Part shown: positions 1-64,000 of the stretch, piece by piece
Position numbering within the stretch: the stretch's first letter is position 1
Layout of the letters: each line of letters begins with the position of its first letter
Assembly (NCBI GenBank): GCA_964016885.1
Contig: OZ024741.1
Coordinates: forward strand, 139,810,001-139,874,000
Direction of reading: 5' to 3'
Length of the DNA stretch: 64,000 nucleotides
Source: Eledone cirrhosa
Taxonomy: Eukaryota
The notes under the pieces: generated by a model
The model's database searches: none
What the model saw: the letters and a program-made list of their open reading frames with translations, nothing else
Told to the model about the DNA's origin: nothing
Program-made: the position numbers and the translations under genes

Positions 1-171
1 CGACTATACATCAAAAGAACATAAAGATAATTTGAATGAAGCCCTATTGTTTTTATTGTAGTTGCTGGTGTATAAGTGATTGCTGTTTAGTTTATAATCA
101 CAGAGTTATGCATATATAGGAAGAAAAATAAACATACGCTCTCTTCTCACTCGCTCTATTTTTCTCTCACC

Positions 172-628
<457 letters not shown>

Positions 629-779
629 ATACTTTGGGAGGGTCATGTTGCCAATAAGAAACACACGCACCAGTTGCTTTCACTTCAATTTAATTTAATA
701 TATATTTATAAATTTACAAATTTATAAATTTCTGGTTGGTTGGTTGGTTCCACAACCAGATAGTTGTTTATATATATAT

Positions 780-824
780 AGTCATAGTTCTTTCGTCACA
801 CACTCTGTGACCTCTTCAGTGACT
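780..824 (-). ncRNA. Minimal type I hammerhead ribozyme (inverted copy)
   Basis: Reverse complement of 3891-3935. Confidence 0.8.
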
Positions 825-1128
825 GGGGATTTCTTTCTTCGTTTCTGTGCCTTTCCTTTCTTCTATCCTACGCCATTTTGTTTGTGTGTGGGTTGCGTGC
901 TCAGTTTGCGCATGCGCCACATCCGGGTGTCTGTGTGTGTTTGTGTTCATTTTTCTATTTTTCTATTTTTATATTTATATTTGTTTGTTTATTTATTTAT
1001 TTATTGTTGGTTGGTTGTTTGTTCTATGTGTGTGTGTGTTTTCATTTTGTCTTGTGTGTGTTTTCATTTTGTGTGTGTTTTCAATTGTAAGTTGTTTATA
1101 TATGTGTGTGTGTGTTTTCATTTTGTCC

Positions 1129-2010
1129 TTAATTGTAAGTTGTGATGTTGCTGTTCCACTCATATTTTCTATTTAATTTTGGTTTTAATTCTTTTATGCT
1201 TACTGCCTCTGTAATTTGCCTAAACATTGCGTCTTTCTTGTGTGTGGATTCTATTTTTATTTCTATGCTCTCTAATTTACCCCTGTGTTCTATCTTAGCA
1301 TGTTGGTAGAGCACAGATGATTCTTTACTATCTTGGAGGTCTCGCCAGTGTTCATTTATTCGTTCCCCTATACTACGAGCTGTCTCACCTATGTACACTA
1401 TATTTTTGTTTCTACATTGTCCCTCAGTACATCTTATGCTATATACTACATTTCTAGTTTTACAGTTAATATGGGGGCTTATTTTACAGGTTATACATTT
1501 CTTATCTATACATGAGGGTCTTTGGAACGGGTATGTCTTGCTAATAAGTGTTTTTACGGAGGTACCAGGTCTTTCTACTATCTTAATATTGAGATTATGT
1601 TTCTTTAGGGCCCTTCTAAATTTGTAGGCTAGTTCACCTCTAGGGGTTGTATTGATGAACATTACACTCTGGTATTTATTGCTATCATACCATGAGTTTA
1701 TTCTATTGGCCTTGTTCTTAGTTCTTTCTATTCTATTCCAAAATTTGCTCCTATACAAGGGGCAGGTCCCATTTATGTCATTATTTACCATTTTTTCCCA
1801 TTTGGTTCTGGCTCCTTTATACACTCTGATTCTATCTCTCTGATTGTAGCCAGAGAACTGCATACGGTGGATGAAGTGTTGTATGTGTCTCTCTAGTTCT
1901 TCGGGGTTGCACATGCGGGACACATTTCTCATCACCCGTATCAAATCCGCAATCAGTATGTTGATTTTGGTATGGTCCGAAATGGCCGTCGAAATGATCA
2001 GCGAGAGCAA
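1129..2010 (-). pseudogene. Inverted duplicate of PLE thumb + GIY-YIG coding region
   Basis: Translation identical to the C-terminal part of 1871-3586 from AISDHTKINIL onward. Confidence 0.92.
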
Positions 2011-3586
2011 GGTTGAGTTCCGTGGGATTGATACCAGTGAGCTGGGACTTCTACTTAAGCTTACCCATAGTAATAGTTACCTAGACACTTATGACCTTAG
2101 CAACCTGTGCCCTACAAAACCAGCAAGAGGCAGACCACCTACCATTACCTCAATGGCCAAGAAAACCCACACAGATAGATGGAACGGGTGGACCAGAGCC
2201 ATACGGACACCCGAAAACCACGATGAACTGAAGAAAATGATTGCACATGCGGTAGGGGCCAGCATAAAATTAACCCTTAAGGAACATATGTTCAAATTTA
2301 ATGGTAAAACATATGCCCAAGAGGAAGGAGCAGCCATTGGTGTTAGCATTGCAGGCGACATAGCTAACTTGTTCATGGTATGGTGGGACAGTAGACTTAA
2401 ACAAAAACTTAAAGAACAATTAGAAGACAGATTAACCCTGATAATGTACTCCCGCTACGTAGATGATATAAACATCGTAGTTAAGACACCCCCACTAAAG
2501 AACAGTCAGGAACCTGAGAAAAACACAATGGAAAGCATCCAGCAAATAGCAAACTCCATCCACCAGAGCATTAGAGTTACTATAGACTACCCAAGTAGAC
2601 ACCCCAACCATCGATTACCTGTACTAGACACAGAGCTCTGGTTAGATACTATTAACAACCAAAAACAAATCCTCCATTCCCATTATGCCAAACCCATGAC
2701 TTCCAAACATCTGATCCACCGAAACTCGGCCATTTCGGACCATACCAAAATCAACATACTGATTGCGGATTTGATACGGGTGATGAGAAATGTGTCCCGC
2801 ATGTGCAACCCCGAAGAACTAGAGAGACACATACAACACTTCATCCACCGTATGCAGTTCTCTGGCTACAATCAGAGAGATAGAATCAGAGTGTATAAAG
2901 GAGCCAGAACCAAATGGGAAAAAATGGTAAATAATGACATAAATGGGACCTGCCCCTTGTATAGGAGCAAATTTTGGAATAGAATAGAAAGAACTAAGAA
3001 CAAGGCCAATAGAATAAACTCATGGTATGATAGCAATAAATACCAGAGTGTAATGTTCATCAATACAACCCCTAGAGGTGAACTAGCCTACAAATTTAGA
3101 AGGGCCCTAAAGAAACATAATCTCAATATTAAGATAGTAGAAAGACCTGGTACCTCCGTAAAAACACTTATTAGCAAGACATACCCGTTCCAAAGACCCT
3201 CATGTATAGATAAGAAATGTATAACCTGTAAAATAAGCCCCCATATTAACTGTAAAACTAGAAATGTAGTATATAGCATAAGATGTACTGAGGGACAATG
3301 TAGAAACAAAAATATAGTGTACATAGGTGAGACAGCTCGTAGTATAGGGGAACGAATAAATGAACACTGGCGAGACCTCCAAGATAGTAAAGAATCATCT
3401 GTGCTCTACCAACATGCTAAGATAGAACACAGGGGTAAATTAGAGAGCATAGAAATAAAAATAGAATCCACACACAAGAAAGACGCAATGTTTAGGCAAA
3501 TTACAGAGGCAGTAAGCATAAAAGAATTAAAACCAAAATTAAATAGAAAATATGAGTGGAACAGCAACATCACAACTTACAATTAA
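1871..3586 (+). CDS. PLE reverse transcriptase (N-terminally truncated) + GIY-YIG endonuclease
   Basis: Motif B QEEGAAIGVSIAG, motif C YSRYVDD, LPVLD, thumb, Cys linker CIDKKCITC, NVVYSIRC..YIGETARSIGERINEH, EA..LNRK. The first ~39 aa are antisense read-through from the inverted arm; true homology starts ~1989, downstream of RT motif A, so the RT is probably inactive. Confidence 0.9.
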   Translation: MKCCMCLSSSSGLHMRDTFLITRIKSAISMLILVWSEMAVEMISESKVEFRGIDTSELGLLLKLTHSNSYLDTYDLSNLCPTKPARGRPPTITSMAKKTHTDRWNGWTRAIRTPENHDELKKMIAHAVGASIKLTLKEHMFKFNGKTYAQEEGAAIGVSIAGDIANLFMVWWDSRLKQKLKEQLEDRLTLIMYSRYVDDINIVVKTPPLKNSQEPEKNTMESIQQIANSIHQSIRVTIDYPSRHPNHRLPVLDTELWLDTINNQKQILHSHYAKPMTSKHLIHRNSAISDHTKINILIADLIRVMRNVSRMCNPEELERHIQHFIHRMQFSGYNQRDRIRVYKGARTKWEKMVNNDINGTCPLYRSKFWNRIERTKNKANRINSWYDSNKYQSVMFINTTPRGELAYKFRRALKKHNLNIKIVERPGTSVKTLISKTYPFQRPSCIDKKCITCKISPHINCKTRNVVYSIRCTEGQCRNKNIVYIGETARSIGERINEHWRDLQDSKESSVLYQHAKIEHRGKLESIEIKIESTHKKDAMFRQITEAVSIKELKPKLNRKYEWNSNITTYN

Positions 3587-3890
3587 GGACAAAATGAAAA
3601 CACACACACACATATATAAACAACTTACAATTGAAAACACACACAAAATGAAAACACACACAAGACAAAATGAAAACACACACACACATAGAACAAACAA
3701 CCAACCAACAATAAATAAATAAATAAACAAACAAATATAAATATAAAAATAGAAAAATAGAAAAATGAACACAAACACACACAGACACCCGGATGTGGCG
3801 CATGCGCAAACTGAGCACGCAACCCACACACAAACAAAATGGCGTAGGATAGAAGAAAGGAAAGGCACAGAAACGAAGAAAGAAATCCCC

Positions 3891-3935
3891 AGTCACTGAA
3901 GAGGTCACAGAGTGTGTGACGAAAGAACTATGACT
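3891..3935 (+). ncRNA. Minimal type I hammerhead ribozyme in PLE 3' UTR/pLTR
   Basis: agtca-CTGAAGA-g-gtcac(agagtgt)gtgac-GAAA-gaac-TA-tgact: stem I agtca/tgact, stem II gtcac/gtgac, vestigial stem III, CUA site. Confidence 0.82.
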
Positions 3936-4589
3936 ATATATATATAAACAACTATCTGGTTGTGGAACCAACCAACCAACCAGAAATTTATAAATTTGTA
4001 AATTTATAAATATATATTAAATTAAATTGAAGTGAAAGCAACTGGTGCGTGTGTTTCTTATTGGCAACATGACCCTCCCAAAGTATAACAATATCGGTTT
4101 CAACACACGATTTCAGATAAAGAATCTTGCTAAACAAATTCAGAAACGAAATATATATATATATATATACATGTATGGAAGTATGTATACAACTAATTAA
4201 GTCAACAAAGTATTTACGTTCGTATAAGTGTACGTGTTTATAGCCTATGTGTGAGTGTGTGGGGGGTTGAGTGTATAGCCGTGTAAGTATGTTGATACCA
4301 AATTGTGATAGTTTACATTGCAGTTGATTGTCACAGATATACATAATTTTGCGTTGTTGTTATTGTTTATTTGATGTACATAAACTTTAAATTCAATTTC
4401 TTATCAGCTTCAGACAATTGGGTTTTCATCAAAACAGCCTTGTTTATTATCTCCACCATTCTAAATCATTTATTTCTTGCTACTCCAGTTATATTTAGAG
4501 TTGAAAGTTTAAGCTATTTTGTATCACACTCTACTACCTGGGCATGAAAACACGAGGGAGATAAATAAAATAATAATTGTTTCTACTTT

Positions 4590-4676
4590 AGGCTCAAGGC
4601 CAGCAATTCACCAGTGCATTACTGGTACTTTATTTTATGGAACCCGTAAGGATGAAAGGCAAAATCAACCTCGGCG
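4590..4676 (+). repeat. Fragment of a high-copy SINE-like dispersed repeat
   Basis: ctggtactttatttt...aaggatgaaaggcaaaatcaacctcggcg; related copies at ~6245-6380 and ~8075-8220. Confidence 0.6.
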
Positions 4677-4824
4677 TAAAATAATAATAGCATGATATTA
4701 ACAGCGTCAATCTCATGTACATGTTTATATAAGCAATGCACATTAATTTTTAATTTATCAGTGCATTGCGACGCTCATAAATATTCATATTTAAGTCTGT
4801 CTGCTTGAATTAATATATTTACAA

Positions 4825-4916
<92 letters not shown>

Positions 4917-4919
<3 letters not shown>

Positions 4920-5022
4920 TGTTTACTTGCCAACACAAGAGCAAGAATGAGGTGTTCATTCTATTGGCATGGCTTAAAAGAGGCTTGTTTTCAAAACTGC
5001 AAACGAATTGAACATAACTGAG

Positions 5023-5093
<71 letters not shown>

Positions 5094-5094
5094 A

Positions 5095-5134
<40 letters not shown>

Positions 5135-5196
5135 TTTAAGCCATGTCAGTAGAATGAACCCCTCATTCTTGATCTTGTGTTGGCATGTAAACAGAA
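4917..5196. repeat. Short fold-back element: ~63-bp imperfect inverted repeats around (CA)n(CT)n
   Basis: ttctgtttacttgccaacacaagagcaagaatgagg.. mirrored by ..cctcattcttgatcttgtgttggcatgtaaacagaa; begins directly after (TA)n. Confidence 0.75.
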
Positions 5197-5926
5197 CTGC
5201 AGACACTAAAGTATATATGTGCAGCAATATATATGTATCTGTATATACGTGTGTTTTGTGTATATAGGTATGTATGCATATGTGTGTGTACATATATAAT
5301 TATATGTATATAAGTGTAGGCATAATATCTGATATGCAATAATTCTACCAAACTCGTTCTACGTCATCAATTGACGTCTGTTTCTAACAAAGTATTCAAT
5401 CGGATCCACATACCTGGTATTTTACAGGATGAATCTCGTATTGTATAATGGCCATGAGATTATAGGTGTTTCCTGCATTTGACGCAACAGAAAAGCTTTT
5501 TCTCTAATATGTTTAGCAGGCATTCTGCGGCTGGATGCCAACCACTTCACAAGGCCCACTGGGTCGTTATTGTATCGTATGGCGTGTTCTTTTCACATCT
5601 GAAGATATTTTCAGACCCATTTTTCTATTGGTATCTATTGCTGAACACCGTTCCTATCCTCAAAACCTTTACTAGGTGTGCCGTGTAGATTTATTGTTAA
5701 TTCGGCAAGGAATGTAACATGAAAGTATATTTTACGTTTGAGTGTTTCCTTCATTAGAAATTGCTAGTTGCACCTTATCTTGAACATCCTTATTCGATTA
5801 CACATTATTGCTGCTGTTGAATAAATAATATCAATTACCATTATCTAAAATGAGTCATGTAAATAAGAAATGATTTATTCTAAAAGATATGCGATAGCCA
5901 ATCTGTTGATTTGTTATTTGCACAAA

Positions 5927-8278
5927 TCTCTGAAATTAATCCTATTAATACTGAATATATTTCCCCCTCCTTCTTCACACTATCATATTAGGATACTCTA
6001 TTATTTTTAGGGTTTTCTTTACAGTTTTCAGGCTTTAATCTGCGGTCATGCTTGGACAGTAACTTGATTTAGTCGGTCATATTATCAATCTCTTAATTTG
6101 TTTATGGAGCAGCTAATTTACCGCCATATGTACAGGCACCATGATACGGATTCTGTCTACCAAATTCCATTCTCAAGGAAATTGTTGAGTAGTGGGAGTT
6201 AAGCTACATCCTCGCAGTTCCCTTACCCACATTGCCATGTCAAGTTTTCTAATTTTGGCACAAGACCACCAGACTTTGCTGTAGCGGAAAATCAATTATA
6301 TCAACCTGTGTTTGATTGGTACTTTATTTCATCGACCCCTGAAGGATAAAAGGTAACCTTGACATCAGCGTGACTGGAACGTAGATCATACGGAACTCTG
6401 ACTAGCGAACATAACCCATTTTATTCGAGACTTTAAGGATTCTGTCAATCCCACCTCCGTCATTTTGTAAGATTAGTGTTCCAATTTTATCAAGTGATTG
6501 GCCTGCTCGTGATTTATGTTTCAAGTGGCTGAGCATTTCAAAATCTCTTGACATTTAACTTTAATTCTCGTATAAATTCAGCGTGAGAGGATATGATGCA
6601 AGACTAATCCTTTGAATTACATATACAATCTATTTGACGGGCTTCCAAACCATTTCCATGAAGCCAATTTCATTCACATGGTCTGAATTGACCCGGGGTT
6701 ATGTTAAATGGCTGTTGCCAAGGCTGGTACACGTTAGTATCGAACTTGGACCTAATAATTATGAAGCGAACATCCTAAACATTCGGCCATCCTACGTACC
6801 ATTTAACAATATTGTAATAAGATTCATTATGTTAAGACAATGACGTGTTTAGTTTGATAAACACTTTCTGCCATGCACATCGTAGTCTGTATTGATTTGG
6901 CAACAAACTTAGACGTTTATTTCCTTTGTACTTGTTTTTATTTTGGCCACTTTGATAGAATAATTTTGGAACATTATTATTTTCTATTATAATCCTGGCA
7001 CTGGGCCACCGATTAACAACAGTCCTGAGGAAATACAAAACAATGCATTTACTCTCTATACACATCCTCATTAGGGGGTGAGCTGTAAATTCAGCATAAT
7101 AGAAGAGTAGAGCAGGTGAAGGAAGAGGAAATGAATAAGTAGAATGCGAAGAATTAGAAGATAAAGGAGAAGTAGGTAAGTGGAAGAAGGCGGAAGAAAA
7201 CAGGATGTTTAGAAGAAAGAGAAAGAGAAGGATAAGAATGAAGAAAAAGAGAAAGTAGGGGACGGAACATTAGGAGGAATAAAAGATGAAAACGGTGAAG
7301 TAGAATGAAGAATGTAAGAAAGAGGAGTAAAAAATAATGATGGAAGAACAACTATAACAGCACAATAAACATAACACAAGAAATCATCAATAACTCAACA
7401 TCGTCTTCAAGAACAATAAAATACGTCAACAACAATAAAAGTTATCAACAACAATAAAAGTCATCAACAACAATAAAAGCAACAATAACAATAAAACCAA
7501 CCACCAACAATCTATTCAAGATAAAGTCTATACATGCGACATCTCCGTCAACGAATCCTATCCAATATTCTTACCACATTGATGAAAGTTTCTCCCTTAA
7601 ATGACTTGATCACATGTCATGATCACGTGTTAAACTATTTCTGCTATGGTTTAATGGTTACAATCTTCGGCTCACCATCTTAAAATCCTGAGATCGAATC
7701 CCAGCTCTCCCTTGAGAGAAAAAATAGTTTATTTCACCTTTCTGAACACACCATCTCTGAAATTAATCCTATTAATACTGAATATCTTCCCCCACTCCAT
7801 GTTCACACTATCATATGATGATACTCTATTACTTTTAGTTCTTTTTTCACTGGTTTCAACCATTAGTCTGCTAATATGCTTGGACAGTAACTTGATTTAG
7901 TCACTCATATTATCAATCCCTTAATGTTTGTATCGAACGGCTAACTTACCGGCCGTAGGTACAGACAAAGGCACACTGATGCGGCTTCTGCCTACCAAAT
8001 TCCACTCACAAGGAAATTGCTGAGTAGTGGGATGAACATACATCCTCGCAGTTGCCTTACCCACATTGCCATGTCAAGTTTTCTAATTTTGGCGAAAAGA
8101 CCAGCAGTCTTTTGTGTAGCGGAAAATCAATTATATCAACCTCAGACTTTGATTGGTACTTTATTTCATCGACTCCTGAAGGATGAAAGGTAACCCTGAC
8201 ATGAGCGTGCCTTGAACGCAGAGCTTTCGGAGCGGTGACCGGTGAACATAAGCCATTTTGTCCGAGATTTAAAGGAAT
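5927..8278 (+). repeat. Diverged ~510-bp direct duplication (5927-6440 and 7753-8278) containing SINE-like fragments
   Basis: Shared atctctgaaattaatcctattaatactgaatat...ccttacccacattgccatgtcaagttttctaattttggc...gaacataa in both copies. Confidence 0.8.
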
Positions 8279-9832
8279 CCGGCTCGTTCACTCCAACAAC
8301 TCCCAACTCTACTCTCAATCGATCATCGTGTTTTGACTATTTACTATTTTCTTTTATCTTTTTGTATATATTTTTTTAAATTCCTTTCTAAATTTGCGCA
8401 TGTATATACGAGAGATTCTGCAGTGTCTAAGGCAAGCAAAGGCTGAATTAGAAGATACTTATTGAGATTTCCGAGTAGAGTAAATGCGCACCGAAAACTT
8501 TATCCATGCCTGTATTCAATATTTACAAATATATTCTAAGCCATAGCGTGTGTAAATTGTAACATTTGAAATATGAACCATTTAGAATGTTCACTAAGCT
8601 GGTAAGATTGATGTAGTCTCGGCGATTATATGATTTTAAAATTAAATTCGAAACATTGCTGAGATCAGAAACTATCAAAGCAACCAGGATATTTAATTTA
8701 AATACTTCAGATAAAAACTAATAACATACAAACCAAATTTTAATAATATTAGCTTTATAAAATTATTATTTCTAAATACCCGTCAGGAAGTAGATGCATG
8801 GAAACATATTTTGGAAATTATTTCCACGTTATTAAATCTGAAATGATATAAAACTATGTACATTAAATGATTTGCAGACCATAAAACAGATGATTTACAC
8901 TTTATATATAAGTTATTTAGTTAACGAAAAAAAATAATAATAATAATTTGATCACTCCTCAGATGATTTAATAAAGTGACTTACTTTATTTTGGCGTAAA
9001 CTTTTAAAATAAGTTTCATTCTCCTTGAAAAGATTATTAAGATATGCCTAAATGTAATTGCGTGTGTGGAACTAAGCCAAAAATGAACACATACGTTCAC
9101 TCAAGCAGAGCATGTTTGTTTGTGTGGGCCTGCATCACTACATAGCCCCACACAGTGTTTCGACTTGAATCTCACACCGTGGTAATGTGCGTTATCTTAT
9201 AACGAAGACTCATATTGAGTTGCTCCTTGAAGGTTTATTAGTTTTAATGTCAAAGCAACACTCCTTAGGATCCAGTTTCGATTCATCTTCGTGGTATTTT
9301 GAGCACGTGTCATTTAGCATAGCGCCGAGTTGTGCCTGTCTATAAGAGTGAAAGTGAATAGACGGAAACTGTTTGTAACATCATTGAATGGACTCTAACT
9401 CTGATTTTAAGGGACAGCCTTGTCATTTCGAGAAATTAAGGCGGTAAAGCCTGAAAATTCTGCAGACATATGAACATTTTTTTTAGATTTTGTGATATTT
9501 ATTTAGGTTGAAAATACGTAGTTTTCCATGGGAATCTTTAAATTAGGTGTAGAACTCAGTACTGCAAGTCTACCTGATTAGAGCAGCGTTAAAAAAAGTG
9601 TCTTTCTCGTGACCACAACATGTCACCGGAATTTGAAGACACAACATCTGTAAGACAAGTGATAAAGACCTCAGAGGTGCATCACTTGAAGGGCTAAATA
9701 TTGCTAGTTGCGGGAAAATATGGAGAATTTATGTGTTCCAGAGGGAAAGAAAGAATTTTTTTTAATGTTTGTGTCCGATTTTGTGGGCTGACAAAATGTG
9801 ATAGGTAGAAGAGTTTAGATGACGAATCTGGG

Positions 9833-9867
<35 letters not shown>

Positions 9868-10040
9868 GTGTGGAGATCTATCAGTCAATTCCTAGGAGTA
9901 GAGACCAATATATTAAATGAGGAAGAGACAGAACATTCAAAGGGAGGAAAACGTTGACAAAGAATTTTTTTCTGCACACATCCACACAGGCAAACATCCA
10001 CCCATACACATATACGTATCTATGTATTCATCTATCTATC

Positions 10041-10246
<206 letters not shown>

Positions 10247-10975
10247 TTGAAAGGGACAATATTTATATATGTATAGAAAAAAAGGGGAAGGGAGGAGAAT
10301 GTGACTGTGTTTATATATGTCTTTATAAATTTGTTTCGACGTGCGCCTGATTGATCGAAAACGATTTAAATTTGTTTGGATTAATTATTTATTTTATCGT
10401 CCAAAGTCTCTCTAATAAAAACGCGATTGAAACTGAAAAGTTTGTGTAACGATCCAGCAATTATATTTAATTTCATTCATATATTCCTCAGATGATGATA
10501 TAATTATCGCTCATCTTCTTGAATCTATGTTGGTGTTTTACGATAGTCAGTAAAGAAATCACTGTTTCAGATATTTAGATAGAAATATCTTGCGTCAGAT
10601 TCGTGTTAGACATATATTAATTTTATTCAGATTTAGTATACGAATGTGATTATCTTTTATGTTGATTGTTTATGTCTACCCTTTCAGTTTCAATGGAATA
10701 CTTCACTGTGGGTTTTAGAATACCAATAAACTGTATTAGTAATGCATTTCATAACATTATCCGATTGAATCAGCAAAAACTTATTTCCAATGTCAAGAAC
10801 ATCAGACATTTATTTTTATACAGAATATAGACACCTAAACACACATACACACAAACATATTAAACAAACTCACAAACTATTATTTATACAAACACACGTA
10901 CACAACACACTCACGCACACACACATACACACACACACATGCACACACACACATGCACACACACACACACACATG

Positions 10976-11086
<111 letters not shown>

Positions 11087-11219
11087 GTGTATATATCATA
11101 TATATATATATATATATATTGTCATACTGATTGCGGATTTGGTACGGGTGATGAGAAACGTGTCCCGCATGTGAAACCCCGAAGAACTAGAGAGACACAT
11201 ACAACACTTCATCCACCGT

Positions 11220-11954
11220 ATGCAGTTCTCTGGCTACAATCAAGGAGATAAAATCAGAGTGTATAGAGGAGCCAGAACCAAATGGGAAAAAATGGTAAAT
11301 AATGACATAAATGGGACCTGCCCCTTGTATAGGAGCACATTTTGGAATATAATAGAAAGAACTAGGAACAAGGCTAATAGAATAAACTCATGGTATGATA
11401 GCAATAAATACAAGAGTGTAATGTTCATCGATACAACCCCTAGAGGTGAATTAGCTTACAAATTTAGAAGGGACCTAAATAAACATAAACTCAATATTAA
11501 GATAGTAGAAAGACCAGGTACCTCCGTAAAAACACTCATTAGCAAAACATACCCTTTTCAAAGACCCTCATGTATAGATAAGAAATGTATAACCTGTAAA
11601 ATAAGCTCCCATATTAACTGTAAAACTAGAAATGTAGTGTATAGCATAAGATGTACCGAAGGACAATGTAGAGACAAAAATATAGTGTACATAGGTGAGA
11701 CAGCTCGTAGTGTAGGGGAACTGATAAATGAACACTGGCGAGACCTTCAAGATAGTAAAGAATCATCTGTACTCTACCAACATGCTAAAATAGAACACAG
11801 GGGTAAATTAGAGAACATAGAAATAAAAATAGAATCTACACACAGAAAAGACGCAATGTTTAGACAAATTACAGAGGCAATAAACATAAAAGAATTACAA
11901 CCAAAATTAAATAGAAAATATGAGTGGAACAGCAACATCACAACTTACAATTAA
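11220..11954 (+). pseudogene. PLE thumb/linker + GIY-YIG endonuclease fragment
   Basis: Near-identical to the C-terminus of 1871-3586 (NVVYSIRC..YIGETARS). Confidence 0.9.
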
Positions 11955-12154
11955 GGACAACATTAAAACACACACACACATAGAACAAACAACCAACCAG
12001 TAACATGTAAATAAACAAATAAATAAATGAACATAAACACACACAGACACCCGGATGTGGCGCATGCGCAGACTGAGCACACAACACACACACAAAAACA
12101 AAATGGCGTAGGACAGAACAAAGGAGAGGCACAGAAACAAAGAAAGGAATCCCC

Positions 12155-12198
12155 AGTCACTGAAGAGGCCACAGAGTGTATGACGAAAGAACTATGAC
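12155..12198 (+). ncRNA. Minimal HHR, stem II partly decayed
   Basis: agtca-CTGAAGA-ggccacagagtgtatgac-GAAA-gaac-TA-tgac; homologous to 3891-3935. Confidence 0.6.
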
Positions 12199-12398
12199 AA
12201 TATATAAACAACTATCTGGTTGTGGAACCAACCTACCAACCAGACATTTATAAAGTTATAAATTTATTATAATAAATTGAAGTGAAAGCAACTGGTGCGT
12301 GTGTTTCTTATTGGCAACATGACCCTCCTAAATTATAACAATATCGGTTTCAACACACGATTTCAGATAAAGAATCTTGCTAAACAAATTCAGAAACG

Positions 12399-12510
<112 letters not shown>

Positions 12511-13211
12511 AAGTATGCACACCTATGTATTCTGCTATGCTAGAACAAGAAATAAAATACAATTCTAATTATATATATATATATATACATGATTATTCAA
12601 GTACATGACCGTTGATTGATCAATTAATCGAACGTTCGTAGTGTAAACATCATAGACACTCCACGTGGTATTTCCTTTATAGTATTATTTATAATGAATC
12701 AGAGACAGCGTGTAAATATTATAAAGAAGAAAAACTGTTTATGTGTACGTCCTCTAATTATTATATAATCCAATTATGCGCATTTCAAAGACATGAAAGT
12801 GTTTGCATAATAACGATTTAATGTGATTTTATTTGGCGGTTGTAAAGTAGTAATCTTTTTCCTTTTTGATAAGCCAACTGCAGATTCGAACAGGGTGATA
12901 GCAGTTCGGCTACAATGAGCATATGATGTACAGAATGGTGGCTGTAGGCAAGCATAGTGTGGGGGAAAAATACCCTGTGTTAAAAGTCTCGCACTAGTCA
13001 CTAGACTAAAGTGTCTAATTACTAGGTATCTCAGTCAATACAATTTACATTGGTTAAATAGTTAGTTTGATAAATTTACTTATTTATTTATTAATTTTCG
13101 TAGCTGCTGGCCGAGCAATCAGACTCAAAAACATTCGTCAACTTTCCCTGTGGTGAGGGTATATAGAGTTTTCTGTGACTGTGTGTTATATGTTTAAGAA
13201 AGTATGTAGCT

Positions 13212-13297
13212 GGTGTAAGAACGGAATTAAGTATTCATTAAAACAACACAAAGCCGGCCTGGAAAATTTACTTTTAATTCCGCGAAAGTACTATACC
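13212..13297 (+). ncRNA. Decayed HHR-like motif with extended stem II
   Basis: ggtg-(taaga, damaged core)-a-cggaattaagta...tacttttaattccg-c-GAAA-gtac-TA-tacc; palindromic stem III, stem I ggtg/tacc. Confidence 0.4.
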
Positions 13298-13492
13298 TAT
13301 TTTGGTGGACCATCCCTATCATCCGATTATGATGCCAGACAAGAGGATATCATCAAGTGTTATTTCCGGAAGTATATACGTTGAACCAAACTGAGAATGG
13401 AAAATAGAAGATATTAAAAATAGAGAAAGAAAATAGAGGTCTGATTTGACTCGCGGCAGCCTGCCAATTTGGTGTTATATCGATATAAAAAT

Positions 13493-13586
<94 letters not shown>

Positions 13587-13606
13587 ATGTGTGTGTGTGT
13601 GTCTGA

Positions 13607-13645
<39 letters not shown>

Positions 13646-15096
13646 GATAGAGAAAGAGGGAGAGAGAGGAAGAGAAAGAGATACATATATATATATGTAT
13701 GTGTGTGTATATATATGTGTATGTATATATATATGTATGTGTGTGAGTGTGTATGTGCCGTTATAACGGAGTGAGAGCGTGAGAATGGGAGAGAGGATGA
13801 GAGTGAATGAGCAGTGTGTTATTTTTTTTTTTCATTGTTCGTCACTTTCAAGTTTTCATTCATTTGCATAGGATGTCGTTATTTCGTCCTTTTAATTGTA
13901 TAATTGTAATAACTCATTACAATTAATATTATTGTATCAGCACTAAAATATTATTTCATAAATTGTTTAATAAAGGCGACAATATACCCGATTCAAATTG
14001 CTCAAATGCCACATACATGAACATTCATGAAATTGTTACGAGTACTACAGTCGATTATGGCCAATATTTTCAATACCACTAGGTTATGTTAATGATTTAT
14101 TTTCACCTACGACATTTTTACCATTTATGTACTACTACAGTTTGCGGTAAATATATTTTGAAATGTGAGTATAAGTCTGTGTACATGAATCTACAGAAAC
14201 TACTTTAATGTTTAACATCATGAATCGTATGGAGCCATATAAACAAGTCTTATTTGAAATGTATAAACCATGTTATGGCTGCACGACATTAGGAAATAAT
14301 GCCTTTATTCAAATACTACAAATTTTGAGAACGATCTTCTTCTTATAAAAAATATTACAAAAGTTTGAAGTAACAAATTATAGGAAACGATATTAGCAAA
14401 ACATCATTGAGAAGTACAAAACAATACTGTGACTTATCACAGTAAATAGTAGTCTATATCGCAACACTGCACATTTTAGTAAGATGTGTCGACCAAGAGA
14501 TACTCTGTCAAACCTGTCTTTAGATATTTACTATTAAATCATTATAGGATTTAAGAGTTATATTATATGCATTTGACCGTGTATTGCTCATGGCTATATA
14601 TATAATTTGAGTGGTTTTGGGCTGCCATTTCTAGCAGCTCACCCCACTCAAACCACTGCTCTACTGTCTTGTACACGCAATTCCTTCTCCCGCGCGTTAC
14701 AAGGCAGTTACTTTTAGTTCTCTTAGAGTTGTTCCGAATGTATACACCTAACATACGCTGATGAACCTGGGTGAATTCAATTCCAACATTGATTTTCTGG
14801 CGATAAATTCTCTTTGAGTTTGCATGTGTGTGACATAGAGTTATAAAGATGGTTTGTTTCATTTTAATCTATCTCTTTAATTATAATATATCTGCCTCAC
14901 CGTTCGTAATTTATAAGTCCCATACGCTAGTGGTATTCCCTGTAACTTGATAAACGCACATTCTCTCTCTCTCTCTCGTGTGTGATTTCTTCTCTATATT
15001 ATATTTGAAGAGCTCGGGATTCTTGTTCTTTTGAGCTCATGAATACCAGGGACTAACGCGAGTTTCTGACTCAGTTACTTCATTTTGATATATATA

Positions 15097-15136
<40 letters not shown>

Positions 15137-15253
15137 TTGAAATAAAATGAAAACGAAATTTCATTTCTCACACTTAGTACGGCACTTACTTAAATGTAAG
15201 CATGTGTGTATACGTACATACATATATGTATACAGACGTACAGTAGCATGCAC

Positions 15254-15296
<43 letters not shown>

Positions 15297-15463
15297 TATA
15301 CATATATACATACAGGTACACATACATATATGCACGTATCAGTTTAGCGGACGCTTATTATAACGCCGCTTTGTTCGTTTGTAAACAAACTGAACAGCCT
15401 GAATTTTATGCCGTACGGTGTTAAGGCAACCACGTCACCTGTTTGTTCAACACTGACACAGGA

Positions 15464-15506
15464 ACGATGTACTAGTTTCAAGCTTGTTAGCTATCATCAG
15501 CACCGT
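15464..15506 (-). ncRNA. Minimal type I HHR (array copy 1)
   Basis: Reverse complement of acggtg-CTGATGA-tagctaacaagctt-GAAA-ctag-TA-catcgt. Confidence 0.85.
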
Positions 15507-15945
15507 ATACCCTTCTGCCAGATAGTTGAACGTTCGAAAGTATATATTTTCCTTATGAAAATTAACGGCTGAGCAGCCTAATTTGCATATCGAGTGAGTA
15601 TAGTCGGTCAGGCATACCGAAAACGATAAGTTGAAATAAAATGAAAACGAAATTTCATTTCTCACTCTTAGTACGGCACTTACTTAAATGTAAGCATGTG
15701 TGTATACGTACATACATATATGTATACAGACGTACAGTAGCATGCACATATATACATATATATATATATATACATATATATACATATATACATACAGGTA
15801 CACATACATATATGCACGTATCAGTTTAGCGGACGCTTATTATAACGCCGCTTTGTTCGTTTGTAAACAAACTGAACAGCCTGAATTTTATGCCGTACGG
15901 TGTTAAGGCAACCACGTCACCTTTTTGTTCAACACTGACACAGGA

Positions 15946-15988
15946 ACGATGTACTAGTTTCAAGCTTGTTAGCTATCATCAGCACCGT
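15946..15988 (-). ncRNA. Minimal type I HHR (array copy 2)
   Basis: Same motif as copy 1. Confidence 0.85.
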
Positions 15989-16229
15989 ATACCCTTCTGC
16001 CAGATAGTTGAACGTTCGAAAGTATATACTTTCCTTATGAAAATTAACGGCTGAGCAGCCTAATTTGCATATCGAGTGAGTATAGTCGGTCAGGCATACC
16101 GAAAACGATAAGTTGAAATAAAATGAAAACGAAATTTCATTTCTCACTCTTAGTACGGCACTTACTTAAATGTAAGCATGTGTGTATACGTACATACATA
16201 TATGTATACAGACGTACAGTAGCATGCAC

Positions 16230-16272
<43 letters not shown>

Positions 16273-16439
16273 TATACATATATACATACAGGTACACATA
16301 CATATATGCACGTATCAGTTTAGCGGACGCTTATTATAACGCCGCTTTGTTCGTTTGTAAACAAACTGAACAGCCTGAATGTTATGCCGTACGGTGTTAA
16401 GGCAACCACGTCACCTTTTTGTTCAACACTGACACAGGA

Positions 16440-16482
16440 ACGATGTACTAGTTTCAAGCTTGTTAGCTATCATCAGCACCGT
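16440..16482 (-). ncRNA. Minimal type I HHR (array copy 3)
   Basis: Same motif as copy 1. Confidence 0.85.
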
Positions 16483-16732
16483 ATACCCTTCTGCTAGATA
16501 GTTGAACGTTCGAAAGTATATACTTTCCTTATGAAAATTAACGGCTGAGCAGCCTAATTTGCATATCGAAAGAGTGACAAATGAAATTTCGTTTTCATTT
16601 TATTTCAACTTATCGTTTTCGGTATGCCTGACCGACTATACTCACTCGATATGCAAATTAGGCTGCTCAGCCGTTAATTTTCATAAGGAAAGTATATACT
16701 TTCGAACGTTCAACTATCTCGCAGAAGGGTAT

Positions 16733-16775
16733 ACGGTGCTGATGACAGCTAACAAGCTTGAAACTAGTACATCGT
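16733..16775 (+). ncRNA. Minimal type I HHR (array copy 4)
   Basis: acggtg-CTGATGA-cagctaacaagctt-GAAA-ctag-TA-catcgt. Confidence 0.85.
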
Positions 16776-16948
16776 TCCTGTGTCAGTGTTGAACAAAAAG
16801 GTGACGTGGTTGCCTTAACACCGTACGGCATAAAATTCAGGCTGTTCAGTTTGTTTACAAACGAACAAAGCGGCGTTATAATAAGCGTCCGCTAAACTGA
16901 TACGTGCATATATGTATGTGTACCTGTATGTATATATGTATATATATG

Positions 16949-16979
<31 letters not shown>

Positions 16980-17220
16980 GTGCATGCTACTGTACGTCTG
17001 TATACATATATGTATGTACGTATACACACATGCTTACATTTAAGTAAGTGCCGTACTAAGGGTGAGAAATGAAATTTCGTTTTCATTTTATTTCAACTTA
17101 TCGTTTTCGGTATGCCTGACCGACTATACTCACTCGATATGCAAATTAGGCTGCTTAGCCGTTAATTTTCATAAGGAAAGTATATACTTTCGAACGTTCA
17201 ACTATCTGGCAGAAGGGTAT

Positions 17221-17263
17221 ACGGTGCTGATGATAGCTAACAAGCTTGAAACTAGTACATCGT
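17221..17263 (+). ncRNA. Minimal type I HHR (array copy 5)
   Basis: 6-bp stem I acggtg/catcgt, intact CTGATGA and GAAA, stem II agct/agct, palindromic CTAG stem III, GUA site. Confidence 0.87.
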
Positions 17264-17420
17264 TCCTGTGTCAGTGTTGAACAAAAAGGTGACGTGGTTG
17301 CCTTAACACCGTACGGCATAAAATTCAGGCTGTTCAGTTTGTCTACAAACGAACAAAGCGGCGTTATAATAAGCGTCCGCTAAACTGATACGTGCATATA
17401 TGTATGTGTACCTGTATGTG

Positions 17421-17479
<59 letters not shown>

Positions 17480-17943
17480 GTGCATGCTACTGTACGTCTG
17501 TATACATATATGTATGTACGTATACACACATGCTTTCATATATATATATATATATATATACATAAATATAAATTAGCGAGAATCGTTTTCAGCTCAGGAA
17601 TTAACGAAAATCAACGTCCGATATGTGTGGCAAGCGGTATATGGTTCATATGAATCAGAGCTACGACATATGTTAAGGGCCAAACACACTGAGATGATGG
17701 TTAAACATATGATCCGCAAAGCCAAAACAAACGACCAAGTAATTCGGGTCAAACAATATATATATATGTGTTGATACTTTCCCGGACCCTGGAGTGATGG
17801 TAAAATCCAGTATTGGTTTCTGCGACTACAAAATCAGGTACTGTCCGCCTACATAAAGAATGTTGGGCTTCTGGTGATATGATGAACAAGGCAGTCGTGT
17901 TATCAACGGGTTTTGCTCCAAAATGCTATAGATAGTGTGGCTA

Positions 17944-18091
17944 TTATTTGGAACTCCTTTATCCCTCAATAGCCAGAATCTTTTCGCTAGGTTTGTACAA
18001 GTTCTCATATCAGGTTTCGTTTACACACCGGGTAATTCGACATAGGCGTTCTTCCCTGATTCGTTGTCTCTCAGGTCCAGTAACGCAGACT
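17944..18091. repeat. ~148-bp dispersed repeat, second copy at ~23214-23360, both next to (TA)n
   Basis: atttggaactcctttatccctcaatagc...ctctcaggtccagtaacg shared by both copies. Confidence 0.85.
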
Positions 18092-18145
18092 ACCAGTATA
18101 TATATATATGTGTGTGTGTGTGTATATGCATGTATATATGTATGA

Positions 18146-21954
<3,809 letters not shown>

Positions 21955-21957
21955 TAG

Positions 21958-22029
<72 letters not shown>

Positions 22030-22030
22030 A

Positions 22031-22070
<40 letters not shown>

Positions 22071-22074
<4 letters not shown>

Positions 22075-23165
22075 GAAGCTTGTCCTCATCAGTGGCCATC
22101 CAACCATCGTAGGCATTTCGTCGCATTAGAGGCCATATACTTCAGGTTGGTGCGAGCAGCGGCTAAAGAAAAGTCGTTGCGACAGTAAATAAGGGGGACG
22201 CTAGGGTAAACGAACAAAATGGTTTAAGCACCAGAAAGTAATGAAGAAGGAAACAAGTCCCAGATTTCTATGAATATAAATTCGGTGAAATCGTGAACGA
22301 GAGAATAAAGACCATCAAACCTGGTTGAAATGTGAGCAAAGAAGGAATTTCGCACAGGTCTAACGGGAGGAAGAAGGAGTCTGGTCTGCGAATTCGGTAA
22401 ACATAAGTTCAGTGAAGTCGCAGACGAGAGAGAGTGAGAAAAAAAATTCATACCGGCTTGGCAAAGTGCCCGCGAGAAAAGGAATACGGACAGGTCAAAC
22501 GGGAAGAAAGGTGAGGAGGAGAGGTAGTGACAGAGAGTGAGTGAATGAAAGGTGTGGAAGAGGCTAACAGAGAGAGAGACTGCTAGAAAGGGTAAAAACA
22601 CAAAGAACGAAACAGACTGGTGGCAGCAGAGGAAAAATATATGTGTAAATATGGTAATAATGGAGCTGCGGCGTTGCAAATGGGTTACATATGAAAAAAT
22701 GTGTCCTCATCAGTGGCCATGCAACCGTCGTAGGCATTTCGTCGCATTAGAGGCCATATACCTCAGGTTGGTGCGAGCAACGGCTAAAAAAAAGTCGTTG
22801 GGACACGTAAATAAGGGGGACGCTAGGGTAAATGAACAAAATGGTTTAAGCAGCAGAAAGTTATGAAGAAGAAAACAAGTCCCAGATTTCTATGAATATA
22901 AATTCGGTGAAATCGTGAACGAGAGAATAAAGACCATCAAACCTGGTTGCAATGTGAGCAAGGAAGGAATTTCGCACAGGTCTAACGGGAGGAAGAAGCG
23001 TCCCCCTTATTTACGTGTCCCAACGACTTTTTTTTAGCCGTTGCTCGCACCAACCTGAGGTATATGGCCTCTAATGCGCCGAAATGCCTACGACGGTTGG
23101 ATGGCCCCTGATGAGGACAAACGTTTTCATTTGTAACCCATTTGCGGCGCCGCAGCTCCATTATT

Positions 23166-23170
<5 letters not shown>
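22071..23170. repeat. Partial-tandem (~621-bp period) plus inverted non-coding element in (TA)n; PLE pLTR-like architecture
   Basis: 22082-22377 repeats at 22703-22998; 22997-23170 is an inverted copy of ~22650-22825. Confidence 0.8.
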
Positions 23171-23206
<36 letters not shown>

Positions 23207-23540
23207 TTTCCCTAATTTGGAACTCCTTTATCCCTCAATAGCAAGAATGTTTTCGCCAGGTTTGTACAGGTTCTCATATCAGGTTTCCTTTACACACCGG
23301 GTAATTCGACATAGGAGTTCTTCCCTGATTCGTTGTCTCTCAGGTCCAGTAACGGAGACTTCACATATATATATATTTGGCGATATATGGCTGCGCTTTC
23401 TAGCAGCAAGCCTACCCGCCGTAAGCAACCAATCACACGCTTTCTCTCTGGCTGGTACACAGCTACATAGCGATCTTAGCCATTTTTGAATCTAAATTTG
23501 GCGCGGTCGGTTTGAGAAAATAAATGTCTGATTCTGAGTT

Positions 23541-23620
23541 TATCCCCTGATGAAACCTAACTCAGGATATTTCCATATTATTTGGATGTCCTAAATAAAG
23601 AAAAAACCATGGTAGGGATA
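23541..23620 (+). ncRNA. HHR with extended stem II, G12 apparently mutated
   Basis: tatccc-CTGATGA-...aggatatttcca(tattatt)tggatgtcct...-aAAA-ccatgg-TA-gggata: perfect 6-bp stem I, palindromic stem III. Confidence 0.6.
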
Positions 23621-23905
23621 TAATTACGGTATGTGCGCATTTCTTCTAGGTTTAATTTTACTACTAATTATGTGCGGTTGATGGTATATTTGATCGGATT
23701 CCGCATGCTGCCGAAATGTTTCATAAATAGTGGAACGGAGCCGCCGCGAAGAGGCTACGATCAATTGTTTGTCAGGGATTTCCCCGTAAGAAAATTTATT
23801 CTTAAAGCTTGCTAGATTTGATTTTGTATATGGTTAATTATGCTAATTAGAGGAAGAAATAGTATATATTTTAATATCTGATTGATTCTATAGACATGAT
23901 TTATG

Positions 23906-24056
<151 letters not shown>

Positions 24057-24073
24057 GTATGTATATATGTTTG

Positions 24074-24116
<43 letters not shown>

Positions 24117-24193
24117 CCAAAGAGATATTTAATTTGCTGGTAATTCAACATTTGTATTTATTATAACATATTCGAAGCACTCTACAATTTTCC

Positions 24194-24507
24194 TGATATT
24201 AATAAATAGAAACTATATTTATAAAACCATATTTATTATATTATATATATTTCAACGGTACCAAAAATATTTTGGTACGCTCTCACCAGAAAAAATACAA
24301 AATGTGTTTAATAAATAGTGACACACCCTATAAACCAGACTTTCTCGAACCTGAACCGATAAGGTCTGGTTTATAGTGTATGTCACTATATATAAAACAA
24401 ATTTTATATTTTATCTGGTGAGAGCGTACCAAAGTTTTTTTGGTACCCTTGAAATATATATAAAATAAATATGGTTTTATAAATATAGTTTCCATTTATT
24501 AATATCA
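24194..24507. repeat. ~314-bp imperfect palindrome (fold-back element) between (TA)n tracts
   Basis: ~152-bp arms mirrored about ~24350. Each arm holds ctggtga-gagc-gtaccaaa..tttggtac-..ttgaaa (HHR-like, degenerate). Confidence 0.85.
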
Positions 24508-24533
24508 TTGACATATATATATATATTTATATA

Positions 24534-24662
<129 letters not shown>

Positions 24663-24670
24663 AGATATAG

Positions 24671-24712
<42 letters not shown>

Positions 24713-24878
24713 ATATATATGTATGTATAAAACTATATATATACACAGTTCAAGAGTAACCAATCTTAAATAGAGAGATGGAAATAGGAGAGGAGATAGG
24801 AGAGGAGAGATTAGTGAATTAGTTAGAAGTCAACGCGTAAAGGCATTATTTCCTTATTTTAATTTATATTCCTTTGAA

Positions 24879-24997
24879 GTTCCGATGAGCTACTCTATCT
24901 TTACCTATGTTAATTATTTTTAACTGAACCAGATCAATAATGATATATAATCATTTGATCCACAGATATTATACGGAGTAGCGAAACAATTGTAAAC
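24879..24997 (+). ncRNA. HHR with 94-nt stem II domain
   Basis: gtt-CCGATGA-gctactc...gagtagc-GAAA-caattg-TA-aac; inner hairpin gatcaa-taatgat..atcatt-tgatc; palindromic stem III; GUA site; U4>C variant core. Confidence 0.68.
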
Positions 24998-25139
24998 GGA
25001 CATTATTATTATTAATATTATTATTATTCTCTACATTCCTTACATCAAACTAAAATATGTTGACAATAATGTCTTCCTTGTGAAATTTGTGGTCTTGTTT
25101 TCCTTAACTAATGAAAAAACAAAAAAAATATATATATAT

Positions 25140-26305
25140 CCAGGGAGTGTAACGTGCAGTTACTATAGGTTCACCCAGGTGAGCACTTGATACTTAGATT
25201 CACGTCTGTAACGAGGTGTAGGGCTACACAGTGTGTAAATATAATCATGAAATGACGATTTGTTATGTCTTCATTAAGTTTATTGATTGGTGACACGCGT
25301 TTCGCTATTGATCAGTTGAAGATTCGATCTGGAATCGAAAGCTCGTCGGACCTTTGCTGTGGCAATGAGAAAATTAACACATAAAGCATAGAGGGGTATG
25401 TAACGTTTCACGTTTATATGATAGTCAGTTTCTGTTGTGTTGATTGGTGGTTTATCTACGAGGAATGTTTTGGCATGTGTGATAGGTGGGGGGGGGTAGA
25501 AACATAATGACGAGGTGCTATTGGAGAGCGATGTCTGATATGAGTTACGGGCGTGTGGTGTTTTGGCTTATCATATACATTGTGGCGTGTATGTGATGAG
25601 GCGAAGTGCTGGGTGTTGGTGTGGATGTGGTTGTGCTATGCGTGATAGGGGATGGAGAGTGCGGTGCTGTATTAGTGTTGGGGTGGTTTCTGCTGGTCAT
25701 CGGTTTGTCACAGTGGGGTGAGTGAAAAGGAGGAGGGAGATACATAAGGGAAGTAGGTTACCCTGGGTAAGGTTAGGGTTTTGTTTTGAACTATTTATAT
25801 ATACTTAAAGGGACATTTGCTCTATAATATATTAGTGAAATAATGAATTAAAGGATGAGCTTAGTGTTTGAAAAGACTATAAAAAAATCAAAAGGTTGCT
25901 AATATAACTGTGTGGGTAAAGGCAAGATACAGGTGAAGTGCATATTGTGTAAAAAGAATATATAATGGAATATAGATATACACATGCACCCAGGGACACA
26001 CACGCACATGCACATATATATCAATATAAACATACATGTATAGTTCACCTCCCACACGCATTCGCAGAAGATACACCGAGCTAAACACATATACAATCAT
26101 GAATACAAGTGCACGAGTATGTACATATGGAATGTCCATATTGGTTATCATGTACGCTAATACAGCACCGCACTCTTTAATCTCCCATCCCGCATAACCC
26201 TACCACATCCACAACCACACCCACCACCTTCGCCTCACCACATACGCGCCAAAACAGAGAAACGTGATTCACCAGCCAATAAAGTTGATGAAGACATAAT
26301 AGCTC
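25140..26305. repeat. Old non-coding element with diverged internal inverted repeats
   Basis: ~25582-25680 mirrors ~26153-26250, and ~25261-25303 mirrors ~26258-26300. Confidence 0.6.
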
Positions 26306-26310
26306 TTCCT

Positions 26311-29300
26311 TTTATTATTATTATTATTTGCATTTATCTTGCTTTATGTTTATACGAGTTATCACCAAGTCACAACCAGTGACCTCAAGAGACAACAAGG
26401 TCCGCCATGTTCAAGAAAGAACACACATATTCACACATGCATCCTTAGTGTTTAGACTTGTGATGTACTTATATTGACAGGATCTTCCTTAGTATATGGG
26501 CAGTTCCCATTAGTACTATCTTTTGTATTTCTCCTATACGCGGGTTTCCTGGGATTTGCGATAAGTAGTCGTTAGACCCCTTAGGTATCATTCCCAGAGC
26601 GCCTACAACCACTGGTATTGTTTTAGTTCTCAATTTCCACATTTTTCCAATTTCTATCTCCAGGTCCTTATACTTGCTCAATTTTTCAAATGTTTTTATA
26701 GATACATTCTTGTCTATTGGAACAGACATATCAATTAGCAGGCATACCCTCCTTTGAAAGTCCTTCAATATTATATCAGGTCTATTTGCATCTATTTTTC
26801 GGTCTGTTTGGATGCTAAAGTTCCACAAGATTGAGATGTGATCTTTTTCAAGTATGGGAGGTGGTTGATGCTCCCACCAATTCTTTTGATGGGGCAGGTC
26901 AAAATGCTTGCACATTATCCAATGTATGTATTGTGCAGCTCTGTCATGCCTGTTTAGGTATTCGGTTGGAGCTATAGGACTGCATATTGAAATTATATGG
27001 TCAATGGTCTCTGGTTGTTTTTTGCATACACGGCATAATGGGCTGCACCCATTTTTTATTATGTTGGCTTGGTAATTTTTTGTTGGCAGACACTGATCTT
27101 GTGCGGATATAATCAGTCCTTCAGTCTCCGATTTCAGTCCAGAGGATGCCAACCACTGATGGGTTAAAGTTTTGTCAACATCAGGATTGTTAGCTCGCTC
27201 TGGGTATTTTCCATACAGAGGCTTTTCTTGCCATTTCTTAGCCAGTTTCTGTAGCAGTTCTTTCTTTACAGTTACTTTTACCTGCTTTGCTTTTTCTGTG
27301 TTTTCCATTTCAGCAGTAAATGGGACTTCTGAAATTTGTAGTCCATTACTGTATCTTTGTGCATCTTTTGTAATGGAATATGATCTTTTGGTGCTTTCGT
27401 GTTTCAAAACGAGTTTGATCATCCAATCATGTGATTCCCTTAGATATGTGGATAATCCAATTGTTGCAGTTTTCAACGCAATGTCTAACTGGATTAACCC
27501 ACGTCCTCCTTCTTTCCTAGGGAGATATATTCTATCTATGTCTGCCTTAGGGTGATGCATTCTGTGCATGGTTAAGAATTTTCGGATTTTTGTATCGAGC
27601 CTACGGATCTCTGTGCTTGACCAGTTGATGACATTGTAACTGTAGGTTACTACTGGTATGGCAAGCGTGTTTATGGCATCGATCCTATTCCTTGCATTCA
27701 ATTCCGTTCTTAAGATTGCTCTGACTCTGCGGTAACATTCCTTCCTTATCCTTTCCCTCATTGTCGAGTGCTTGATTCCCTCTCCTTCAAAAACACCTAG
27801 ATATTTGTAAGTTTGTTCTTGATCAAGCTCTCTTATCACGTTCCCCCGATCAAGATTAATGTCTGAACTCTTCAGCAGCTTTCCTCTGGTGAACGTTGCT
27901 TTGGCGCATTTATCCAGTCCAAACTCCATTTTAATGTCATCACTGAACTGCTTCACAGTGGATAATAGCCCTTGCAATTGTTCATCATTTTTTGCAAATA
28001 GTTTCAGGTCATCCATGTAGAACAGGTGATTAATGGTTTTGTCATAGACTCTATATCCATGTTTTGTTTCATTGAGCATTTTACTTAATGGTATAAGTGC
28101 GATGCAGAATAAAAGCGGTGATAAAGAGTCACCCTGAAAAATTCCACAATTAATGTTAACTTCTCCAGCTTCCAGTGAATTTGTTTCACTATTCAAAAGG
28201 AGTGTCGTTCTCCATGTCCTCATACTGAATGACAAAAACCTCCTGATAACGGGGGATATTTTGAAAATCTCTAAACATTTTTCAATCCAACTGTGTGGCA
28301 AACTATCAAATGCTTTTTTATAATCTATCCAAGCAATCGATAGATTTTTGTGTCTATTATGACAATCTTCCAGTATCATTTTGTTAACCAGAAGCTGATC
28401 CTTACAGCCATATGAGCCTCGTTTACACCCTTTCTGCTCAATGGGAAATAGGTCATTTGTTATCAGGTGGTCATATGTGTATTCAGTTAGGACTGATGTT
28501 AAAATTTTATACATTGTGGTCAAGCAGGTTATCGGTCTGTAATTTTTGGGATTGTTTGTCTCATCATTCTTCGGTAGCAGGAATGTAATGCCGTTAACTA
28601 GCCATGATGGTATCTTTTGTGGCTCCTTAACTATTTCATTGTAAAGTTGGGCTAACAGCTCATGAGACTCTGTGAAGGCATTTATCCAAAAGTTTTGTAT
28701 TTTGTCTTTTCCTGGGGATTTCCATTTGCTGGTTTTTCTTAGAGCCAAGCGCAGCTGTTCAACTGTTATATTTTCCCATGTTTGTTCTTCAAGGTGAGCT
28801 GTTTCTTTCATTTGTCTGTCTATCCATGGGGCATGTATGTTATGAACTTTTTCTTCGGCCCAGATCTTTTCCCAGAATTCTTGCACTTCCTCCTTGGGTG
28901 GTATTGATTTAGCAGTTATTGTTGACTTACCAATTTTTCTGTAGAAGTTTCTTTGGTTGTTTTTGAACATATTATTGTCCTTATAGAATCTAGATCGTTT
29001 TTCAAAGCGCCTTATACGAGCAGCTTTGGCCGACACTTTTTGCTTGATTGTTTCTATCAGCATGTCTATGTCACATGTTGATCTTATACTGTACTTTTTT
29101 TTCAATTTTCTAAGTTTAGTTTGTTTAACATGTTCACCTACTTTATAGTTTGTTAAAATTTCTATGTCAGATCGGAGAAGGTTTATTTGGCGATTGATGT
29201 TATCTTGCCAAGTAGATTTCTTGTGGGAATTCCTTTGTTTTTTCATCTTCACTCCACATAAGTGAGTGGTGACTTTAGCCGATGCATAATAGAGATGATT

Positions 29301-31215
29301 TAAGTCAGTAATGCTTAGTTTGTTTGTGATGATAATGTTTTTGAGAATTATGTTAGTCTTGTGTATTATCTTTTGATTCTGTTTGGAGTTCTGGATCTTA
29401 GGGAGGGTGTCTCGTTCCCCCATGTCAGATTCTTTCATTTTCATCCATTCGATCATAATTTCATCCTTCAAGTTGGCAAGTTCATTCTCATTCATTTCTT
29501 TATCATTTACGATCTCATTATTTTCATTTGGAGTTTCATCCTGAGCATGCACTCCCTCCACTTTTTCGCTCCTTTCTTTAATTTGTTCTGTTGCCAGTGA
29601 TTCCGCCCCAACTCTGGGATTCGAAGTGTTACAATTTACCTCGTTTTCACTGACACATGCTTCATTTTCCCTTCGCTGACTTTGTGCTACTAGCTTGATC
29701 TGATCAATTTCTATATCAGTTAGTAACTTTTTTCTTACAATATTTCTTCGTATATTGGCTAGTTTGTTACTGTCAATATAGCCTCTGTTTTCGGGATGTT
29801 TCTTTTTCCAGTTGATATATGTTTGCTCTGTATTCGATGTATTTGATGGGTAGTACATGGCAGTGTAGAAAGCCTCAAGGACTTCTTTATTATCTTCCCT
29901 TGACCATTTTTCTCTCTTTTTCTTTGGATTTCTTGGTGGTGAGCATGGAGGGCCAACAGTAGGAGTATTCCGGTTATGGGAGGTCTCCAGCTCCGAAGTG
30001 ATGGGAAGGTTTGAACCATTAGCTGATTTTTCGACCCCAGTCTGGTTCCTCTCTGAGGGACGCGGCCCTTTTTTACCCGGGTGACGGCCGATCCGGTATG
30101 AGATTTCATCATTAGACATCTACTTTATTTTGTCGCGTTTTATCCTTATCCGCCAAGGGGTAATCTTTTCGTGTTACCACTTCTAGAACGAGTGTCAACC
30201 AAGACTAGAGGGGTCGTTCTCCCCTAGAGACATGGCTATTCCCCGCCGGCCGCCATCCCGGTATTTCTTGGTCACGGGGTTTTCTTTTTGTTGTTTTTTT
30301 TAAATTGTTATTATCATGAGTGGTTCCTTACTGTGAGCATTGCGTGGCTTAAGAATGAAATTATTAATAATTGTCTCCACTCCAGGCCAGCAATCACCCA
30401 GTGCATTACAATAATATAATATACTTTTTGTTGTAGTTGGCTGTTATTGCTGCTGGCTATGTCGGTGGTGGTGCCGGGGCTTTTTATATTGTTGGTGAGG
30501 AAGGGGTGAGCCAGCAGTCCCATAATTGTTGATGTAGACCTTTGTCCGTGGCAAGGTCACCAAGTCAATCTATTTATATCTTTTGCTAGCCTCTCTCTTG
30601 TCTAGTGCTACCACCCCCTTCCCTTTTCTCTCTCAAGTTAACAGGGGAATAGTGTCAGTAGCATTGAATGAGTGGTGGCGGCGATGATGGATGTGGTGGG
30701 GTGGTGGCAGCGGTGGTGTTGTGGTTACTGATATAGTATCTATGAGTTTGTGTTCGTATGTTTAATATATATTTTCATTATATTTTGTGTTGACATATTC
30801 CCGTAAAATTTGAATTAAACATTTTTTTAAATTTGAGACAATAATAATAGTAATTATTATTATGATGCCGGTGAAGTTGCCGTTATATTTAGTGTGATGG
30901 GATAGGTAGTGTATCAAGTTTCTGGTGTTGGTGAAATTGAAATTGCCGCTGTTCTATATAGTGTAGACAGAGGGTGTTTTGTTCCATTTATAACCATTTT
31001 CTTTTTTTGAATACAAAATATATAATACAAAATTGAATATTTGAGCGATACAACAATATAATATGGATCCGAAACTTTATGGGACCTCATTCGGTGCCTT
31101 TATGCAACATTTGTGCTAAGAATTGTTCTTTCACAATTGATTTAAATATGTTAAGAATCAAAAAACTTACGGGAGCAATTTCGTGACGTTCTACCACCTC
31201 GTGCGTCTTCTTCCC
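26311..31215 (-). mobile_element. Apparently full-length R4/Dong-like non-LTR retrotransposon in (TAA)n
   Basis: Intact single ORF, ~140-bp 3' UTR ending in (TAA)n at 26312-26327, and ~1.1-kb 5' region sharing motifs with the neighbouring element. The 5' boundary is inferred. Confidence 0.88.
26469..30119 (-). CDS. R4/Dong-clade ORF: reverse transcriptase + CCHC + restriction-like endonuclease (1216 aa)
   Basis: WKSPGKD, NYRPITCL, EQKG, WIDYKKAFDS, GIFQGDSLSPLLF, HLFYMDDLKL, FGLDKC, YKYLG, GGRGL, CRVC..ETIDHIISIC, RHD, NRPDI..ID..EKLSKY. Confidence 0.96.
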   Translation of the reverse strand: MSNDEISYRIGRHPGKKGPRPSERNQTGVEKSANGSNLPITSELETSHNRNTPTVGPPCSPPRNPKKKREKWSREDNKEVLEAFYTAMYYPSNTSNTEQTYINWKKKHPENRGYIDSNKLANIRRNIVRKKLLTDIEIDQIKLVAQSQRRENEACVSENEVNCNTSNPRVGAESLATEQIKERSEKVEGVHAQDETPNENNEIVNDKEMNENELANLKDEIMIEWMKMKESDMGERDTLPKIQNSKQNQKIIHKTNIILKNIIITNKLSITDLNHLYYASAKVTTHLCGVKMKKQRNSHKKSTWQDNINRQINLLRSDIEILTNYKVGEHVKQTKLRKLKKKYSIRSTCDIDMLIETIKQKVSAKAARIRRFEKRSRFYKDNNMFKNNQRNFYRKIGKSTITAKSIPPKEEVQEFWEKIWAEEKVHNIHAPWIDRQMKETAHLEEQTWENITVEQLRLALRKTSKWKSPGKDKIQNFWINAFTESHELLAQLYNEIVKEPQKIPSWLVNGITFLLPKNDETNNPKNYRPITCLTTMYKILTSVLTEYTYDHLITNDLFPIEQKGCKRGSYGCKDQLLVNKMILEDCHNRHKNLSIAWIDYKKAFDSLPHSWIEKCLEIFKISPVIRRFLSFSMRTWRTTLLLNSETNSLEAGEVNINCGIFQGDSLSPLLFCIALIPLSKMLNETKHGYRVYDKTINHLFYMDDLKLFAKNDEQLQGLLSTVKQFSDDIKMEFGLDKCAKATFTRGKLLKSSDINLDRGNVIRELDQEQTYKYLGVFEGEGIKHSTMRERIRKECYRRVRAILRTELNARNRIDAINTLAIPVVTYSYNVINWSSTEIRRLDTKIRKFLTMHRMHHPKADIDRIYLPRKEGGRGLIQLDIALKTATIGLSTYLRESHDWMIKLVLKHESTKRSYSITKDAQRYSNGLQISEVPFTAEMENTEKAKQVKVTVKKELLQKLAKKWQEKPLYGKYPERANNPDVDKTLTHQWLASSGLKSETEGLIISAQDQCLPTKNYQANIIKNGCSPLCRVCKKQPETIDHIISICSPIAPTEYLNRHDRAAQYIHWIMCKHFDLPHQKNWWEHQPPPILEKDHISILWNFSIQTDRKIDANRPDIILKDFQRRVCLLIDMSVPIDKNVSIKTFEKLSKYKDLEIEIGKMWKLRTKTIPVVVGALGMIPKGSNDYLSQIPGNPRIGEIQKIVLMGTAHILRKILSI

Positions 31216-31216
31216 T

Positions 31217-33765
31217 TATTATTATTATTATTGTTCTTTGAGTCTCAGTCATTATTATTATTATTATTATTGTTCTTTGAGTCTCAGTCATTGATGTTAG
31301 TTAACTGGAAATATCAACACTTTCCACATTACGGACTGACATGTGATAGGTCTATAGTTGGTAACATCATTACCTTTGATCCAGTCTTTCATTACCAGAA
31401 CTATGGTATCTTTTGTCAACCAGTCTGGTACCTCACCTGACCTCAAGCAGTCATTGAACATGGTTATCAGTTTCGGGTGGAGGGATGTTATATATTTAAT
31501 CCAATACCCCTGCGCACCATCTGGGCCTGGTGATTTCCAGTTGGTTAGTTTGTTGGCCTGCCCCTTAAGAGTTTCAACTGTGATACTCAAATCAGTTTGT
31601 TGGTGTGCCTGTTCACTAATCTCCTTTTGTACTGTCTCAATCCACACTGCCTGGTCATTATGTTTAACATCCTGCTCCCATATTCCTCTCCAGAATGTCT
31701 TAGTTTGTTCCGCCTCTGGGATCAAGTCGTTGCCTCTTTCTTTCCCTTCAAGCTGACCAAACAACATCTTCTGGTTGTTGTCAAACATGCGGTTCTGTCT
31801 ATACTGACTGAATCTGTTCTCGTATCGGCTAATTTTTGCACTCTTTGTTACAATGCGTTGCTTCAGTTCCTCTATGATAATATTTAGATTTTCCCTCCTA
31901 GTTTTGTACTTTATTTCCAGTCTATTTTTAGTGTCTATATTTTTAGTGTCCTATTCAGTAGGGACTCAAGCTTTCCAATGTCATTTCTCATTTCCCTGAT
32001 TTGATCATTCAGTCGTTACTTCCACCAAGGTTCTGATCTTTTTTGTTTGTTGTTTCCTCTCACATTTATGCCAAGTAATTTCCTCACCACATTTGCTGTT
32101 GCTTTGAGGATATTGTTGCACTTGTGAAGGCTCCTCGCCTCAAGGTATGGGATGACTTTGTTTAGCTTAGATGTTTCTTTACCTTTTTCCTGTCTACAAA
32201 TCTTAGGTTCATAGGTTTCCCACTATCATTGTTCATTTCATCTACCACTAAGTTTAGGATATCAACCAAATCTTGCCCTAGCCTGTCAGCATTCATCTCC
32301 TCAATGGCCGTATCTTTGTTCCAGGTATTATTTATTTCAGCATTCACATCATTGTCTGCTTCGGATGGTTCTTCCGTTCTCTTAACCTCTTCACCTTCAT
32401 TTCCCACTGGCTCGTTTGCCTGGCACACTCCATTCTCCATTTCCCACCTAATCTCTTTGCTGAGTTCCTCCAGTTCCTGCTCGCTTATCCACTCATTAGT
32501 TCTTATTACCCGAGCCTGCCCGGCCAATTTTTGTTCATCTAATTTAAATAGACCAATCTCGTTCCAGATGTTATGCATCCTTTTCCTATAGCCTTTCTCC
32601 TTTGGGTTACTCGTCAGGTAACATTGGATAACAGTTCTATTCAATTCTTTCGTCCAGTTGGTTCTAGTCGCTTTCCTACTACTTCTTCCTCCGACACCAG
32701 CAGTATTGGGTTGACAGCCCGGTCCCTGCTGCTGAGCCAGGGAACACCTGCTGGGTGAGAGTCTGTCACATGACATTCCAGTCTCCACTTCACCGTTATT
32801 CGAACTGTTTAGGTTCCACATTTAAACACTCTTATCGAGGATTGCTGAATGTATGGTTACATAACCACCGGTGATTTCATCACCTCCGGTGATTAGATCA
32901 CCCCCGGTGATTTGATCAGCCCCGGTGATTTGATCACACCCCCCGCTCCCCGGTGATTTTAGCGTGGCACTATCACACTGTAGACGAACATAAATAAACA
33001 AACAAACAAATAGGTAAAAAAAAACAAAATAAGCATAAGTTTCATTGTAATGTAATGTTTGAATGTCTGACTTAGTTTTTTTTGCTTGTCTGTCTGTCTG
33101 TTTGTTTTTTTTTCCTTTTTCTTTTCTTTACAATTTTAGTTGCTGCTGTGCTGTTTTGTTTTTGATTTTTGATTTTTTGATTTTTTGACCGTGTCATCAA
33201 ATCAGTCTATTTATATCTTTTGATGCCTTCCTCATTTAGTGGGAATACTACGATGCCTGTCTTAGCAGGAGGTAGTGGGAGAGAATAGCGGCGGTAGCGA
33301 TAATGAGGCAGTGGTGGTGGTTGTGATGTGCTAGTAGTACTTAGCAGGAGGTAGTGGGAGAGAATAGCGATGGTAGCGAAGATGAGACAGTGGTGGTGGT
33401 GATGTGATCGTAGTACTGTAGTGATGGTGTTGAAGTTGAAGTAGAAATAGAAGTTGAGGTAACTTGACTAGAGTTTTTTGCGTGGTAGTGGTGATGGTGG
33501 CGGAGGTGGTGTTGGTGGTTAAATTATTTCCCTGTCTGTCCACTTAGCCATTTTTCTCTTTTTAGACTATAACATTTCTGATCCAAAATTAAATATTAAA
33601 TATTGGGGCCCTATGCCGTAATGTGATGCGTTGTCGCATGGTGAGAGTAACAAACTGTAATCTTATATTTCATTTGTAATAAGAATTATTCTATCACAAT
33701 TGTTTTAAATAAGTAAAAATCAAAAACTTACGGGAGCGATTCCGTAACGATATATATCCACCATT
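31217..33765 (-). mobile_element. Second R4/Dong-like family, internally deleted and frameshifted
   Basis: ORF pieces 32162-32821 (NWTKELNRTVIQCY) and 31297-31788 (WKSPGPDG, NYRPITC) are joined directly to a 3' UTR matching 38479-38513; (TAA)n at both ends. Confidence 0.88.
32868..32960. repeat. ~18-bp tandem mini-hairpin repeat (ccggtgattNNatcacc) x4-5 upstream of the Dong-like ORF
   Basis: Visible repeats; each unit has ggtgat/atcacc self-complementarity. Confidence 0.8.
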
Positions 33766-33796
<31 letters not shown>

Positions 33797-34495
33797 TATT
33801 GGCGACCTACGTAGTAAATCGTATCATCATGAGCTCCGCAAAGGTTTGTTATTTCCGTTTGTTAAAAATTGTCATTTATGGAAAATTTTATTGTTAACTG
33901 TTTATAAGCGCACATACATTGTTTTCCGAAAAGGACACCCAAAAAGAATTGGGCCTTGTGCCCAAAATTTAAACTTTTATTATTATCAAAAAAATTTCTT
34001 TGAAAAAATTGGCTAATTCACCTCTGCACGAAGCAGCTGAAAGCCTTCCTCACAAATTAACACCTCACACCGATACCACCATTGTAAATGTTACTACGTT
34101 TGCCAACACAAAAAAAATATAAGCAGTAGCAATATTTTAAATTTGTCTCAGGCAGACATTCATTTCCCGCCATTACCAATGACTGCAGGTGTTAAAGCCT
34201 CCACCACCACCACCACCACCGCGACAACCACCACCACCACCACCACCGTGACAACAGAAACAAAAGAAGAAAAAATAAATTAGCTCGTGATGTCGAAAGT
34301 GATCAAGCAAAATGGACTCTTCCCCACCAAAGACGACTGACGTCACCACCACCACAACTGAAACTAAAATTAATATTAACGATAGCAACAACAACAACAA
34401 TGACATTATAACCCCCCCCCCTCAGTTTCGCCAGAGTAGCAAAACAATTCGAAGCATTTACAGTAACTCAGGAAGATTTAGAAAATGCCAAACAA

Positions 34496-35506
34496 ATGGT
34501 AAAGAAAGATGGGTACAGGGTCAGCCTCACCCCCCACCCACCTAATAAAATGGAGCATCGGCGCCTATGCACCGTGTCATATAGAACAATCAATGTAAAA
34601 TCGCGCCGAGTGGAACAGGCATCCGAGTCCCAAATCCAAAAAGCTTTGGGACATGTGTGGGCAAGAAAAACCCACATCAGACGTGGGCAAAAGTATGGAA
34701 CCGTGGATGTGTTCTTTGAAACACCAGAGGAGGCTAGAGAACACTCCATGGCCCCATTAAAAAGTGACGACTTCACACTCGTCCCAAGCTATTGTGGCCA
34801 GAGACTCGTAAAGATCAGGGTGACCCACGTTCCACCGGCCATCGAAATTCCCTGGCTAATAGCGGCTGTCCTCGCCGGCATCGAAGCCAACACAAAAATA
34901 ATAGCAATAGCAAAGGAAAAGCAGGAAAACTGGTCCGGATCTGGGATGGAGCTCCTAATCCAAGCGGACCAAAAAAGCATTGAGGAGATCCCAGAGGTAA
35001 TAGACCTCACTGACGGCAGCCACCTCACGGTAATTGTCGAGGGCAGAAGACCTAGGTGTGTCGTTTGTGGTGAAGGAACCCACCTAAGGGCTTTCTGCCC
35101 TCAGGCTAAAAGGTTGAGGCCACCTCTCCTACCCACCCCAGTGACACAACCATCAACACCACCAGTAGCAGAGATGGCAGCAACAACCGTAGCAGCAACA
35201 ACAGAAGCAACTATAACAGCAACAACCCCAGCAACAGTAGCAAAACCAACACCACTACCACCACCAGCAAAACCAACACCACCACCACCCAAGGCTTCAG
35301 AACTAGCACCAGCGCCTACACCATCCACCACACCACAACCAAAACTAACGGCTGTGGAGGATTTTCCACTCCCCGGCCTATCACAACTGGAGACAGATTG
35401 TGACGACGAGGAGTGGGAAACGATATCCGGAAAAAAAAAGAAACCAAAAAAGAAAAAATTCTCTTCCTTCTCCCTCCAAAAACAAAATACAGAGGGAAAC
35501 AAATAA
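34496..35506 (+). CDS. Tx1-like ORF1 (gag-like, zinc knuckle, Pro/Thr-rich tail; probably continues by frameshift towards ~35995)
   Basis: VKIRVTHVPP, VEGRRPRCVVCGEGTHLRAFCP (CX2CX4HX4C), EWETISGKKKK; lies upstream of ORF2. Confidence 0.8.
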   Translation: MVKKDGYRVSLTPHPPNKMEHRRLCTVSYRTINVKSRRVEQASESQIQKALGHVWARKTHIRRGQKYGTVDVFFETPEEAREHSMAPLKSDDFTLVPSYCGQRLVKIRVTHVPPAIEIPWLIAAVLAGIEANTKIIAIAKEKQENWSGSGMELLIQADQKSIEEIPEVIDLTDGSHLTVIVEGRRPRCVVCGEGTHLRAFCPQAKRLRPPLLPTPVTQPSTPPVAEMAATTVAATTEATITATTPATVAKPTPLPPPAKPTPPPPKASELAPAPTPSTTPQPKLTAVEDFPLPGLSQLETDCDDEEWETISGKKKKPKKKKFSSFSLQKQNTEGNK

Positions 35507-36030
35507 ACTAAGAAACAAAAAAGTTAGGACAGATATGCCACCATCCACACCAGCATCACCAACCCCATCAACCCAAACACCAACACCATTACCATCATTA
35601 ACTCCAACACCACCATCACCTACACCACAAAAGTCACCAAAATGCGAAACAGAAACAAACCCACAACAAACGCAAACAAAACAAAACAACCAAAACGATA
35701 CACACTACACAGCATTAAATTTGAACAAGAAGCAATTATTACACTACATCCAACACAACACCAGCATCACAGAAACAGACTAAACAACAACCCCAAAATT
35801 CACACCACCTCCACACATACAAATCACTCGCATCACACAGAAAACGTACATGACACTAAAACAAAAATTCCCCAAAGACATCGGAGACTTCCGACAAGCA
35901 CTCTCCAGGAGGATTTATAAGGACATCCTTCCTGAGGAGGCCACAAGCAGTGAAAAGGATGGAAAAACCGTCCTTCCCCTACGAGAAGTAAGGTAAGTGG
36001 TCTTTCCCATCTTTTCCACTCCTTTTCAAC

Positions 36031-38168
36031 ATGACCTCACTCAGAATAGGCAGCATAAATGCGCGTGGCTTGGGGTCGTCATGGAAGCAGGGCCACCTGC
36101 TCAACGACCTCAGGTCACTAAACATAGATGTAGTGGCCATCAGCGAGACCAGAATCTCCGAAGCACAGGCTTTCGCACCGATCTTCGGCGGCTACGATGT
36201 GTACGCATCTCCCAGTCGTCCGGGATCGGGGGGAGGAGTTGCTGTTCTTTTTCGGAGAGGTTTGGATCTTGCCATACGGGCCATCTTCCTGGACCCAGAA
36301 GGTAAGTTGGTGGTGCTGGACGTGACCAGCGGAGACGGGCAAGCTTTCAGGTTAGTGGCCGTCTATGCCCCGACAGGAGCAGGGCGGCCTGATTTCTTCC
36401 GGCGTCTGGAGACCTTTCTTGGAACGTCACGCTCTTTAGTGTTAGTGGGCGACTGGAACGGGATCTTAGATGCACGCTGATATTGTGTGGGATTAGTGGA
36501 TAGGGAAGATTAGTGCAAGAGTCTCACCAACCTGCTCAGACATTTTGAACTGTCTGACAGGTACCGAATGGATTTCCCGAATGTACCAATGTGGACTTGG
36601 ACAAATCGCATAGGGTCATCCAGATCATATCTAGATAGAGTATTTTGTAGGGAAATAGATAGGTCTAGCATAGGCTGTCCACAATTCAAGATAGTCAGCT
36701 ATACGGCCCACAAATTCGTGATCTGTGTGCTTGACTTAGATAGGCTTCATAGGCGAGGACCCGGCTACTGGAAGCTAAACGCGTCCTTACCAGCGCGCAA
36801 GGCCTACAGAGACCGGATTAGCGAACTAGTTAAGCGGGCGTTGACGGGGGCCATCGTCAACAACAAGTGGTGGTTTGCTCTGAAAAGAGCAATTAGAATA
36901 GAGTCCATTAGGTTTAGTAAGACATTAGCAATAGAGAAAAATAGAGCAGAGGGAGAACTAGTTAGAAAATTAGATGAGGCGCTTAGCAAAGGCATCGCGA
37001 CCGACGTACTTGCGGCGAAATTGGGCCTTGACCAATTCTTCAATGCAAAGCACGAAGGCTGCGTTGTCAGAGCTAGGGTGCGTGCTCTCAGACACGAGGG
37101 GACGAAAGCCGTTCAATGGGCCCGAGTGGCGGAGGCGCGTCGTGGCAACAAAGCTAACGATCCGGTCTTTGGTGGACCACGACGGGCGCATGCTACTTGA
37201 TCCCGGGCAAATGTGTGAAGCTTTTCAGCGACACTTCGCTCAACTGTTCGGGGGCAGTGGCGGGCCGGATCGGGGGATGGACTTTAGTGTCTACCTCGAC
37301 GGACTGCCGCGGCTTTCGGCCACTGAGGCGGAGTGTTGCGAAAAGCCGATAACAACCGCTGAAGTACGGGATGCAATGACTAGTTGCACAAGGGGTAAAT
37401 CGCCTGGTTTGGATGGTCTGCCCTATGAACTTTACGTACAAATGCTAAACTTGTTCGGAGGCCTCTTGGCGGACGTCTACTGCAACTGGCAACAGAACGG
37501 GAGAATTCCCAGCTCTGTGAGCCGAGGAGCGGTGGCGCTGCTGAGAAAGGATCCGAACAAGGGGGATAACATAGATAATTTTAGGCCCATAACTCTGCTA
37601 ATCACAGAGTTCAAGATTTTGGCCAAGGTGCTAGCAAAGAGGTTGGCGCTTGTCGTTGGTGTTCTGGTGGGAGAGGCACAGACATGCGCCATTCCCGACA
37701 GATCCATCCACGACAACCTCCACCTCATGCGATACATCGTAGAGAGGGTAGCTAGGAAACCTGGCAAGGGTGGACGAAACCGTCCTGCACGCACTCGTCC
37801 AGTGTCCGAGCATTGCTGACTTGTGGGTTTATGTCGAACACCTGCTGTCACGTGTAGGACGGATCCAGCTATCAGCTGAGTCCATCGTGAGGATTGCCCC
37901 GCCCCCTTCCTTTAGCCGGGAAGGGCAGGCAGTTTTTATCTGTCTGGTGGCCATGGCGAAAGAGATAGTATGGTGGACACGTTTGAAAGGGCTGAAGACG
38001 AGCACTTACCTCTTCGGTGATGCCCTGATTAACTTTTTCAAATTTCATTTGAAAAGGAAAATCAGGGTAGAGAGGGAAGTGCTCTCTTCCCAGCATTTTG
38101 TTGAAAGATGGGTGAGAGAAGCAAGTATGGCCCGAATGAATGGGCCTTCTCTGAGTATGTGTCTGTAA
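36031..38168 (+). pseudogene. Tx1/L1 ORF2 (APE endonuclease + partial RT + C-terminal domain), disrupted
   Basis: SINARGL, ISET, GGGVAVL, VYAP, GDWN, SYLDRVF; KSPGLDGLP, NFRPITLL, QTCAIPDRSIHDNL; deletion near 37770 jumps to DETVLHALVQC; stops and frameshifts. Confidence 0.92.
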
Positions 38169-38410
38169 ATTAAAGGTGGAAAACTGGGAGAGGGCACTTG
38201 CCCTGGTGGTCAGGGCCACTGTGGTCTTTTAATGGGCTTTCTCCACAAATGTCCCTCGGAAGTCTCCCCCCTATTGGGGAATTTTTCTTTGTTATTTTAT
38301 TTCAACCTCTGTTTTTTTACACGCAGAAATGCCCATTTGTATCGTCCTGTATTGTCCCGTACTGTCCTTAATGTCTACTTTATGTAAACCCTTGTGGTTA
38401 ATAAAGAAAA

Positions 38411-38411
<1 letters not shown>

Positions 38412-38464
<53 letters not shown>

Positions 38465-38860
38465 CATTGTTATTACTCCTTGAGTCTCAGTCATTGATGT
38501 TAGTTAACTGGAAAGTTTGTTGGAATGAATATCAAGCCACTACCTGCAGCCTCAGATATTCAGGACGTATCGGAGGGTTCTTGCTGTTCCTAGCAAGCAT
38601 GCCTTTTGAAGCGTTCCAAAAAGCGTGAACGGGCCGATTTTCTTTAACCATCCCTGGAAACTTTTGGAGATAGTCCCCAGTGCGCCTATGACAATCGGGA
38701 TCACTTTGACTTCATGGCAGTTCCAAATCCTTTTTACATCTCACTTTAAGTCCTGGTATCGGTTAATTTTCTCCCTCTCCTTCTCTTGCACTCTCGTGTC
38801 GAATGGGCAGGCCACATCCACAATCAGGCACGATCTTTTTTCTTTGTCCACAATCACCAT
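38412..38860 (-). mobile_element. 5'-truncated 3' end of R4/Dong-like element (same family as 31217-33765)
   Basis: Minus strand reads ..CLIVDVACPFD..EKINRYQDLK*..IWN..VIPIVIGALG..LQKACLLGTARTLRYVL; 3' UTR matches 31277-31311; (TAA)n on both sides. Confidence 0.9.
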
Positions 38861-38876
38861 TATTATTATTATTATT

Positions 38877-38924
<48 letters not shown>

Positions 38925-39429
38925 AAATATATGTATATACAGGATCAACTTCTCAGGTGTATAATAATATTATGAATAAATAAACAGGCTGGTATGATCA
39001 ATGAATAAATAATACATTGATCTACTGTGATTGAACATTAATGTTACTAGTTATTTACACATCAAACGAAGAAAGCACTAATCCATTATACAATCTTGAA
39101 TTTTTTATCATTTTGTTCCAGCAATGATACGGATGAAAAGAATTGCTTTCACTGTAGCTATATATATGGAGATGAAACCGCAGTGTATATATGGACCATC
39201 ATACCAACATTTAATATTATGCATCTTTTAGATAATTCACCTAACTGTCAGCGTTCAATGAAATATGATGGTCAATGCTTAACTAATATATGAGTGTGAG
39301 GTCTGTTTCTTCGTTTATATTGTCGTCCGCTCCGCTCGCAATCAAAATATCAAAATAGCTTATAGTGCACACGCAGACACACATACACACACACACACAC
39401 ACACAGACACACACACACGCACACACGCC

Positions 39430-39529
<100 letters not shown>

Positions 39530-40033
39530 CACAGGCATATAATGCACAAGGAACATTCAAAAACACAAACATACTCACACGTACACGATCATAAGAGTAC
39601 ACAAGATAAGTCTAGCATACAGAATGAAGAGATGATAGGTAACTCTGAAAAAAAATCGAAAAGCAAGTGTAAATGGTGCCGGGTTCCCATCATCGGAATT
39701 CCCTCTTTTCATGTACTCTAACCCTCATACATCAAGTACTACTCGAATGGCTGGTCTTCACAGTAATCGCAATATATATATATATATATATATATATACA
39801 TTGCTTATAAGATATATAATGAGATAGATTTCTATAACTGTGTGTCTGTTTGTGAATTGCTGCATAAATACATACGTAATATAAGTTAACACAGCGGAAT
39901 CATCATTAATATCAATGTAAAACTTATTTAGCCTTCATATGTCTATTCAGTCCCTATCGACAGCAAATTGAAGGGTTATATGTTGACTGGAGGAATGGTA
40001 CAAAATCCCAATGTAAATTTGTAGATGTTTACG

Positions 40034-40210
<177 letters not shown>

Positions 40211-40213
40211 ATA

Positions 40214-40284
<71 letters not shown>

Positions 40285-40285
<1 letters not shown>

Positions 40286-40713
40286 TTGGTAAACGGAATA
40301 GAAAATGCTGACAAATTGTTCACATTTGAAAAATGGTTTAATTAGGAATAAAAGAGTATTAGTGATTGTATGGGTTAGTATTCAGTTGTGGTTTTAAGTT
40401 TTTTAGTTTTTACCGGTTGCGCATTTCTTTAATGGTTTTCAAAAATAATTTTGAGATAGAGTGTCCGTGCTGTTTGCTCTGAATTGAGCAAACAGCACGG
40501 ACACTCTATCTCAAAATTATTTTTGAAAAGCATTTAGAAATGCGCAACCGGTAAAAACTTAAAAACTTAAAACCACAACTGAATACTAACCCATACAATC
40601 ACTAATACTCTTTTATTCCTAATTAAACCATTTTTCAACTGTGAACAATTTGTCAGCATTTTCTATTCCGTTTACCAATATATAATAACTTGTGTGTTAC
40701 ACCTCTATTCTTT

Positions 40714-40717
<4 letters not shown>
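40285..40717. repeat. Near-perfect ~395-bp palindrome plus ~38-bp unpaired tail, in (TA)n
   Basis: 40285-40479 mirrors 40486-40679 around a 6-nt loop; a decayed HHR-like motif ttt-ttgaaaa-gcatt..aatgc-gcaa-ccgg-ta-aaa lies at ~40519-40557. Confidence 0.9.
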
Positions 40718-40750
<33 letters not shown>

Positions 40751-40752
<2 letters not shown>

Positions 40753-41360
40753 TGGCTGCCAACTCGTTTTCGAGTACGGCCACTACTTTATATCCATGTA
40801 GGAGAACCCCTACCGAAGCGTTGAACGAGTGTGACTTTTTAGTCCAGCCAGCGACTTGAAAGCTCTGGTACAAACACTACACTTGTGACAATTATTGACA
40901 CATAGTGCTGGACCCATGGTACCATGTGAGGACAAGTGCAGAGAGATCTCCAGATATAAAGCAATGCCTGTGCCGTGAAGCTTTTATAGTGAGCAAAGGC
41001 ACTGCACAAAGCCAGTCCCACTCTCTTAACCAAGATGATATTTACCAAAAAGATGAACAAGTCAACATCATTGGATACCATCAGGGTTGCAGGTGTTATA
41101 TCAGAGTTTTCCTTCTGCTAGAATTCTGCCTTGACAAAGGCTAAGGGGTCATCTCTCCCGGTGATTTTGGATGGCCATTGACTCTTAAGAGCTCCTTTGC
41201 CCTTTGACAGGTTTTGTTTTTAGTCCTGCAGGATGTCCAAAGTCACCCTCCTCACCAAGAAACCTTGGTGGGGTTTCCAGTTTAGTCGCCAACGACCCGA
41301 CCATGAGACAGGTTGTACTGGGATACATGTTACCAGTAGCACCAACTGGTGACCTGACAA
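40751..41360 (-). mobile_element. Probable 5' fragment of an RTE-like LINE (5' UTR, C2H2-like finger, trace of APE)
   Basis: Minus strand encodes KCSVCTRAFKSLAGLKSHTR (~40884-40825), then a VVAVLE..LA remnant. The block at 41101-41165 (agagttttccttct..ctaga..aaggcta) resembles RTE 5' UTR / cephalopod SINE body sequence. Confidence 0.5.
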
Positions 41361-41370
41361 ATTAGTTTCG

Positions 41371-41408
<38 letters not shown>

Positions 41409-41480
41409 CGAAACTAATTTAAAATATATATATTTACTTACACTCACACACATACACACATACACAGATACATACATACA

Positions 41481-41603
<123 letters not shown>

Positions 41604-41987
41604 GAAAGGTATAGAAAACATTGTAGTAAAAAGCCAACAGTATTCCATAATATATATATATATATATAAGTATGGTAGGGCGACATATCAACTTCTGATT
41701 TTAATGTTATATATATTTGTATGATTGTGTGTGAGTGTGCGTGTATGTGTGTGGGTGTGCATATATAACTAGTCTTTACATATATATATATATATATATG
41801 TAGATAAATCTACCAAGAGTTTACGGTAGTGTCCAATCCGTATGAAGAACTCAATGTATTCCGGATATCATGGAAAGAAGAGATGTAATGTAAATCCACT
41901 TTCGGTGAAAGATAAACGGTATACAGAGTCAAGATAAAATATTAAACAAATAATGAACAAACAATTCCTTATATTAAACAAAAAAAG

Positions 41988-42142
41988 TTCACTATTTAAC
42001 GATCGTTTCTAGGGCATATATGTGTTATAATTGGTATGCATATTCAACAGATCTATGTACAAAATTATACAAAATTATACAAATTATCAAGATTAAATAT
42101 ACATACCTAACACATATATACGCCGTCTTCAGAAATAATGAA
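41988..42142 (-). ncRNA. Long-stem-II HHR (inverted pLTR copy)
   Basis: Reverse complement of 45895-46049. Confidence 0.72.
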
Positions 42143-42964
42143 GTATATTTATTGATAATAACAACAATTCAAAATATCAGTTCAAAATTGACCAATGAAA
42201 ACACAAAGGGTTAAAAGCAGTTTGGTGTGTGTATATACATGTAAAATCCTTACACATATTTTACAATAATGTGTGTATAATTTGTATGTGCATACTAAAA
42301 AGATGGATGCAAACACAAAATTTCAAGGTTAATATCTCTGTAAGCTTAATGCGCTGATAAGATGCGCAATGATACTTATGGAGTCAAGCATATAAATATA
42401 TTTTTTTCATACTCACACATATCAGTATAATCACACATACATGCGCGTATATGCATAAATATACACATAACCACGAACATACAAACACACACACTCCCCC
42501 ACTCACATTTATATATGTGGATATAAAATCATAAGCAAATAGAAATTAAGTCACTCACATAAAACACTGGCACACACATTTCAAGATCAAGATACAGAAA
42601 TTAGGTGGGAGGGGGGGGAGGGGTCAGTATTAGATTGTCAGAGCAGACTGCCTAATATAAATGTATCTATAAATTAAGAAAAATAAAAAAATAAAAACAA
42701 TAAAATATAATAAATATAATATAATGTACATACACATACAGATATACATACACATACATACATGTACGCGCACATAGAGATATTTACGCATACACACATA
42801 CACACATACGTATACAGTCATACACACACATACACTTACACGAACATACACATACACATATAAAAAGATATATATACACACACACACACACGCGCAACAC
42901 ATACACACATACACATATATATAAAAAATAGATAATAAAGATATATATCCATATATATATATAT

Positions 42965-43021
<57 letters not shown>

Positions 43022-43119
43022 TATACACATATATACCCATACATCTAAATATACATACACATACATACACACATACATGTATATACATGTACATACATAT
43101 ACGCACATCGATATACATA

Positions 43120-43161
<42 letters not shown>

Positions 43162-43504
43162 CACTCACATAGACATAAAGATACATACACACACAACTTA
43201 CATACACACGCATATATATATATATATATATATATAGATGTACCTTCATACATAGAATTAGATATATAATCATACATACATATGCACCTACTTATACTCA
43301 TATAAATAAATACATACGCTTCCATATATGTGTATACACATAAAAAACAATACCACCTCACCAAACTCAGACATACAAATGAAAATAATAATAAAAAAAC
43401 GCATATGTATATACATACACACACGCATTAATAGAGATATATATATATACACACATACATACACACACATATATATACATACACACACATATACATACAC
43501 ATAC

Positions 43505-43557
<53 letters not shown>

Positions 43558-43879
43558 TAGACTCATATATATATATATATACACATATATATATATAAAA
43601 ACATATATATCCACACACTCATACCACCATAAATACACATACAAACACCCACATGTATATATATATATATATATCCACATACACACACGTATACATATAT
43701 ACATATACACATATACACATACATATATATATATACACACACATAAAAAACAGACATGCACATATATATATATATATATATATTTCATTACTCTTATATA
43801 TACACATAGTATATATACATACACAACCTCACTTATACACATATACACATAAGTTATATTACAATAATAATAAAGAATA

Positions 43880-43940
<61 letters not shown>

Positions 43941-44060
43941 TACACACATACACATACATACATACACATAAATATATACATACATAAATACACACATACG
44001 AATAAAGACATATATTCACACATAGACACCTATATACATATATATATATATATATATATC

Positions 44061-44112
<52 letters not shown>

Positions 44113-45894
44113 CACACACACACACACACACAGACACACATACACACTCACATATATATATATATATATGTGTATGTGAGTGTGCGCACATACACATATA
44201 TACACACACACATACAAACACACACAAACACATACATATGCATACGTGCACACACACACACATATATCACATGGATACGAAGATAAACATATAAATAGAG
44301 AGACATACAAATATATACACAACACATATACACATACATACATACACGCTTATACATATACATACATATATACACATAAATATATTCCTATATACAAGCA
44401 TACACATACATACACACACATACACATACATACACATATACATACCACACATTCACATACACATACATATATAATACATATATATACATATATATACATA
44501 CATATGTATGTACAATCATATATACACACTCAATCTTACATTCATATTTACATGCTCATATATGTATTTTTATATTTAGAAATAAATACCAAAACCTATA
44601 TAGACACCTACCTACATATATATCCATACATATACGCTTACAAATACAGATGATAATAGTATGGGGGAAAGGGGGGGTTTGGAGAAGGGGATCAAAGTAA
44701 ATATATGTTTCAAGAAACATATAATATTTTCCGTATCTTAATTCAATGTATGTTCTTACATATTTTCAGTGCTAGGAAATACGAAATCTATGCATCTCAA
44801 AATAAATAAGTATACCATTAATCATATGTTAACTAAACCAAAGATAGTCAACATATTGATTTCTAAGGTGTAAATTAGTTAGGTTTATAATATTTGAAGC
44901 AGAATTATGAAGTCAAACAGTAGTAGATTATTAATTACATTATAACTAAATTAAAGTTAATAACGTTATGGTATCAATATTAGGAGATGAATTTAGTAAT
45001 AGGGAAAAGAAACCCAAATAAAAATAAAATAAAGTATTACATCGGTAGTAGCATATAAATTATATGTTAACTAAATTAAAAATTATATATTTATTTCAAT
45101 AGTATACGTTAATTAGTATATGTTAATTAGGTATACAATACATAAAGCAGATATTGTATTTCATCAATAGCATAATATAATTATATGCAAATAAAAATCA
45201 AAATTAATACGCATACATATACATATACATACACATACACATATACATACATATACACACATATATATATATATATACATATATATACACATATATACAT
45301 ATATACACACATAAACATACATACAGATACACATACACAACACACACATATACATATACATATACATATACATATCTTTTTCAAAAAATTGCACAGAATA
45401 TATTAACTAGGTATATATCCAAAACACATCCCATTCTATGATTACATGACATTCTGCAATTCGTCTGTACAAGGATACTAATTTTAAGCAAATTAAAATT
45501 AAAGTTTTAGGTTGATTAAAACAAAAACCAAATAATAAAAATATTTGTGTGTTTGTATGTTCGTGGTTATGTGTATATTTATGCATATACGCGCATGTAT
45601 GTGTGATTATACTGATATGTGTGAGTATGAAAAAAATATATTTATATGCTTGACTCCATAAGTATCATTGCGCATCTTATCAGCGCATTAAGCTTACAGA
45701 GATATTAACCTTGAAATTTTGTGTTTGCATCCATCTTTTTAGTATGCACATACAAATTATACACACATTATTGTAAAATATGTGTAAGGATTTTACATGT
45801 ATATACACACACCAAACTGCTTTTAACCCTTTGTGTTTTCATTGGTCAATTTTGAACTGATATTTTGAATTGTTGTTATTATCAATAAATATAC

Positions 45895-46049
45895 TTCATT
45901 ATTTCTGAAGACGGCGTATATATGTGTTAGGTATGTATATTTAATCTTGATAATTTGTATAATTTTGTATAATTTTGTACATAGATCTGTTGAATATGCA
46001 TACCAATTATAACACATATATGCCCTAGAAACGATCGTTAAATAGTGAA
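45895..46049 (+). ncRNA. Type I HHR with 116-nt stem II domain in 5' pLTR
   Basis: ttcattattt-CTGAAGA-[116 nt, largely paired]-GAAA-cgatcg-TT-aaatagtgaa: 10-bp stem I, palindromic stem III, GUU site. Confidence 0.75.
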
Positions 46050-46392
46050 CTTTTTTTGTTTAATATAAGGAATTGTTTGTTCATTATTTGTTTAATATTT
46101 TATCTTGACTCTGTATACCGTTTATCTTTCACCGAAAGTGGATTTACATTACATCTCTTCTTTCCATGATATCCGGAATACATTGAGTTCTTCATACGGA
46201 TTGGACACTACCGTAAACTCTTGGTAGATTTATCTACATAATTTTGCTCCTATTTTCACGGAAATATTCGTATTTTTGTACTGTATGTGTGTATTAATTT
46301 TATATTTATGTATAAACATATATATATGTATGATTTTGTAAACCCATATACATTTAGTTGAGCTCTTTCAATTGTCCATCATCCATATCACA

Positions 46393-48834
46393 ATGGAAAA
46401 ACAATATTTAGGAACCTCCTTAAAAAACATACCAATACCTTCTAAGGACGACTTCTTACTCCTTATGATTCAGAAAACTAATAATTTTATCAGAAGGGTT
46501 AGATGGAGAGCCTACCACTTCGATAGAAAATCTAAACAAGCAGATCGGAAATATATGTATGATTTCAATACTTACAAGAATCCACCACACAACTTTTTAC
46601 TTGAAGACTTCGAGAAAGACCTTTTTAATTTAATTAAACACCTCAAATTTAAAAAGTATAAATCCGTCTTTCAAAAGGACCTTGATTCTACCCTATTGGA
46701 CCTAAAAAAGTCTAAAAAAATCCATGTCCACTCGGACAAAACTGGTAACTTGTATCATATGGATATTGAACATTATAATGAGTTCATATATAAAGAACTC
46801 AGAAAAAATTATAAAAAATCTAATAATGTGTCACTCACCAACATCAACAACAAAACACACAACATAGTAAAAAAACTAAATATTGAAGATAGTACTGAAC
46901 CTTTGGCATTGAAAAGACCACACTTCAACCTGAAAGATCACAAATCTAACTTTAACTCTAATCCTTCTATTAGACTTATATGTCCCTCCAAATCAGATAT
47001 TGGAATAATTAGCAAAAAAATTTTAGATAGAGTCATCCCACAAATAAGAAAATACGTTATTTTACCACTCTGGGAAAACACCTCCCAGGTAATTAATTGG
47101 TTTAAAAATATTAGGTGTAAATCTTCTGCTTCTTTCCTACAATTTGATATAGATAATTACTATTCTTCTATATCACCCATACTCCTGAACAAAGCATTAA
47201 TATTTGCTAAAAATAGATCTAATTTAACTTCGGATGACATTAACATTATTACACATGCTAGACAAACACTTATTGAATTTCAGAATGAATACTGGACCAG
47301 AAACACATACAGTAATCTTTTTGATATTACTATGGGTTCAAGCGATTCCGCCCAAATTACTGATCTTGTGTGCCTCTTTCTCCTTTTCAACATAAATGCC
47401 TCTTTTCCCCACCTCAAAGGTGGTTTATATCGTGATGACTGTCTTCTTCTTTCTAACAACCTTAGCCTTTCAGAAATCGAAAAAAACAAAAAGCATATTA
47501 GAACTTTCCTTAAAGACTATTATAATCTTAATATTACTTTTGAAAAAACAAGTAAAGTAGTAAATTTCCTAGATATAACTTTAGATTTAGCTACGGGTAT
47601 ATACCAACCTTACCATAAACCTAACCAAAACTTACATTACATACACTCACAATCTAATCACCCTAAATCTATCCTTAAAAACCTTGCATATAATATATCA
47701 CTTAGAATTTCTAACCTTTCTTCTAACCAAGATGTATTTGATAAAAATGCGACCTTTTATAATGAAGCTCTAGATAGAAGTGGCCACAAAAATAGATTAG
47801 AGTATATACCTTCTACTAAAAATACTGAAAGCATACAGCATAATATTACCAACAAACACCAAATGAAAAGTACACACCTAAATGCCACCCACAATATACC
47901 CCAAAATACTAAATCTTCTAATATAAAGTATAGTAACCCTCAAAAAACTACTCATCATACAACTATAATAAATATTAATAATAAAACTCCTAATAAAAAA
48001 GATATAACACCTAAATCTACAAATATAACTAAAAATAGTTGTGGTGAGATCATTAACATTAATCCTCCTAGTAAAAATCATGATACAACATATAAAAATA
48101 ATAAAAATAATAAACAACATAGAAACCGTAATAGACGAGTTACTTGGTATAATGCTCCTTTTAATTTACAAGTTAAGGATAATATTGCTAAAAAATTTTT
48201 TTATATCCTTGAGAAAAACTTCCCGCCAAACCACAAATACCATCAAATCTTAAATAGGTCTACAGTTAAATTCTCATACTCTACAACAAATAACATAAAA
48301 CAAAATATAAGTGCATATAATGCATATAAATGTAAGAAAACCATAAGTATACCACCAGTACATCAAATTAACAATAATATCTCCTCAAATACAGAATTAA
48401 CGAAAGGATGTAACTGTAGAAACAAAACAAACTGCCCATTAAAAGGGAATTGTCTTGTTAACAACATAGTCTATAAATGTAATGTTAAAACTAAAGATTC
48501 TATTTGCTCATATATAGGAGCTACCTCTAACAATTTTAAGACAAGGTATAATACCCACAAACATAGCTTTAAAAATGCCGCACTGGCTAATACAACATCT
48601 CTAGCAGAAAAAATCAATAGTTATAAAAATAAAAATATAAAATATGATTTGACCTGGAGTGTGCTCAAAAGAGCCACCCCTTATCAAAATAATAGAAAGG
48701 AATGTAGATTATGTTCCCAAGAACTATTTGAAATAATGAAGTCTAAGGATATCTTATTAAATAAACGACAGGAATTAATTATATCGTGTAATCATAAACT
48801 AAAAAAAACATTCAAATATTATAAACCTAATTAA
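46393..48834 (+). CDS. Intact PLE polyprotein, RT + C-terminal GIY-YIG endonuclease (813 aa from first ATG)
   Basis: SLKNIP, RVRWRA, SDKTGNLY, LKDHK..RLICP, QFDIDNYYSSI (motif A), FDITMGS (B), GLYRDD (C), NFLDITLDL, SNHP, CNC..CPL..C, IVYKC..YIGAT..FKTRYNTH, CRLC..E, LLNKRQE..CNH. Confidence 0.96.
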   Translation: MEKQYLGTSLKNIPIPSKDDFLLLMIQKTNNFIRRVRWRAYHFDRKSKQADRKYMYDFNTYKNPPHNFLLEDFEKDLFNLIKHLKFKKYKSVFQKDLDSTLLDLKKSKKIHVHSDKTGNLYHMDIEHYNEFIYKELRKNYKKSNNVSLTNINNKTHNIVKKLNIEDSTEPLALKRPHFNLKDHKSNFNSNPSIRLICPSKSDIGIISKKILDRVIPQIRKYVILPLWENTSQVINWFKNIRCKSSASFLQFDIDNYYSSISPILLNKALIFAKNRSNLTSDDINIITHARQTLIEFQNEYWTRNTYSNLFDITMGSSDSAQITDLVCLFLLFNINASFPHLKGGLYRDDCLLLSNNLSLSEIEKNKKHIRTFLKDYYNLNITFEKTSKVVNFLDITLDLATGIYQPYHKPNQNLHYIHSQSNHPKSILKNLAYNISLRISNLSSNQDVFDKNATFYNEALDRSGHKNRLEYIPSTKNTESIQHNITNKHQMKSTHLNATHNIPQNTKSSNIKYSNPQKTTHHTTIININNKTPNKKDITPKSTNITKNSCGEIININPPSKNHDTTYKNNKNNKQHRNRNRRVTWYNAPFNLQVKDNIAKKFFYILEKNFPPNHKYHQILNRSTVKFSYSTTNNIKQNISAYNAYKCKKTISIPPVHQINNNISSNTELTKGCNCRNKTNCPLKGNCLVNNIVYKCNVKTKDSICSYIGATSNNFKTRYNTHKHSFKNAALANTTSLAEKINSYKNKNIKYDLTWSVLKRATPYQNNRKECRLCSQELFEIMKSKDILLNKRQELIISCNHKLKKTFKYYKPN

Positions 48835-50565
48835 TAACATTATTCTAGAAATTAATTTAATTTAAATGTTAGTTAACCTATAAATTTAATTTAATTAATA
48901 TTTTATTACAGATGTGAAAATATTATGTAATCATAAATTTTGAAAAACCTTTAAATATTACTAATATATACTCAGTAATTTAATTTATAGATTAATTTTA
49001 ATTTATTTAAACCTTTTTATTATATTTTTTTTATTATATTTCTTTACAGATAAAATATAACAAAATAATATCATGTATCCAATGACGGAGAAAGAATTTT
49101 TAGTATTATAGACCTAATTAATATACATTTTGGAAATATATTTATTATTTGGTTTTTGTTTTAATCAACCTAAAACTTTAATTTTAATTTGCTTAAAATT
49201 AGTATCCTTGTACAGACGAATTGCAGAATGTCATGTAATCATAGAATGGGATGTGTTTTGGATATATACCTAGTTAATATATTCTGTGCAATTTTTTGAA
49301 AAAGATATGTATATGTATATGTATATGTATATGTGTGTGTTGTGTATGTGTATCTGTATGTATGTTTATGTGTGTATATATGTATATATGTGTATATATA
49401 TGTATATATATATATATATGTGTGTATATGTATGTATATGTGTATGTGTATGTATATGTATATGTATGCGTATTAATTTTGATTTTTATTTGCATATAAT
49501 TATATTATGCTATTGATGAAATACAATATCTGCTTTATGTATTGTATACCTAATTAACATATACTAATTAACGTATACTATTGAAATAAATATATAATTT
49601 TTAATTTAGTTAACATATAATTTATATGCTACTACCGATGTAATACTTTATTTTATTTTTATTTGGGTTTCTTTTCCCTATTACTAAATTCATCTCCTAA
49701 TATTGATACCATAACGTTATTAACTTTAATTTAGTTATAATGTAATTAATAATCTACTACTGTTTGACTTCATAATTCTGCTTCAAATATTATAAACCTA
49801 ACTAATTTACACCTTAGAAATCAATATGTTGACTATCTTTGGTTTAGTTAACATATGATTAATGGTATACTTATTTATTTTGAGATGCATAGATTTCGTA
49901 TTTCCTAGCACTGAAAATATGTAAGAACATACATTGAATTAAGATACGGAAAATATTATATGTTTCTTGAAACATATATTTACTTTGATCCCCTTCTCCA
50001 AACCCCCCCTTTCCCCCATACTATTATCATCTGTATTTGTAAGCGTATATGTATGGATATATATGTAGGTAGGTGTCTATATAGGTTTTGGTATTTATTT
50101 CTAAATATAAAAATACATATATGAGCATGTAAATATGAATGTAAGATTGAGTGTGTATATATGATTGTACATACATATGTATGTATATATATGTATATAT
50201 ATGTATTATATATGTATGTGTATGTGAATGTGTGGTATGTATATGTGTATGTATGTGTATGTGTGTGTATGTATGTGTATGCTTGTATATAGGAATATAT
50301 TTATGTGTATATATGTATGTATATGTATAAGCGTGTATGTATGTATGTGTATATGTGTTGTGTATATATTTGTATGTCTCTCTATTTATATGTTTATCTT
50401 CGTATCCATGTGATATATGTGTGTGTGTGTGCACGTATGCATATGTATGTGTTTGTGTGTGTTTGTATGTGTGTGTGTATATATGTGTATGTGCGCACAC
50501 TCACATACACATATATATATATATATATGTGAGTGTGTATGTGTGTCTGTGTGTGTGTGTGTGTG

Positions 50566-50615
<50 letters not shown>

Positions 50616-50755
50616 GATATATATATATATATATATATGTATATAGGTGTCTATGTGTGAATATATGTCTTTATTCGTATGTGTGTATTTATGTATGTAT
50701 ATATTTATGTGTATGTATGTATGTGTATGTGTGTATGTATATATATATATATATG

Positions 50756-50794
<39 letters not shown>

Positions 50795-51116
50795 TATTCT
50801 TTATTATTATTGTAATATAACTTATGTGTATATGTGTATAAGTGAGGTTGTGTATGTATATATACTATGTGTATATATAAGAGTAATGAAATATATATAT
50901 ATATATATATATGTGCATGTCTGTTTTTTATGTGTGTATATATATATATATGTATGTGTATATGTGTATATGTATATATGTATACGTGTGTGTATGTGGA
51001 TATATATATATATATATACATGTGGGTGTTTGTATGTGTATTTATGGTGGTATGAGTGTGTGGATATATATGTTTTTATATATATATATGTGTATATATA
51101 TATATATATGAGTCTA

Positions 51117-51169
<53 letters not shown>

Positions 51170-51512
51170 GTATGTGTATGTATATGTGTGTGTATGTATA
51201 TATATGTGTGTGTATGTATGTGTGTATATATATATATCTCTATTAATGCGTGTGTGTATGTATATACATATGCGTTTTTTTATTATTATTTTCATTTGTA
51301 TGTCTGAGTTTGGTGAGGTGGTATTGTTTTTTATGTGTATACACATATATGGAAGCGTATGTATTTATTTATATGAGTATAAGTAGGTGCATATGTATGT
51401 ATGATTATATATCTAATTCTATGTATGAAGGTACATCTATATATATATATATATATATATATGCGTGTGTATGTAAGTTGTGTGTGTATGTATCTTTATG
51501 TCTATGTGAGTG

Positions 51513-51554
<42 letters not shown>

Positions 51555-51652
51555 TATGTATATCGATGTGCGTATATGTATGTACATGTATATACATGTA
51601 TGTGTGTATGTATGTGTATGTATATTTAGATGTATGGGTATATATGTGTATA

Positions 51653-51711
<59 letters not shown>

Positions 51712-52533
51712 ATATATATATATATGGATATATATCTTTATTATCTATTTTTTATATATATGTGTATGTGTGTATGTGTTGCGCGTGTGTGTGTGTGTGT
51801 ATATATATCTTTTTATATGTGTATGTGTATGTTCGTGTAAGTGTATGTGTGTGTATGACTGTATACGTATGTGTGTATGTGTGTATGCGTAAATATCTCT
51901 ATGTGCGCGTACATGTATGTATGTGTATGTATATCTGTATGTGTATGTACATTATATTATATTTATTATATTTTATTGTTTTTATTTTTTTATTTTTCTT
52001 AATTTATAGATACATTTATATTAGGCAGTCTGCTCTGACAATCTAATACTGACCCCTCCCCCCCCTCCCACCTAATTTCTGTATCTTGATCTTGAAATGT
52101 GTGTGCCAGTGTTTTATGTGAGTGACTTAATTTCTATTTGCTTATGATTTTATATCCACATATATAAATGTGAGTGGGGGAGTGTGTGTGTTTGTATGTT
52201 CGTGGTTATGTGTATATTTATGCATATACGCGCATGTATGTGTGATTATACTGATATGTGTGAGTATGAAAAAAATATATTTATATGCTTGACTCCATAA
52301 GTATCATTGCGCATCTTATCAGCGCATTAAGCTTACAGAGATATTAACCTTGAAATTTTGTGTTTGCATCCATCTTTTTAGTATGCACATACAAATTATA
52401 CACACATTATTGTAAAATATGTGTAAGGATTTTACATGTATATACACACACCAAACTGCTTTTAACCCTTTGTGTTTTCATTGGTCAATTTTGAACTGAT
52501 ATTTTGAATTGTTGTTATTATCAATAAATATAC

Positions 52534-52688
52534 TTCATTATTTCTGAAGACGGCGTATATATGTGTTAGGTATGTATATTTAATCTTGATAATTTGTATA
52601 ATTTTGTATAATTTTGTACATAGATCTGTTGAATATGCATACCAATTATAACACATATATGCCCTAGAAACGATCGTTAAATAGTGAA
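52534..52688 (+). ncRNA. Long-stem-II HHR (3' pLTR copy)
   Basis: Same sequence as 45895-46049 (offset 6639). Confidence 0.72.
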
Positions 52689-52733
52689 CTTTTTTTGTTT
52701 AATATAAGGAATTGTTTGTTCATTATTTGTTTA

Positions 52734-52774
<41 letters not shown>

Positions 52775-52812
52775 GGAGGGGGTGTATGTTTATGTGTATA
52801 TGTTTATAATCT

Positions 52813-53411
52813 TTATTCTTTTTTTCTTTTTTCTATTCCATTTCAAGTATCAAGTAGCCTTCTAAAGTACCATGTAGTTATTGCAGCTAAATCTCCATCA
52901 CATCCCTTCCTCTTTTCTCCACAAATAGCAATACACTTCAGATAACCAGTCTTTAGATATAGGACATTATTGGGATGGTCGTAGATTATATCATTTGGTC
53001 ATATCTCTCTTTGTTCCGGAAGGATAGATTGTAAATAAGATAATAAACTTACACTGAACACACAAATACGTGGAATTCACAATTGATATAAAACGTTGGA
53101 AATCAACGATAAAACAAGCCAACAGTTAAAATAACTACTAGAACAATTTGCAATAGTAACAAGAACACCATGGCCACAACATCGACATCAACAAAAATGG
53201 TAACTAGAAGAATAGCAATATCATATAATATCAACAACACCAACTCCATTATCACCGAGAAATAACAACAGCACACTAACAATAACGGCCTCAAAACCAG
53301 CAATGTCAGCAATAATCACATGAAATTTCGTTGACTTTGCATAAAATTCTGTTACTTCGTTAAATTTCGACTTTTACTCCTAGCAATTCACTTAGGGAAT
53401 ATATATATGTA

Positions 53412-53442
<31 letters not shown>

Positions 53443-53899
53443 ATTCTTTTTTTCTTTTTTCTATTCCCTTTCAAGTATCAAGTAGCCTTCTAAAGTACCA
53501 TGTAGTTATTGCAGCTAAATCTCCATCACATCCCTTCCTCTTTTCTCCACAAATAGCAATACACTTCAGATAACCAGTCTTTAGATATAGGACATTATTG
53601 GGATGGTCGTAGATTAAATCATTTGGTCATATCTCTCTTTGTTCCGGAAGGATAGAGTGTAAATAAGATAATAAACTTACGCTGAACACACAAATACGAG
53701 GAATTCACAATTGATATAAAACCTTGGAAATCAACGATAAAACAAGCCAACAGTTAAAATAATTACTAGATCAATTCGCAATAGTAACAAGAACACCATG
53801 GCCACAATATCGACATCAACAAAAGTGGTAACTAGAAGAATAGCAATATCATATAATATCAACAACACCAACTCCACTCTCACCGAGAAATAACAACAG
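52813..53899 (+). repeat. Tandem duplication, ~460-bp copies at ~628-bp period
   Basis: ..tttcaagtatcaagtagcc...caccgagaaataacaacag at 52813-53270 and 53441-53899. Confidence 0.9.
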
Positions 53900-54064
53900 T
53901 ACTCTCTCTCTCTAAATATATATATATATATATTTTTTATGAAAATAACAAATTAAAGTTTGGGCAAAGAACCCTTTACGGGATCTTCAGAAACTAACAA
54001 AGTCAATCTGTGAACGCAGAAGTGAATATTTCAAAAAACGTTTATTACATATATATATATAGAG

Positions 54065-54097
<33 letters not shown>

Positions 54098-54098
54098 C

Positions 54099-54129
<31 letters not shown>

Positions 54130-54168
54130 GAGATATATATATATTTATATATATATATATATATATAC

Positions 54169-54248
<80 letters not shown>

Positions 54249-54251
<3 letters not shown>

Positions 54252-55255
54252 GCTCGGAGGAAACATTACAAATGCTGTTTTCGAAGGACCAACTCCGAAA
54301 CAAGTAACTGGTAACTGCAAACACAGATTGCGTAGGACTTATCTCACGCTAAAATCCCATAACTACCCGGGTGGGTAGACAAGGGCTGATACCCCCTACT
54401 TGCCGAATAAGTTAGGGGAAACCCCAGCTTACTTAGGTAGATGTATTTCTTTTCTTTTCTGTTCCTCTTTGTCTTCTTCTTCCCCCTGTCTTATCCTATC
54501 ACTTCCTTTCACCCCTATGTTCTTCCTCGTCTGCTTTTCCCCTTCGCCTACCCTGATGAAGCCCATCAGATCTCTGTAGCATCAGTTTCCCTACCCCCGT
54601 AATCTTAAGATAGAATTGGTCTAATATGTTTTACTAACTACTTATAGCAGACGTGTTAAACCCCTTTAATTATGTATCAGTTCTGGTACTACTCAATTTC
54701 TACAAGTTTTTTCTATTCTCAACTTATTAACCTGTAATTGTAAGATAGCATTGTGATTTTTTTTTTATTCATTTCTCACTATCTAATTTTATATATTATT
54801 TATTTCTGTCTATTATCTGTTATTGTCTCCTACTCTCATTCGATTTACCTATTCTATAACCTCTCTCCTCCATTTCATACTCTATCCTCCGAATCTGCTG
54901 TATACATATCACTTTCAACGCTTGCCCGCTCCTGTCACTCCCCTATTGTTCTACAGGCAAGTTCAGCAACCCCTACCCCCCACCAAATGGCATGATAGAC
55001 TTATTTGTGTTTACAACAAATTTTTACCAATCCTCTTGACAACTACAATCTTCCCATATAAGGAAGTACCCATTTGAAAAGTTCGGCTATTTATACACCA
55101 GGCTAAAACTTCTAATTTAGTCCAGAAATAGCCGTCAAAACGGCTTGAGCTCTGCCGTCGGTGTCATACTTTTTCCTATTTCCCACTCTACTACCGTAAG
55201 TATTGAGTACTCTGGTGCGTTATGGTCCATCTGGTTCCTTACCACAATTCATTTG
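54249..55255 (+). mobile_element. Possible 3' end of another PLE (CxH C-terminus + UTR with HHR remnants)
   Basis: [10 protein letters not shown] resembles SCNHKLKKTF; CTGATGA at 54553; paired cggctattt/aaatagccg hairpin with decayed core at ~55074-55146; (TA)n on both sides. Confidence 0.35.
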
Positions 55256-55431
<176 letters not shown>

Positions 55432-55769
55432 TATATATATATATATAATTTTTGCGTATTCTTTCCTTTTAGGTTGACTATTCGAGCACGGTGTCCCATG
55501 GTTCTAAGAAAATATCCCATGGATGAAGCTACTTGTCATCTTCGTCTTGGAAGTTGTATGTATACATTTTATTAGTAGATGTATGAATTAATTATGTATA
55601 TATGTATATATATGTAAAGAGAGAGAGAGGTGAGATAGAGAGAGAGGGGGAAGATAGAGAGAGTGGGAAAGAGTAAAAGTGTGTGTGTGAGAGAGAGGTA
55701 ATAACGATATATTGATAGAGATGTTTCTACATGAATAACTATATGACTAATTTCATTAGGGATTCGATA

Positions 55770-56400
55770 AAACTAGATCTCTAAATTTGGTCCAAGATTT
55801 GAAGGCAAAATAACTATGGGGTCAACATAATTTATTAATTCTCTTAAAATCACTACCACAGACTTCTATTCAACAAACAAAACATGAACATCAAGTTTAA
55901 TTTGAAATACATTATAATCAGTAAGACTCCACTACCGAATCAAAGTAGATGGTCATATAGGATCAGAAATGTATGACCTTTAAAGCAAGGAGGCGTAATA
56001 CAGAGGCCATATTCTACGAGGCAAATACTTACCCTTCGGCGTGCGCACGACCAATGTCATGTTGTATGTCGATCTTTTTGAACAACAATTTAAAGAATAT
56101 TATAACAACCTTATAGCGTCATTCCCGAAACACTAGAAGAACAGAATGAAACTTTCCAGTCATGTATGAGAGCTGAAAGAGGAGTCAGCAGGCAGTATAT
56201 AATAGCAGCTGGAGAATCTGTAGACACTACGTCAATGGTTCAGAGAACAGCGGACAACGCCGAGAGATGTAAGACATGCCTGCACAGTGCAGAATATACA
56301 CTACGGTTTTGTTCACCATATAGCCAGACACACACCAAACACCTAAGACCTCATACACCGCATCTATTGGATAACAAACTCAACATCTTTCATGCGCATA
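55770..56400 (+). pseudogene. Highly decayed Hydra-type PLE GIY-YIG fragment
   Basis: Broken frames give ..LFNKQN.., QFKEYYNNLIASF, KLSSHV*ELK, SWRI and RCKTCL, matching the motif order in the intact ORFs. Confidence 0.55.
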
Positions 56401-56455
56401 ATAGAGGCATTCCAGTCGATGAGGACAGTCAGCAGGAAATATGGTTATATATAAG

Positions 56456-56526
<71 letters not shown>

Positions 56527-56615
56527 GTATAACACTGGAGGGTAATATCCGTAGTGGTAGAGCACTCAGTCCAAGGGACGAGCTAGGTAGAAGTGGTTAC
56601 ACAACATTTAGGTCA

Positions 56616-56665
56616 CCATACCCAGAACAATTGTTTCACCTTCGCGGATCGTCAGCTTGTAATGG
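56616..56665 (-). ncRNA. Minimal HHR candidate in a short element between microsatellites
   Basis: ag-CTGACGA-tccgcgaaggt-GAAA-caattg-TT-ct; palindromic stem III; stems I and II short. Confidence 0.55.
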
Positions 56666-56835
56666 ACATGGTTATACGGAACAGGAAGGACAACCGTACG
56701 AACGTGCATGCGCAGAAACGATCACTTCACACAGGCAATACTAAATTATTGTATGATTAGTTAAAATAACCTGACATTGTCGTTTTATTTTAATTGTTAA
56801 TTTAATACTTATGGAAGCATCTTAGCTACCATCAG

Positions 56836-56894
<59 letters not shown>

Positions 56895-56895
56895 C

Positions 56896-56962
<67 letters not shown>

Positions 56963-56976
56963 CATATATATATATG

Positions 56977-57064
<88 letters not shown>

Positions 57065-57068
57065 TAAT

Positions 57069-57149
57069 TGAAAAAGTGAAGAATAACATGGTCAACAGTA
57101 CAAAAAAGAGTTTTTTGTACTGTTGACCATGTTATTCTTCACTTTTTCA
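57069..57149. repeat. Near-perfect ~38-bp-arm hairpin directly after (TA)n
   Basis: tgaaaaagtgaagaataacatggtcaacagtacaaaaa / tttttgtactgttgaccatgttattcttcactttttca. Confidence 0.9.
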
Positions 57150-57316
57150 TTTAAACTTTCATGATAAACTTACATGAGAATACAAGTGAATTCATAAACT
57201 CGCCACCTAAGTAAACCTCTTGTTGAGTCAAACAACGCCGTATGGTAAAACTGTCCATAATGCGAAGTATTCATAACCTCTAACTGGATTACCTATAACT
57301 ATATTTTGTTATCCCT

Positions 57317-57350
<34 letters not shown>

Positions 57351-58226
57351 GTTATACTTGGGGAGGGTCACATCGTTGTAATAATATTCCCAGAAATAAT
57401 AACAGAACACACTGTCTGGTTGGTTTTCGCTGCTGTATCTTTTATATCTCCACAGTTAATACATTTGGTCCTCAATGTTTATCATTGACTGACCAACGGT
57501 CAAAAATCCAGATATAATATAGATATAAACACATATATATAGTCTAACGAAGTTCTTTTGGTGCACATCTGCAACATCATCAGTGGTACTATTACGTTCC
57601 TCCTGTTGTATTGTATGTCTACGCCATTTTCATTTTAGCTAAACTGAAAAAATGAATGGAATAACAACACCCAAACAAACAATACTGACTTAAGAGAAAT
57701 ATAAATAACTAAATAAAGAAATATTACACAAGCACAATAACAACAAACACATATAAACACACAATAGTAAACTAAGAGAGAATACAATAACCAAAACAGT
57801 CACCCAAACGCGAACACACACCAAACACTATACACACGCAAACGCATGCGCAGAGAAGAAGACAAAAATAAAAAATAAATAAACATATATAATAAAAATG
57901 GCGTAGACATACAATACAACAGGAGGAACATAATAGTACCACTGATGATGTTACATATGTGCAACGAAAGAACTTTGTTAGACTATATATATGTGTTATA
58001 TCTATATTATCTCTGTATTTTTGACCGTTGGTCAGTCAATGATAAACATTGAGGACGAAATGAATTAACTGTGGAGCTATAAAAGATAGAGAAGCGAAAA
58101 CCAACCAAACAGTGAGTGCTTTTTGTTATTATTTCTGGCAATATTATTATAACAATATGAACCTCCCCATGTATAACAATATTTGTTTCGACACACAGAT
58201 TCATATAAAAAACTTCGCAAAATAAA
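57351..58226 (+). mobile_element. Non-coding relative of the YVDD PLE 3' end, with inverted 5' copy
   Basis: 57351-~57632 mirrors ~57893-58178. Shares cgcatgcgca, aaaatggcgtag, an HHR-like CTGATGA..GAAAgaacTT (57934-57985), ctccc..gtataacaatat and the tail with 3790-4150. Confidence 0.8.
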
Positions 58227-58237
58227 TATATATATAT

Positions 58238-60425
58238 ATCATCATCATCAACATCATCATCATCGTTTAACATCCATCTTCCACGCTAGCATGGGTTTAG
58301 ACGGTAATTTTCCCACTTGAGGCAAGATTGGTTGTCTTGCTCTTGCTCGTATAGGACTGTCTGGCGGGTTTTCTACGGCTGGATGCCCTTCTTAACACCA
58401 ACCACGTTTACAGTGTGGACTGGGAGGTTTTTACCGCGTTACCTTCACGGCCACATTACAGCGAGGACTGTGTGTTTTTTCTTGTGACACCTACACGACC
58501 TCATTTATTTAGGACTGGATGTTGTGGTACCAACATAACTTTACATCGAAAGTAGGTGGGGGTAGTGGGACAGGGTGTATTTTGGTAAGAGGTGCCTACT
58601 GACTGTAGGTTTCGCTTTGCACTTAGGCAAGGCGGGTCTTCTGTATTACTGCGTAGCGCCAAAGATCTCGGTCCAGTGTCATTGTCTTGGAGAGGTGTAA
58701 GTGTGTGAGGTCGGAATTTATCAAGTCGTCCCAGGTTTTTCTGGGTCTGCCTACTCCGTGGCTACCGTCTATTTTGATCGCCCTGCACTTTTTTATACAA
58801 CTGTCGTCTTTCATGCGAATCACGTGACCATACCAACGTAGTCTTCTCTCGAGTAAACAGCATATGATGCCTCTTATTCCTAATTTCTCACTTAATTCAT
58901 TTATGCTTTGCCGTTCACGTATATTACTATTACACATCCAACGGAGCATGCAAGCTTCGTTCCTCTCCAATGTGGGTAGATGCTCTGCACACAATGCCCA
59001 TGTCTCACTGCCATGTAACATTGCTGTTAGTATGCAGGCATCATACAGCCTGCCTTTCATTTTTAGAGAGAAACATTTAGCGGCTAATAGTGGTATAAGC
59101 TTTCTGAATTTTTTCCATCGCGTTCTGACTCTAGCTGCTGTACTTTCAGAGCACCCTCCGCCACTGCTGATTTTGTCACCCAGGTAACGGAAGCTGTCCA
59201 CTATTTCTATAGAACCATCTGTGCAATGGAATGGGCAAGTATTCTGTGGGCACTTGCTGCTACTTATTGCACCTGAGCACCGGCCACATATAAAATCTAT
59301 TTTCTTAGTTAGCTTAGCTGTGATTCCACTACATCTTTTATGCACCCATACTTTACATTTGGGACATAAAATGGAGTTTCTGCCTACTCCTTTCCTACAC
59401 ACTGAGCATGGCCATTTCCCAGAGGGGACCAGTGCCCTATTTTCCTTCCTATATACTTGCACATTAGTCTTAGACTGAATAATTTTAAGGCCTTTTGATT
59501 CTAGGCCATGCTTCCATGTTTGGAATTTCTTCGCTAGTTTAGCCATTGATTGAGCTATGAGCGTTAGATCATCAGCGTATAGGAGTTCCCATGGGCAGCC
59601 AGTCTTGAACTCCTCTGTTATAGCCTGAAGGGCAATAATAAATAGGAGGGGGCTAAGGACGGACCCTGATGAACACCAACTTTTACGCTAAACTCATCAC
59701 TGTATTGATTGTTAATTCTAACCTTGCTGACTGTTTCTTTATACATGGCTTGTATAGCTCTCACAAGCCATTCATCGACACCTTGTTTTCTAAGAGCCTA
59801 CCAGATAATGGGGCGTGGGACTCTGTCAAATGCTTTCTCCAAGCCAACAAAAGCTAAATATAGGGGTTTACTATTAGTTAGGTACTTCTCCTGTAGTTGT
59901 CTACAATGAAAAGAACGTATGTGGTACTTTTACCTGACACACACCCGAACTGCAATTCATTCAAATCAATTTGCTCTCTGATTAGTTGCGCTATTACTTT
60001 TCCTGTGACCTTCATGAGCTGGTCAATTAATTTAATGCCTCTATAGTTTCCCCTATCTAGGGCATCTCCTTTACCCTTCTAGCAGTTAATGATGATGCTG
60101 CTATGCTAGTCCTTCGGTACGACCCCATTCTGTATGACTTGGTTTACTATCCAGGTGACCATGGTGTGTCCCACCGTTCCAGATGCTTTCAGGATTTCAG
60201 CAACTATTTCTGAAGGCCCAGCCGCCTTGCCCGTCTTCACATCTTTGATTGCCTTACTTATTATACTACCTTCAACTTGCACTGCTGGTCCCCCTATTAG
60301 ATCGATGTGGGGGAGACTGTCTTTGTCCCATTTATTCTCCTCATTTAGTAGCCTTTCGTAGTGACACTTCCAAGCTACCTTCTTTTCAGCGTCAGTGATG
60401 TCAAGTACACCATCATTATTACGGA
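58238..60425 (-). mobile_element. 5'-truncated RTE-clade LINE with (GAT)n tail
   Basis: NYRGIKL, LEKAFDRVP, QGPSLAP, PWELLYADDL, FRYLG, MLHGSETW, RRLRWYGHV, GRPRKTW; (ATC)n at 58238-58264; frameshifts upstream. Confidence 0.93.
58623..59546 (-). pseudogene. RTE ORF C-terminal part: RT end, PHD-like finger, thumb
   Basis: CSVC..C PKC..WVHKRC..FICGRC (C4HC3) lies between the RT KT motif and FRYLG. Confidence 0.88.
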
Positions 60426-60429
60426 CACA

Positions 60430-60505
<76 letters not shown>

Positions 60506-60589
60506 AAGAGTGTGTAGTTACATACCAGGTGGACCTTAACGGAACAGAGTACACAATACTTAGGATACTAGAGTGAATAATGTGAAAAT

Positions 60590-60680
60590 AGTTAGGATCC
60601 CGACGGCTGAGTTCTGGCCGTTTCGACAGTTTGGATCTAGCTGGCGAATCGGCTGGAGCTCAGCTATCGGTATCCTAACT
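60590..60680 (+). other. GC-rich 91-nt imperfect hairpin
   Basis: 42-nt arms, 7-nt loop; 9 non-Watson-Crick positions, 5 of them G-U on the + strand. Confidence 0.7.
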
Positions 60681-60685
60681 CTTTT

Positions 60686-60776
<91 letters not shown>

Positions 60777-61882
60777 GTGTGTGTGTGTGTGCATATAAGC
60801 GGATGCTGTACATGTGCATGTGCATTAGAGTGTGTGAGTTTAGACATACACGTTTCAAAACGGATAACTTTTCATAAGGGACAATAGTGGAACTGGCTCT
60901 GCCGGTGATATACACACTTTCCAACAGAGGCTGATGAACGATATAACAATAGCATCAGCCAACGTAGGAAAACTCCGTGTACCCAGGATGAGTATGCCAG
61001 TTGGAATATATGTTATATATATATATATGAAGAAAGCGATGATTTGCGAGTAGGAAAAGAAGAGAAAACGGCATTGAAAGAGATAAATGAGAAATTAAGG
61101 GGAGAGAAAAGAGACAAGTCCGATGTAGAAAAAGACTCAAAGGTATCATACTGGGTTTGGCAACATGGGTATATTAATAATTCAATTTATGTTTTGTTAT
61201 TTTAGATTTAGTTTTTGTGATGTTTATCAATAACTACTACGTATGTGTGTAAGCAGGAAAATTTGTGTAGTTCATCAGTTCAAACGAAAGAAAACCAGAT
61301 TTGATCTTCAGATTAATCGTTCTCTTGCTGGTATCTACTGTTCGCAGCTACTATCAGAAGGTGGGAGGGGTTGAATTCAGAATGCCGAGCCTCAGAGTAG
61401 CAGCCTTAATTTTCGAACTGGAAATGAGGAAAAGCGTAGTTGAGTTTAGAAGAATTTGAACTCAAATCGGAGAGTTGAAAAAATACCGAGGTATCGAATC
61501 CTACCTTTTAACGACACATTATATGACATCTCACTATAATGACGATTGCTTACGATTTTATCTTGTTTCTCCCTGTATAGTAATGAAGAAGAATAAAACA
61601 TTCAGAAATGAAATATGGCTCTAGGCTTTTACTGATTAAAAACATACAATTCCAGGAATCGCCGACTACACATGATATGAATTGATACAATAGAAAAAGA
61701 TTATTTCACTACATCATAAGCAAATAAAATAGTTCATATAAATACATGTTTAAACATAAAGCGTTTGGGGAACATTTACTTTAATAGCAAGGTCTCTTAA
61801 AATATTAGCACTGAATAACTTGTATTTACAAGAATATGTTTATTTTATCGTATGCAAATTCAGACCTTGTGTGTTCATTGTG

Positions 61883-61947
<65 letters not shown>

Positions 61948-62032
61948 TCTATGCAGGAATTGGCTAAGAGGACGTCCTCGTGGTGTTTTAAGTCAAAGAC
62001 GTCTGCTTGTGAGATATGATGTCAATAGGGGT

Positions 62033-62102
62033 GGACACTGCACAAAGGGATGGATCGAGAAGAGAAACTGCCACCGAAGTTATTATATATATATATATAT
62101 AT

Positions 62103-62164
<62 letters not shown>

Positions 62165-62216
62165 TCTTAGGTGGCAGTTTCTCTTCCCCTCGATCTATCC
62201 CCTCATGTAGCGTCCA
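62033..62216. repeat. ~48-bp inverted repeats enclosing (TA)n(GA)n
   Basis: ggatggatcgagaagagaaactgccacc / ggtggcagtttctcttcccctcgatctatcc. Confidence 0.7.
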
Positions 62217-62229
62217 GATCTACTGACTT

Positions 62230-62460
62230 CATATCTCTCATGGAGACGTCCTTGACACAAATATGAGGTCGTCCTCAATGCCAATTCCCCATCGAGTAGA
62301 TCTTTTAGGATCCTCCCGTCAGGCATACACTGCACGTGACTGAGCCGACGCAGACGGTGCGGATGACGACTACAGAGTTGGTTACGTGGTAGGTCGACTT
62401 GATATCTATAATACATCTCAGGCTACGACGGTGGAAGAGGTTGAGGTGCTCTCTCCTGTC
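62230..62460 (-). mobile_element. Decayed RTE/BovB-like C-terminal fragment
   Basis: HLNLFHRRSLRCI and RLRRLSHVQCMPDGRILKDLLDGEL. Confidence 0.7.
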
Positions 62461-64000
62461 TGGAGAAGACCCGTCATGTCGCGATGCCATAAAGCGGGCT
62501 GGTGGGAATGCACCATTGTATTTTTAGTCAGCTTTCTGTTCTCTCAGATTCATTTCATCAGTCTGGAAGATGTAAAGGCTGCTCGTCAAATATGCCTGCT
62601 GAGTTGTTATATTTGATCCAAGATAGATGAAATTGTGGAGAAACTCCAGCTATCTTTATGGGCAATAAAGAAATGAATTGTATAACAATCTACATTTCTT
62701 AGGCCAAAAATAGTTTTGGTGTTTTGAAACACGTGTTAAAATTATCAATAATTATATTAATAAAATGTTAGATATCAACAACCATGTCTCCATGTTGTTT
62801 CAACAACCTATGACCTATATATATATATATATGCGCACGCGTAGGTGCGTGTGTGTGTGTGCGATTACATTAAGATAATCTTTATCCACCTCACAGAAAT
62901 GATGATGGAACATTTTCTAACATGAGTAATATTATTTCATGCAGCTGTAGTATATTTCAACCAAGTAAATTCATAACATATTTTCTTCTGTTATGACATA
63001 GGCTGCAATTTAAATTAATTTGAAATACCCCATTTCTCTATTTATCTGGTTCTCAATATATTTCTTTTATTAATGTATATAATACGGTTTCATCAATCAT
63101 TCTATTTTTCTATTTCAACGGATAATTTCATAAATGTTATTTCTTGTTTATAACTACTGAAACACTTTTATTTTGTATTGTATATAAAGAGTATTAACTC
63201 CATCAATTCAAATTATTTTATTCACTGTAATAAATACTATATTTGTGTATTGTAATGATCTGAAACATTTAACTACATTATTCACAACGTTTGTTAACTA
63301 TGTATGTTACATTCAAGTTTTATTCTATATATGTTATAGTTTGAGTGAGTGTGTGTGTTCTTATTTCACTCCGAAGACGAGCTTTCGAATAGAATCAAAT
63401 AAATGAACAGGTTGTTCCTCATATCAACGTGCACGTGACTGAACATTTTGCAGTCTCATGCACAGGTAGCACAAATCACGGGTTGTTTCAGTGTGCCATT
63501 ACGATTTTGAGCCGACCATCTTAACCACAAAACACATGCCTTCTCATGTCTTGGTATATTAGGATTATGTTAAATCACGGCGTATTACTTCGGTAGAATT
63601 TCAAAATTTTCAGTGGCGGGGTTTGTCTGGCACCTATATAAATGACCAATTCATCTACAATTTGTTGATGGTGTTTGAATGGTATATAAATTCAGAATAT
63701 ATATAACTGGAACTCAATAGGTCATGATATGGATTTGTTAAACCACCTCTATTGCCAACTACCAGATAGAACAAATAATATGTTTTCACAGACATCGTAT
63801 CATTTGGGAATTTAGGCAGATGTTATACAGCATGTGTATTTATATTGATTGAAATCAATCGTCCGTTTGTAAATCAATATCACTTGAAGTTACACACTTA
63901 AACAAGAAACTGCAAACCTTTTTCATAAATACTATTTGGTTTAAATCATATGTCTGCCATTCCTCATAATTGTGGCGTCGGAAATACGGCAGACTGAAAT

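What the first reader, a model, noticed from the sequence alone, without database searches (positions are those of the whole stretch)
15132..17535. Five-copy ~490-bp retrozyme-like array with PLE-style 5' inversion
Seen: near-identical non-coding units, each with one intact minimal HHR (GUA site, CTAG stem III). Three lie on the minus strand and two on the plus strand, diverging from a junction at ~16570. The array sits in (TA)n and each unit carries its own variable (TA)n. Known: animal non-LTR retrozymes are tandem HHR repeats processed to monomeric and circular RNAs, proposed to be mobilised by PLEs. Inference: both arms are concatemers made by rolling-circle reverse transcription of a ~490-nt circle, and the divergent inversion matches the architecture of the autonomous PLEs in this window, giving structural evidence of PLE mobilisation.
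Basis: partly seen in the sequence, partly recalled or inferred. Interest (0 to 1): 0.82.

Follow-up and report, generated by a model that had tools for sequence, protein, structure and literature searches.

The report
Retrozyme array with Penelope insertion footprint
Five near-identical copies of a short non-coding repeat, each carrying a hammerhead ribozyme motif predicted to cut its own RNA, sit back-to-back in two arms whose ends have the same layout as neighbouring Penelope-like jumping genes, which suggests that those elements' enzymes likely copied this RNA parasite into the genome in one event.

Summary
The array is real. A 1438-nt minus arm (15132-16569) and a 970-nt plus arm (16570-17539) of a 482-494-nt non-coding unit carry five intact type I hammerheads and lie inside (TA)n. 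Correction: the ribozyme is the canonical retrozyme type, not the minimal PLE type. New here: the two 3' ends are staggered by 62 nt, the PLE 'tail'. Four other insertions in the window share this inverted, tailed, (TA)n design; two encode RT/GIY-YIG-type proteins. All 12 substitutions are private to one copy, no arm starts or ends at the cleavage site, and read data show a large, diverged family (85-99% alike). Best reading: a non-LTR retrozyme inserted in trans by a Penelope-like RT/endonuclease in one two-ended priming event (about 0.8). A circular template is the likeliest source (0.5), but an uncleaved linear multimer is not excluded. Cleavage, expression, circles and multimers at other loci were not shown. 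Retrozymes and their proposed PLE link are known; I found no report of this insertion footprint on a retrozyme.

The parts
15088..15134 (.). Left (TA)n target remnant; its last AT is shared with the 3' end of the left arm
15132..16569 (-). Left arm, 1438 nt, three turns less 32 nt; ends at the 'long' 3' site
15132..15193 (-). 62-nt 'tail': terminal sequence of the left arm that the right arm's end lacks
15464..15506 (-). Type I hammerhead, copy L3 (predicted cut after 15470)
15946..15988 (-). Type I hammerhead, copy L2 (predicted cut after 15952)
16440..16482 (-). Type I hammerhead, copy L1 (predicted cut after 16446)
16569..16570 (.). Head-to-head inversion junction with no shared or added base; both 5' ends lie within 2 nt of the base of a 7-bp stem of the unit (GAGUGAG/CUCACUC)
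16570..17539 (+). Right arm, 970 nt, two turns less 18 nt; ends at the 'short' 3' site
16733..16775 (+). Type I hammerhead, copy R1 (C instead of U at position 10.1; predicted cut after 16769)
16770..17257 (+). One complete cut-to-cut monomer, 488 nt, the predicted circle
16918..16981 (+). Internal (TA)n/(TG)n block, 43-61 nt across the five copies (approximate limits)
17039..17101 (+). Internal copy of the two 3'-end sites (short end 17039, long end 17101); inferred reverse-transcription start sites
17221..17263 (+). Type I hammerhead, copy R2: helix I 6 bp, extended past a 3-nt bulge into a predicted rod; helix II 4 bp with U.U at its base; palindromic helix III (predicted cut after 17257)
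17538..17570 (.). Right (TA)n target remnant

Best explanation
This is a tandem non-coding repeat with a canonical type I hammerhead motif in every unit (a non-LTR retrozyme), likely inserted in one event by the reverse transcriptase/GIY-YIG endonuclease of a Penelope-like element acting in trans, most likely on a ~490-nt circular RNA. Shown: the two head-to-head arms, (TA)n on both sides, 3' ends 62 nt apart, perfect read-through at all five cleavage sites, private-only substitutions. Inferred: a multimeric transcript is cut by paired (dimeric) hammerheads and ligated to a circle. The PLE protein then nicks both strands of a (TA)n run, and each nicked end primes cDNA at one of two internal start sites 62 nt apart. 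Each cDNA runs nearly three or two turns, both stop at the stem that encloses the long start site, and the two cDNA ends are joined. About 0.8 for PLE-type insertion whatever the template; 0.5 for the full version with a circle.
For: Architecture: inverted arms, tail and (TA)n are the PLE hallmarks in PMC8557442. The tail equals the distance between two RT start sites, and both target strands are extended, in PMC11167929. The same design occurs at four other places in the window, with tails of 58, 136, 40 and 45 nt. Two of these encode proteins whose nearest atlas clusters carry HTH_animal/GIY-YIG/RVT families, with hammerheads upstream of their 3' ends. One source: 12 substitutions in 2145 nt, none shared, in a family whose contigs are mostly 90-99% alike to this copy (763 of 4580 at 99+). 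All 4 of 4 copies that contain 17126-17127 carry a minority state (T at 17127 is replaced by A in 139,874 of 143,843 depth in X1). No arm begins or ends at the cleavage site (3' ends 282 and 338 nt downstream), so a cleaved linear monomer cannot be the template without jumps, and all five sites read through without indels. The monomer folds far better than shuffles (z -9.1, 0 of 100; z -5.2 without the microsatellite, antisense -2.3). Among the 40 of 123 difference rows shown, those inside the ribozyme fall at N7, loop II and one helix I pair, none in the invariant core. Three contigs of X4, from a diverged subfamily, run into (AT)n at the homologous long end.
Against: No RNA evidence: RNA-labelled runs hold only 0.05 of the words, and the kind of X4 is not on record. 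In vitro, hammerhead cleavage was not needed and unprocessed RNA was the main substrate of the anole PLE. Eight of nine Xenopus retrozyme dimers did not cleave. No sequence link to a partner PLE was found, and no shared start-site motif (best rank 3 of 482). The 62-nt tail is longer than the 30-40 nt in print, though within the window's range. The short end could not be checked in reads because the tool skipped 16980-17030. One locus only. The junction-at-stem coincidence (1.5% of position pairs) was noticed after the fact.
Confidence: 0.5

Rival explanations
1. Same PLE-driven two-ended insertion, but the template was an uncleaved linear transcript of a young, homogeneous donor array of three or more units; no circle is needed.
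For: Unprocessed RNA was the dominant substrate and ribozyme mutants inserted normally for the anole PLE. A U.U pair at the base of helix II went with weak monomer cleavage in axolotl HHR_Amex2 (22% in 1 h). Eight of nine Xenopus dimers did not cleave. A homogeneous donor would also give private-only differences.
Against: It needs at least three tandem ribozymes to stay uncut, although tandem copies favour the active dimer. Circles are abundant for the three animal retrozymes tested in PMC7229834. Two sites are hit twice with different bases in different copies (P about 0.005 under uniform mutation), weakly in line with repeated passes over one molecule.
Confidence: 0.28
2. A short PLE-type insertion (one or two units) came first, and the extra units were added later by slippage or unequal crossing-over, as for satellites.
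For: This route is proposed in 10.64898/2026.07.22.740005. The internal microsatellite could promote misalignment, and two left-arm blocks are identical (55 nt).
Against: Stepwise duplication should leave shared derived alleles; there are none among 12 substitutions. Both arms are multimeric and equally diverged. The two identical blocks are not adjacent (L1 and L3).
Confidence: 0.12
3. The unit is only the pLTR of an autonomous PLE not present in the window, and this is an unusual truncated insertion of that element.
For: In Xenopus, 24 of 57 retrozyme families matched known elements, 21 of the 22 being PLEs. In organism B, 4 contigs match only the ribozyme region and continue into other sequence. 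A whole-genome search was not possible.
Against: The period is ~490 nt with no coding sequence (longest ATG frames 41 and 62 codons, microsatellite-derived), whereas an autonomous tandem repeats with the whole element. No similarity to window pLTRs beyond a microsatellite. The ribozyme is canonical, unlike the minimal one in PLE1.
Confidence: 0.07
4. Assembly artefact (fold-back chimera or mis-expanded repeat).
For: No read spanning the junction was seen; one search covered only 16980-17410 and listed no contig joint for it.
Against: The arms are not mirror images (different lengths, offset ends, private substitutions, different microsatellite blocks). The flanks are unique. The same design recurs at four other loci whose arms range from 90 to 100% alike.
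Confidence: 0.03

Closest known systems
Animal non-LTR retrozymes (coral, mussel, axolotl; PMC7229834; Xenopus and other vertebrates, 10.64898/2026.07.22.740005)
   Same: Tandem non-coding units with a canonical type I hammerhead, GC under 50%, strong predicted self-pairing, co-occurrence with PLEs. The U.U pair at the base of helix II is as in axolotl HHR_Amex2.
   Different: Two inverted multimeric arms with a staggered tail in (TA)n. In PMC7229834 the word 'inverted' does not occur; in the preprint 'inversion', 'tail' and 'orientation' do not occur. The unit is longer than the 150-450 bp of the 2020 paper but within the 51-972 bp of the preprint. Expression and circles are untested here.
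EN+ Penelope-like elements (Penelope/Poseidon, Neptune, Hydra, Naiad; PMC8557442; anole PAc, PMC11167929)
   Same: Inverted 5'-truncated arm, tail at one end only, (TA)n target, hammerhead upstream of the 3' ends, tandem read-through.
   Different: No ORF; both arms are pure multimers of a 490-nt unit; canonical rather than minimal ribozyme; tail of 62 nt rather than 30-40.
Non-autonomous Chlamys elements such as MRC1 (PMC8557442)
   Same: Non-coding PLE passengers that often insert as multicopy head-to-tail arrays.
   Different: Green algae; most Chlamys lack canonical hammerheads; they generally resemble their autonomous partners at the 3' end, whereas no such match was found here.

Membership tests
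Non-LTR retrozyme | Tandem units of a few hundred bp, each with a complete type I hammerhead | tested here: met
   5 of 5 copies intact, period 482-494 nt
Non-LTR retrozyme | Canonical ribozyme (helix I 6 bp, helix II 4 bp, short palindromic helix III) | tested here: met
   against the definition in PMC4209133; the loop 1-loop 2 contact was not modelled
Non-LTR retrozyme | Non-coding, GC under 50% | tested here: met
   longest ATG frames 41 and 62 codons; GC 0.34-0.36; no tRNA gene
Non-LTR retrozyme | Highly self-paired monomer or circle | tested here: met
   z -9.1; z -5.2 without the microsatellite; circular MFE -165.7 kcal/mol, 68% paired
Non-LTR retrozyme | Repeated family, multimeric at other loci | tested here: inconclusive
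   Large diverged family shown (4580 of 16,285,364 contigs in X1; 22 contigs in organism B); multimers elsewhere not testable, no genome
Non-LTR retrozyme | Self-cleavage and expression as linear and circular monomers | not testable with these tools
   no confirmed RNA run holds the unit
Non-LTR retrozyme | Target-site duplication longer than 4 bp when present | not testable with these tools
   both ends lie in (TA)n
PLE-type insertion | Inverted 5'-truncated copy joined at the 5' end | tested here: met
PLE-type insertion | Tail at one end only | tested here: met
   62 nt; window comparators 40, 45, 58 and 136 nt; 30-40 nt in print
PLE-type insertion | (TA)n target | tested here: met
   both arms end in AT shared with the run
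Autonomous PLE or its pLTR | RT plus GIY-YIG ORF in the repeating unit | tested here: not met
Autonomous PLE or its pLTR | Homology to a pLTR | tested here: inconclusive
   none to nine regions of the window on either strand except a microsatellite match; PLE families outside the window not searchable
PLE minimal hammerhead | Helix I 4-5 bp, long helix II, unpaired base after position 9, G10.1-C11.1 | tested here: not met
   the array motif lacks these; PLE1 at 3896 has them

The most novel reading that the evidence does not exclude
A single-event genomic footprint of rolling-circle reverse transcription of a ribozyme circle by Penelope-like machinery: two cDNAs primed at two defined start sites on one ~490-nt circle, each running almost whole turns and stopping at the start-site stem, possibly where the partner enzyme sits. 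It would show that retrozyme arrays are born multimeric at insertion and that PLE pLTRs, tails and inversions come from the same circular intermediate.
Probability: 0.35. Interest if true: 0.75.

Novelty: new variant of a known kind. Interest (0 to 1): 0.56.

Why it matters
Which enzyme moves animal retrozymes is an open question. The case for PLEs in the papers read rests on shared ribozymes, tandem layout, co-occurrence and pLTR homology, and the 2026 preprint also allows later local amplification. This locus adds evidence of another kind: the inversion, tail and (TA)n target that mark PLE insertion, on a canonical-hammerhead retrozyme, beside four comparators. It names two candidate RT start sites and a stop region, so circle versus linear template and the partner PLE can be tested in the published in vitro priming assay. 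The limit is one locus with no RNA data.

Tried and rejected
Own genome: none held, so no survey of other copies. Exact-pattern scans for the ribozyme found nothing in metagenome, viral and prokaryote collections. Rfam at gathering score: nothing; the microRNA-family matches lie far below their gathering scores and over (TA)n/(TG)n. No tRNA. RAD-read loose ends at 17076-17077 and 17320-17322 first looked like the ends of a shorter dispersed element. I rejected this because these and all 5 of 5 read-end piles fall on the four AATT sites of the stretch, with a GCATGC site just upstream; they are most likely restriction-ligation chimeras. For the same reason the 15 joints shown for X21 (122 not shown) and its read share were not used as evidence of inversions or copy number. 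A shared start-site motif between the array and window PLEs was not supported (ranks 3 to 243 of 482). Snap-back copying of one arm from the other: the left arm is too long to be a copy of the right; the right could be copied from the left, but no allele is shared, and PLE3 cannot arise that way. The 22072-23170 element did not discriminate templates (three sequences). The octamer-promoter lead found no relevant paper. Pfam alone did not classify the PLE proteins; their clade was not tested by a tree.

Full report
Observation. The sequence, repeat finders and self-BLAST show two arms of one unit joined head to head at 16569|16570: 15132-16569 on the minus strand (1438 nt) and 16570-17539 on the plus strand (970 nt). 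Five hammerhead cores lie at 15500, 15982, 16476 (minus) and 16739, 17227 (plus). Predicted cuts give three complete monomers of 494, 482 and 488 nt. A strict descriptor matched the real unit and 0 of 5000 shuffles. Both flanks are (TA)n, and each unit has a microsatellite block of 43-61 nt. Rfam found nothing at gathering score and only weak Hammerhead_HH9 matches.

The ribozyme. Helix I has 6 bp and continues past a 3-nt bulge into a predicted long rod. Helix II has 4 bp with U.U at its base, and helix III is 2 bp with a self-complementary ACUAGU. PMC4209133 (parts 1-2 of 4 read) calls this the canonical metazoan form that works as a dimer in tandem repeats. The PLE minimal form has a short helix I and a long helix II, as PLE1 in this window does at 3896. 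PMC7229834 (passages, parts 2-3 of 6 and Discussion read) describes the same U.U in axolotl HHR_Amex2, weak as a monomer and efficient as a dimer. The monomer folds at z -9.1 (0 of 100 shuffles); the part without microsatellite folds at z -5.2 against -2.3 for the antisense strand.

The family. One search listed 23 runs, 20 holding part of the stretch and 3 holding half or more; the best may be the assembly's own sample. I laid 4 of them on 16980-17410 only: 4580 of 16,285,364 contigs in X1 (763 at 99+, 1545 at 95-99, 1728 at 90-95, 544 under 90%), 75 in X4, 22 in X5 (organism B), and 110,728 of 12,467,656 reads in X21. Of 123 difference rows 40 were shown. Those inside the ribozyme are N7 (17231), loop II (17241) and the helix I pair 17224/17260, where G>T and T>G reach similar shares in X21 minus mates (5352 of 10338; 6030 of 12154). 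That fits a G.U to U.G swap, but the output is not phased. The large loose-end piles in X21 fall on AATT sites and were rejected as library chimeras. Three X4 contigs of a diverged subfamily enter (AT)n at the homologous long end, which is weak independent support. The short end lay in a region the tool skipped. No run is confirmed as RNA holding the unit.

Architecture. The right arm ends at the equivalent of 17039 and the left at 17101, 62 nt further, each on an AT shared with the target. PMC8557442 (passages) lists an inverted 5'-truncated copy, a 30-40-bp tail at one end and microsatellite targets as PLE traits. PMC11167929 (parts 1-2 of 4) shows that a PLE protein cuts and extends both target strands and starts cDNA at two internal sites whose spacing is the tail. 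The window holds four comparators. PLE1 (621-4152) has arms 100% identical over 1368 nt and a 58-nt tail. PLE3 (41797-52742) has 99.7% arms and a 136-nt tail. A 621-bp non-coding unit at 22072-23170 has a 40-nt tail, and a PLE1-related remnant at 57346-58227 has a 45-nt tail. The PLE1 and PLE3 proteins fall next to HTH_animal/GIY-YIG/RVT clusters at 0.94 and 0.98; Pfam alone gave only a weak RVT_1 hit for PLE1. PLE1 has a CX4CX2C linker of the Neptune/Nematis kind; clades were not tested by a tree.

One event. Outside the microsatellite block there are 12 substitutions in 2145 nt, none shared between copies. All 4 of 4 copies that include 17126-17127 carry a state that is a minority in the family. 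This argues against stepwise duplication, against one arm being a later mirror copy, and against a fold-back artefact. The 3' ends lie 282 and 338 nt downstream of the last cut and the five cleavage sites read through cleanly, so the template was a circle or an uncleaved multimer. The arms fall 32 and 18 nt short of whole turns, and both 5' ends lie within 2 nt of the base of a 7-bp stem that encloses the long end (1.5% of position pairs; noticed after the fact). A slipped pairing of the two cDNA ends at this stem, or stalling at bound protein, would explain the join; both are inference. Two sites are hit twice with different bases (P about 0.005), a weak hint of repeated passes over one RNA.

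Against. Cleavage was not needed for the anole PLE and uncleaved RNA was its main substrate. Eight of nine Xenopus dimers did not cleave (10.64898/2026.07.22.740005, parts 1-3 of 5 read). No partner PLE could be named: no similarity to nine window regions beyond a microsatellite and no shared start motif. No genome was held, and pattern scans elsewhere were empty.

Novelty. Retrozymes, their circles and the proposal that PLEs move them are in print (PMC7761336 passages), as are multicopy non-autonomous Chlamys insertions. Eight literature searches and word look-ups in the main retrozyme papers showed no retrozyme array with an inverted arm and tail. Subscription papers and supplements were not seen. 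An earlier unchecked note from another genome (e1-7881736) describes PLE-type marks on a ribozyme-free tandem unit; it is a lead, not support. Verdict: a new variant of a known kind, valuable as a testable insertion footprint; interest 0.56.

Noticed in passing
window 45905-46049 (+), also 52544 (+) and 42132 (-): The pLTR of PLE3 holds a hammerhead with a 116-nt helix II insertion, a 10-bp helix I and a palindromic helix III, with a predicted cut after GUU; standard descriptors would likely miss it.
   Followed up: partly
window 22072-23170: Second non-coding tandem unit (621 bp, 1.5 turns in the left arm) with an inverted arm, a 40-nt tail and (TA)n flanks; it has a CUGAUGA half-core without a matching GAAA; copies are about 93% alike.
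   Followed up: partly
window 57346-58227: Older inverted remnant related to the PLE1 3' end (77% over 75 nt), arms 90% alike, 45-nt tail, (TA)n flanks.
   Followed up: partly
window 621-4152 and 11123-12400: PLE1 is a 5'-truncated RT/GIY-YIG-type element with 100% identical inverted arms and a minimal hammerhead at 3896 and 819; a second, more truncated copy ends at the same long 3' site.
   Followed up: partly
window 18222-18292 (-): Lone hammerhead-like motif (helix I 6 bp, U.U at the base of helix II, weak helix III) about 20 nt upstream of a (TA)n run, 700 nt from the array and unrelated to it in sequence.
   Followed up: partly
window 16651-16658 and each other unit: An ATGCAAAT octamer about 85 nt upstream of the ribozyme core; 5 of the window's 11 octamers are these copies. 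A snRNA-type internal promoter in newt satellite 2 is recalled, not confirmed.
   Followed up: partly
unit positions equivalent to window 17061 and 17208: Two sites are mutated twice, to different bases, in different copies.
   Followed up: partly
window 20494-21957 (-): Third, 5'-truncated PLE-like ORF with a weak GIY-YIG match (E 0.018), flanked by (TA)n.
   Followed up: no
window 52783-53905 and 5926-8279: Two direct duplications (498 nt at 94.6%; 528 nt at 83.5%) with no hammerhead found.
   Followed up: no
window 26469-30119 (-): Uninterrupted 1216-aa non-LTR retrotransposon ORF with a strong RVT_1 match.
   Followed up: no

Follow-up and report, generated by a model that had tools for sequence, protein, structure and literature searches.

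A Hydra-type Penelope-like retroelement in Eledone cirrhosa that likely carries kilobases of compound microsatellite in its 3' region

Architecture of the insertion

The window, i.e. the whole 64,000-nucleotide stretch that was analyzed (Eledone cirrhosa, assembly GCA_964016885.1, contig OZ024741.1, forward-strand positions 139,810,001 to 139,874,000), contains a young, intact Hydra-type Penelope-like retroelement (PLE), here termed F1. On the plus strand it comprises a 5' pseudo-LTR (45546-46103, with a hammerhead motif inside at 45895-46049), a 5' leader (46104-46392), an intact ORF of 813 aa encoding a reverse transcriptase (RT) and a GIY-YIG-type nuclease (46393-48834), and a 3.9-kb 3' region, putatively the UTR, that is T/G-rich on the sense strand (48835-52742). 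This 3' region holds a short compound TA/TG microsatellite (49305-49473), a long one of 1.8 kb (50151-51952) and a type I hammerhead motif (52534-52688). Self-BLAST of the window revealed that the pseudo-LTR is repeated directly and with 100% identity at 52185-52742; the unit length of the element is 6,639 bp.

On the left side the element is joined to an inverted, 5'-truncated copy (41797-45546, minus strand). Here, 41934-45546 matches 52742-49134 with 99.7% identity over 3,615 columns, and 41797-42491 matches 46240-45546 with 100%. The inverted copy carries its own hammerhead motif (41988-42142), long microsatellite (42724-44529) and short microsatellite (45207-45375), all on the minus strand. 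Global alignment of the two arms of about 3.6 kb (41934-45546, 3,613 bp; 49134-52742, 3,609 bp) revealed three AT-unit indels, one AC-unit indel and one substitution in the long tract and a single mismatch at the inversion junction (45540); otherwise the arms are identical outside the long tract. Beyond this, the inverted copy extends by 137 nt (41933-41797, minus strand), which equal 46104-46240, a part of the 5' leader. The left arm thus reads 49134-52742 plus 46104-46240 as one continuous run across the tail-to-head junction, a combination unique in the locus. The 137-nt extension is found at the left end only and corresponds to the "tail" described for other PLEs (PMC8557442; PMC11167929). 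The truncation point of the inverted arm lies in unique sequence.

Both outer ends adjoin (TA)n, at 41781-41799 on the left and as (TA)17 at 52740-52773 on the right, and these runs are likely the target. An insertion at (TA)n had been proposed in the first-pass annotation and is in line with these ends. F1 therefore shows the usual structure, with a pseudo-LTR and partial tandem, an inverted truncated copy and a one-sided tail, between two (TA)n runs. Tandem and inverted structure, tails and (TA)n preference are already established for Hydra elements (Craig et al., 2021; PMC8557442). Within the window, a different PLE family at 621-4176 likewise combines an inverted arm with a tail, which terminates at the end point of an independent copy; the inverted design is also found at 15132-17539.

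Protein, ribozyme and clade of F1

The F1 ORF contains the RT motifs RWR (37), DKT (115) and YRDD (346), followed by a CxCX5C linker (673, CNCRNKTNC), YIG (707), CxxC (771, CRLC) and CxH (799, CNH), so that the nuclease is C-terminal. RWR is a conservative variant of the RWK motif of the Hydra clade, and DKT replaces DKG. CxCX5C, CxxC and CxH are likewise present in F2, the second family of Hydra type in the window, whose protein is 44% identical to that of F1. CCHH is absent, as judged by eye from the alignment. A Pfam scan of the F1 protein itself returned no family; among its 1,052 homologs some are annotated with PF01541 (GIY-YIG). The nearest named PLE matches, from Solemya and Argonauta, are weak (42%). 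For a neighbouring LINE region the nearest named match was from Penaeus, also weak (58%).

The hammerhead of F1 has stems I-III, a CUGAAGA core, a stem II region of 116 nt, GAAA and a palindromic stem III. Its fold reached a z-score of -6.5, equalled by none of 200 shuffles, and the motif search gave a mean of 0.13 matches in 30 shuffled windows. Cleavage is predicted after 52678. A short-stem hammerhead model misses this long-stem motif, and no hammerhead is found among the 150 of 195 Rfam matches listed for the region. Sub-threshold Rfam matches to miRNA families were rejected because they stem from dinucleotide repeats and a single hairpin.

F1 shares with the Hydra clade, as characterized in PMC8557442, the single ORF with RT and C-terminal GIY-YIG, the RWK-like, DKT, CxCX5C, CxxC and CxH motifs, a canonical hammerhead near the 3' end, (TA)n insertion and a tandem with inverted truncated copy and tail. 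It differs from the 27 families listed there in unit length (6.6 kb compared to 1,080-3,045 bp), in its 3.9-kb 3' region with about 2 kb of microsatellite, in the 116-nt stem II region, in its tail (137 nt compared to 30-40 bp) and in about 100 additional aa of N/K/T-rich sequence inserted in the ORF. The 6,639-bp unit lies outside the general shortness (<3 kb) of the clade, a trait that is descriptive in that account and hardly diagnostic. A Naiad or Chlamys identity was rejected, since the N-terminal nuclease, the CxC domain and the lack of a canonical hammerhead find no counterpart in F1. In an RT tree, F1, F2 and eight database proteins fell outside a branch of support 100 that holds all 13 metagenome loci used; this was a quick tree of 36 rows, built apart from the published Hydra reference proteins and with a very long outgroup, so that its root is unsure. 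One metagenome locus inside this branch (L035) has a hammerhead that matches the one listed for Penelope-1_NV.

Compound microsatellite in F1, F2 and related loci

The microsatellite is located 3' of the ORF stop (48834) and ahead of the end that bears the hammerhead; the first-pass annotation had placed it between ORF and pLTR. On the sense strand the long tract contains 297 TG compared to 23 CA, and with pure runs set aside it has no internal repeat longer than 16 bp; a higher-order internal duplication was rejected by the repeat analysis. The annotation had also described the tract as reproduced almost base for base in the inverted arm, and alignment confirmed this at the positions given (99.5% identity). 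Out of 1,732 distinct 31-mers of the long tract, 1,674 recur in the inverted copy, compared to 61 (66.7% identity) in the other long TA/TG tract of the window, and this control rules out a low-complexity artefact. The arms differ by four unit indels in 1.8 kb of tract and by no change in the flanking unique sequence. At the stop codon the composition of the strands reverses, and the terminal repeat is TG/TA-rich in the same style as the tract. An apparent avoidance of poly(A) signals (AATAAA twice on the sense and 19 times on the other strand) was discarded, since it fits the base composition.

Such a pair of arms could also arise by a later duplication at the DNA level, or by a fold-back in assembly or reads, with the tract having formed at the locus. 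The near identity of the arms would suit this explanation, and such structures trouble assemblers. However, the locus is no simple palindrome: the left arm requires a switch at the tail-to-head junction that no local duplication in a single step can produce, and it ends on its own (TA)n. The same design recurs at 621-4176 and 15132-17539. Furthermore, the ORF is intact and the sequence outside the tract has no substitution, so that 1.8 kb of irregular repeat would have had little time to accumulate. We regard this origin as highly improbable. Both arms were likely reverse-transcribed together with the tract, and the earlier proposal that the tract was copied with the element is thus likely correct for the F1 insertion.

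F2 is built likewise. It consists of a 5'-truncated ORF of 457 aa (20494-21867, minus strand), a 1.5-kb compound TA/TG tract 3' of the stop (18834-20352, minus strand; 269 TG compared to 2 CA in sense) and a hammerhead-like motif (18236-18290, minus strand; 20.2 bits, rough E of 0.003) that precedes (TA)n from 18222. The order of ORF, tract, hammerhead-like motif and (TA)n and the strand polarity are as in F1. The motif is degenerate and gained no support from folding (z-score of -0.18), and the evidence for F2 comes from one truncated copy. Dust-filtered BLAST gave no nucleotide match between F1 and F2, and homology of their tracts was rejected, since by k-mers and BLAST the sequences are unrelated. 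The 482-bp hammerhead units of the window have TG on the sense strand as well; as a sign of growth of the tract in place this shared polarity is weak, since two or three elements may agree by chance. All compound tracts >300 bp in the window lie within F1 and F2. Together, these two elements cover 23% of the window and contain 5,141 of its 7,129 bp of compound tract, a share (72%) biased by the selection of the window on this very feature. Not all PLEs have long tracts: in the third PLE family of the window, the region from stop to hammerhead is only 309 bp long, with A/C-rich short repeats, and Hydra-1_Obim is listed with a length of 2,507 bp (PMC8557442).

We compared F1 with 78 related loci, three of which had no C-terminal match, leaving 75. 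A downstream hammerhead was found in 47, at a median of 128 bp (maximum 461) from the stop compared to 3.7 kb in F1, a baseline that leans short, since long tracts would interrupt short-read contigs. It was not found in the other 28. Two of these (L049 and L058) end in short repeats, and five with 950-5,988 bp of downstream sequence contain no more than 44 bp of alternating repeat. The short 3' regions of the relatives were T-rich in 25 of 28 counted. G exceeded C in just 11 of 28, an observation that counts against growth in place. In sequencing runs, part of 46240-50100 was present in 11 of 15 rows and at least half of its words in four (0.39-0.66 for labels A-C). These shares are uninformative on the presence of the 3' region because the ORF side makes up 67% of the interval; the source sample may itself be the best holder, the small shares of five rows are no evidence, and no RNA holder was among the rows.

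The short 3' regions of the relatives would fit a one-off capture, in which one source copy, ancestral to this insertion, acquired microsatellite-rich host DNA between its ORF and a downstream hammerhead end while most of the family has a short 3' region. PLEs can transduce host sequence (PMC8557442), the 3' region of F1 resembles host intergenic DNA, and the compositional flip at the stop is in line with a capture. On the other hand, immediately 3' of the stop, motif and model searches revealed neither a remnant of a hammerhead nor a (TA)n junction (the model also misses the F1 hammerhead itself), F2 would need a separate capture of the same polarity, and the terminal repeat has the same TG/TA-rich style. 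We consider a capture unlikely.

Probable carriage of the tract and its meaning for microsatellite-rich genomes

We conclude, with a probability of roughly 0.7, that the 3' region of F1 with its approximately 2 kb of microsatellite was reverse-transcribed twice, as element RNA, during one (TA)n insertion. The template could stem from a tandem master copy or from a hammerhead-processed, possibly circular 6,639-nt unit, with a transcript that extends past ORF, tract and hammerhead and enters the following 5' end. Both strands of the (TA)n target would be nicked by the nuclease, and reverse transcription would be primed internally, at two positions of the RNA separated by 137 nt (equivalent to 52742 and 46240). 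One product would comprise 1.08 units and the other would stop after 3.75 kb, both being joined head-to-head at 45546. The priming and nicking steps are taken from in vitro work on another clade: the Poseidon element PAc of Anolis primes internally at two sites and nicks both strands (Frangieh et al., 2024; PMC11167929). PAc resembles F1 in that two internal priming sites yield a tail, AT-rich DNA is nicked on both strands and the template reads across the pLTR-ORF junction. It differs in that priming occurs inside the ORF start, whereas both ends of F1 lie upstream of the ATG.

The tract itself likely expanded in situ, through slippage in a U-rich 3' region free of constraint and in a host prone to microsatellites. 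It is likely a passenger and, given that F2 is built likewise, probably a regular component of the F1 family. The arms stem from one insertion and do not demonstrate carriage by other copies; cargo throughout the family is a probable extension from them.

Alternatively, the UG/UA-rich tract might be functional, through RNA folding, binding or (TA)n pairing, and new (TA)n runs might feed further insertions, the feed-forward loop put forward in the first-pass annotation. This explanation agrees with the preferred one on carriage and differs on function. The TG-on-sense polarity in F1, F2 and the 482-bp units and the (TA)n preference of Hydra elements (PMC8557442) speak for it, and the insertion carries 18 (TA) runs of at least 20 bp. 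However, these are 18 of 90 in the window on 17% of its length (1.6 per kb inside compared to 1.4 per kb outside), and runs of at least 30 bp are less dense inside (4 of 50). No element is nested in the F1 or F2 tract, the inverted arm is truncated in unique sequence, the two tracts are unrelated and relatives transpose without them. We consider a functional tract distinctly unlikely. Of the annotation's overall interpretation, the tract inside the element and the (TA)n ends were upheld and the loop was not: the cargo adds compound TA/TG sequence instead of long pure (TA)n. The annotation's suggestion that repeat maskers would break up such elements into simple repeats is plausible.

Carriage as such is known, and our finding refines rather than overturns the general idea, which is in print. 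In Litopenaeus vannamei, two recent Penelope copies (>98% identical) contain internal SSRs in synteny, and carriage by transposable elements (TEs) was proposed as a route to SSR-rich genomes, leaving open "How did TEs carry SSRs?" (Yuan et al., 2021; PMC7878876). There too an internal microsatellite moves with the element. Independent copies were compared there, whereas F1 is known from the arms of one insertion; the passages on these copies state neither their clade nor how large the tract is or where it lies with respect to ORF and hammerhead. Similarly, snake CR1-L3 and Rex LINEs spread a microsatellite genome-wide (Pasquesi et al., 2018; PMC6050309). Their cargo is a simple AATAG at the 3' tail, while that of F1 is an internal, irregular kilobase tract upstream of a terminal ribozyme. 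Our literature search found no cargo of this size in Hydra-type PLEs, and Figure 2g and the supplements of PMC7878876 may show similar anatomy; the kilobase scale in this subgroup may be new.

Long irregular dinucleotide tracts saturate some invertebrate genomes, and their cause is only partly explained. The F1 locus provides an explicit anatomy for SSR carriage, with the tract between stop codon and terminal ribozyme. Since the inverted arm doubles the tract, one event deposits about 3.6 kb, and each F1-type insertion would enlarge the genome by 2-4 kb of compound repeat prone to slippage. Matched tract pairs in the arms can be used to measure slippage, and the share of compound microsatellite between PLE ORFs and hammerheads can now be tested genome-wide. 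Tentatively, it is possible rather than probable that several families in a subgroup of Hydra-type PLEs have turned their 3' region into kilobases of TG-polarised compound microsatellite and that, with hammerhead-bearing non-autonomous partners, they have supplied most of the kilobase-sized compound tracts of this genome; consensus libraries from short reads would then be cut at the tract and maskers would file the cargo as simple repeat. The anatomy of F1 suggests that PLE consensus lengths in such genomes may be underestimated.

Copying of the tract within the F1 insertion

The main Penelope-like element (PLE), F1, occupies 41797-52742 and consists of a left inverted arm and a right tandem part. 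Self-comparison of the window revealed an inverted repeat (41934-45546 against 52742-49134, 99.7% identity), a direct repeat (45546-46103 and 52185-52742, 100%) and a second inverted match (41797-42491 against 46240-45546, 100%). The repeating unit spans 46104-52742 (6,639 bp). The right product extends 558 bp beyond one full unit, and the left product measures 3.75 kb and starts 137 nt deeper into the next unit. Two compound TA/TG microsatellites lie between the ORF and the hammerhead-bearing end, a short tract (49305-49473, arm copy 45207-45375) and a long tract (50151-51952, arm copy 42724-44529). The first-pass annotation had described the tract as reproduced in the inverted arm, mainly with different (TA) counts. 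Global alignment bore this out: the only differences between the arms are four unit indels (three AT, one AC) and one substitution, all within the long tract, and a single mismatch at the inversion junction. This match is specific, since 1,674 of the 1,732 distinct 31-mers of the long tract are common to the inverted copy and only 61 recur in the window's other long TA/TG tract.

The layout is the tandem-plus-inverted structure with a one-sided tail known for PLEs (PMC8557442). The ends fit the two internal priming sites and the nicking of both strands described in vitro for a Poseidon element (PMC11167929), and by analogy F1 would have inserted in this way. A third PLE family in the window (621-4176) shares the design, and its 82-nt tail stops at the end point of an independent copy (11123-12426). 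The left arm of F1 runs through 49134-52742 and continues unbroken into 46104-46240. Elsewhere at the locus this tail-to-head junction has only 558 bp ahead of it, and therefore neither local duplication in one step nor a simple fold-back can account for the arm. It can be derived from a tandem or circular template; an assembly artefact is a far less likely source. Outside the tract and the junction the arms carry no substitutions and the ORF is open, hence the insertion is young, and its template most likely already contained the tract. Tract carriage in this insertion event is thus well supported, and we put the probability that the tract was copied with the element, as first proposed, at about 0.9.

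For Litopenaeus vannamei, Yuan et al. (2021; PMC7878876) reported two recent Penelope copies, more than 98% identical, with internal SSRs in synteny, and proposed SSR expansion through TE carriage. In snakes, LINE tails seed microsatellites (Pasquesi et al., 2018; PMC6050309). Passages of PMC3124438, PMC13282606 and bioRxiv 10.64898/2026.07.22.740005 mention no such arrangement of a kilobase microsatellite between PLE ORF and hammerhead. None was found either in literature titles and abstract openings, a text survey with sparse coverage of subscription journals.

F1 as a Hydra-type element and its 3' region

The F1 ORF (46393-48834) is intact and encodes 813 aa. A Pfam search returned no family and 1,052 homologs were found. 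The protein carries RWR, DKT, CxCX5C, CxxC and CxH, the motifs listed for the Hydra clade by Craig et al. (PMC8557442). Between RT thumb and nuclease linker, an N/K/T-rich insert (about 100 aa, about 47800-48110) keeps the reading frame; most relatives lack it and a few have a shorter version. The insertion holds three copies of a type I hammerhead motif (45895-46049, 52534-52688 and, on the minus strand, 41988-42142) in which stem II is long and stem III palindromic, with a fold z of -6.5; shuffled windows gave a mean of 0.13 hits (n = 30). The (TA)n preference is established for Hydra elements (PMC8557442), and (TA)n adjoins both outer ends of F1, in agreement with the targeting that had been suggested. 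Judged by its motifs, F1 probably behaves as an ordinary Hydra-type PLE that targets (TA)n. Its size lies outside the Hydra range, with a unit of 6,639 bp compared to 1,080-3,045 bp in 27 published families, the octopus one among them at 2,507 bp (PMC8557442).

For comparison we used 78 metagenome loci, 75 of which reach the protein end and 47 of which have a downstream hammerhead. Stop-to-hammerhead distances in these 47 had a median of 128 bp and a maximum of 461 bp, and alternating repeat never exceeded 16 bp of the interval, in a baseline of short-read contigs that break at long tracts. The distance is 3,709 bp in F1 and 2,211 bp in F2, the second Hydra-type family of the window. A quick tree placed all 13 metagenome loci used on a 100-support branch apart from F1, F2 and eight database proteins, the latter contributing proteins without flanks. 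F1 and F2 were not sisters in this tree, although a single origin is possible.

Microsatellites in other elements of the window

The F2 ORF (20494-21867, minus strand) shares 44% protein identity with F1, and no nucleotide match was found after dust filtering. Its stop is followed, on the minus strand, by about 140 bp of unique sequence, the TA/TG tract (1,519 bp), a further unique stretch of about 550 bp, a hammerhead-like motif and (TA)n. This motif scored 20.2 bits (rough E 0.003) against a model from 51 relatives' motifs and gained no support from the folding test. In both tracts TG far outnumbers CA on the sense strand (297:23 in F1, 269:2 in F2). Tract carriage throughout the F1 family is likely, with indirect support from the F2 layout. 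The third family speaks against long tracts as a general rule: its stop-to-hammerhead region is 309 bp and lacks one. This element has a C-terminal GIY-YIG and 100% identical inverted arms with a one-sided tail; its hammerhead motif lies at 3896-3930, and its short 3' region is A/C-rich. The copy at 11123-12426 is about 90-95% identical and shares its end site.

The window holds 23 compound tracts totalling 7,129 bp (F1 3,622; F2 1,519; a 482-bp hammerhead-bearing tandem unit 719; elsewhere 1,269), shares that are not a genome estimate because the window was chosen for carrying a microsatellite-bearing PLE. All tracts longer than 300 bp are inside F1 or F2. The 482-bp unit is non-coding and forms tandem and inverted copies between (TA)n runs at 15132-17539. 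Compound microsatellite makes up about 130 bp of each unit, and the array holds five copies of a minimal hammerhead whose stem III is palindromic. In these features it resembles a retrozyme-type non-autonomous PLE, again one that bears microsatellite.

On the minus strand of 56520-57066, a (TA)n(TG)n run is separated by 170 bp of unique sequence from a hammerhead-like motif (56618-56663, rough E 0.004), after which comes (TA)n; this may be the end of a further element that was truncated within its own tract. A short inverted pair at 57346-58182 (90% identical) has an end like that of the third family, adjoining (TA)n. Rearranged inverted and direct repeats at 22065-23376 and 17946-18107 carry CTGATGAGGAC motifs beside (TA)n, which the hammerhead scans did not call. 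An intact non-LTR retrotransposon ORF (26469-30119, minus strand; 1,216 aa, RVT_1) has best homologs at 60-68% over the searched region. A near-perfect 100-bp hairpin lies in unique sequence at 40433-40532; among the matches listed, its Rfam hits were sub-threshold and reflect the stem only.

Origin of the tract and supply of (TA)n targets

We prefer in-place growth of the tract by slippage, with uptake of host DNA as the strongest alternative. No higher-order internal duplication was found in the F1 tract, where the longest interrupted repeat is 16 bp. Hammerhead scans after the F1 stop codon found no remnant marking an older end. Among 28 relatives (non-redundant single hits from the 47), 3' regions were T-rich in 25 and G-skewed in only 11.

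The first-pass annotation had further proposed that these PLEs deposit many new (TA)n tracts and so feed their own targeting. Of the pure (TA) runs in the window, the insertion, 17% of the window length, holds 39 of 166 at a minimum length of 10 bp, 18 of 90 at 20 bp and 4 of 50 at 30 bp. Its density is thus about background at 20 bp and below it at 30 bp, against a background that itself contains other PLE ends. Targets are indeed added in absolute numbers, but the excess added is compound repeat. Neither tract contains a nested element, and the proposed feed-forward loop via element-borne (TA)n, though possible, gains no support from the window.
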